From Lobosporangium transversale (lineage: Eukaryota): a stretch of 64,000 nt of DNA. The position numbers and the translations under genes were made by a program. Positions 1 to 64,000 of the stretch are shown here, one piece after another. Within the stretch, counting starts at the first letter, position 1. Every line of letters begins with the position of its first letter. The stretch lies in NCBI RefSeq assembly GCF_002105155.1, contig NW_019029014.1, positions 248,001 through 312,000 on the forward strand, read 5' to 3'. The notes under the pieces were generated by a model. It was not told where the DNA came from, made no database searches, and was given only the letters and a program-made list of their open reading frames with translations.

Positions 1-117
1 TGGTATTTCCGACACCATCACTACTTTGTGCTTTATTGCTTAAATTTGTATCCGAGGATATATATATATATGTATATATAAAAAAAAAAAAGAAAAAAAA
101 AAATTACCCTTACTCAT

Positions 118-2523
118 CTACTCGTCCGCATCTTGGTGGCAGCCTTCGTCATTCCCGGTGTCTTTCAGAAGCTCTAGTCGAATGGAATTGATTGTCCGAC
201 CCTTGTACTGAGCTGTCAGTGCGTCTACTACCTCTTCGAAGTCTCGCTTCTGTTTTTCGGCAATATTCTTTATCAGATCGAAAATTTGACGCCTGCGCCT
301 GAATGCCTTGTGACGCGCCTCTGTGAATGGCCATTTGTGATTTTCCTGCTTTGCCTGAGCAACGGGCCCACGGAATTCATCCCATGCTTCCCTGACCGTC
401 AATTGCTTGCCATCGCCTTTCATGAGGTAGCCTTTATACCTTTCATCTTCCGGCAATCGTTGTGTCTGCTCTGAGGTCATTGGAGCCTGCACATGGCTAT
501 GTTGATATGGCTGTTGCTGAGGACATGGTGGCAATTGGTTGGAAAATAATGGCTGCTGTTGCGGTGGAGCGGCCTGGCGAGCTTGATATAGACCCTGCGT
601 AGTAGGAGCCTGAGGAACCGAAGGAAAAGAAGCTAGGCGGCTCTGTGCTGGCGCCAATGGAGAAGGATTAAACACAAAGGGCGGGCAAGACTGCACATGA
701 TATGGAAAAGGCTGCCGCACATTTGCGCTTTGTTGCTGCTGCAGCGATTGGAGAAGTAAGTGGATTTGCTCCTGTTGCTGCCTCTGTTGCTCCTGTTGCT
801 CTGTCACAAGGGTGGATAGGGCCTCGAGCTTCTGGACCGTCTCATGCTGGAGTTGATGAAAGACCCGCGCCTCTACCGACAACGTGTTAATGGCGCTTAC
901 CATAGTTTGCGCATTAACTGGCACATCCGCTTGGATGATGCCTGCTTGTCGGCGATGTACGTCGATGGCCCGAAGCAATTGATGTTGGAAATCCAGAAAG
1001 AGCTGGCAACCAAAGATTTCTGGTAACGACTCGAGGAGTTTGTTCTCCAACATTTTCCCCTTGTCATTCGGCTTCAAAAAGAGCACTGCATCCTGAAGGA
1101 TTACTCGCCTCATACGCACAAGAAGTTTGAGGAACCCAATGCGTGTAACAAGGGAGTCAGTGCTGAAGGCACGGGTCAATCGTTTCGAGCTCGTCTTCTT
1201 CTCGATTGGCGTCCAAAAAATGTCTTCGTCTGTCGGGACATTTGGATCGACCCCCAGCATTTCTTTGGCGCACTCCTCTCTCCAGGAGTCAGCTCTCTCC
1301 GGCATATCTTTATCAAAATTTTCCTCAATCCAAGGAAAGACCAGACGCTGGAGCTCTAAGGGCGGGGTGACCAAATCACGCTCGATAAAGTAAGGCTCAT
1401 TCGGTCCAAACTGAGCCATACAAAAAGCGCCCCTGGTTGGGTTTTTTGGAGCATAGAAGTTCTCCATTTGCCCCATGACCCACCTTCCCAAGTGGCGAAT
1501 ATCGTCCAGGCTTAAGCCCCTTTCGTAGGCTTCCGAGACCCCTGCATGTCGGCCAGAGTGCGTAATTTTGGCCGAATGCACGTCGCAGGCACGCATTACA
1601 GCCGCCGTAGTGCTCATTTGGGTTCGGCCAACAAGCGCTTCCTTTCGGTTCTCTAACCGTTCTTGGCTTGTGCCACCCCCTGTTAGCACCTTGATGCTGT
1701 ACCACTCGTCAGGGTCCGCAAAATTGGGAAGAGGCTCCTTGAACACCTACAATAGGGAAAAAAAAAAAATAAAAAAAAAAATAAGGATATATGTCACTTC
1801 GTGTAATTGAATGAGAAAAAATCATACGCTCGCGTCAAGACTGACGGCATCATTTACCTGGAACCGTTCTAGCATATAAAATGCAAACCCGCCCACGGTG
1901 CACCTTAAGAACAGCTTATGTCGATAAGCTGTCGCATAGAGTTCGACACCTTTATGGTTTGTCTTTCCACGTGTGATGCAGAAGACAAGCCCCGACGCCA
2001 GCTTTGACCCTGGCGCGGGGTGACGGGTCTGAATATTGAATGTGTTAGCCAGGTTCAAGTTTCGGATGTCCTCATCCCGCAGCAACATATGATGGCGTGC
2101 AAGGAGGCATAGCCTCTCCCTCATATACTGAAATCTTGTAACACTGTCGTAAGGTCGCCTGCCGCTTACTCCAACCGTCGGAAGCATGCGCCATGTAAAG
2201 GCCAACATACGCAGGTACATTTTAGTGTTGTACGGTTCTCGTACGGCACAGGTGGCAGTGCGGGATAAGGTGCCTGTCGTTACTTTGTGATGGACAAGTT
2301 TCTCTCCATAATTTTTGATCGCCTCCGCTAGTGGTACATCCGTTCTTGGGTTTGGGGCGGGATTGGGATACGGAGCTGTCGAAGAAGACTGTTGCCTCCA
2401 TAAGTATTGCAAAGCCTTCTTAACATTTGCGACTGTCCCCAGCGTGAGAGGAACAAAGACAATTTTGCTGCCATGTTTGTCCTCTGGTGCTTGCAGGATA
2501 ACTACAAACGCAAAAGTATATCC

Positions 2524-2556
<33 letters not shown>

Positions 2557-3966
2557 TTGTATAATAAAAAGTATCAACCATTAGTGTAAATTGTAACAAT
2601 CAAAGATACATTAAGGTGGATGCAGGATTAAGGAATGGTTTATTAAGTCATAATTTAGTAGGCTATTTATATTGATAATTAACACTGAGTTGCGGCCATG
2701 GTGTCTTGTCACCTGGGGTACGCGTGATGGCGGAGCCTTCCCAAAGGTTTGGATCCCAGTACTGTATAACAATTTATATATTAATACATGGTTATCTTTA
2801 CATACCTTGTTCTCTTTCATTTTCAGTCCTGATAACGGCTGCAGTCTTCCGCTTCGGCGTGATGTTCTTGCTTGAACCCCCAACAGTTACAGCTTCATGT
2901 GATGCTCGCTCCTCATCATTCAATGCTATATCAATCTGCCATTGATGTGGGTCGACTCCTTCAGGTGGCTCCATATTATCCCAGGAGGGAGGAGCCTTCT
3001 TACCTCTCTGTGCCAATGACCTCAGCTGAAGCTCCAGATCTTCATCCTGTTCCTGTTCCTGTCCTTGTTCCTGTCCCTGCCCCTGACCCTGTCTCCGTTC
3101 CTGATCCTGTTCCTGACCCTGTCCCTGACCCTGTCCCTGTTGTTGACCTTGGTCTATGCTTTGGCCGTCGTCGTCATCAACTTGCTCGCTGTTATCTAAT
3201 GTCTCCAGTCTCTGCTCCATGTCGCTTAGTTCATGTTCGTCGATATCTGCCTCGACTAATTCGTCGATCTCTTCTCCCTCATAGACTGCGTCTTCCCCAG
3301 CCTGAGAATTCGAAGAATCTCCTACACCCTGCTGGGCATACCCAATAGCGCCACGGTAGCAACGATCTGTGCCGATCAATCGCTTTACTGTTCGCTTGAA
3401 GACAACCGTTGTGAAGTATTCAAGCATGCGTTTCGCATCGACGCTACAGTCACCTTGATAATTTTCATTGCAGTATTGCTAAAAACAAAAAAGAGAATTA
3501 GCCAAGTCGTCTAGTTTGATAGCCTGTCTGAGATAGCTCATAGCGACATTTTGATGATCCAACATACCTCCCACAGCCGGAGCTGTGTCTTATATTGATT
3601 CACTGTCGTCGATGAATCTGGATCATCTAAAATCATCTGCAGCACACTTCTCGCCGACTCCTTCCGTGCGTTCGCCAGGGCCAGCTCTTCTTCTGTCAAT
3701 GGACCGGAGTGAAGGACATTTGAGGATAAAGAATCAGCCTCACAACGCCTAGGGCGCTTAAAAGACTTTGCACTAACTCTAGCAGTCTGTGCCACTGGTG
3801 AAGGCTCTGGAGTCGTTTCGTCAGTCAGAATAACTCTTTTTCTCCTCGGTGCTGCACGAGTGGATCCAGTGCGAGTACTTGACTTGGTTGGCTTCGTCTG
3901 ACTGGTGCTTTGTTCCAAATCCATGCAGGTGAAATTGGATAAAATCTTTTCGTTGTTGTTTGTCAT
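118..3966 (-). mobile_element. Crypton-type (CryptonF/Ndc10-like) tyrosine recombinase gene with C-terminal GCR1_C-like domain, multi-exon
   Basis: Spliced model ~3966-3568, 3478-2806, (possible 2761-2713/2686), 2501-1858, 1746-118 with GT-AG introns. Tyrosine-recombinase motifs HHMLLRDED (R), TRGKTN (K), THSGRHAG (HxxR), LGRW, MENFY (Y). C-terminal TVREAWDEF...KW...FRRRRQI resembles GCR1_C. Element ends not identified. Confidence 0.8.
3040..3150 (-). repeat. Hexamer-based coding repeat (GQGQGQ/EQDQE) inside the Crypton gene
   Basis: Tandem CCTGTC/CCTGAC/CCTGTT units on the + strand. Confidence 0.85.
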
Positions 3967-4674
3967 TTTGAAAGTGAGCAAGCAGGAATGAACCTTTGAA
4001 AATGCGAATGTGCCGTTATTTTTCTCAGTTTTAGTCAGGGGAGAGGGTAGGTCTACTCTGTGTATTGTAGGTTTTATTGTTTTATTGTGTAAATGAATGT
4101 ATGGAGGAATGAAGGCGTGAAATAAAGAAGAAAGAAAGAGATCTTTAGCATGCCATGATGACATTGTTAAAATTTCGATGGATTTGATGTCAATTCAAAT
4201 TTCAGGACAAGTGTCGGAGTAAAAGCCACAAAACGGACACATGTCTTGTACGTACAGACATGAAACATAATACCCTTAAATGGAAAAAGGACTGGATTTG
4301 GCATCATAATCCATTATAGATTAATTCATAGTTTTTTGCCACCAATTAGTGTCCTTCTGTCACGTGGCATTTTTTTTCTTTTTTTTCACTTTTGGCGTTG
4401 CGTTTTAAAGAGAGACAGACAGAGGCTGTGTGGAGGAGACGAGAATGTGATTCATCTTCATCACTTCCTTTGGCTCTCATCCTTCCTTCCTTTCTTTCTT
4501 TTCCTCTTTCCCTCCTTCTTTCTTTCTTTATTTCTTTCTTTTCTTTCTTTTCTTCTTTCCTTCTTTGCTTTGCATCTGTCTTTTGCCCCTTCCTCCTCCT
4601 CTTCTTCCTCTTCCTCCTCCTCTTCTTCCTCCTCTTTTTCCCTTTACGTTTACACATATTACAATCTAATAATC

Positions 4675-4874
4675 ATGACTGAGGCCCCTCCTATGCATCC
4701 GGCTGAGCCTGTCAGCAAGGACGTCACTGCAAAGGACATTGCTAACCTCTACTCCCGTATTCACAATCTCATCGAGACCGTCAAGGAACCTCAGCAGAGG
4801 GCCTCTGCTGCCCTCAAGGAACCTACGCCCGTAGACCCCACCGCTGCCCCTGCAGCCAATGGTTCAGGTACAAC

Positions 4875-4914
<40 letters not shown>

Positions 4915-7166
4915 CAAATTTATTTATTTATTTATTGGGTTCCATGTGTACCACAAAATGAACATCAAGCATGAATATGAATATGGATAAAAAACAAAAA
5001 AAAGGTTATCCAACGCGCCTAAAATTGAGTAGAAAAAAAAAAAAAAAAAAAAAAGTTGATGGTTTTTTACATGGGAAAAAGGAACAAGGAGCATGAACAT
5101 GAACATGACCATGACCATGACCATGACCATGAGGGACAGCCAATTACAGTCTGTAATAGAGTTTTCTACTCGGTGCCTGATTTGCTTGGCTTGTGACAAT
5201 TCATCCATTCTTGATCACAAAGAATCCCAAAGCCTACACCCAAACACCCGAGAGCACAAAGTAAAAAAGAAGATAGAGTCAACCTACACTTTGTGGACAC
5301 TTTTCCATTTTTTTTGCTGACTGTGCAAGAAAAAAAAAAAAAAAGAAAAGAAAAAGAAAAAAAGTTCATTCTGATGGCAATAAAGACCTTTTTTCATATA
5401 CCAATCCTCTAAAAGTCCCCATCTTTTGTGCCCATTGTGGATGATCAATGAATTAACATCTTGTCTTCCATCTCTCTATTGATTTCTCAACAGTAAAGGA
5501 TGATGCACCAGCTACTACAACTGCTACTGCTGCTGCTACTACGACTCCTACCACCGTTACTACTACAACAACAAAGGACCTGGATGAGACCATTTTAATC
5601 GATGGAGAGTGTCCCTGTCACAGAGTTTGCTCCAACCTCGCTTCACGTGCATGTGGTCTCTGTGAACGCATCATCCCTGCTGTTGCTGAAGCACATAACG
5701 AACGCACCCTTCTCCTGGAAGAACTGGAGCAAACAAACGCTCGTCTGGCAGAGGAACAGAAGCGCGCCTCCGCCGAATCAATCGAGGCAGAGGTTTTGCG
5801 TAAAAAAGTCGAGGATCTCGAAGATGCGCTGGACGCAAAAACGGATGACTACCTCAGCGCTCAACGTGATCTGGCCATCCTGAACGACAAGTATGTGGAC
5901 GAGATCGAAAAGGTTGCAGAGCTGCAACATGCCAAGGAAATGGTCGAGGGAGAGCTCGAGGAACTGAGTCGTACCCTGTTCGAAGAAGCAAACGGCATGG
6001 TCGCTTCAGAGGCCAGGGCCAGACATCAACTCGAATTGACCCGCAAGCATCTCGAGCTGGAGCTCAAGGACGCTCAGGAGCGCCTCGCTGCAGAGACATC
6101 CCAGCTCAAGGAACTCAAGACAAAGATGGAGCAAATGATCGATACTCAACCCCAAAGCAAACGGTCCTCCACCGACCCTGCTCACCAGAGCAATGTCGAT
6201 CTTGGCCAACTCTTCGGACTCAACAAAATCTCTGTGCCCGAAGCCGAAGCAGAGGAGCCCGCCACAACAATCGCCATCGACGGACATTTGATGCACGAGT
6301 TCAAAGAGTTTGTGGCCCAGAGCTCGACTGTCCGTCTCGCAAAGATCCACAGCCTGCCCTTCATGCGCCATTGCCAGGACGAAGATGTGGAACCCTGTTT
6401 GCGCTTTGGTTCCAACCCTAGAATCTCGGCCAGGAAACTCACAGAGGGTATCTGCTCCAATACCTGTTACATCGAAGAGGCTACTCCAGAGCAGGTCAGG
6501 GAGTATGAACGCATGGTCCTTGCTGCCCAGCAGCCTCCCTCGCCCGCCCGTGGCCCCGCCACCAACAAGAACATGCTCTGGGAGAGACTCCAGACCCAGT
6601 ATGCACTGTACCAGGCACCAAAAGGTGGCTGCCAGACCTGCGGTCGATCCGGTCCACTAACACATCGCTACCGTCTCGCCACATCGGACGAATGGAACTT
6701 CATTGATCGTTTCTGCCGTGATCGCATCGTCGCTGCCTGTGAATTCTACATCTTTATCCGTAATATCCGCGCTGGTCTGTACTCCACACGCACAATCGAG
6801 GATCTCTATTCAGAGAGTCTGCGTCTCCGTCTTCAAATGTTCTATGCACGTGCCGGAGTCTTGCCAATCATGCTCTCAGAGCTCGGGGTATCCTCGCAGT
6901 CAATCGGCAATATGGGACCCTCGGGTGAGTGGCCTGCGGAGGAGGACGTACATGGTGCGAACGATACACATGATCCGAATGATGTACCATCATCCAAAAC
7001 CTCGCTGGAAAAAAGAGAAATCACTGCAGTAGAGACTGAAGAATCAAAGATGACTGTCGAGACTGCAATTGCTGCTGTAAGCGTCACCGCGACCACAACC
7101 TTGGCATCGGCTGGACCCGAGTCAACTAATCCATGGACCTCAGACGACAAGACAGCTACGGCCTAA
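4675..7166 (+). CDS. SEC2: Sec2-like Rab guanine nucleotide exchange factor
   Basis: Exons 4675-4867 and 5494-7166 join in phase; Sec2p coiled-coil motif VEGELEELSRTLFEEANGMVA; C-terminal CQTC...CRDRIVAACEFY region. Confidence 0.85.
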
Positions 7167-7383
7167 CTTGTGTTTTTTTATGGAGACATCTCAAAATGAT
7201 ATTCCATTAAATCAATAAAATTATATACACACACACCCAACCCCCTTGTTGCCCAATCATTTTTATGAAGTCCATCCTCCCCTTCGTTCCACATGTCATC
7301 ATCCCATTCATTATAAACAAAAAAAAAAAAAAGAAAAACCTTTACTCATCTTTATTCCACTGCCTCTCTGTCCAATTATAAAG

Positions 7384-8673
7384 ATGAATCGGAAAGAACA
7401 CATTGACGTGGTACTCCCTATCACTTGCAACAACAACCACTTGCTCACAACATTTTATTTCTCTAGCAATCTTGATGCCATCAAAAGTTGGACGGTGACG
7501 TTGTATGGGGATGACAATTCAATTGACATCAAAGTTTACTTTGTAGCAAGAGAGAACTGTGGATGTGCCATAAGGAACAGCAACTTGTTTATCGAGTTTA
7601 GAAATACAACCAACATATACATTGCTCCACACCAGGGAAAAAAGCCTATATTTTTCAAGGATACTGAGAAACAACTGTGGGAGTGGTATTTCTTAAAAGG
7701 TAAGCGCATGGAATGCAAAAACCAAATAATAAAGATGTCGATATTTCCTATATTCACTCTTTATCTCTTTATCTCTTTTTGGACTACAGCTAAAATCTCC
7801 AGAAAGGATGTCCTAATGGATGGTCAACTCTGCTTTGATATTGTGATTACAACGCGTCCTGAGACGGAGGTGGTAGACCAGCCCTCGTCAACCTCGTCAA
7901 CCTTGTCGATATCAAAATACCAAAAGATCATGCTGACTCTGCTCAAAGATGTAAATTCAGTTGATCTTTGCTTCGTCTTCAAGACTGACAAAACTTGCTC
8001 CAATGTAGCGCTTTGGGCCCACAGCTCTATCCTATCCAGATACCCGACATTTGACAGCATCATTCAAGAGGCCATAGGTTTAAACAGTTTATTCTTACAC
8101 TCCGATGACGAAAAAGGCAATGACACCAGTCCTAATTCGCATCTGACTGCTCGAGAGTATGGTGATGTCCTAGTTCAGCCTGTGTCCGAGACATCAATGG
8201 CTACAATGTGTTCTTTGCTCCTGTACATATACACGGATGAAATAAACCTCTCTATTGATACCAAGAGACATGCCATCAGCAGAACAGAGAGCACGCTGAC
8301 CGTGGTGGATATGATGGGCCAGGGCAAGCGATCAATGGCATGGCATCCTTTGGACTCGGATTCACAATACAAGTTCAAGGATGTCACTTGGGCAGAACTT
8401 CTTATAGCAGCAGAGAAGTATGGAGTCACTGATCTGCAGTCCCATTGTGAGAAAAAAGTGATTGCAACTATCAAGAATTCCAATGCAATCGAGGTCCTGT
8501 TCAATCTCGGGACGCGTTTCAAAACGATCAAAACAGCAGCACTTGGCCATATTGTGGGCAACATGACGGTCCTGTTCTCCGAAGGTCGTGATCCCTTTGC
8601 ACCATATGTTCACCATCCAGATTGTCATACGCTATTGATCGAGGTGCTGCAAAACAAGGCAAAAAAAGGATAG
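7384..8673 (+). CDS. BTB/POZ domain protein (paralog 1)
   Basis: DLCFVF...WAHSSILSRY...LLYIYTDEI...AAEKYGVTDLQSHC; probable in-frame 90-nt intron 7700-7789 (GTAAGC...TACAG). Confidence 0.85.
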   Translation: MNRKEHIDVVLPITCNNNHLLTTFYFSSNLDAIKSWTVTLYGDDNSIDIKVYFVARENCGCAIRNSNLFIEFRNTTNIYIAPHQGKKPIFFKDTEKQLWEWYFLKGKRMECKNQIIKMSIFPIFTLYLFISFWTTAKISRKDVLMDGQLCFDIVITTRPETEVVDQPSSTSSTLSISKYQKIMLTLLKDVNSVDLCFVFKTDKTCSNVALWAHSSILSRYPTFDSIIQEAIGLNSLFLHSDDEKGNDTSPNSHLTAREYGDVLVQPVSETSMATMCSLLLYIYTDEINLSIDTKRHAISRTESTLTVVDMMGQGKRSMAWHPLDSDSQYKFKDVTWAELLIAAEKYGVTDLQSHCEKKVIATIKNSNAIEVLFNLGTRFKTIKTAALGHIVGNMTVLFSEGRDPFAPYVHHPDCHTLLIEVLQNKAKKG

Positions 8674-8959
8674 CGTCCCCGTGCGTTGAATGAAACAATT
8701 GTGGAAATCATGCATCCCGTGTGTTGGAATATAAAAAATAAAAAATAAAAATTACACAGTTTATCCTGACCTTCGTTGAACGGAGTATTTAACCCATCAT
8801 CTTTTTTGTTCTCACAGCTCTTTACATCTTTTAGTTTGTTCAACTGCTCAATACAAAGAACACTCCATCATCCTTGCTTTTCTTTTTTAAAAGCTTTTTT
8901 CCTTGCCTTACCGGCTATCTCTCTTCTGTAGCCTTTAACATCAAAAGGGCATTATTGAA

Positions 8960-10231
8960 ATGAACACCGGCACTGCTACCGGTAGTAATGAAGTAAGAGT
9001 CAACATTAAGGCTCCCCCTCTTGCTGATCCGCCCGACAATGTCTCCACAGTTTACGATGCTTCGAGATTTACTGTGACCCTGAGACGACAAGGCGGTACC
9101 CTCGCTGTTAGTATTATCTCCAACTCCAACGAATGGGATGGTAATACAACTTATGTGCACAAGTATATGCATCTGGTGCCATTCGCAAACCCATGTGGGT
9201 ACACGACTATTGCTTCTAAAACTGAGCTTATAAATTCAGCAGAGTCTGCGACAGGTAACACAGTAAAAGGAGAAAAAAAATATCTATATATTTCTGGGGA
9301 TTAAAAAAAAAAAGGGACGTATAGTAAATGTTAGAAATGCTGCTTTGGAATATCCATAGGCACGATTGATATCACCAAGGTACTGCACGACGGCATGTAT
9401 CGCTTTGACATCGTCTTTTCTACCGACCCAAAGCCGCTTATGCCGTTGAAAATTAGGTGCAAGGCTCATGACATGATGCTCACCTTCATGAAGGATAATG
9501 AGTCCGCTAATGTCTGCTTCGTCTTTGAAACAGACAAGAATTTCACTAAAGTTGGTCTGATGGCTCATCGTGCAGTCCTTATCAAGTACAGCAAGTTTGC
9601 TGAGCTCCTCCAATCTGTTGCTGCCAAGGATACAGCTCCCCCAAATGTTGTTCCTCCTGCTTCTGCTCCTTCTGCTCCTGGGGCCGCTATCAGCGTTATT
9701 CGCGAAGATGGCGGTTACAGAGCGTTGATGACAATCTCAATGACTGAATGCTCGTTGGCCGCATTTTCAGCCATAGTGCGGTATATCTATACAGGCGACG
9801 TCCAGCTTTCGGTCGATTTGAGCAGTCATGCTATGTGCATAAGCAAGGTAGTGGAGGGTCAGCATGGTCTCAAGTCCCTACCCCCTGGATCCCTTTGCTG
9901 GAGCCCTTTGGATACAGGCTCGCCTTGGAAGCTGAAAGATGTGACGTGGGAGGAGCTGATGCTGGCGGCCAATCTTTACGGTATCACTGACCTTCAAGCG
10001 CAGTGTGAACAGGCCGTTATTAAGCGTACCAAAGCGTCCGATGCTGTTAAAACCTTGTTTGAATTTGGTTCCTCCTCTGATGGGGTGAGGGAAGCAATGT
10101 TGACGATGATTGCGGATAATATGGATACACTCATCAAGGATAAGAAAGACCCTTTTGAACTCTTCAAGACCCATCCAAGCTGTCATGATTTCATCATGGA
10201 AGTCATGCGTCGCAGAGTCGCGAGAGCATAA
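8960..10231 (+). CDS. BTB/POZ domain protein (paralog 2)
   Basis: Exons 8960-9254 and 9360-10231; NVCFVF...AHRAVLIKY...VRYIYTGDV...AANLYGITDLQAQC; clearly related to paralog 1. Confidence 0.85.
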
Positions 10232-10776
10232 GTTTGCTCTCTTTATATTATACACCTTCAGACGACTGACTGGATTTTAATAACGTGAAAATTAAAGTTA
10301 AAACCAATCAAAAATTAATATTTTCGATGAACGTCCAGAAAAAACTCTTAACGTCCACAAGAACATGCACACGCTTGTGATTTTTTTTTTTTTTTTTTTT
10401 TTTTTATTTTATTTTATTTTTTTTTTTGTACTTTTCTGGTTTGATAGCTTTCTAGGTTTTGTGGGTTTTTGAGAGAGGGCTTTTTTTTTTTTGGTATTTA
10501 ATAATGGTCATTCACTTGACAACACATACTGGATCTGATCCAGAATGCTCAAACAACTCATCACTACCGCTTCCGCCTTTTGAACAGTATACAGCACATA
10601 CTAAAAATGAATGATTGAGCAAACTACAGAGGTGCCCATTGAGAGGAAAAAAAAATAAAGTAAAATAAAAAAGATAAGGGTTTATTGGTGTATCAGCTAT
10701 AAAGCTATTAGTGAGTAAGTTTTAAGCGATCTTTTTTTTTTTTTTTGTTTGTTTGTTTGTTTGTTTGTTTTGGCTG

Positions 10777-24396: not shown

Positions 24397-27300
24397 ATGG
24401 GAGACAACAAACGCTCTCCTGCTGCTATCGAGCAGGCTAATATCTTCTCTTATATCACCTTCCATTGGATACAGCCAATGCTGCTCTATGGCAGAGTACG
24501 TCTAAATGTGTTGCAATCACATGTTTATTTTTTCCATTCCATTAATTTAGTCGTTCACTCAAATATATAGAAAAATACCCTAGTAGCTGATGACATGCAA
24601 GACTTGTCTAAAAAGGACAAGATCCAGCGTATCTCCGACTTGGTTCTGCAGGAATGGACTCGTGAAGTTCAAGAAAAGAAGCAAGCCAGCCTCAAGAAAA
24701 ATAATAACAAGATGAAACGACCGAACCTACTGAAAGTCCTATGGAGGTGCTTTGGCCTATATGCGTGTGTCCCATTCGTCTCAGCTCTGGTGGAGTCTGT
24801 GTGCAAGGTTGTCGAGACTGTACTTCTTGGGTGGGTAAACAAACTGTATAGATGAATTTCATTTTGCTTGATCATCCCTCCAATCAATATTGACATTAAC
24901 ATGCTTTCTTTGCTTACTTCGCTACTGAGTACAGATACGTGATTCGGTTCTTTAATACTCCTGACATGACCGTGGGAGAGGGCATGAGTTATGCCATTGG
25001 CCTTTTCTTGGTCACACTCTTCCGTGGCACGGTCCATCATCACAATTTCTTTCACATCCTCCGCATCGGCACTTGGACACGTCAAGGTTTGATTGCGCTC
25101 ATGTATCGCAAGTGTCTGACACTCTCCACCTCCAGTGCCATCTCCACTGGCACTGTTGTTAATCTGATATCAAATGGTAATCCAATATATTTTCTGCTTT
25201 AAAAATACCTTTTCCTCTTATAGACAGAGATTTAGTAATAATAGCTCATAAACTCATTGCTTTTTTTTTTTTTTTTTTTTTTTTTTCGATGTACAATAGA
25301 TCTCCAACCATTCGAGAACTGTGCGCCGTTCTTTATGTATTCTGTCCTTGGCCCTCTTGAGATGATTGCTGTCATGTACCTTCTCTGGAGGGAACTTGGC
25401 GTTGCCTGTCTGGCTGGTCTCCTTGCTTTCGCAATTTTAATGCCCATTCAAGTCTTATTCGGGCGTCGTTTCGGCAAAATTCGCTCCAAGACAGTTCATG
25501 CACGTGATGATCGTATCCGAACCCTTTCAGACGTCTTCTCTGGGATCGCACTGGTCAAGCTTTGTGCATGGGAAGTCCCGTTCCAGGAAAGGATTATGGC
25601 ACTCCGGTCAATTGAGCTCAAATACATCTGGAAATCTAATGTCATGCAAGCTGCCAACTTGTCCATCTATTTCTTTTTCCAGCCTTTGATTGCACTGTGC
25701 GCATTCGTGGCCTATTGGCTACAAGGCAAGACCCTGACCGCAGACAAAGTCTTTGTCTCCTTGACGCTGTTCAATATCGTGAGGCAGACCATGACCTCCT
25801 TTTTCCCCAAGGCACTCGCATCCATGGCTGAAGTCAGAGTCTCAGCCAAGCGTATCACAGATTTCTTACTGTTGCCTGAGCTGAGAAGTATAGAAAATGA
25901 GATTGAATCAACAACATTTGCACCAAAAGAAGAAAAGCAAGGACAGTGGCCTCAAACTCCGGAGATTTTAGTCGAAATGAAAAATGCTAGCTTCTCTTGG
26001 GCAATTGAGACTGAGGATAGAAACATGATTTTAGAGTTGTCCGCGAAGGAGAAGCAATCCAAAGAAGCAGGAGCGGAAAATAAGATCATGAACATTGAGA
26101 CAAAAGACCTTATTGATCCCACGCTTGACGGCATTAACCACGACAGGAGCGATGGCGCCAATGCTCTAGGCTCATTCAAAAAGGCTATCCTCAACGACAT
26201 CACCATGACACTCCGACATGACGAGCTACTTGCGATTGTTGGACCTGTTGGATGTGGCAAATCTAGTTTCTGTATGGCGATTCTTCGAGAAATGACTCTT
26301 ACTTCTGGTTCTATGAGCCCGGCTCAACTGTGTGGCTCCGATAACCAACAACGGCCAATTACCATGTCCTACTCTGCACAGTCGCCATGGATTTTTGCAG
26401 GTTCGATTAGGAGCAACATCTTATTCGGATCAAAGTTTGATCAGGAGCGGTACAGCAAGGTCATCAAGGCATGCGAATTGACCCGTGATCTATCGCTGTT
26501 TCCTCAAGGTGATGCCACCATCATTGGAGAAAAGGGCGTTACTCTCAGTGGTGGCCAGCGTGCCCGCGTCTCTCTTGCTAGGGCCGCATACAGGGATTCG
26601 GATCTATATGTCCTTGATGATCCTCTGTCTGCTGTGGACTCTAAGGTGGGCCGAGCGCTATTTGACAACTGTATCAATGGGTTTTTGAAGGGCAAGGCGC
26701 GTGTGTTGGTAACTCATCAATTACAATACATCAAAGACTGCGAGACAGTCATGGTGCTAGAGCGTGGACAAATCACGCATATGGGTCCTGTGGATGAGAT
26801 TATGGGAGAGGAAGTTAAAATCAAGCAGCAGGTCGATGGGACTTCTGCTAAGAGTATCCAATTGCGCACTCGCTTTATAAATGTCCTTCGTGAATTTGCG
26901 AACAAAACTTCAGTGGCCCCAGAGGAAGATGAGATGTCAACTAATGATGCAAAGTTGATTCAGGATAAAACACCAGGCAATGTGAATATTATCAGCAACG
27001 AAATTGAAACAGAAGGCGAGGCAAAGAATCATGGTGACAATGATGATGGCGCCAGTATAATGGAGAAAAACTTGACGGTCGAAGAAGTGGCTACTGGTGA
27101 GACCTCCCCCAAGGCGTATCTCGAGTTTTTCAGGATCGGCTCCACTTGGTCTAAGCTCATGCTCACTGTGATATGTCTTACCTCTGCCCAGGCCATTATG
27201 GTTGGGAGCGAATTCTTCTTGACAGTGTGGTCTAGTGCAACAGCGGCGGAGCAGGCTAGGTCATACTACCCTACAGCTTTTGGGCTATACTGCTTAGGCA

Positions 27301-29078
27301 CCGTCATTATGACTCTTATTCGATCTCATTTGTTTTTTGATTGCGTGGTCTCAAGTGCCCGAAATATGTTTCGAGCCATGCTGGATGCACTCCTGCGGAC
27401 TGGCATTGATTTCTTTCATGCGAACCCACATGGCCGGGTTTTGAATCGATTCTCAAAGGACATGGCGCTATGCGACGAGCTGCTACCTGTTGTGTTTTTC
27501 GAAGCAATTCAGACTGGATTTATGCTTCTAGGCTCGGTGGTCACGGTCTGTATTGTCAATCCATGGGTTATCCTCGCCATTCCTTTTATCTTGGCAGGGT
27601 TTGCAGGCTTGCGATGGTTATACATGAAATCCAGCCGACAAGTCAAACGCATCGACAGTCAATCACGCTCACCTATCTACTCTCATCTTTCGGAAACATT
27701 ACATGGATTAAGTACCATTCGTATATTTGGTGTCAGCGGAGACTTTATGAAAGAGCATATAAAGACCCAGGAAGACAATGGGCGCGCCTTTTTTACCTAC
27801 TTAGCTATGGCACGCTGGCTTGTATGTTTTTTTTTTACTTTTTATTTTTATTTTTTTCCGGATGTGGATGTGCGCATATGTTACTTAAGGCACTAACAAA
27901 TAGCTCTCCTTGTTCTGTTTAACTTCTGATGTTTTTTCCAGGGGTACCGCCTCGATGCAGTTTCGGCTCTCTTCTTGGGTGTCACTGCTATTGCTTGTGT
28001 GGCCGTGCGTGACACTCAAGAGGCCTCCAGAGCCGGTCTGGCCATGTCCTCTGTCATTAGTTTGTCAGGCGAGTTACAGTGGGCTATCCGTATGAGCGTC
28101 GAGGTTGCAATCCTGATGGTTTCAGTCGAGCGCATGATGGAATATGCGCACCTTCAGCCTGAAGCAACCAAACGTCATGAATTTAATCTCGACCATACTC
28201 CAATAGTACCTAACAGCTGGCCAAGCGAAGCTCAAGTCACGTTCGAGGACGTATCCCTCACTTACCCCCGCGGAGACAAGCCTGTGCTTAAGCACATCTC
28301 GTTGGATTTCCGTCCAGGTGAACGCGTCGGTATTGTGGGCCGCACTGGCGCAGGCAAATCAAGTTTGGTCAGCGCTCTCTTTCGCCTTGTTGAAACTACA
28401 ACTGGCGACCCGCCTCGTCGCGGAGGGATTTCAATCGATGGAATTGATATTAGCAAGATTGGTGTACACGATTTACGCGAAAAGATGGCTATTATCCCTC
28501 AAGAGCCGTTCTTGTTCCGAGGGACGCTACGGTTCAATCTCGATCCCCTTTCTCAATATCAGGACGCCGATATCTGGGCTGCATTGGAGGCTGCAGAGCT
28601 GAAGCAGATGGCCCAATGCCTCGAAGGTGGACTGAATGCTGTTGTTGATGATAATGGCAAGAATTTTAGTGTAGGGGAACGTCAGTTATTATCCTTGGCG
28701 CGAGCGATATTGCGACGGAGTAAGATCATTGTAATGGATGAAGCAACCGCCAATGTGGATTTACAGTCGGACCGCATGATCCAGAAAGCTATTTCGTCTC
28801 AGTTCAAGGGTGCAACCATCTTTACGATTGCACATCGATTAAATACGGTCATTGGAGATTATGATCGGATCCTGGTATTGGACCAAGGGGAAGTGGTAGA
28901 ATTTGGGGAGCCTTGGGAACTTTTGAAGGACGATGCCCACAATGGTATGACATCCAATAACAAGGGCAGAGGTTGGCTCAAGGGGATGGTTGAGGGAACT
29001 GGGCCAGAAAATGAAGCTAAGCTGAAACAAGCTGCAAAGGAGCATTGGGAGAAGCATAACAATTCTATTCATCATTAA
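24397..29078 (+). CDS. ABCC (MRP4-like) ABC transporter, TMD-NBD-TMD-NBD without TMD0
   Basis: Multi-exon; NBD1 GPVGCGKS/LSGGQ/VLDD, NBD2 GRTGAGKS/FSVGE/VMDEATAN; GRVLNRFSKD and RSPIYSHLSETL motifs. Confidence 0.93.
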
Positions 29079-29268
29079 AAAGAGATAATAATGCAAAAAT
29101 AAAAATAAAAACAACATACGCAGTGCTGTCCTTGACGGGAGGTTGTTCTACTAATGATTGGGGCCTACAGGATATGGTATTTACTAACGTAAGGGATTAT
29201 GTTTGCATTTGCATGACACGTGGGAAGTATAGCTGTAATAACCTGTTATAACCATAACCACTGATTCC

Positions 29269-29524
29269 TTTTTTTTTTTTTTTTTTTTCATTTGTTGTAA
29301 AATTAGGGTCGACAATTCAATACACGAGCCAGGTCGGGATTTGATTGAATCAACCTTAACCTTAAACCGTAGAGGCATAAACAAATTCAACGAAACGATC
29401 CTTCAAAGTAGACAGTATTTTCTTATAACACTTAGTATTATTCGACTCGTTTACTTGTGAGTTCATCGTGGGTAGCATGACGCCCGCCACTGTTAGCTCG
29501 ATGGGCGCTTCTTTATATTCCTCT
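29269..29524 (-). mobile_element. Putative 5'-truncated non-LTR retrotransposon 3' stub (stub C), different family from the long element
   Basis: Poly(T) 29269-29288 (poly(A) on the minus strand), ~70-nt UTR, then the end of a minus-strand frame ...KKILSTLKDRFVEFVYASTV*; no visible similarity to the 3' end of the long LINE. Confidence 0.45.
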
Positions 29525-29540
29525 CTCATTCCCCTTTTCC

Positions 29541-29548
<8 letters not shown>

Positions 29549-29571
<23 letters not shown>

Positions 29572-29930
29572 TTGAAAACATGGACTCACAAGGTCATGTA
29601 GGATTTATTCAGATGTTGGCTCTATAAATGAGGTTGTTGAGATGTTTTTCAGATATTAGAAGTCAAGGAGATCAAAGTTGTTTTTATTATTGTCAAACGA
29701 GAGTCTTTTATCAAGGACTCTCTATGACCGTCACATGATATTCTGACCTTATGAATAAAAATGGAAGTGCACCTGAGGTGCACTCCCAAGCCTCGGTACG
29801 TAACAGTTGTCCCATTACTAGAGTCGCAAATAAAGCGGTGTTTAATAATTGGCCGAAGTCGCATCGTTATACTACCAGAGTACAACATCCTGTTCATAAA
29901 TCACGTCAGCATTGAGTAGACTTCCTTGAT

Positions 29931-29933
<3 letters not shown>
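29549..29933 (-). mobile_element. 5'-truncated, diverged copy of the LINE 3' end (stub B)
   Basis: Poly(T) 29549-29573; 29574-29637 aligns with 29964-30025 and 29811-29933 aligns with 30026-30148, with scattered substitutions. Confidence 0.9.
29638..29805. mobile_element. 168-bp solo-LTR-like insertion inside stub B
   Basis: Absent from the homologous LINE 3' end; TG...CA termini; flanked by 5-bp direct repeat GTTGT (29633-29637, 29806-29810); contains AATAAA. Confidence 0.7.
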
Positions 29934-29964
<31 letters not shown>

Positions 29965-30310
29965 ATAACAAGGACCACGAGGTCATGTAGGATTTATTTA
30001 GATGTTAGCTCTATAAATGGGTTGCCCCATTACTGGGGTCGCAAATAAAGCGGTATCCAATAATCGACCGAAGCCGCATCGTCATACTGCCACAGTACTA
30101 CATCCTGTTCATAAACCACGTCAGCATTGAGTAGACTTCCTTGGTCCCAGAGGACCTGTGGCACGGTTCTACTCCCTACTTGGCCTGTTGTGCGCGAAGG
30201 TCATCCTTTAGCCGCTGTCCTCAATCATCAAAAATTTACAGCTTTCCAGGCGCTCCATAATCGCCAATTCCACCTGCTGCCGGTAGCTTGCCGCCACTCG
30301 CCGGTCTGCC

Positions 30311-31795
30311 TCAGTCCTGATCGCCTTCACATCTGCTGTTCGTCGTTGTCCCTGGTGAGAGCCTACGTCTGTGCCTCCCAACACAGTTGCGTCCCCTGGC
30401 GCGTTTGCTCACAGAGGTGATACCATTGTCTCTTTCCCAGTTGACGGTGACTTTGCAGCGTCTGTTCCAGATTTCAGTCCTGCCGAGTTCCTCGATTGAC
30501 TTGACAAAGCGGCAAACAATGTACCTTGAGATCGATGCTGTGGTTCTGAAGATCGTCTTCCATTTTTGTATCAGTTCCTTCGGCACCAAACCGTGGTACA
30601 AGTCTTGGACAGTCCAGTGGGCATCCTCACCCTCGTTCCTCCGTCCCATATCCACGTCTTCCTCACCAAACAGAGTGCTTGCATGTCGAATCTCTCTGAC
30701 GCCCTTGAACATCGCTTCCAAAGAGCCCCAAATCACGTTGTCGGCTACAGGTGTAAACGAGGGGCCTCCTTTATTCAGGTTTGGCTCCTGTGTTTTCCCT
30801 TGTTTGTCTTCCCAGAGCTTCTTCTCCTTCACTAATGCTCTTTTGCCATCCTTCGTGATGAGTTCTATGGCCTGCTTCCAACCTTTCAATTGCTCGTCCA
30901 GTGTCATGGGACATCGCCAGAGGTGTTCTATGTCCTCCTGCTCCTGTTCACACATCCTGCGGATGTCAGTCTCATACAGGTCCGGTCGCCACTGCCTCAT
31001 ATAAGTGAGTGTAGGAAGCATACCATGGACCTTTTTTATTCTGTGCGCTCTCTTGTGACAATCTGCTGGGCTGGTGAAGAGGCCTCTAGGCGTGTTGCCA
31101 TCGTGAAGAATATGCAGGCTTGCTTTCCATTCTACTTCTCGCCAGTCTGCAATATAATTCCTGACTCTGTTCTGAGACGCCCACAAGTAATGTGTTCTCA
31201 CTGCTGATTGGAGCTTTAGCAGGTGTCTAAGATCATCCTCCACCACCTCGTTCTCGAAAATAGCGTGACAGCGCAGATCGTTGTGTTCCAGTCCTTTGAT
31301 TGTCCACATTTCGCTAAAATGGGCATCTTTGGCGGCTTGGTCTGCCCTTATATTGCCTCTATTCCCAGCATGGCCCTTGATCCATTTCACAGTTACCTTC
31401 CCGCCCTGCTTAAAGAGCGCTCTCGAAATGGCTGCCCACCACACTGCGTACTTGGATCGCAATCGCTGCCGTTCAGTGCTTGCTTCTCGCTTTTGAGCAA
31501 GGTCCTTGAACTGAACCACTACCGCCATGTTGTCTATGTAGACAGTCGTTGGAACGTTACGGGGACTGACTAGGATGGCTGCGTACAGTCCTACTAGCTC
31601 TGCCTTGGTGGATGAAGCATACCCATCGACTCTACCTGAAACTACATTTGAGAAGCTTTCTGGGCCTATCTGAGCCACCACTCCGAAAGCCATCCGCGCC
31701 GCCCTTCTTCCTGCCTCTTCAAGGGACCCATCGAAGTAAAGCGTTAGCTGACTCATCGTTGATAGTTTCTCTCTTTGACGCAGTATATTGTCCAT
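30311..31795 (-). CDS. LINE ORF2 C-terminal fragment: RNase H plus degenerate Cys/His finger
   Basis: LYFDGS...SSTKAELVG...VYIDN...WIKGHAGNRGNIRADQAA (RNase HI catalytic residues); RRMC...EDIEHLWRC; the true C-terminus probably continues in another frame to a stop at 30208. Confidence 0.88.
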   Translation of the reverse strand: MDNILRQREKLSTMSQLTLYFDGSLEEAGRRAARMAFGVVAQIGPESFSNVVSGRVDGYASSTKAELVGLYAAILVSPRNVPTTVYIDNMAVVVQFKDLAQKREASTERQRLRSKYAVWWAAISRALFKQGGKVTVKWIKGHAGNRGNIRADQAAKDAHFSEMWTIKGLEHNDLRCHAIFENEVVEDDLRHLLKLQSAVRTHYLWASQNRVRNYIADWREVEWKASLHILHDGNTPRGLFTSPADCHKRAHRIKKVHGMLPTLTYMRQWRPDLYETDIRRMCEQEQEDIEHLWRCPMTLDEQLKGWKQAIELITKDGKRALVKEKKLWEDKQGKTQEPNLNKGGPSFTPVADNVIWGSLEAMFKGVREIRHASTLFGEEDVDMGRRNEGEDAHWTVQDLYHGLVPKELIQKWKTIFRTTASISRYIVCRFVKSIEELGRTEIWNRRCKVTVNWERDNGITSVSKRARGRNCVGRHRRRLSPGTTTNSRCEGDQD

Positions 31796-31818
31796 GTCAA
31801 CCTGTGGGATCTCTACAC

Positions 31819-32475
31819 CTAGGCACTCAGAGGAGCCAAACCACCGATGATGACCCTCTGGGATTTTATTATTCCTTGTTCTTGAGGAGTCCTGAGCCTC
31901 CTATTGAGAGCTTGTTCATCGAGTTCATGGCATCCACGTATCTTGTTTCGCTCTTGTGCTCTACGTCTTGCTCGGTTGAAAGCCGCTCGTCGTCGCTGTT
32001 CTCTTCTTCCTTGTTCATCGAGCCTTTGAAACCTAGCCTGTAACCGTAGGCGTTCTTGACGGCGAGCTCTTTCGATAGCCTTCGAGTGTGCGGCTTCTTG
32101 CTTGGCTTGCACCCACTGTTCACGTCGCCACACTCTCCTTCTCTCCGCCTCTTCTTTTTTCCTCTCTTGCTCTATTTTTCTTAGCAACCATTGCTCCCTC
32201 TTCCCTCTTTCCAAACGGTCGCGAAATTGTAACATTTTCCTTCCTTGAGGATCTTTCCACAGCCTATGCCTCTCGTTAGCTTCGCGCTCTTTTTCTCTCA
32301 AACGCTCTCTTTTTTCAAAATTTTCTCGCAAGTATTCTTTTTGGAGTTCGCGATCAGACTCAGTGTATCCTTCATACTCCTGCATACCCTCTTGTATGTA
32401 ACACTGTGCTCTTCTTTCTCTTTCCTCCCGCTGTTCTACACTTAGGGGATCAAGTGGCTCTCTGGGGTCTTCCAC
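31819..32475 (-). CDS. LINE ORF2 middle fragment: highly charged E/R/K/Q-rich helical segment
   Basis: 218-aa open frame between RT and RNase H; joins both neighbours by single frameshifts. Confidence 0.6.
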   Translation of the reverse strand: MEDPREPLDPLSVEQREERERRAQCYIQEGMQEYEGYTESDRELQKEYLRENFEKRERLREKEREANERHRLWKDPQGRKMLQFRDRLERGKREQWLLRKIEQERKKEEAERRRVWRREQWVQAKQEAAHSKAIERARRQERLRLQARFQRLDEQGRREQRRRAAFNRARRRAQERNKIRGCHELDEQALNRRLRTPQEQGIIKSQRVIIGGLAPLSA

Positions 32476-32489
32476 GTCACTGAGGTAAC

Positions 32490-35400
32490 TTATATATCCA
32501 ACTTCATCATCCTCATCACCTCAGTGGGCTGCCCCTCCAACATATTGTCTTCTGTGAGTAGTTCATCTGCTCTCTCATTGTTTTCAGCCTCATTTAGCTG
32601 TTGGAGCTCCCTTAAATCTCTCTCTTCCTCTTCGTCTAGTCTCTGAAGAATGTTCTTTTTGTCTCTACACCATACTTCGATAAAGTTGTGTGTGTAAAGG
32701 GACTCATGAAGGGCATTTTGAACATTGTGGAACCATGCTGGAGATGCCTTTGGGTCTCTCCTTTTCGTACGTACCTCATTCCAGGATTTGAGTGACGAAT
32801 CCTCGTCTAGAGTTTGCTCAGCATAATATATTCCTCTTGCTGCTAATTTCCGCACAGGCTGGTCATCCACAATGCCATGAAGCATGTCTGCTATATTGAG
32901 AGCATTTCCAGGGAGCCCAAAATCGTTTGCTAGTTGCAAGTCAAACTTCACTTGTCGATCGGCCATTAGTTTACAGACGCTTGATGCGAAGTTGTGTTTG
33001 TATGCTTTTATTTTGTGTGGCTCTGCAGTTGGGAGCTTGCTCGTCCTAAGGCGCTTCTGGAGGGCAATGAGACGTGCTCTACAGATACGTCCCATCAACC
33101 CATTGTCATTTAGGCGTAGGAACAGGGTTGATATCTGCTCCTCTGTCTGTGCGTCTTCTAAGTTTTTAATTGCATAGAATCTAGGGTGATGCATTATGCT
33201 GTTGGGTGTGGTTGACGGCATACGTGCTTTGCTCTTACATAGCTTCATATACTTACCTGTCATTCGTCTCACAAAAGAAGGGGGAAGTATCTGTGCCGAA
33301 ATCCTATAAAGCACCTTGGGTATGAGGACGTTATTGATGAGATATGCTGTCTGTTTGTCGGTTACTGCTTTTGAGGAGAGAATACTACACATTGACGTGA
33401 CTTCTCTTTCTACAATGTTCTCTGTTGTCTTCACCGACCCTCTGGCTGTTACCCAGACACCTAGTATCCGGACAGGGTCATCTTTGCCCAGCGGGCGGAT
33501 TTCTTCTGCCGGTGTACCAAAATGGAGATTATTGTTATTGTTGAGCTTGCTGTTTAGTGTTAGCACCTGCGTCTTTTTCGCATTGATTTCGACCCCGTTA
33601 AGAACAAAAAAGGACGTGGCGACATCTAGTATATCCTGTACATGTTGCTTGGAGTCAGATATCCATGTCGTGTCGTCCACAAAAGCCAGACATGCGAGCT
33701 GAGGTGTATCTGGAGGGCCCTCTATTCTGTATCCCTTCATGTGGTCCATAACTTCACATAGTAGTGGATCATAAGCTATTCGCCAGAGTAAAGGGCACTC
33801 TACGCCTCCTTGATCCAGACCGCATTCTGGGCGGTACTCTTTCGTAAGCCCGTATTCTGTAATAACTCTATTGACCTTGGTAACAGCGATGTTCTCACAC
33901 AACCTGATAAATGCCTCTGGAACTCGTAAGCGACGTAGCCCTCTGGACAACATACCATCGGAAGCACAATTGACCGAATCAAAACACCTTTTCATATCTT
34001 GGAACACTATCCATTGCTCCTTGCGAAACTCTCTAGCATCTTCCATTGCTGCTTGGAGGATATGAATTGGGTCCTTTGTCGTCGTTCCTTTTAAGACAGA
34101 AAAGTTAGGCCCCCGCAAGATGTTATGACGCCGCATCATTTCACTAAGTCTATTGGTTAGAACTGTGAACATGATTTTTCTTGCATGTTCTAGAAGCGCA
34201 ATCGGCCTGACTTCCGCCATGCTTCCTGACCATTCTGCTGCCTTTGGGATGCAATACAATAGTCCAGTTTTCCAATCCTTTGGTATTGTTTCTTGGACTA
34301 TTGTGGCACCAACAATCTGGAAAAGAATGTTATGTCCGACTTGGCCTTGATGTTGAAATAAATCGTTCGTGGTGCCTGATACTCCTGGTGCTTTGTTCTT
34401 TGGTGTCTCTTGGATCACTACCATAAATTCCTCCCATGAAGGTGGGCTCATGAGCCCATCATACCATTCTTCCTTGATCCTTTCGTGTGGTGCGTATTGT
34501 CTTTCCCAGCGTGTTCCTTGTTCCAGAGGTTTTGCAGGCCTGGGACCGTGCCACTTTTGAAACCATTCTCTGACGTGCCTTTTAATACCTTCTGGCTCAA
34601 GAATGTTGAAAGTGTCACCGTCCTCCTGTACTTGAATCCTGTCCAGTATGACTCTTCCATGTCCTCTACCTAACAACTTATCAATCATCCGACCTGTCGC
34701 CGTAAGCAGCTGTCCGCATCTCTGTTCAATCCACTCTGTCATCTTCGATGCTTTTTCTAAACGCCTCTCTGTCTGCATCTCCGATATTGCCTGTACCCAT
34801 CTTTTCTTGATACCCTTGCTCCATGTCTCCCATTCTTCTTCATCTGCGTTCCACCCAGGCACCTCGCCTAGATCCTCCATTCCTCTTTCCGTTTCTTCCC
34901 TCATCCATTTCGCGTGGTTGTTGAATTTGATCCGCTCCGCCTCTAGATATTCTCTTGCACTATCCTCTAGATCGGTTCGTCTTCTCCGTCTAATTGCCAC
35001 CGTTGCTTGCTTGATCTTGCTTAGGTCCCGCACTAAGTGTAAGATCGAGAGTTCTGCTTGAGGTTTCACCCCTGATCTACCTACTGTTTTACCTGGTAGG
35101 GTCGCTTTTGCACAGCGAAGCACTGTTTTTGAGTACCAGCGCCACGCTTGTTCCACCTTTACCTTCTCTAATTCTTCCGGAGTTATTCTGCCTTCATTTT
35201 GGTTCTCATATTTGAGTCCAAGATTCCTCATTTTCTCCTGATCGTCGAGAGCCATGTTTAAGGCATTTTCAAAATCATCCCACTGTGTCTTGTTAATGTC
35301 TCGAAATTGAAAGCGGAAGCCTTTGGGTTTCTTGTACTTAAGAGGATCTGCCTTGTGGATGAGTGCTTGGGTTGTGATATTGGCCGTCACCATTTTATGG

Positions 35401-36173
35401 TCCGACGAGACTCCATCAACCGAACTGTGATCAACATACACAAGCTTGCCCACCAACAAGCTATCTGTAAAGATCATGTCAATTCGGCTGACACCTTGGC
35501 ATGTAAAGTCTTGTGTTGTTGGGTGTAACGCCCTGTAGGTGTCGTAGAATTGCTCTGTTTGTAGCCATTTTAGGATATCGGTTTCTGGATTGGTGCTGGT
35601 CCTTGTGCAGTTTTTTCTGTCAATCCTGGGATTGCATACCCCATTGAAGTCTCCCATAATAATTACCTCCCTGCGTTCTGCTCTTGCACTAATACATTCT
35701 CCTTTGAGCCACTCGCTTAATTCTCTGCGCTGCTTTTCCTTTTCACGATTCGTTCTATCTTCACTGGGTACATAACAATTAATCACCCGAAGCTTTAATT
35801 GTCCTTTGAAATTAAAATCTCTAGACTGCCCTCTGCTTCCACATGAGGATATTCTCCCAGCATGTACCCATAGCCACTTGTGGATAATGAGGCCGACTCC
35901 CGTACCTCGCGTTTTCCCTTCCTCACCTGTTAACCACCAAAATTTATAACTTTCTTGTTTTATATAGTCTGCTGCTATTTTCGCACCATGATTCATATTT
36001 GTCTCTTGTAACGCAATAACATCATACTCTTCTGACTCTCCCCAATGACAAAGTGTTTCCAATTTTCCAGCTGTTAAAATTCCCTGTGTATTGAAGGTTC
36101 CTAACTTCAATCTATCATTCTTTCCATCTCTATTTACTGTCCTACATGTTACTATGTTAGGCGTATTACTCAT
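32490..36173 (-). CDS. LINE ORF2 N-terminal part: APE endonuclease plus reverse transcriptase
   Basis: GTFNTQG, ALQET, MGDFNG, SRIDMI, SDHKMV (APE); KAPGVSG, RPIALL, QDMKRCFDSV, GLDQGGVECPLLW, AFVDD, ILGV (RT). Confidence 0.95.
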   Translation of the reverse strand: MSNTPNIVTCRTVNRDGKNDRLKLGTFNTQGILTAGKLETLCHWGESEEYDVIALQETNMNHGAKIAADYIKQESYKFWWLTGEEGKTRGTGVGLIIHKWLWVHAGRISSCGSRGQSRDFNFKGQLKLRVINCYVPSEDRTNREKEKQRRELSEWLKGECISARAERREVIIMGDFNGVCNPRIDRKNCTRTSTNPETDILKWLQTEQFYDTYRALHPTTQDFTCQGVSRIDMIFTDSLLVGKLVYVDHSSVDGVSSDHKMVTANITTQALIHKADPLKYKKPKGFRFQFRDINKTQWDDFENALNMALDDQEKMRNLGLKYENQNEGRITPEELEKVKVEQAWRWYSKTVLRCAKATLPGKTVGRSGVKPQAELSILHLVRDLSKIKQATVAIRRRRRTDLEDSAREYLEAERIKFNNHAKWMREETERGMEDLGEVPGWNADEEEWETWSKGIKKRWVQAISEMQTERRLEKASKMTEWIEQRCGQLLTATGRMIDKLLGRGHGRVILDRIQVQEDGDTFNILEPEGIKRHVREWFQKWHGPRPAKPLEQGTRWERQYAPHERIKEEWYDGLMSPPSWEEFMVVIQETPKNKAPGVSGTTNDLFQHQGQVGHNILFQIVGATIVQETIPKDWKTGLLYCIPKAAEWSGSMAEVRPIALLEHARKIMFTVLTNRLSEMMRRHNILRGPNFSVLKGTTTKDPIHILQAAMEDAREFRKEQWIVFQDMKRCFDSVNCASDGMLSRGLRRLRVPEAFIRLCENIAVTKVNRVITEYGLTKEYRPECGLDQGGVECPLLWRIAYDPLLCEVMDHMKGYRIEGPPDTPQLACLAFVDDTTWISDSKQHVQDILDVATSFFVLNGVEINAKKTQVLTLNSKLNNNNNLHFGTPAEEIRPLGKDDPVRILGVWVTARGSVKTTENIVEREVTSMCSILSSKAVTDKQTAYLINNVLIPKVLYRISAQILPPSFVRRMTGKYMKLCKSKARMPSTTPNSIMHHPRFYAIKNLEDAQTEEQISTLFLRLNDNGLMGRICRARLIALQKRLRTSKLPTAEPHKIKAYKHNFASSVCKLMADRQVKFDLQLANDFGLPGNALNIADMLHGIVDDQPVRKLAARGIYYAEQTLDEDSSLKSWNEVRTKRRDPKASPAWFHNVQNALHESLYTHNFIEVWCRDKKNILQRLDEEEERDLRELQQLNEAENNERADELLTEDNMLEGQPTEVMRMMKLDI

Positions 36174-37962
36174 TTAAGGAAGGTTTTGAGGATTGTCCAA
36201 TTATCACTACAGGCTTTGATGGCAATGGTACTGTTTTTTCAGCAGCCCTGGGTGGGCCCATTAGCGCCATAATAGCGGCCAAAGTCTCGTTCGTGTCTGG
36301 GATAGCTAGTCCACTGGAGTTCTGGCCTTTCTTTGACTTCATCGCGCTGCGACTTGTGTCTGCGCTCAGACCGACTGCCATTAGCTGTTCCTTAGGGACA
36401 GTGATGCCCATATTCTTTGAGAGCATTTGAATCACTATAGACATCAACATCTGATTGGTCTGCGCAAGCTGTAATTGCTCCTGTTGCATTCTAACGATAG
36501 TCTCTTGAAGCTGTCCAATTTTCTTTTCCAATACATTTTGCATAGCTTTATTTTGTCCATTATGCTGCTGTCCAGGCTGTTGTTGCTTATTTTGTTGTGG
36601 TCCGCTGTTTTGTCCATTCTGCAGTCCATTTTGCGGTCCATTTTGCGGTCCATTTTGCAATTCGCTTTGTCTCTGTGTCTGTTCTCCATTTTGGCTGCTA
36701 CTTCCAATGATCTGTGCAAATGTACGGTTAGCCGTGACCTTAAGCGCTCCACCTCTTTGGTACTCTTTCACTGCCTGGATGTGGGCCTTAGTCTTCATTC
36801 TTTCAATGTAAATTGTGCACACCCTTTGAATATGGCCTAGTTCACCGCACTCTCTACATCTTTTGTCTTCTTTATCTCCCCACATAGTTTCTTTCCCACC
36901 TACTTTAATGGGAATCTCCATGCAGCTAACCATGTCTGCTTCTGATGAGAAATAAACGAATGCTTCACGTAAAGTCTTTGTGTATTTACCCTCTTTCGAG
37001 AAAATCCTTGGGATAATTAAAAACTCAGCCTTATTTTCGCCCAGGATCTCTTTCAAGTCCAAAGGCGTTGTTCCCATAGGGAGTTGAGACAGCTTTGCGA
37101 CATAACGCAGTTCCCACACTACTTTCTCCTTTCCAATTGTACTTAAACGAGCAAGATCTCTACCAACGAAAACCCACTTTTTCTTTTCCGCTTGGATTTT
37201 CTTTACACTCTCCTCTTGTCTAAAGAGAACTCTTGCCACAATTTTGATACCATTTTTGCATGGACGAGTTACAATTTTTTCCACTTCGCCAAACTGAGCC
37301 ATCGCTGATTTGATCCTGAAATCATCAGTCTTGGGATGAAGACCGTAAATTTCAACTGATCTATCCTGTTCTGTGATGCGTTGGTCCTGATCGACTCTGG
37401 TGAAGATAGGCTGCTCCGAAGATGTTCCGTTTTCTTCGTCTTCTTTATGGTGAGTGAGTTCCAGCAGGTTCTCTAGGTCACCCAGCGTTTCAACGGCGAC
37501 GCGAAAAACTTTTTGTCCGTCCTTATTCTTGATACGGGTTGGTCCCTCCGTGCAGTGGATGCCTTGGTGAATGAGGATCTGCTGGAGTTCATCTCTTTTC
37601 ATAGCGTAGGTGTCGCCATAGATCAGATCCACAGGAGCCGTGGCCACGAAAAACCTTTCCTTAGTTCTCTGAACTTCGATCCACTCTGTTTCGTCATCCA
37701 TTTCTTCGTCGTCTTCGTCAATTGCTGTCTCGGTAGCAGCGCGCTCTTGATCAACTTGCATTTGTTTTAGTCCCTTTTTGGGATTATAAGAACAGCGTTG
37801 AGTGGAATTCATTGCAATTGGGGTGGTGGCCCCAATACTTTGGCTTGGTTTTTGCGCGTCTTGGCCGTCAAGGGGAAGTTTTTGTTTTTTGAAATTGTTC
37901 ATTCTGCTTGTTTCTCCATCATCTTGTCGATGATGGAGTTGAATTTTTTCAGCCCCAGACAT
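36166..37962 (-). CDS. LINE ORF1 (two RRM-like domains, CCHC zinc knuckle, Q/N-rich linker, coiled coil)
   Basis: CRECGELGHIQRVC knuckle; SVEIYGLH...FGEVEKI and AKLSQLP...AFVYFSS RRM-like patterns; QNGP repeats; overlaps the ORF2 start by 8 nt. Confidence 0.88.
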   Translation of the reverse strand: MSGAEKIQLHHRQDDGETSRMNNFKKQKLPLDGQDAQKPSQSIGATTPIAMNSTQRCSYNPKKGLKQMQVDQERAATETAIDEDDEEMDDETEWIEVQRTKERFFVATAPVDLIYGDTYAMKRDELQQILIHQGIHCTEGPTRIKNKDGQKVFRVAVETLGDLENLLELTHHKEDEENGTSSEQPIFTRVDQDQRITEQDRSVEIYGLHPKTDDFRIKSAMAQFGEVEKIVTRPCKNGIKIVARVLFRQEESVKKIQAEKKKWVFVGRDLARLSTIGKEKVVWELRYVAKLSQLPMGTTPLDLKEILGENKAEFLIIPRIFSKEGKYTKTLREAFVYFSSEADMVSCMEIPIKVGGKETMWGDKEDKRCRECGELGHIQRVCTIYIERMKTKAHIQAVKEYQRGGALKVTANRTFAQIIGSSSQNGEQTQRQSELQNGPQNGPQNGLQNGQNSGPQQNKQQQPGQQHNGQNKAMQNVLEKKIGQLQETIVRMQQEQLQLAQTNQMLMSIVIQMLSKNMGITVPKEQLMAVGLSADTSRSAMKSKKGQNSSGLAIPDTNETLAAIMALMGPPRAAEKTVPLPSKPVVIIGQSSKPSLNE

Positions 37963-38299
37963 CTTGGGTTGATAAATACTTTTGCACTCTTGTGCGCTAA
38001 CGTAGGGTGTGTAAGGGGTGTTAAGAGAGGGGCAGTGTTAATGTAGCGTCCGACTTGATGGATCGGAGAAGAGTTTTATAAATGGTCCTATGACAGTCGG
38101 GTCGAATATGGATCAGTCAATTAAGAGAAGTTAAATCGGACTATATATTAGATATTATATGAGCCTCTTCTGTCGTAAATGACGCCTATTCATTTACCTA
38201 AATATGTATTTCCTTTCAATTTATTTATTTCCTATCATCCTATTTTCTACCATTTTTAAATAGTATTTAAGTAGCTTTTTCCTTCACTGCAAAAACGGC

Positions 38300-38423
38300 A
38301 TCTCTCTTCTTATTATCGATGCCCTTTTGCAGGTGAGTTTATCTTCATTATTCTCATTATGAATTCTCAGAAAATTAGCAGTTATTAAAGATCTCTCTTC
38401 TTATTATCGATGCCCTTTTGCAG
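38300..38423. repeat. 33-bp exact direct repeat in the LINE 5' UTR
   Basis: ATCTCTCTTCTTATTATCGATGCCCTTTTGCAG at 38300-38332 and 38391-38423. Confidence 0.92.
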
Positions 38424-38589
38424 CATCCTCAAAATCATTCAAAGCATTACTTAGGATCACTATCGTATCCCAAAACCACGAGGCTCTTGCCCAATCCTTC
38501 ATTTTTCATCATTACCTACTAGTTTCCAGAGATCACTAGTAGATGCTCTACGACACTTCCACGAAATCGAGGAATCTGATTCGTTAACA

Positions 38590-38662
38590 GCCTCAATGGC
38601 ACAGTGGTTAGCGCACTTGTCTTGTAAACAAGAGGTCCCTGGTTCAAATCCGGGTTGAGGCA
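38590..38662 (+). tRNA. tRNA-Thr (anticodon UGU), intronless
   Basis: Acceptor stem GCCTCAA/TTGAGGC; A-box TGGCACAGTGG; anticodon arm CTTGT-CTTGTAA-ACAAG; T arm CCTGG-TTCAAAT-CCGGG; T4 run at 38668-38671. Confidence 0.93.
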
Positions 38663-39105
38663 AAATCTTTTGATGTTCTTTTAGATGCCTTTTGTGGTTA
38701 GGATGAAGTTATTTGCAGTCTTTGTTTCATCCACAAGCGGCGACGTGTATCCTACAGACTACATGATTCTAGCTTTTTATTTAATTTAAGGAAATATGCG
38801 AAGGTGAGTCTAGAGTAGAGGGGAGTCTGGAATTATTACTGTTAGAAGTTGCAGCGCCGTGGGAGCTGCGATACTCATCGTGCTCTGTTGCATATTTCAC
38901 AATATGCATTATTATGATGGCCTAGCTAGAGTAAAAACACTAATGCGCTAAAACGATTAGCAGTAGAAATTAGTGGCAATAACGTGCCACACACAGACGC
39001 GATAAATCTTTGATATGAAGTTTTTAGAACGAACCGATGTCATCCTACAGATATATACGTAGTTACCTGGTGCAAGTCCCTCTACCAGAAAATGAATAAA
39101 TACTC

Positions 39106-39545
39106 GGATTAATCTATTTGACAGCCCATACCAAATATAGTAATTTTTGCCATTATTTGGCAGCCTATTTTTTGGGGCTGCCACCTAACTTCATACACTT
39201 AGATGGTAGCTGGGCTGCCAAATAATGTTTTGCAAAACTAATTTGAATAAGCTGCGCTTCGATCCCTGGTAGCGGCTTCGGATGGAGTGACGACAATTGG
39301 ACTTGAAATGAGTGACTTTGCTTACAGCTCCAAGGTATCAACATGTCCATAAAGAAACACTCCGTTATATATTTTTTTATTTATTTCCACGGGAGGAGCA
39401 GTGTGTACGGGATCGTGCAAATACTTTTTTTATGAGGGTGCTATTTGGCAGCTGGGCTGCCAAAGAGAGTTTTCAAACTGATCATATTTGGTAATGGGCG
39501 CTGCTAAATAATATTTGGCAGCTAGGTTGCCAAATAGATTAATCC
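39106..39545. mobile_element. Mutator (MULE)-type MITE, 440 bp
   Basis: Perfect 15-bp TIR GGATTAATCTATTTG (39106-39120 / 39531-39545); exact 9-bp TSD TAAATACTC (39097-39105, 39546-39554); internal TTTGGCAGC/GCTGCCAAA repeats. Confidence 0.88.
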
Positions 39546-39640
39546 TAAATACTCTATGGATGTGATGTGTGGGCCCATATCTTATTCTCACTTACTTTTC
39601 TACTACTTACTATCTATCTACAAAATATTTTTCCGCTCTA

Positions 39641-39913
39641 CAGTCACCCGAAAGAAAGTTTGGTCAAAGTGGGTTATTTACTATTTTTATTTTGAATCTC
39701 TGACAAACAGCTCATTTGCGACATACAAAAATACTTCACCAACCAAGATGGAAATTTACGCTTTTATTAACGAGACCAATGTAGATAATCACTGAAGTTT
39801 TTGGGCAGTACATCCTGAGGGAAAACGGCAAGAAATAGGATTGAGGACAGTGCTTCACTTCATAACCAGTTCAAAATTTTATTTTTTTGACCAAACTTTC
39901 TTTAAGGTGATTG
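39641..39913. mobile_element. Tc1/mariner-type MITE, 273 bp
   Basis: 28-bp TIRs CAGTCACCCGAAAGAAAGTTTGGTCAAA (25/28 match between ends), flanked by TA on both sides. Confidence 0.88.
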
Positions 39914-40810
39914 TACAATATAAAGCTAGTCCCTAGACGCAGTGAGCATCTACATGTGCTGCTGAGTATGTGGCACTGCCTGCTAAAGACGACCCAAGGC
40001 AGGTTCTGGCTATTATTGGTGAAAAATCAGCCCTGATTGAACATGATAACAAACTTGGAATGTAATGAGGCAAAAATAGGGATCTTTATCAACGTAACAG
40101 AAAAGAGTATTTATGCCTCTTTACTATCACTAAAAGTCACGGTTATGCTATTAAAGGTAATTGTGGCACGGTCGGCTTTGAGTACGAACTGTCACCAGCT
40201 ATCAAAATATAAATAATCTCTCGAGATACAAACGGGCAAGAGGATAGACATTCCACAATATAATCTGAGGTCTGCCCATTGTATTTTGTAATTTGGTGAA
40301 TTTGATAAACAAAATTTAGTACCGAGGGTACTTGAGCTCTTAATAAGGAAGACAGAGATAAAGACATAGAAGAAAGAGAAAAGAAAGAGAGTAGTAACAC
40401 GACACGTTATGTATCGTAGCAATGAGTATGATCGTTTATATATCTACCGAAACAAACCACACATTAGAGGTCCCTAATTACTGAGCTCATCGTTATGTGC
40501 TTAATAGCGTACGGGGACACTAGAGATGTATGCACGCGCTAAATGAAAGAAAGCATCAGGGAACCATCCACAACCTATAACAATACAACCAACAAAAGTG
40601 CAAAGTAAAGCGGCATAGTATATCTCAATTATAGATAAATCATTTGTAATTCTTTATTTAGTCCCAGAATCGCATAAAGAATATCAACATCTATTCTGGG
40701 CTACGTACGACCTAGATAAGATAAGTATTCTGGTCAATATTAGATGCTTGGGTATCGAGCTTGTGTCGTGGAAGGCTTCCTGGTAGTGGTATTTACGACT
40801 GAAATAAAGA

Positions 40811-40922
40811 CCCCGTACAAATAAAAAAAGCCCCCCGTGCAAATAATTTTTTTTTATTTGTACGGGGGAGCACGGGGCCGTGCAAATAAGAGGTGTACGG
40901 GCCCGTGCAAATATCATTTTCC
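40811..40922. repeat. Cluster of CCGT(A/G)CAAATA motifs including a 19-bp inverted repeat; possible transposon end remnant
   Basis: CCCCGTACAAATAAAAAAA (40811-40829) pairs with 40849-40867; further CCGTGCAAATA copies follow. Confidence 0.65.
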
Positions 40923-41799
40923 ATAATCCTACTAGGCCGTTTGAATTACAAACCTTCCATTATAGATTGTCATCTTTTTTAAAAGAAGCTTGTTGGGACT
41001 GATCCAAACTTAACATGATAGGAAAAGTGGTTTAATCAATCTTGCTTCTGAGAAAAGAAAATTGCCGAGGGCCATGCGCAATTTCATTCCCCTTCCTCTT
41101 CAAATAAAACCCTGGTTATTATTTTCGGTTTCATTTCAAGTGATGCTGGTCAACCTGTTGTCCCTGACATAAAGTGTAGATGAAGTCTCATATTTCTCTA
41201 GCAAAGGAGCCAAAAAGCTACATAATATAGCATATCAGAACAGAGGAGGAATAAGCAAGGTTTTCTGATCGGAAGACTCCGATTGAAAAGGAGATGTCTA
41301 TAGTCCTTTTTTCCTTCCTTTCTCCTTCCTCCTTTCAGTTCTCCTTCCATTCCTTCCTCCCCTCTCCTTTTCCTCCCTTTCTTCCTTGTTTTTCTTTTCT
41401 TTTGTTAAGACGCGTCCTGGCTTCGAACTGTAGCCAAGCCTAAAATAATAAAGGCGGTGTACAGGATATGAATCAGATGACGATGTCATGAATTTACTTT
41501 GTTTTGTCATCGTATGTGCAGTGGGCTTTGATTTTTCTTACAAGTACATCCAAAGATGTATGCAAAAAAAGATAGCATTAAGTCTTTCCGGACGGCTGTG
41601 CCTGTCTCTTTCTCTGCCCTGCCCTGTCTACCAAGCTCTGGAAATATCTTGATGAAATAGTTGCATGAAATGCTAGATCCTTTCGTTCTTGTGATGCCCA
41701 GTTGTTCACTTCAGAGGGTAAAGAAGTTTTGTTCCTGACTGAAAGCGTCAAATGGCCGTGCTAGCGCGATGGCTTCCATCCATCGTGTTATTATTTTTA

Positions 41800-41830
<31 letters not shown>

Positions 41831-42225
41831 CAGCACAATCAGTGGGCGTAATACCAATATGTATTGTTTTAGGAATCAATGTGGCTGCGAACAAGAGACG
41901 CCTTTTTACTTATCGATCATCCTAAATCTAAATCGTCAGCATGGCATGTAATTTTTACACGACATGAACCTGCTGTTTCTGAATGCTTTTTCCCGGTAAC
42001 TGGAACTTCTTTTTTCGAGCCCAGGAGACATCTTCCCTTTATAAATACTCCTCAAATTCCACACGCTCCTTTATTTATTTGGACCTTTTTCATCCTCCCA
42101 TTCTTCCATCCTTCCATTCTTCTTCTCCTACTACCTACTAATATTGACACTACTAGTTTATCAACAAGGATTACTACTATACTTCCCTATTCTCTCTCAC
42201 ACTTCTTCCTCACCAATATTTTATC

Positions 42226-43511
42226 ATGAAGTCATCTTCACTTTCACTCTTGCTGTTCGCACTCGCAATCGTCCATGCACAGACATCATCCCCATATCCA
42301 CCACCAGACCAAGTCCCTCCAATTGATTCACCCCAAGTCCAAGCATGGCTTAAGGTACAACACGCACATGTTTTACTTATTATCGTATTATCGGATGCGT
42401 TCATATAGAAAAAAAGTGCTGTTTTGAATGCATATTCATTTGCTCCTCATTCACAATTGGGAAATGAATAGGAAATTGACTTGACTGGCGCTCCAGATAT
42501 TCCCTTGCGCCCGGGCAATCCTCCAGGGTGTGTTAGTAACCCAGTTCCTGATGAGTATGTAGAAACGCGTTTTTCTTTTCTTCTTGGCATGCCATAAACC
42601 TTATTAGAAAATATTGGCGTCGCGCCTCATGTTTTTTTTTTTTATTTTTTTATTTTTTTTTTTTATTTAGATGCAACTGGACATGTCAGAAGTGCCCTGC
42701 TGATGATCTTATCGATTGCAGTGTACCCAACACATGGGGAATAACTTTTGATGATGGCCCCTCAACTGTCACACCCTCATTGTTAGACTATCTGAAAGCC
42801 AGCAACGTCCCTGCAACTTTCTTCTTGATGGGAAGCAATGCAGCTAAGTATCCCGAGACTCTCAAGCGTCAAGTGGCCGATGGTCACCATCTGGCCTCGC
42901 ACACTTGGTCACACCATGCTCTGACATCTTTGAGTAACGAGCAGATTGTGGCCGAGATGAAATGGACAGAGAAGGTCGTGCTTGATCATACGGGTATGCG
43001 AATGAAATTTATGCGTCCTCCTTATGGTGAAATCAATAATCGTGTCAGATTTGTCCTCAAGAAGCTCGGTTATGTCGTCGTGGACTGGACTGGAGATGAG
43101 TTTGATTCTAATGATTGGAAGATGCCCCAAGTCAGCGAAGATCAGCTTGTTAGCTCTTTCTCAACATCTTTAACTACTTATGTATCCGGTAGCAAAACTA
43201 GGGGGTTCATCAGCCTTGAGCATGATTTGATACCTCAGTCTGTGGAACTGGCAAAAAAGATTATCCCTTTGGGCCACACACATAAAATCACATTTGCGTC
43301 CGTCGCTGGCTGTCATAATGTTGCTCCTTATCAGAACAGTAACGCTACTGTCGCCCCAACTCCTGCAAAAGCGGCACCGCCGGCAGCCACTACATTAGCG
43401 CCTCCCACTGAGGTAGCTAAGAAATCTCCAAAAAGCTCGGCGTCGCGTCTTGGACGCTTCGGGTTTGGCTCAATCGCCACAGTCATGATTGTTGGCCTAC
43501 TTTTGGCGTAA
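42226..43511 (+). CDS. Chitin deacetylase (CE4/NodB), secreted, probably GPI-anchored
   Basis: Exons 42226-42354, 42472-42554, 42671-43511; signal peptide; TFDDGP, HTWSH, RPPYG, LEHD motifs; P/T/A-rich stalk and hydrophobic tail. Confidence 0.92.
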
Positions 43512-43657
43512 AAAAAGGAGGGGCGTTTCTACCTGTTTACACTAAATAATTACATACATCTAATAATAAAATTTTATACACACCACGCGAGTCGAAGCAC
43601 GCCTGAATGAATGTTTCTATGTTTATTAAGCAAAGTCAAATCGACCGTAAAGGTCTT

Positions 43658-44839
43658 TTAAAACTTGAGACGGTATGCCCTAGGACCAATGGTCGATCGC
43701 CACTGTTTTGCGTTTTCAAATCCGTTTTTGAACTCTCTATAGTCTTCTAGTGTTTGTTTAACTTCCTCTTTCGAGTTCAGAACAAACAATCGATCTTGTA
43801 CAACAGGTTCTTTGAGTGGTCGACCTGCCAAAACCACGAAATGCGTGCTTTCGTCTTTGATTTGGATATGCAACGTGCTGTTGTTGCTGCTGTCTATCTT
43901 AATATTGCTATCGTCGTCATCGTTATTGCTTTTTGACAGAATTAATGCACAATGTGGGCGGCCTTCAAATGGTTTGGATGGATCTGTATTTTCCTCAATA
44001 TAGCTCCTACTTTCGCCGTTCCCACTTGCTTTGCTGCTTGCTTGAATAGAAGTGGTCACTATATTGGCCGCAGAACCCCTGTCCCCGAAATATGCTCTTC
44101 CAGACAACATATAAATGAAGCCATTGTAATCTCTGGGGATGTTTACGTCCACACTCTTGTTCTTCTTCATCTGGTAGTCCAAGTACATAGTAGGGGTCCT
44201 GGTATAGACTCTGCTTTGGACCCCGTGAGCCTCCCCTGCAATAATCTTGACCTCGACTCCTTCACTTGGCCTTGCTCTTGGGATCTGGCTATCCCGCAAA
44301 CCTTGATAAGCTGGTTCGCATAATTTGTCCGCGTGTGAGAGGTTGACCCATAATTGGAGACCATGAATCATATCCTCTTCTTCCTCCTCCTTTTCAATCT
44401 TTTTGGTCTCGATGAACTCCTTTTGCTCCAACTCTTGATTCCCCTTTTTCGCTTGGTCCTTGATAGGCATTTCGCAATGTACAATTCCTCGACCAGCGGT
44501 CATCCATTGAAGATCTCCAGGTCCAATGGTTCCTTTATGTCCAGAAAAGTCTTCATGCTGCATCTGTCCCCTTAACATGTAGGTGACAGTTTCGAATCCT
44601 CGGTGAGGATGATCTGGGAAGCCACTCTTTTCGGGATTTAAGTAAAACTCGTCTAACAGCAAGAATGGATCGTGGTGTCGCATTTCACGTGTCCCAAGGC
44701 TCCTACGAACAATAGCGCCCATACCTTCGGGCCGCTCTGCTGCATAGATAGATTTGGTGATGTATCTAGCACTACTGGTACCGCTGGCTTTAGGAAGAAC
44801 CGAGAATACAGAGAATTGAGAGATTCTTGAGGCAAACAT
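43658..44839 (-). CDS. Pirin family cupin protein
   Basis: DPFLLLDEF, GFPDHPHRGFETVTY, WMTAGRGIVHCE, GLQLWVNL; likely start MFASRISQ at 44839. Confidence 0.92.
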   Translation of the reverse strand: MFASRISQFSVFSVLPKASGTSSARYITKSIYAAERPEGMGAIVRRSLGTREMRHHDPFLLLDEFYLNPEKSGFPDHPHRGFETVTYMLRGQMQHEDFSGHKGTIGPGDLQWMTAGRGIVHCEMPIKDQAKKGNQELEQKEFIETKKIEKEEEEEDMIHGLQLWVNLSHADKLCEPAYQGLRDSQIPRARPSEGVEVKIIAGEAHGVQSRVYTRTPTMYLDYQMKKNKSVDVNIPRDYNGFIYMLSGRAYFGDRGSAANIVTTSIQASSKASGNGESRSYIEENTDPSKPFEGRPHCALILSKSNNDDDDSNIKIDSSNNSTLHIQIKDESTHFVVLAGRPLKEPVVQDRLFVLNSKEEVKQTLEDYREFKNGFENAKQWRSTIGPRAYRLKF

Positions 44840-45152
44840 ATTTTTTGTCTTCTTTTGTTGCTGTTCTTGATCTTGGTTACGGAAGTAAATCCTTAAGCCT
44901 ATATATGCAGAGCTGGGGCTGAGGCAAATGAAATAGAGAGCAGGCAAAAGAAAGAAGAAAAAAAAAATTGCGCCTCCTCTCTTTTATTCTCTCTTATTCA
45001 ACGACCGCATGGGCTAGTTGAAGCGTAGAAGGGGAGTGAGAAAGACAAAAAAAAAGCCACATTACGATGATATACACGTGACTGAGAGCGGCATCACGCG
45101 TCCTCACTTGTCATTCAACTCAACAACCTTATCCTTTCAATTACCCATAACC

Positions 45153-46320
45153 ATGGAATCCAAGAACGACGACATTCCTTTTTACGAATCATCAGAGTGG
45201 GCGGACGTCGTACCTATACCTCAGGACGATGGGCCCAATCCTTTGGTGCCAATTGCTTACACTAAAGAATGTAAAGTGTCTATTGAGAACATTACGGACA
45301 TAGTAGTATATATTAAATATGTTATGGTAACTAATACTAATATTGCAAAAAAAAAGATTCTACTACCATGGGTTATTTTAGAGCTATTTGTCAGCGTCAA
45401 GAGCAGAGTGAGCGTGCATTAGAGCTCACAAAGATTGTTATCGAACTTAGTCCTTCTCATTACACTGTCTGGTAAAGTTTTTACTGAAAGCGTGTCAAAG
45501 GGCAATTAGGCCTTTTTTTTTTCTTTCCCACTCACATATTCATTTGATATGCGTCTCCGCTTTATTTTTTTTATATTTTTTATATTTTTATATCCTAATG
45601 TGATTATGGTAGGCACTATCGTCAACGGTTGCTCAAGGCATTAAACAAGGATTTGACAGAAGAACTTGAATGGGTCGAATGGATGAGCAACGAAAACCCA
45701 AAATCTTATCAGATCTGGCATCATCGTCAGGTGATTATTGAACATAGTGCGGCTTCGCTCTTCCCGACCTCACCTTCCTCTCCCTCCGCTACCCCCACAT
45801 CGGGTTCAGGAATAGCAACTACAGCATCTTCGTTAACGACAACACCAACGATACCATACCATGATCTATCTGAATCTCAAAAAGCGACCGTGCTGGAGAT
45901 TGTTCATCGAGAGCTCACTTGCATTGCTTCTGCTTTTCAAACAGACTCCAAAAACTACCACGCCTGGTCATACCGTCAATGGGTCTTGACACATTTTGGA
46001 CCTGGTCCTTGGTGGGATGAAGAGTTGACTTATATTGATGAGCTGTTGACAGATGACGTTCGGAACAACTCTGCTTGGAATCAGCGGTATTTTGTAGTTG
46101 CATTCGGCCCTAAGGAATTGAGTAATGAAATCGTTCAGCGTGAAGTGGAGTAAGTAGTTTCTATCTTCTTGAAAGTTGAGCAATTGAAGCTTTTTATTAT
46201 TATTATTATGAACGTAGATTTCTTCATATCTATATTATTCGATAGATATGCAAAGTCAAAGATTGAGCGAACTCCTAACAACGAGAGTCCATGGACCTAT
46301 CTTACAGGGTAAGCATCGCG

Positions 46321-46402
<82 letters not shown>

Positions 46403-46732
46403 GTTTTTGTTATTATCGCTATTAATATTATTATCTTCCTTCTTTCAAATGCTTTTCCCAGAGTCTTGAAAAAGGCCCAGCGTCCATTATCCGACATCAA
46501 GGATTTCTGTGAACGCTTGCATACGATCCCTCGTGCTAAATTTTCATCTCCATTCTTGCATTCGACCTTGATGGACATTTATGAACAAGAGGCTAAGGAA
46601 AATAGATCTGCTACGAGCTTGATCAAGGCCAAGGAAGCTGCAGACCTTTTGGCCGAGAAGATCGATACAATCAGGAGCAAGTACTGGAACTGGAGAAAGA
46701 CTCAACTCCAAACTATTCCTGTCGATGTATAA
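45153..46732 (+). CDS. RAM2: Protein farnesyltransferase / geranylgeranyltransferase-I alpha subunit (FNTA/RAM2)
   Basis: [25 protein letters not shown] repeats [50 protein letters not shown]; multi-exon. Confidence 0.92.
46324..46402. repeat. (TAT)n microsatellite in an intron
   Basis: Long uninterrupted TAT run. Confidence 0.95.
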
Positions 46733-47625
46733 AAAAAGTACAGCTTTGACAGGAATAGTATAAAAAGAGTGATAGTGATGAATATTAATTGATATAAGAT
46801 GAAATTTCCCTTATATTAAGAAAAAGAGCCGGAGTATTTCGTGCCTCTCCTTCTATACCTCACCCTTTTTGTTCTTGGTCCGCTCTTTCGCCATGTCAGT
46901 ACTGGGTAGCGTTAAAATCAACATCAAATTCGCTGAATAAATCACCTAAATTTCCTACCGAGCAAATCTCTGAGAGCTTAACCTTTAAGACATAGGCGAG
47001 AGATAGACATAGCGAAGAGCCTAAAGGGAAAGGGGATAAGGAATTTTTGGTACTGGTATTGGCGATAACTTGCGAATGAGAATGCTGGCTTGATGCCTGA
47101 TTGAGGTGAGAGATATAGAGCTACTTGTAAAACTGATAGTTGAACGACTGCTGTGGCTCCTAAAATCGAACCTAGGGTGGTGATTGGTATATGAATGATA
47201 GATCGACAATTGGGAATGAATAATAAAATATATAGATGAAATATACTACGCTAAGTGCCGCCGGCACATGCTTTGCTGAAAGAGTGGGAAGACTGGTGGT
47301 GTAATCGGACTGTTCGTGGTCAGATTATCGTTGCCCGTGGCTGGCGCGATCTTAGTATTGGTGGGAAAAGATTTCTTTTCTTTTAGGAGAGGTAGTGATC
47401 TGTTGAATAGATCTGCCACTTGATGTTTAATAATAATTTTGCTCATAAAAGTGAAGCGATCTTCTTTTTTCTGAAGTAATATTGCCAATGGCAGCTGTAG
47501 GGAGTTCAACCTCGTGCGCGCGTAATTGCTGCCTAGGGCTAGAATAAACGCGTGTCGTATTGAATGAATATTCTATGCAGGGATTTGAGTTTTAATGCTT
47601 TTTTTTTGTGTCACCGCCCGAAATG

Positions 47626-47656
<31 letters not shown>

Positions 47657-49586
47657 AGCCCAGGAGGTGGGTAAACGTGTTTGGAAGGAGGAATGGGTCT
47701 AAAGTAAGAAGGAGAAGTAAGCTAGAAGGAAAGATGGGCTAATGAGAAGGAAGAAGTTTATGAGATAAGGAAATAAAAAGACAAATAGAGATACAAGATT
47801 CCGGCGATACGATGATGTAGCAACCTTATTTACATTCACTTAGGTCTGCACGCAGTAACAACATATCAATAGCAAGAGAAGAGAGGGGACCACTCCTTGA
47901 AGCGTACGTGTCTGGTTTGACATGTGAGTTATGACAAATACTACAATAATACATTACTGGTCAAAGCCACCACACAGGAGCCCTCATTCTTCGTCATCAA
48001 ATCCAGGAACGAAAAGTATCCCTGAATATTTAATGCTTTATCCAACATTAAACTTATATTCCAGCTTGCGTTACTTGTGCTATTATTATACCATAACTAT
48101 TACGGTCGCCTTTTCTATATTGCTAAACTGCAGGTCGAAGGCAACATCAACTTGAGTCGGTATACCATTGAACCTCTCTTCCCGGGGATGCCTTAATTGG
48201 ATTGAATCCCATCAATGACGCTCATATATGCCATGGGGAAATGAATAGATAGCTTGGCCTTCTATAAAAAATTAAATATATAAAAAAGTTCAAAAGGAAA
48301 GTTCAATAAGCGTCAAGATAAGCTATAAAAAAAAATCGAGGACTTGCGACGCGTTTTTTTTACTTTTTTATTTTTTTCTCCACCCATCATGTGGCACAAT
48401 ATTTTCTTCATCGCACCCTACTTCACCTCGTGTTCTCTTTTTTCAGCTATTGCAACTTGGATTGGGCTATAAGCGTTGTCATAATCACTAAGGCGACTGT
48501 CCGGGCGCAATATGAAACCGTATAAAACATCTAAACTCTACCACATGCTATTGGCTACTCTGCGCTTCTTGAGCAATACTCTTAACATATTCTTGCACTT
48601 TCCTAAGGGATGTATCGGTCCTTTGACAAATGTGTATCCTTTGATGACTATGTCACAATCCTTGGATCGAGAGAGTGCTAGGAATATGTGAAAAGTGGGA
48701 CAATATGTGTCTTTACTGATAACTGGCGTAGCTTTAAAAAGCTTAGCTCAAGGAATAAATTCTGCATATTCCAGTACAAATAAGAGAATATCTATTCTGC
48801 GTCTCAGTAGCTACCATAATTCTATTGAAGTGTCTTAGGGCGTTATTTTGTATGACATTTTGAGAGTTGGCCGACTACTAGTCAAATTTATTGTTTTGAA
48901 TAATACAGTGAACTTCAGCGATTCTAACTGCTCCCCTAGATGGCGGTCATTCAAGAGAAATCAAACAATTCTGTTAATTACTGCTAAGTCCAGGCAGATA
49001 TGGAAATACAACAGGCATCGAGCAGTCGCCTATGGTTGTTGGATGATACGATTAGTATATTTATATATATATTATATTTGTATTATACATATATTATTGT
49101 TGTTTTTTTCTTTCAAGAGCGTGTACATGTTTGTTGCACACATGCATGCAGTTCAACTCTAAATAAAATTTCCGCCCACTTCCCATTCCTTGTGATATCA
49201 GGTTGCATTGCATGGCATGTTTATATCCGATGTGTTTCTTTTTTTTATTTCCGTAATAAGTTCAATCTTATGAAACAGCTTGTTGGCTTTACACCAAGTC
49301 TACAGAGCCCTTCTATTGTATATGTACCTACCTGTAATGTATATATATATACATGTACCTCATCGAAACCAAAGAACTGGATTGAAAAAAAAAGCCGTCT
49401 AAAGATGTGTCAGAGCCTTTATTAGAGTTAAGGTATTGAAAAAAAAAAAAATCAGAGAAAATGAAAAGGCAGGCACATGGTCTGGATTAAAGCTATATAC
49501 CAATAATTTTTTTTTAAAAAAATAAGGGAAAAACGGGAGAAAAAAGAAGCGTACAGATAGAAGAACACTGTCTAGTATGGAAGGAG

Positions 49587-49670
49587 ACATTAAAAAAGGG
49601 AGTATAGTATGGGAACATGAGGACATGAAAAAAGGAAGTATAGTATGGGAACATGAGAACATGAAAAAAG
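49587..49670. repeat. ~36-bp tandem duplication downstream of the G-alpha gene
   Basis: AAAAAAGG(G/A)AGTATAGTATGGGAACATGAG(G/A)ACATG twice. Confidence 0.85.
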
Positions 49671-49803
49671 AAAAATATAGTACATCTAGAGAGTTGTGAT
49701 ATGTCATTAATTAATTAGCTGATTGATTGATCGGCTTTTTTCCCTTGTTAGTGGGACAAAGAACGGTAGAAATTAAATAAGATATTCATGGACGCTTTCC
49801 CGC

Positions 49804-51094
49804 CTACAGTAATCCAGAACTGCGGAGATTCAAACGCTGCACGATGGCATTCACAGCTACAACAATGACACGCATCTGTTTTGTATCCTACAAGACAGCA
49901 AATATTGAGAAAATAGACGCGTGTGAGTGTGACAGGCTACTTCTATTTTTTTTTTTTACCTTGCCAGGATACAATTAGATCCATGGTAACACAAGCATGG
50001 TATCAAAAGATACATAGTTCTGCCGACTTGCCGACCTGCATGCATGCATGCATGGAAGGGTAATAAAGAACAATAGGGATAATAATAATAAAACAAACTT
50101 ACTGTAGCATGGGTGAAATGAGTATAGACCTGCTTTTGAAGATCTTTACACTGCTGCAGGAAGCGGTATTGGAAAAAGACAGTGGTGCTGAAGTAATCGT
50201 TAGGACCACGATATTCTGGGAAGTACTTGCTGACTAACGATCCAGCATCGAGTTTCCGCTGAAAAATATCAATTTTGTTCAAGAACAAAATCATGGAAGT
50301 TAGTTGGAACAGTTTGTGGTTCGCAATCTCGTTAAATAGTACTAGACACTCTTGAAGTCGGTTCAACTTTGGATCTTCTTCACATGGCTGATCATATGCA
50401 GACAATGCCGCCATGAATATGATGGCATTCACATCATCGAAGTAAGGCCTAAAAAACATTACAAAGATACAGAAAAACAAAAGAGGTTGAGTATATAATC
50501 AATATTGAAAAGTGCTTACTTAACCAACATGAGAGCCTATTAAGAAAAAATGAGTTCAAATTGTTTCCCGTTCCGAACCATTTTAAAAGGGCGAAAAAAA
50601 AAAAAAAAAAAAAAAAAAAAAGACGTGTATAGCCAATGATCACGATAAGATCAATCAGCCTTGATGAAGCAGATTGGAAGACAACTGTTCTGAGAAAGAC
50701 AGACAAAGAGAATAATGGCCATGGGAAACGAAAGGAAAATACGAAAAAGGCCCTTGACTTACGCCCAATATTTCCGTAGTGATTTTTGACCACCCACGTC
50801 GTATATCCTATTTCAGCGCGGAGACCAAAAAGCTGGTTATGAATTGAAATCTTACGTCCTGTATCATGAACATTCGGCCATCTTTTTTTTTTGTGGACTG
50901 TAACTGGTATACCTGTAGGCCACATTATCAATATCAAAAACGTGTTCTGATACTGCCAAGGTCCTGACTCTGGCCTGTAGAATGTCATCATCCGTGGGGA
51001 TATACTGTGCATGCGCCACTCGGTCAATAGCATCAAGAAAGCTAATGGGATTTTAGTTTAACGTCAAGGCATTTCTCAATCAATCGACAAGTAA

Positions 51095-51127
<33 letters not shown>

Positions 51128-52448
51128 GAAATACTTACTACTTCGCAGAGTCTTGAATGTTAAGTTGTGTTATGTTATAATACGTGTGCTGGATACCTGA
51201 ATCGGCCCAAAGCGCCTTAATGGATGGAACTAATTCCAAAAACATGTCTGTTTCTGCCTTTGCGTCTGTGATTTTGCGTGGAACAGCAGGATTTGAATAT
51301 GCAATAGATGAGATGGAGTATCGCTTGACTGTTGGCTCTAATCGGGACATGATTGCTAGATGTTCAGCGTTTTGAGGATCTCCTAATGGAATGCTATGTT
51401 GCTGAAGGCCATCCACTAATGCCTGCATGGCTTTCATGATGTTCAAATGAACTACCCGACGATATGTCTGGCGCTCCGGATCCAATCCCTTTTGACCATA
51501 AAGGAGTTTCAGTTGCTTTAGAACTGTAGTCTTGCCAGTTTCAGATGGTCCTAATTGATGTCAAACCACGTATGCCATGTGTGATTAGAATACAGCTCAA
51601 TGAGGGAAAAGTAAAAACTTAGAGTTGGCGGTTTTGGCAGTTTAGTGAATGCAGTTCATTGGGAACCAGTGCTAATAACTGTGATACACACGCGCACACA
51701 GGAAGCCGAAGAAGTAAAGGATAAAAAAAAACCAGCCCCCATTCGTCATAGTGCAACTTCAGCTCTTTTATGAGTGCCCAATGGGAGATCAAACCCGATT
51801 TTCCTCTCTTGGTTGCGATTCTTCGGCATTTTAATTGTTTTGATTTATCGCTGGGGGTCATTGACTCACTTTAATTCAAACAGATTCTTTTTTTACCATC
51901 TCTCGTATAATATGTACTTCCTTTTCCCTTTCTTCATTTTAAAACACACGAAGTGGAACTAAACTTTACTCCGTGCAACACTTGTTTTTTAAAAAATTAA
52001 TAAACAATAGATCAAATGATATTGTTTTGACAAGCAAGAGGAAGTTACAGTATGGTGTTCAATATGAACGAACGTGTAACGATGATTGCACAAGTGCCAT
52101 CATTAACGGAGAAGCCAGGAGAAGGTGTATCTTATTATTGAGTAAAGTAGAGTGTCAGTCCTCATGTACTAGAGAAGGAACTGGAAGAAGGGAAAAGGAG
52201 GGGGAGAGAGGAGTGAAGAGGGGCTGCTTACCGAGGATCAGCAATTTAATGCCTCCTTCTCGCTGTTCACGCTCCTTTTCAGCACGTAAAGATTTGTCAA
52301 TGGCATCACTCAATGCCTTTGCACGTTTTTGATCAGCACGAGTCCCTGAGAACTGTGAAGTGAGGAGTGGCGTGAGACTGAGAGGACTTGTTCTATGAGA
52401 AGATGCTTCGGACCCATTAGAGGATCCTGATACATGCGAGAGTTCCAT
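49804..52448 (-). CDS. Heterotrimeric G protein alpha subunit, divergent
   Basis: Spliced motifs KLLILG|PSETGKTT, DILQARVRT, IYDVGGQ, FLNKID, THAT|DT, C-terminal NLRSSGLL*. Confidence 0.9.
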
Positions 52449-52601
52449 TATATAGAAAGAGATAAGATCAATTGAAATGCAAGCGAGGGGATTGGGAAGA
52501 GGGAAAGGAGAAGGGGAGATAATCTAAGAAATATACATATATCAAACGAAGTGGTGTTTAACATTCAAGTGGCTAGTAGCCTAATTTTTGAGTTGAGAAA
52601 G

Positions 52602-52662
52602 GAAGGAATGAAGGAATGAAGGAATAAAGGAATGAAGGAATGAAGGAATGAAGGAATGAATG
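52602..52662. repeat. (GAAGGAAT)n tandem repeat upstream of G-alpha
   Basis: About seven 8-bp units. Confidence 0.85.
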
Positions 52663-53117
52663 GAAAGGTAAGAATGAGAAGGAATAAAAAAAAAAGGATC
52701 GGTCAGTGTGAAGTGAAGGATGAGCCGTGCACAAGTAGGACAGTTTGAACAAAGAGTTGAGTGAAGAGAAAGGTAGGAAGAAAGACAAGCAGGGCAGAAG
52801 TGTTGTTTGTCAGAGAAAGGGGAAAGAGTGAGTGGAGTGGAATGGAGTGGAGTGAGGAACGATGTCTGTGTGTGCGAAGGAGAGAAGGAAGAGGGAGGAA
52901 GAAAAAGAGAGATGGAAAGAAAGAGAGGAAAAGGAAGAGGACATTTAATTGATCACATCTTCATACATTACTTCACACTTTTTTTTTTTTAGAACAAAGC
53001 ACAGAGTTGTCAATTGTGCTGATCAACAAGAGGATACACGGGCTGCAGCAACCCTTTTCTTCTGAACACACGCGCCTCTTTTCTTGACCACCTGTTTGTC
53101 TTTTTTATTTCTTTTTA

Positions 53118-53120
<3 letters not shown>

Positions 53121-53171
<51 letters not shown>
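53121..53171. repeat. (TTA)n microsatellite
   Basis: Direct reading of the sequence. Confidence 0.9.
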
Positions 53172-54150
53172 TTATTTTATTTTATTTTATTTTATTTTTT
53201 TTTTTTCGTTTCGTTTGGTGCACTGTCACATTCAATCCTGCATCACATCTCTTTTGCACACATGCAACCTCTAGCAAGTAAAAGTGTTTCTTCCCCTTGC
53301 AACTGACCAAGAAATAAAAAAAAAGATCTCCCATTGCATGTTTCATGTTTTGAAGTTGCTACTCTTACTCCTCTTCAGTTCTATAAATCCCCTATCTTCA
53401 GGCTTTATTTCTATAATTTTCGCTTGAACCTGAGCCTACTGGTTAGCCTTCAATATGATGCGTGTGGAAAAACAGAAAAATGTAAACATGTCTTATTTTG
53501 TCATGCTCACTCACTCACTCACTCGATCGAGATGAATGAAAGGGGGAACATTTTTTCCTTGGTCTGCTGAGCGGGAACGACGTTGTTTGTTTGTTTGACA
53601 TACTAATTTTTTTTTTTTTTTTTTTTTTTTTTTTGTTTTTAGTTTAATATTATACTGTTGTACTCCATCTTTGCCTATCTTCACCTCTTATTCATCTCAT
53701 AAATCAAATCCACTCTCACACTTTAACAAGTCCTATATTCTTGCTATACTATATGTCTAGCCACGAAGAGGAGGAAAAAAAAGAGTGATAAGTAATAAAC
53801 AATGATCGTTTATACATCAGTTTATATACTTGCATGATTCTGAATGCAATTGAGATTTTATCCAATCTCCTTTTCTCTTCTTACCCGTATACCCATATAC
53901 ACATGGTCTTTCCGCTTGGACAATAAAAAAAGATATTTTAGGTAAGCATTCTCGAAGAAGGTCAAGGAAGTGAAGAGGTGCTCTCCTTGCTCAATAGACT
54001 ATATGCAAAATAGTGTAGGGTGAAGGGTTGATGTTGAATAGACATACTGCTACTCCATTTTTTTTCTTATTATTAAAAAAAAAAAAAAAAAAAAAAACTG
54101 CGGTGCGCAATGATTGGAAAATACTCGTTTAACATTGAGCCAACAGCTTG

Positions 54151-54189
<39 letters not shown>

Positions 54190-54494
54190 GCGGGAAGAAA
54201 TCGACACAGATGTCACCGCCCATTGACCAAAAGATTGAGCCAGTGTAACAGCAAAGGCAAAAAAGATTGCTCGTATGCCCGGGGTACCTGACCTTCAATG
54301 AGGACCGTGAGCATGACCTTGGCAACACATCGTCGACATCAACATCAGATATCAGATATCGGCTCAGACGAAAAGGGACAGGTTACCACAGAGATATGAG
54401 ATTTGAGATAGAGATTTATGGCTCAGCATGAATAAATGATCTTCGCCCTCAATTTTTTTTTTTATTCGCTCATTTACTTTGTTGGTGCCGTCAG

Positions 54495-54525
<31 letters not shown>

Positions 54526-57500
54526 GAATTGTCTTTTCTCAGTGTTCGTTAGCAAAGGGATGCTCTCAACAATCGTAAACCACGAAGACAGGTTTCTCCG
54601 ACTGGCAGGATGGATGCGAAGAAAAAAATAAAATAAAATAAGAAAAAAAAGGATCTTGAGCATGTCTTGAGCCATTCAACCCTGGTGAGCAATATGAACC
54701 AGATCTGTCATCTTATTTCAGTTCATACTATTTATTCCAGTGAAGAATCCCGCGGAGGGGGTTGCGGAGGAAAAAAAAGAGGGAACAGAGGTATGAGACA
54801 ATGAGGAGAAACCCTGAATTCAACCCTTGGAAATATCCTTGAGGACAAAAAAATCGAAAAACTGGAAAAAAAGCTTTAAAGCGCCTGATTCATTGTAATA
54901 CAGGGCGTCAGGTCAGGCCAAACGGATATTCACTTGAATTTAGTCTAATGTAGCACAGCCGCAGACCTGGTCAGGTCTATTTTCGAAAGCAATCACTAAG
55001 TGCATTGTAAACGCGTGCATTGTTGCCTCTTTTTTTTTTTTTGATGAGTAATAAATAAATCTTATTTGAGCAAGCTATTGAATATATACTTTTACTTGAT
55101 ATCATGCTTGGTGATATAATGAAGCACTAAAAGAGCTAAGCTTATTGTTATGTATGGCCAACGGTTTAATCTAGGAGGTGTATTATTATCAAATGGTCGG
55201 AGACAGATTGATGCTTACAATAAAGGAACCTTTCTTAATAGGGGAGAAGCAGTTGAAGCTGAGGCGATCAAGAATAAAATAGCCTCCTAATAGAAAAAAT
55301 AACGGGGCAGATATGGCTTAATAAGTTTCTTGACTTGCCCAATTAGTGATGTTTTCATTTCGCTTCCTACCTCTTTGCACGATTGAAGGTTTCGCTTAAC
55401 ATCGTTTCCATTATCCAAATGATACGCGAACAAAAGATTTGGTCTGTCAAACAGAAGCAAAACCCCGACTCTTAGTTGTGACACTGTTCACTGTGTGGTT
55501 AACAATACAGGTCTCTGGAACGGCAAGCTGCTGTAATGGACAGGTTTATGTGACACTAAGTTTGCTCAGTCAATGAGTCGTATATAACAAACAGCCCATC
55601 AAAGCTTCAGCCATTATATTTTCATGAACAGGAGCTATAAAAATATGAATAAGGAAAAAAAAAGGATTGTCACATCTTGGCGACAAATATCTATAAAGTA
55701 GCCTGTCTCGCGATGGTCTAAACTCAGATCACATTCCCTAGCAGTAGGTGGACAACCTAACGCTTATAGCGCTTACTGATTTCTGCTTCAGCATGATAGG
55801 AGGTGTTGACGTTGAAGGACGCCGTTATGAATGCTTGGCTACCACAAGCCAGTTATTAAAAAGTCTAATTAGCCACTTCGATACTGCAGTAAACATTTCC
55901 ACTTTTTCGAACATTTATTCTATTACCAGTGAATCCCTTATAGCGCTTTCCCATCTACAGGACGGAGTAGGTTTGTTCACATTGGTTTTTTTTATTTTTC
56001 TCCTTCTTTACCAGAGATTCTAGTCGTCATGGCTATCCCTTGCTACCACTTCCTTCACACCAATGAATGCCACATGGAGAAAAACTATTATGATCTTCGG
56101 ATACATAATAGCCTCCCGATATGTTGACTCCTTCATAAAAGTATCAGTCTTTGCCCTCCTCCTTTTATTCATGGACGGGCCATCCTCTTAATAGAGCTTT
56201 AGGATTAGTCCAATGTTGCTTCATCCAAACCAGCTCTTTCATGTGCACTCTCTACTACTCAGAACCCGGCCTGCCGCCGCACTGTCAGACCTACGAGCAG
56301 ATCAAGACCAGCTTTAAGCTGAGGAGGTAAAGGAGCAAGACGGAAGCGCGAGCTGCTGCGAGCAAGACGAGATATAAGCGAATAGCTACACGTACTTAAA
56401 AACGAATCGATACTAGTGCACATTTTCCCTAGTATGAACAGAGCATCGATATCATCTTCATCAAGGATGTGGAGAGGCCGTATTAGGAGAATCTTGTTTC
56501 CAAAGACGTCTTATAAAAGCCTCTGGCGCCCCAATGCTCTATAAGGAGTCTCACCGATTTGAGATAGATGTGTTTTTTGTGTCCTATGAAGAATGGTTTC
56601 TGAAACTCCAAGTCTTCATATTCCTTAGTTTCGCTAGTGTACAGTTCCTGCCAGAGAAATGGTGTGAGAGAATAATATAAGGAGCGGGAGACAGTTGAGA
56701 AATAGAGAGTGCTTGTCTGCGGAAGAGGGATGTTCCAGAACAAAATTTCGAGTAGATTCAGCCATATGAACAATTGTTTGGCGGAAAGTCCTGTTCCTGC
56801 ATAATAGACATGATGTTTCACACATTAAAAAAGGCCACTACTTCCAACGTGTTGTTCAATTCTCAGTACCAACAGATAAACGCTTTGCACCCTTCGCGTT
56901 GTTTGGACATAACCAAACATATCTATATCGCTTATTAGCAACGGGCTCATTATCAGAAACCCTTTTCGCCAAATATTGAGAATGCACCCTGGAACAATAT
57001 AAATCAAAACATTTCAAGATGTGCTTCGGTTCTACCGTACCCAGTTTGTCCGGTTGAAATCCTTTATCAGCGACAGTAGGTCCTCCCAGAGCATTAGTGC
57101 CTCTGTCGAGGACCCATTGAAGGCTACATTTTTCAGATTAAGTGCTGATGGCGTACCAATCTCTCAAGTTGCGATAGTTTTGGTATCATCCACGGCTTAC
57201 AAGCGTAAAAATACCAGATCTACTTTGAAGGTTGGTGCTAGGGTATACGCGCTCAATCCTACTTTAATACCCAAATACAAGATTGAAGCCATATCCAATT
57301 CTTTACATGGATCCTCACGCTATCATCAAGTACACCATTGGAAAACTCAAAGACAAGCTTCCTCCCTTCAAAGTTTTTTTATTCGGGTTTGCAACAAGAG
57401 GAATATAAAGAGGCCTACGATATGGAGTTTGGCTTATATTATGTAGACCTTTACCTGACTTGGTGAGAACAAGTTTGAAATAATGGGGTGAACAAGGGGA

Positions 57501-58356
57501 AGGCAAGAAAAAAAATACACGTGCGTGTACTTTGTATCTACATCTGTGGTTACACAACAAGCAACTCGAGATCTTTTCAAAGGCAAGTAGCGGATCCTTT
57601 CCTTGTTGCGATTGGTAGCAATATACAAAGCATATATTCGTTGGGAAAGGACATATTGTCATTCAATCCAGCATTTGCTGGTCTTTTTCTTTGTTATTTT
57701 TATATATTTAATATTTATAGTAAAAAAAGCCGTTGTACATTGCTCAACTTGTGGGATTGCTGGTATGTGTGAATCTTTGACCGTTAAAGGAGCAGCGAAA
57801 AATAGAAAAAAAAAGAAAGCCTCGCGAGATGTTGCATGCCTACATCTACACAATGTATTTCTTATTAGAAGTATTACAAAGGTTAACCGAAGAAAGACAA
57901 ACAGAAGCTGCATTAGAAATGAGAGCAAGTTATGTCACAGTTGACTCTATTGAAAATTTACAAAAAAGAAGACAAAAGGAGTGCACTGGCCAACGAGATC
58001 TTTGTTGTAACACTCGTGTGAATTTCCCGTGCTTGTTGATGGTGGTGATGTTGTTGTCATTGTCGTTGCCAATGTTATTGCTGTTTGCTGTTTACGTTTA
58101 TACAAAATAACGTTGTATCTGTTCAGCTGGATAACAAAAGACAAAATTGATTTGGACTATTGGACAATTTGCCCATTGAGTTAAAGGGTCTTTGCCTTTC
58201 AACTTCTAAAAAAAAAAAAAAACGACGTCACTTTTTTTTTTTTTTTTTCTTTTTTTTTTCTTTTTACTTCTCTCATCTCATTCATCTCTCACTCACTCAC
58301 TTACACTCACATTTCACATTCTCGTTCTCAATTTTGATTCCGTCTGTTTATACATT

Positions 58357-58991
58357 ATGAGCTCACCTCTTAACCCAACTAATAATCAATCGGCTGCTCA
58401 GGGCAATAATACACAGGTAGAATACGAACAAAAAATTACAAAAAACCGAAAGAAAGTTCATTCTCATGACTTCATACTGACAACCTGAGTAATTCTCTTC
58501 CACAATCGTGTTCATGCATGAAGACCCTAACCGACCAAGAGCAAAAACTGCAGCGCATGTATGGAAAACTGCCCACGGGTAGAGACTTGCTTGGTCATAA
58601 GCTCAAGGTAAAGAAAAAAAGTGGTGAAGACCGAGCTTTGGACGAGTGGTGGTACCTTTTCGCCTCTGTCTATCATCCCATCTCGTGAGGGGGTTTTTTT
58701 TAAATGATTATAGGCTAATATTCCTGCTTTTATTTCTGTGTTTGTATATGACATTCCCTGTAACAGGAGCGCAAATACTTTGATTCGGGAGATTATGCAC
58801 TTTCAAAGGCAGGAAAGACCTCGACCACAGTTGGATCACAACACCCACAGCCAGAGAATATCCCACACTCAAACCCAACACCGCCTAACGCAACCCATGG
58901 ATCACCTCCAGTCAAAGAAAGCTCATTGATACATGAATCCGAGATCCCTGAGGGCGTTTCACCTACCGTTTCGCAGTCAGGGACTCAATAA
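58357..58991 (+). CDS. Endosulfine / ARPP19 / Igo1-like PP2A inhibitor
   Basis: Exons 58357-58416, 58524-58607, 58767-58991 give QRMYGKLP...KLK|ERKYFDSGDYALSKAG...HPQPENIPH; missed by the ORF track because of splicing. Confidence 0.9.
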
Positions 58992-60302
58992 AGAATTGGG
59001 ATTTTAGTGGCAAAAAAAAAGGATTCTTAAAAAAAACTTTTTTTCTTTTCTTTAATGGATAATGAACAATGAGCAACAACAAAACAATAAAACGTAGTGA
59101 AAGCGAACAGAGCGAAAGATGAATAAAAGGAATCACAGGAAGCTGAAGGTTTACTGAAATTTAAAAATCCAGCATTTGTGGATCAATCATAAATAACAGT
59201 TATAAATGTACAACGGGGAAAAAGTTATTCTTAGTAATCGCATCTCTTGTGAAGTATAATAAAGAACAAAAAAAAAAAAAGGAAAAAAAAGGACTCTGCT
59301 GATATATTTGTCATCGTAATAAACAGAAAGGCAGTTGTACATAAAATCAGCCAACGATCAAATATTTTGATTCTTCCCGACAGCTTTGTGATGCATCGAA
59401 AATACGGGATCAAGTCAATCCCGTCAAATACTTTTTTTCCAAAGTTATATAATTTTCCAGAATGCTTTCACAATGTCGCCTCCATGGTAATTGATGATAT
59501 CTTTATTAATCCTCGGTATTATATTTTCTGATCTTTGTGAGACGAAAAAAAAAAAAAAAAAAAAAAATTCATATTTGGATGTCTGCATATTTATCATCTG
59601 TAATTAAATACGCGTCGTCTTTTTATTTATTTATTGGATTGTGTCAAGGCAATCACTGCTCACATGTTATTGGACCTTCATTCACGACAATAGTGTCTCT
59701 CATCCACATGGGCCTCCTCTCATGACTCTGGAGCCGCATCCAGATTTACAATGATGTAACTATGCATGATATAACTTGAATGATCGGCTCACCCTTGAAA
59801 TGCCAGTTGTCCCAACAAAATGTTAACTCCAACGCACGCTTGACCTTAACTACCATAAAATCCTGCAAGCATTCTCTCGTCATGTCCGATGAGTCCTAGA
59901 AACTGATGCAGATTGGATTATGTGCCCCCTTCTCCCCTCCCTTTTTTTTGTCTTGGGATAGAACAGGGAGAAATGTCTATCTGTATATATGGAGCATGCG
60001 CATGTATCTGCTTTTTATTGTGATCGTGACAAAGATGTTTAAATAGTGCAATTAGTTATCTTCTCCTTTTCTAATGTAATGTTCCTTTCCTAAAAAGGAT
60101 TTAAACCTCATCTGGAAATAAGAAGAAGGATTAAGAGGCGAAGAGCATTGAACGCTCATTTAGATATGCCGGCCTTTCTTAATATTGGACAACGTCTGAG
60201 ATCGAAATATTTAATGGAGGCCTTTTATCTTAATACTTTTTAATGGTTGAGATATATATATTACAAGTTTCTGAGTACTTTAGCACAAAGTAAATATCAT
60301 CC

Positions 60303-63300
60303 TCATTGATCCTTCGCACCTCCACCCTTATTTCCTACTTCTACTCGCTCCTGGTGATAGCTCTGCTGCATCGTATCGACCGACATGTATGATGTTAGTA
60401 GTGATGTAGAGTGCAGATGGGTCCATGCTGAGGCTGACGTCTGCGGCGAAGATAATGACGACAAGGGAGCCAATGCTGCAGCAGATTTTGAGGCCATTGT
60501 CGATTGTGGACGCGACGATGGCGGAGAGGACGACGACCCAGATGAAGGTGACGGGACGGATTCAAAAATATTATAGCCATAAATCTTGATACTCCACGTT
60601 ATACCCATCTTTTGGTGTTCATTCCACAACCGTTTCAGCATTCTTTTACAATTATCTTCATATGAAACAGCGTCCTCGCCCTCAATGGACTCGTGGCTAT
60701 TCTCGGAAGCCTTGGATTTCGTTAGGGAGCCGAAACATCCCTGTGAAGACGCCTTCTTTGACTTATTGAGATTATAGTACGCCTGGGCAGCCCATCCTAG
60801 CAGTTCACGCGGTAACTCGTATGGATACAGGTTTTCAGCTCCCACAGATTCAAGATCCTTCCAAAGCTGGAGCACAATGTTCCAATTCTTTCGCTCTGAG
60901 AATGACTGAAACAAAATATTAATGATGACAAGATCTAGCATTGGTAGGTCGTATGAATATCCAGCCTTGGGTTTAAAGGGAAATTGTCGCGATAGTGATG
61001 GGTACATGTTTGGGGGCGCCCAAGATAGACGATCTGTAGAGGTAGGGCCTTCACGGCTATCTGCTGTTTCTTCACGCCACTGAATCTCTTCTCTTTCATC
61101 CGCCTTAAGTTTCTCTCTAGTTACTGAAAGCATGCGTGAATATAGATTCAGCGCTATCCCATCAAAGCGGCCTTCATGTTCAGGTGACAATAACCCATGA
61201 ATAAAAGCTCCACAGTTGGTCGCATTCAGCTTAGGATTGTTACCCCAGAAGCTAGCCTTGAAGAACTCGATCGCTGCCAGTGGCCGTCCCAAACGAAAAT
61301 ATCCCGATATCATAGTGGTAATCTCAGCGTGGCTAAGAGGGTAGGAATCCTTTTGGATGACTTCCAAAATTGATTCGATCGCATGCGATGCGGACTCAGC
61401 CTGTGAGCCCTTGGATTTTGCTTCGTAACGATCCCCTATCCTTTTGCTACGATCGTGACTTCCTGGCTTGGATTTGTTAGAAGAGCCTGTATAGGTATTT
61501 GCAAACTCCTTGCTCAATGAGTTGACCAAGATTGTAAAGGTGACCTTATCAGGCTTCATTCCACGGCTGCGCATCATTTCAAAAAAATCGAGCGCCATCC
61601 CGGGTTGGTTCGACTTTTGTGCTAGTTGCATCAATGTGTGAAGACAGTACTTGTCCATCAGGATCACTGGTCGTTGTTGTTGCAGCGAGTTTGCGAAATC
61701 TTGTGCTAGCGTAATCTGTTTCAAATTGGCGTAGCCTTTGATTAACGTAGTAAATGTCACCACGTCCGCCTTGACTCCATACTTTGGCATCCTCCGAAAC
61801 AGCTCCACAGCCTTATCCATCTCGTCAATTATAGTGAAACCGTTCATCAACATGTTGAAAGCATTGCTATTGGGTGATATCCCAGACTTGACCATCTCAT
61901 GAAACAGCATTTCGGCTTGCTCAATGTCCCGCAGGACCACATACTGGCGAATCAATGTACCATAGGTTACCACATCGGGCTTAATACCTCTGGATTTCAT
62001 TTCCTGTAGCAAGTTATCAATCTTTGGCACAAACTCCTTGATTTGCTCATCTGTCACCGCATTAGAATCGTCCTTACGCATGATATTGCGTTCGAGTGGA
62101 GACAGCTTGTCCACGAGGAGATTCAATATAGTATTGTATGTCCACACATCTGGCTCTACGCTCTCATCCATCATCCGTTTATATAAATCCATTGCCCCTC
62201 GAAGGTTTCTAGAGTTCTTGGCATAGTCAAGCATAATGTTGAAGGTTGTCTTCGAAGAGCGAATTCCGTGGCTGTTCATGAGTTGTATCATCTCCTCTAC
62301 TTTTTCAAAGTCTTTCTGCGCTAGATAGGCTCGAAGAAGCGGATTAATACTCCCATCAACCAACGGAAGCTTCTCTGCGATGATTCTATTCAAAACCCTG
62401 CGTGCCTTCTCTACCTGGCCCTGTCGCGCGTATTGGTTCAAAAATACATTATAGATAGGGGCGGTCACATGCGCTTTAGTGGTCTCTGTCAACTCCCGCA
62501 AGACCCTGAGTGCATCAGGCATCCTGCCATGGCTCGCCAACGCAAGAATTAGCACTCGGTAATCCTCTGATCTTGGATGTAAATTCTCCTGTGGACTTTC
62601 TTTGAGCTTGTGAAATAAACCTATAACCTGGTCAAGTTGCCCCTGACGTAAATAGCTCTTCATGAGGATGCGATACGTTTTGGAATTAGGCACCAGGCCA
62701 TACTCGCCGAGGCCTTTGTAAAATCCGTTGACAAGCTCAATCTCGCCCAAATTGAGATATCCGGACATGAGTAGGTTGAATGTATAAATGTTGGGTCGAA
62801 TATCCGTAAGCAAAAGGCTTTCCAACACTCGTTGAGCTGCTCGGCCGTCCTTGTTCACCAGATGGCCACGGATTAGAATGTTGTACGTCGTCAATTGTGG
62901 GTAATAGCCATAGTCTTGCATCTCTCGGACGAGCTTCATAGCTGAAGCGATGTCCTTACACTTCATATAAGCCTCTATTGCCGTATCATATGCCTTGACG
63001 GTAGGCCGTAAAAGGCCTGATCGGTTAGTTTTGAGTTCCTGCAAACATGTAAGCAATGCATCGATCTGACTCGCATCTGCTAGAACCCTCATCAGATCGT
63101 GATATTGCTCCTGAGGACCTTCTCGGATTGAGGGCGAAGACGAATTTGATATGATGATCTTCGATTTGATCCGCTCGATCCATGTAGGTATTTGTTCCCT
63201 CATCTTCCAGCAATTTAGTGTATCCAGGAACAAGCTATAAACCTTATGGTTTGACTTTGGCGTTTTGATCGCATGGTGGAAATCCTCAAAAATAAGCTCC

Positions 63301-64000
63301 AATTTCATCAATCCACTTGAAACTGACTCACATGATCCCGATGAAAATGGTGATAATTTGAGGGCTCCAATAAGTCTAATAAAGTCCTCTCGTCCTAAGG
63401 CTGTATTGCCAAGATTCCGATCAGGTGTTGTTAATTCCATGCGCCATTGCTTAGCAGTCTGTTCATATAATGGCCACCAAATACTAATCGGATCACGCTG
63501 GTAAAGGGACTTCCGCAGAGACTCCTCTAATTCTGATCCTGGCGCCATCAAACTATTCCTCCAGGGGGCCTCAGACTGTTTAATCGTGGATAGGTTCAGC
63601 AAAGAGGGCTCTGCAAAGGATTCGGGAATACTTGGGAATAAAGTTTGAAAGTCGGTCGTGGATGATTCCTTTAATGCGGTCGAGAGGTCCAAAATGGGCG
63701 TTGACGCTCCCAATGGCGACGACGAGTTTGCTGGGAATGCAGAAGCAGATGTTGCAGGTGTTGCAGATGTAGATGCTGTAAAGGGTAACGCCGAAAGCTC
63801 CGCTTCTACATTGGATGTCATTGAGGCTGTAGTTGAAGATGAAAGAAAGCGTGAACTTACAGATACGGTAAGCCTAGCCCCAGAAGGCGCAGGAAAAACA
63901 AGCATGGGGCGTACTAGACTACTGAGCTGCGGGTGGGGCTGGTGGTGGAGAGCTTCGGGTCGCGTCCGTGATGGTCCCTTGTTATAAACAATGGTGTTGC
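60303..64000 (-). CDS. Pentatricopeptide repeat (PPR) protein, probably mitochondrial; 5' end runs off the window
   Basis: Many 35-aa repeats (PNIYTFNLLMSGY, PDVVTYGTLIRQY, PDKVTFTILVNSL); the frame stays open from 63905 to the window edge. Confidence 0.92.
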   Translation of the reverse strand, partial: NTIVYNKGPSRTRPEALHHQPHPQLSSLVRPMLVFPAPSGARLTVSVSSRFLSSSTTASMTSNVEAELSALPFTASTSATPATSASAFPANSSSPLGASTPILDLSTALKESSTTDFQTLFPSIPESFAEPSLLNLSTIKQSEAPWRNSLMAPGSELEESLRKSLYQRDPISIWWPLYEQTAKQWRMELTTPDRNLGNTALGREDFIRLIGALKLSPFSSGSCESVSSGLMKLELIFEDFHHAIKTPKSNHKVYSLFLDTLNCWKMREQIPTWIERIKSKIIISNSSSPSIREGPQEQYHDLMRVLADASQIDALLTCLQELKTNRSGLLRPTVKAYDTAIEAYMKCKDIASAMKLVREMQDYGYYPQLTTYNILIRGHLVNKDGRAAQRVLESLLLTDIRPNIYTFNLLMSGYLNLGEIELVNGFYKGLGEYGLVPNSKTYRILMKSYLRQGQLDQVIGLFHKLKESPQENLHPRSEDYRVLILALASHGRMPDALRVLRELTETTKAHVTAPIYNVFLNQYARQGQVEKARRVLNRIIAEKLPLVDGSINPLLRAYLAQKDFEKVEEMIQLMNSHGIRSSKTTFNIMLDYAKNSRNLRGAMDLYKRMMDESVEPDVWTYNTILNLLVDKLSPLERNIMRKDDSNAVTDEQIKEFVPKIDNLLQEMKSRGIKPDVVTYGTLIRQYVVLRDIEQAEMLFHEMVKSGISPNSNAFNMLMNGFTIIDEMDKAVELFRRMPKYGVKADVVTFTTLIKGYANLKQITLAQDFANSLQQQRPVILMDKYCLHTLMQLAQKSNQPGMALDFFEMMRSRGMKPDKVTFTILVNSLSKEFANTYTGSSNKSKPGSHDRSKRIGDRYEAKSKGSQAESASHAIESILEVIQKDSYPLSHAEITTMISGYFRLGRPLAAIEFFKASFWGNNPKLNATNCGAFIHGLLSPEHEGRFDGIALNLYSRMLSVTREKLKADEREEIQWREETADSREGPTSTDRLSWAPPNMYPSLSRQFPFKPKAGYSYDLPMLDLVIINILFQSFSERKNWNIVLQLWKDLESVGAENLYPYELPRELLGWAAQAYYNLNKSKKASSQGCFGSLTKSKASENSHESIEGEDAVSYEDNCKRMLKRLWNEHQKMGITWSIKIYGYNIFESVPSPSSGSSSSPPSSRPQSTMASKSAAALAPLSSLSSPQTSASAWTHLHSTSLLTSYMSVDTMQQSYHQERVEVGNKGGGAKDQ

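Follow-up and report, generated by a model that had tools for sequence, protein, structure and literature searches.

A minus-strand LINE with APE, RT and RNase H domains lies head-to-head with a tRNA-Thr gene in fungal DNA and probably belongs to a family that favours sites upstream of tRNA genes

The locus described here lies within a 64-kb stretch of DNA (the window) and consists of a long LINE (copy L), a short stub of the same family joined to its 3′ end (stub B), a multicopy insert resembling a solo LTR, and tRNA-Thr(TGT), the sole tRNA gene detected in the window by Rfam and by ARAGORN with default settings (Table 1). An earlier note had described the arrangement as a stack of three LINE insertions immediately adjoining the tRNA gene, in an order that would be expected were each new one to land at a fixed distance from it and push the older ones outward. 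The tRNA-Thr gene at 38590, the three T-tracts (29269-29288, 29549-29573 and 29934-29963) and the minus-strand APE-RT-RNase H element, whose 5′ end is directed towards the 5′ end of the tRNA gene, were all recovered. The stack comprises two LINE copies (L and B), the third being rejected below, and the LINE is indeed upstream of the tRNA gene, though not directly adjoining it.

Table 1. Features of the locus (positions within the window)
Feature	Position	Strand	Remarks
tRNA-Thr(TGT), presumed target	38590..38662	+	ARAGORN; Rfam RF00005, 67.1 bits
Solo-LTR-like insert	38171..38555		385 bp, multicopy; TG...CA ends, 7-bp inverted termini
Spacer, LINE 5′ end to LTR-like insert	38078..38170		no likeness to flanks of relatives
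Long LINE (copy L)	29934..38077	-	young, 8.1 kb, APE-RT-RNase H
5′ UTR of long LINE	37963..38077	-	~115 nt; alignment
ORF1	36166..37962	-	598 aa; RRM_1 E=3e-4, zf-CCHC E=6e-3
ORF2 (APE, RT, RNase H)	30208..36173	-	RVT_1 8e-23, Exo_endo_phos 5e-13, RNase_H 8e-13
3′ UTR and 30-nt poly(A) tail of long LINE	29934..30207	-	tail abuts stub B, no spacer
Stub B	29549..29933	-	5′-truncated, older-looking copy: last 185 nt of 3′ UTR and 25-nt tail
Multicopy insert within stub B	29635..29805		~170 bp, another repeat family, LTR-like ends
"Stub C"	29269..29548		LINE origin unsupported

The N-terminal APE followed by RT, the nucleic-acid-binding motifs of ORF1, the poly(A) tail and the lack of LTRs identify the long element as an L1-like autonomous APE-type non-LTR retrotransposon, and its best match among solved structures was human L1 ORF2p (E=2e-27), with R2 behind (E=9e-15). 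ORF1 overlaps the start of ORF2 by 8 nt. ORF2 of the window copy is broken into three frames (breaks near 32520, 31890 and 30360), with RNase H in a separate frame downstream of APE and RT; the pieces are colinear with P0002, an unbroken relative of 1887 aa, and at the break sites the majority form in sequencing runs X1, X2 and X4 carries extra letters. RNase H is also encoded by the full-length relatives P0002-P0004, and intact full-length members of the family exist (the P0002 cluster, 28 members). Four related metagenome loci (L001-L004) were used for comparison; the probable end of ORF2 was placed by likeness to L002, and the 5′ UTR begins with a conserved block which, in the alignment, is common to L002, L003 and L004. 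The 5′ boundary is marked by the family contig of run X1, which stops at 38076, and the matching junction in L002 is base 931. At the 5′ junction, a resemblance to the 3′ UTR in scrambled form was unconvincing (an 8-nt match, while matches of at least 9 were reached by 64 of 2000 shuffles).

Read depth climbs towards the 3′ end of the LINE, as in multicopy families with 5′-truncated members. In X1 contigs it rose from approx. 120 in the flank to 820-940 in ORF1, 1800-3300 in the RNase H region and 7559 in the 3′-end bin, values which do not equal true copy numbers, and the same trend was seen in X2 and X4. These three runs hold 82-85% of the words and may derive from the source strain, for which reason they are not treated as independent. 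Copy L differed from the family majority contigs at 15 of 6809 bases (approx. 0.2%), and no empty-site allele was seen in the sequencing runs among the contig joints listed.

Stub B is, as the earlier note held, a diverged copy of the 3′ end of the long element: 164 matches and 21 mismatches were counted over the last 185 nt (88.6% identity), and the tail of L joins it with zero bases between. Its changes run AT-ward (13 C>T/G>A versus 4 in reverse, p=0.025), a bias that could instead mirror the composition of its subfamily. The multicopy insert that it contains appears as a 174-nt gap in the alignment with L, was represented by 11-13 contigs per run with high depth at 29712, and has a probable 4-bp duplication, GTTG, its left end being uncertain by 2 bases. 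To judge from these marks, stub B looks older than L. The combination of a young L with an older-looking B, the newer copy being nearest to the tRNA gene, is the order expected of repeated targeting.

A second head-to-tail stack was found in L002, where a diverged 3′-end stub with poly(A) is followed by a full-length copy and, after the tail of the latter, by an internal piece of ORF2 (71 nt) that is 100% identical to the ORF2 of that same copy. This piece, together with the absence of either a base or a duplication between the tail of L and stub B, would fit a very improbable alternative, in which reverse transcriptase copied 185 nt of RNA of a sister subfamily and jumped to the tail of an L RNA in a single event; the available part of PMC2104539 reports chimeras from template switching in a fungal LINE. 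The stack would then be uninformative on repeated targeting, irrespective of any preference of the family for tRNA genes. Against such a jump, L is approx. 0.2% from the majority, whereas the divergence of B amounts to 11%, its spectrum resembles decay, and enough time has passed for it to gain an insert; the arrangement in L003 (see below) is also left unaddressed. Inspection of the junctions by eye revealed no target-site duplications for L or B, including the junction between the tail of L and B, which ought to carry one after reinsertion at a site used before.

The remaining piece, stub C, had been read as a third LINE insertion, and this reading failed. Its local score against the whole element (28) was equalled by 11 of 100 shuffles, and against the four relatives it scored only 23-25. 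Its depth fits one copy, with a single contig (28972-29461) linking it without a break to the gene next to it, and it gave no Rfam match at family threshold that would support a LINE or a SINE. The window contains 13 T-runs of at least 20 and 29 A/T runs of at least 15, so that T-tracts alone are no evidence of LINE tails here; stub C most likely represents unique intergenic sequence that contains a T-tract of the ordinary kind.

The LINE and the tRNA gene are separated by 512 bases, of which 389 (38171-38559) correspond to the 385-bp insert and its duplication, a 4-bp direct repeat (CTTC) at 38167-38170 and 38556-38559. The insertion site lies 30-34 bp upstream of tRNA-Thr. Depth at 38496 was approx. 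35-40 times that of the flank in X1, X2 and X4; in run X7, a high-depth contig stops exactly at 38555. With its TG...CA ends, short inverted termini, multicopy nature and a duplication within the 4-6 bp range, the insert has the attributes of a solo LTR and probably is one; no gag-pol interior of it was seen, and no parent element within the window. With the insert removed, the distance in the window becomes approx. 123 bp (38078..38170 plus 38560-38589), a reconstructed value near the 154 bp found in L003.

In L003 a tRNA-Cys(GCA) gene (positions 1-67, minus strand, 54.5 bits) is head-to-head with a homologous LINE 5′ end, the conserved 5′ block of which starts at 222 on the plus strand, 154 bp away. 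Both loci that show a tRNA gene (the window and L003) thus have the LINE 5′ end facing the tRNA 5′ end. The ORF1 of L003 clusters with proteins of Mortierella alpina, and the 13 ORF1 homologs found (40-55% identity) come, where named, from Mortierellaceae. ORF1 genes of the lineage include CAO3570247.1 and CAO3568357.1 of M. alpina and EMPS_01762 of Entomortierella parvispora, all on contigs of Mb size, and Linnemannia elongata is a further species of the family that carries it. Among the four relatives a tRNA gene was seen once, two contigs ending too early to be scored (L001 and L004, which stop approx. 60-85 and 123 bases beyond the LINE 5′ end, respectively, without showing a tRNA) and one locus being stacked without a tRNA; the probability of at least one such case in four arising by chance is 0.002-0.012, on assumed values of 150-600 tRNA genes and a genome of 40-50 Mb. 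The stacked locus is L002, where ARAGORN and Rfam revealed no tRNA gene in the 930 bases upstream of the full-length copy, part of which is another stub. A tRNA or SINE head at 25-200 of L002 was unsupported by ARAGORN, Rfam, folding (z=-0.4) and motif statistics, a box-B match at 77-87 was not above chance (35 of 200 shuffles), and calls of tRNAs with long introns, obtained from ARAGORN with introns allowed and a lowered threshold, were implausible and were disregarded. L002 and L003 are metagenome contigs, which may be collapsed or chimeric.

On these grounds we consider it probable that this APE-RT-RNase H LINE of Mortierellaceae prefers sites approx. 120-155 bp upstream of tRNA genes, in head-to-head orientation, a claim drawn from two loci. 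It is favoured by L003, which has the same geometry at a different tRNA gene in a different species; in the window the one LINE also neighbours the one tRNA gene, but it was this proximity that selected the locus. The association asserted by the earlier note therefore gained one independent case, with a tRNA gene at only one of the four relatives, whereas its fixed insertion distance did not hold: 123 and 154 bp differ by 31 bp, one of them is reconstructed, and they define no tight value. The lack of target-site duplications, the 930 bases without a tRNA gene in L002 and the repeat-rich island around tRNA-Thr also count against targeting.

The last two observations would be accommodated if the LINE did not target tRNA genes but favoured A/T-rich tracts, including the tails and junctions of older copies, and if its copies persisted in long gene-free islands, places where tRNA genes also tend to lie; stub B would then have entered the poly(A) tail of L, and L003 would be a coincidence enriched by selection. 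The island at 38.1-41 kb is full of other repeats, the tail of B ends in a purine-rich A-tract context, and all junctions in the window and L002 are tail-to-5′-end, the tail of a stub in L002 lying 19 nt before the 5′ end of the full-length copy. Zorro3 of Candida albicans, likewise a fungal L1-type element with a target preference and poly(A) at its junctions, integrates into poly(A) tracts and has poly(A) on both flanks, according to the available part of PMC7175516. However, the window copy, L003 and L004 differ from Zorro3 in lacking poly(A) ahead of the 5′ end, stub B looks older than L, which is the wrong order for insertion into the tail of L, and no account is given of why L003 should show the same orientation at a similar distance. 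We regard this explanation as unlikely.

Somewhat less likely still is a variant of the preferred reading, sharing in its probability, in which integration would occur without fixed distance in a broad window of open chromatin or phased nucleosomes, up to approx. 1 kb upstream of Pol III genes, as in Ty1, for which a window of approx. 1 kb is given in the available part of PMC5911963. L may then have arrived later than the LTR, at a distance of 512 bp. The spread of distances (512 bp raw, 123 bp corrected and 154 bp) agrees with this, but the position of L exactly at the 5′ junction of B and the same orientation in both tRNA cases do not.

Under the preferred reading, targeted insertion, repeated hits upstream of tRNA genes would build head-to-tail stacks. 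At the locus studied, B would have inserted as a short 5′-truncated copy and then aged, through AT-ward decay and the nested insert; full-length L would have inserted at the 5′ junction of B, between B and the tRNA gene; and a separate LTR-type element would have landed 30-34 bp from the tRNA gene and recombined to a solo LTR, which with its duplication would have pushed the LINE stack 389 bp outward. If TRE5-A, the sole analogy used, is a guide, the ORF1/ORF2 particle might be held in place by the Pol III machinery (TFIIIB/TFIIIC) or by the nearest nucleosome upstream of it, and APE might nick the DNA for target-primed reverse transcription in a fixed orientation.

The TRE5-A, B and C elements of Dictyostelium discoideum resemble the window LINE in having the 5′ end towards the 5′ end of the tRNA gene, tandems in which copies do not insert into each other (PMC5391098), two overlapping ORFs and an oligo(A) tail. 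According to the available sections of the sources, they differ in their distance, which peaks at 47 +/- 3 bp (range in the reference genome 37-211 bp; PMC5391098) rather than at 123 or 154 bp, in an ORF2 with APE, RT and a zinc finger and no RNase H, in making target-site duplications, and in an ORF1 unlike that of L1, where the window LINE has RRM and CCHC motifs. TRE5-type elements are characterized further by having most of their genomic copies at tRNA genes, by contact of ORF1 with TFIIIB and by integration that depends on box B. Closer in layout are NLTR-B of Polysphondylium pallidum and NLTR-A of Dictyostelium purpureum, described in the available parts of PMC5006619 and PMC5911963 as having APE, RT and then RNase H and lying upstream of tRNA genes; this is also the layout and position of the fungal LINE. 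NLTR-B lies at 39-64 bp and NLTR-A at 2-6 bp from the tRNA gene, the fungal LINE at 123 and 154 bp. Their hosts are dictyostelids and that of the window LINE is a fungus, and the likeness is one of layout and position. Grem-LINE1 of Mucor circinelloides (10.1101/706580) is, like the window LINE, an L1-like element of Mucoromycota with a strong location bias; it differs in being pericentromeric and in its domains (zinc finger, AP endonuclease, RT and zf-RVT), and neither "RNase H" nor "tRNA" occurs in the text of that paper. The 385-bp insert was compared with Ty3-type tRNA-targeted LTR elements (DGLT-A, and beta/Tca8 of C. albicans); here it is a solo-LTR-like piece at one site.

The nearest named relatives outside Mortierellaceae are APE-RT-RNase H LINEs of Geosiphon pyriformis (Glomeromycota), which provided 54 of the 69 RT-profile matches (25-38% identity, many with RNase H) and form a separate clade in the RT tree. 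This tree comprised 21 of 25 proteins (P0003, P0004, P0219 and P0221 were omitted by a length filter) and four DNA-derived rows, all of them fungal or without a species name. L003 branched outside the group formed by the window, L002 and L004, at forks of weak support (87/83 and 81/65), and the tRNA-directed habit would therefore span the group. No dictyostelid name appeared among the 69 matches, in a search of limited sensitivity. ORF1 and ORF2 profiles revealed no relatives among 31, 39, 69 and 82 pattern hits in genome and viral contig collections, the conserved 5′ motif had eight matches in viral contigs, where tblastn with the LINE proteins gave no hits, and these were treated as chance, and an ESM Atlas search returned generic RT clusters only.

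We found no example of a fungal tRNA-targeting LINE in the literature, the habit being described, where found, only in social amoebae; in the available part of PMC5911963, Table 1 lists such targeting by non-LTR elements only for dictyostelids, the fungal examples all being LTR elements. The chances are about even that a Mortierellaceae LINE bearing RNase H is tethered to Pol III genes in one orientation, approx. 120-155 bp upstream and outside the TFIIIB footprint on which TRE5 and Ty3 rely. If so, it would be the first tRNA-targeted LINE in early-diverging fungi and would show that target-primed elements of another kingdom, too, can adopt a safe-harbour strategy. The longer distance would form a new class, pointing to a different tether or to a nucleosome-based rule in which the first nucleosome upstream possibly sets the spacing, and an LTR element landing at about -30 would use the same tRNA targets as the LINE. 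Were the family to group with NLTR-A and NLTR-B, the targeting of tRNA genes would be ancient in this branch of LINEs, or would have moved between soil amoebae and fungi, and would not be a case of convergence. The existence of intact members and of a relative clustering with M. alpina, a transformable species that is used industrially, makes the mechanism testable and could yield a tool for safe-harbour integration.

Two minor observations concern the surroundings of the locus and one of the runs. The tRNA-Thr gene sits in a repeat-rich intergenic island that also has MITE-like repeats downstream of the gene. The differences in run X7, which was used solely for repeat boundaries, were almost exclusively G>A (312) and C>T (101), as in a bisulfite library.

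The main new evidence that this LINE family targets tRNA genes is the same head-to-head arrangement in a relative from another fungus. Metagenome contigs were scanned once with the ORF1 alignment, and 52 pattern matches yielded four confirmed LINE loci (L001-L004). In L003, one of the four, the contig start falls within a minus-strand tRNA-Cys(GCA) gene at 1-67 (54.5 bits, E=2e-9), the LINE 5' block begins at 222 on the plus strand, and 154 bp separate the two, so that the layout of the window is repeated at a different tRNA gene. Under an assumed 150-600 tRNA genes in 40-50 Mb, with insertions confined to non-coding DNA, at least one such head-to-head case among four loci is expected by chance with a probability of 0.002-0.012. 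We regard targeting of tRNA genes, which rests on two loci, as the probable explanation.

Among the four loci, L003 strengthens this reading, which the earlier note had proposed. In L002 the 930 bases upstream of the LINE are without a tRNA gene. The contigs of L001 and L004 extend ~60-85 and 123 bases, respectively, beyond the LINE 5' end and show no tRNA there; both loci argue against a TRE5-like distance of 50 bp and are too short to score one of 120-155 bp. L002 and L003 are provisional, since metagenome assembly may yield chimeric contigs where repeats are involved. Scans of prokaryote and viral collections yielded no relatives of the LINE.

Features of the LINE locus in the window
Feature	Position	Strand	Description
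Stub B	29574-29933	minus	copy of the last 185 nt of the long element
Long element (L)	~38077 to tail at 29934-29963	minus	30-nt poly(A) tail
ORF1 of L	37962-36166	minus	598 aa; RRM and zinc knuckle
ORF2 of L	start 36173	minus	APE and RT domains; RNase H in a later frame
LTR-like insert	38171-38555		385 bp; TG...CA ends with 7-bp inverted termini; flanked by a 4-bp direct repeat

The long element and tRNA-Thr(TGT) are indeed head-to-head neighbours, but not immediate ones as had been claimed, since the LTR-like insert lies in the raw gap of 512 bp; subtraction of 389 bp for the insert and its duplication leaves 123 bp. In three runs the depth of the insert is ~35-40 times the flank value, and its right boundary (38555) coincides exactly with the end of a high-depth contig. 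We read it as a putative solo LTR whose insertion site is 30-34 bp upstream of the tRNA-Thr gene, in the range that PMC5911963 gives for DGLT-A, at 13-33 bp, and for the beta LTR of C. albicans, at 6-30 bp. A 33-bp stretch is present twice within the insert (38300-38423): a GT donor-like site follows the first copy and a pyrimidine-rich AG closes the second, an arrangement that resembles an intron formed by tandem duplication.

L shares with L002, L003 and L004 a conserved block that defines its 5' end, with unrelated sequences farther upstream; the end is also marked by a family contig stopping at 38076. ORF2 and the ORF1 stop overlap by 8 nt; the split pieces of ORF2 are colinear with P0002, a 1887-aa relative without breaks. 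Compared with L, contigs from runs X1, X2 and X4 have additional bases near 32520, 31890 and 30360, which indicates that L was broken by small deletions and that the majority of the family is unbroken. Gaps aside, L differs from five long majority contigs (X1) at only 15 of 6809 bases and is, judged by this divergence, a young copy. Depth, which does not equal copy number, is ~120 for the flank, 820-940 for ORF1 and 7559 for the 3'-end bin, a rise typical of a LINE family in which many copies are 5'-truncated.

In three runs, a single contig each skips 33017-37304, 31651-32862 and 30737-31600, which suggests that the genome has an internally deleted, non-autonomous copy of the LINE elsewhere. 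Contigs of single-copy depth, ~87% identical to L (36935-37935 and 30515-31049), show a diverged sister subfamily in the same organism. Between RT and RNase H (31820-32520) lies a long, highly charged Arg/Glu-rich stretch, poorly conserved in sequence yet present in relatives, which is a candidate host-factor contact or linker.

The reported stack of three LINEs is reduced to two copies. Stub B is a diverged copy of the 3' end of L, as had been noted (164 matches and 21 mismatches), with its alignment opened by a 174-nt insert from another high-depth repeat family. Stub C scored 28 against L, a value equalled by 11 of 100 shuffles, showed no similarity to the four relatives and has a depth consistent with one copy. 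Its T-tract cannot stand for a retrotransposon tail, since the window holds 29 A/T runs of at least 15 bases. B differs from L by 17 transitions, 13 of them C>T or G>A on the B side (p=0.025), as would be expected of an older, decaying stub, although subfamily composition could also give this bias. The order of insertion would then have been B, L and finally the LTR.

The tail of L adjoins the 5' truncation point of B with no spacer. Template jumping could have made this tandem, which we consider improbable. L002 is also stacked, in the order diverged 3'-end stub with poly(A), 19-nt inverted piece, full-length copy, tail and 71 nt identical to the copy's own ORF2. The inverted piece (L002:912-930), at the 5' junction of the full-length LINE, perfectly matches its own 3' UTR (8686-8704); likewise, the first 15 bases of the contig repeat part of the 3' UTR of the stub (815-829) in inverted form. 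A templated 5' junction may have left these pieces as its signature, or they may result from assembly. In L002:25-200, box-A/box-B-like words on both strands, considered as a decayed tRNA/SINE head, were not above chance. A rival to tRNA targeting, poly(A)- or self-targeting with survival of copies in gene-free islands, is in our view rather unlikely, though less so than template jumping.

Every named ORF1 homolog (7 of 13 matches) belongs to Mortierellaceae (Entomortierella, Mortierella, Gamsiella), and the one ORF2 match of nine with a species name is from Entomortierella parvispora. The ORF1 profile search gave 363 representatives at E <=0.001; that with RT gave 69 proteins, of which Geosiphon pyriformis accounts for 54 (25-38% identity). 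An RT tree of 25 rows, which omits P0003, P0004, P0219 and P0221, places the window, L002, L003 and L004 in one supported clade (100/97), separate from the Geosiphon group. Among solved structures, human L1 ORF2p is the best match.

Of the elements described, NLTR-A and NLTR-B of dictyostelids come closest. They have the APE-RT-RNase H layout as well and are found upstream of tRNA genes, at 2-6 and 39-64 bp, respectively (PMC5006619), in contrast to 123 and 154 bp for the fungal LINE. Two further papers describe binding of TFIIIB subunits by the TRE5-A ORF1 protein and a requirement for box B in targeting (PMC5911963), and TRE5-A tandems arising at occupied tRNA genes (PMC5391098). With its RNase H and its different distance, the LINE is not a member of TRE5 as described, although it probably works like TRE5/NLTR-B. 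No tRNA-targeted LINE in fungi was described in the literature searched, whose coverage excluded most subscription journals and Repbase Reports.

The layout, the junctions, the stacking at two loci and the orientation towards two tRNA genes are established; by analogy with TRE5-A, the LINE might be tethered to the Pol III machinery or an adjacent nucleosome. The tether is opposed by the L002 flank, the repeat-rich setting, the failure to find target-site duplications of LINE copies and the 31-bp difference between both distances, which also speaks against the tight fixed distance first proposed. A broad Ty1-like insertion window would be a variant of the tRNA-targeting reading.

Downstream of the tRNA are MITE-like elements with 19-30 bp inverted repeats (39106-39545, 39639-39915 and 40811-40921), and depth is very high at 38708-39400. 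On the minus strand, a degenerate 157-nt large-subunit rRNA fragment (55700-55856; Rfam 72.6 bits) is possibly an old retroposed or captured piece, and a 542-aa frame (121-1746) contains an 'HSGRHAG' motif, which we take to be typical of tyrosine-recombinase (Crypton/NDC10-like) domains.
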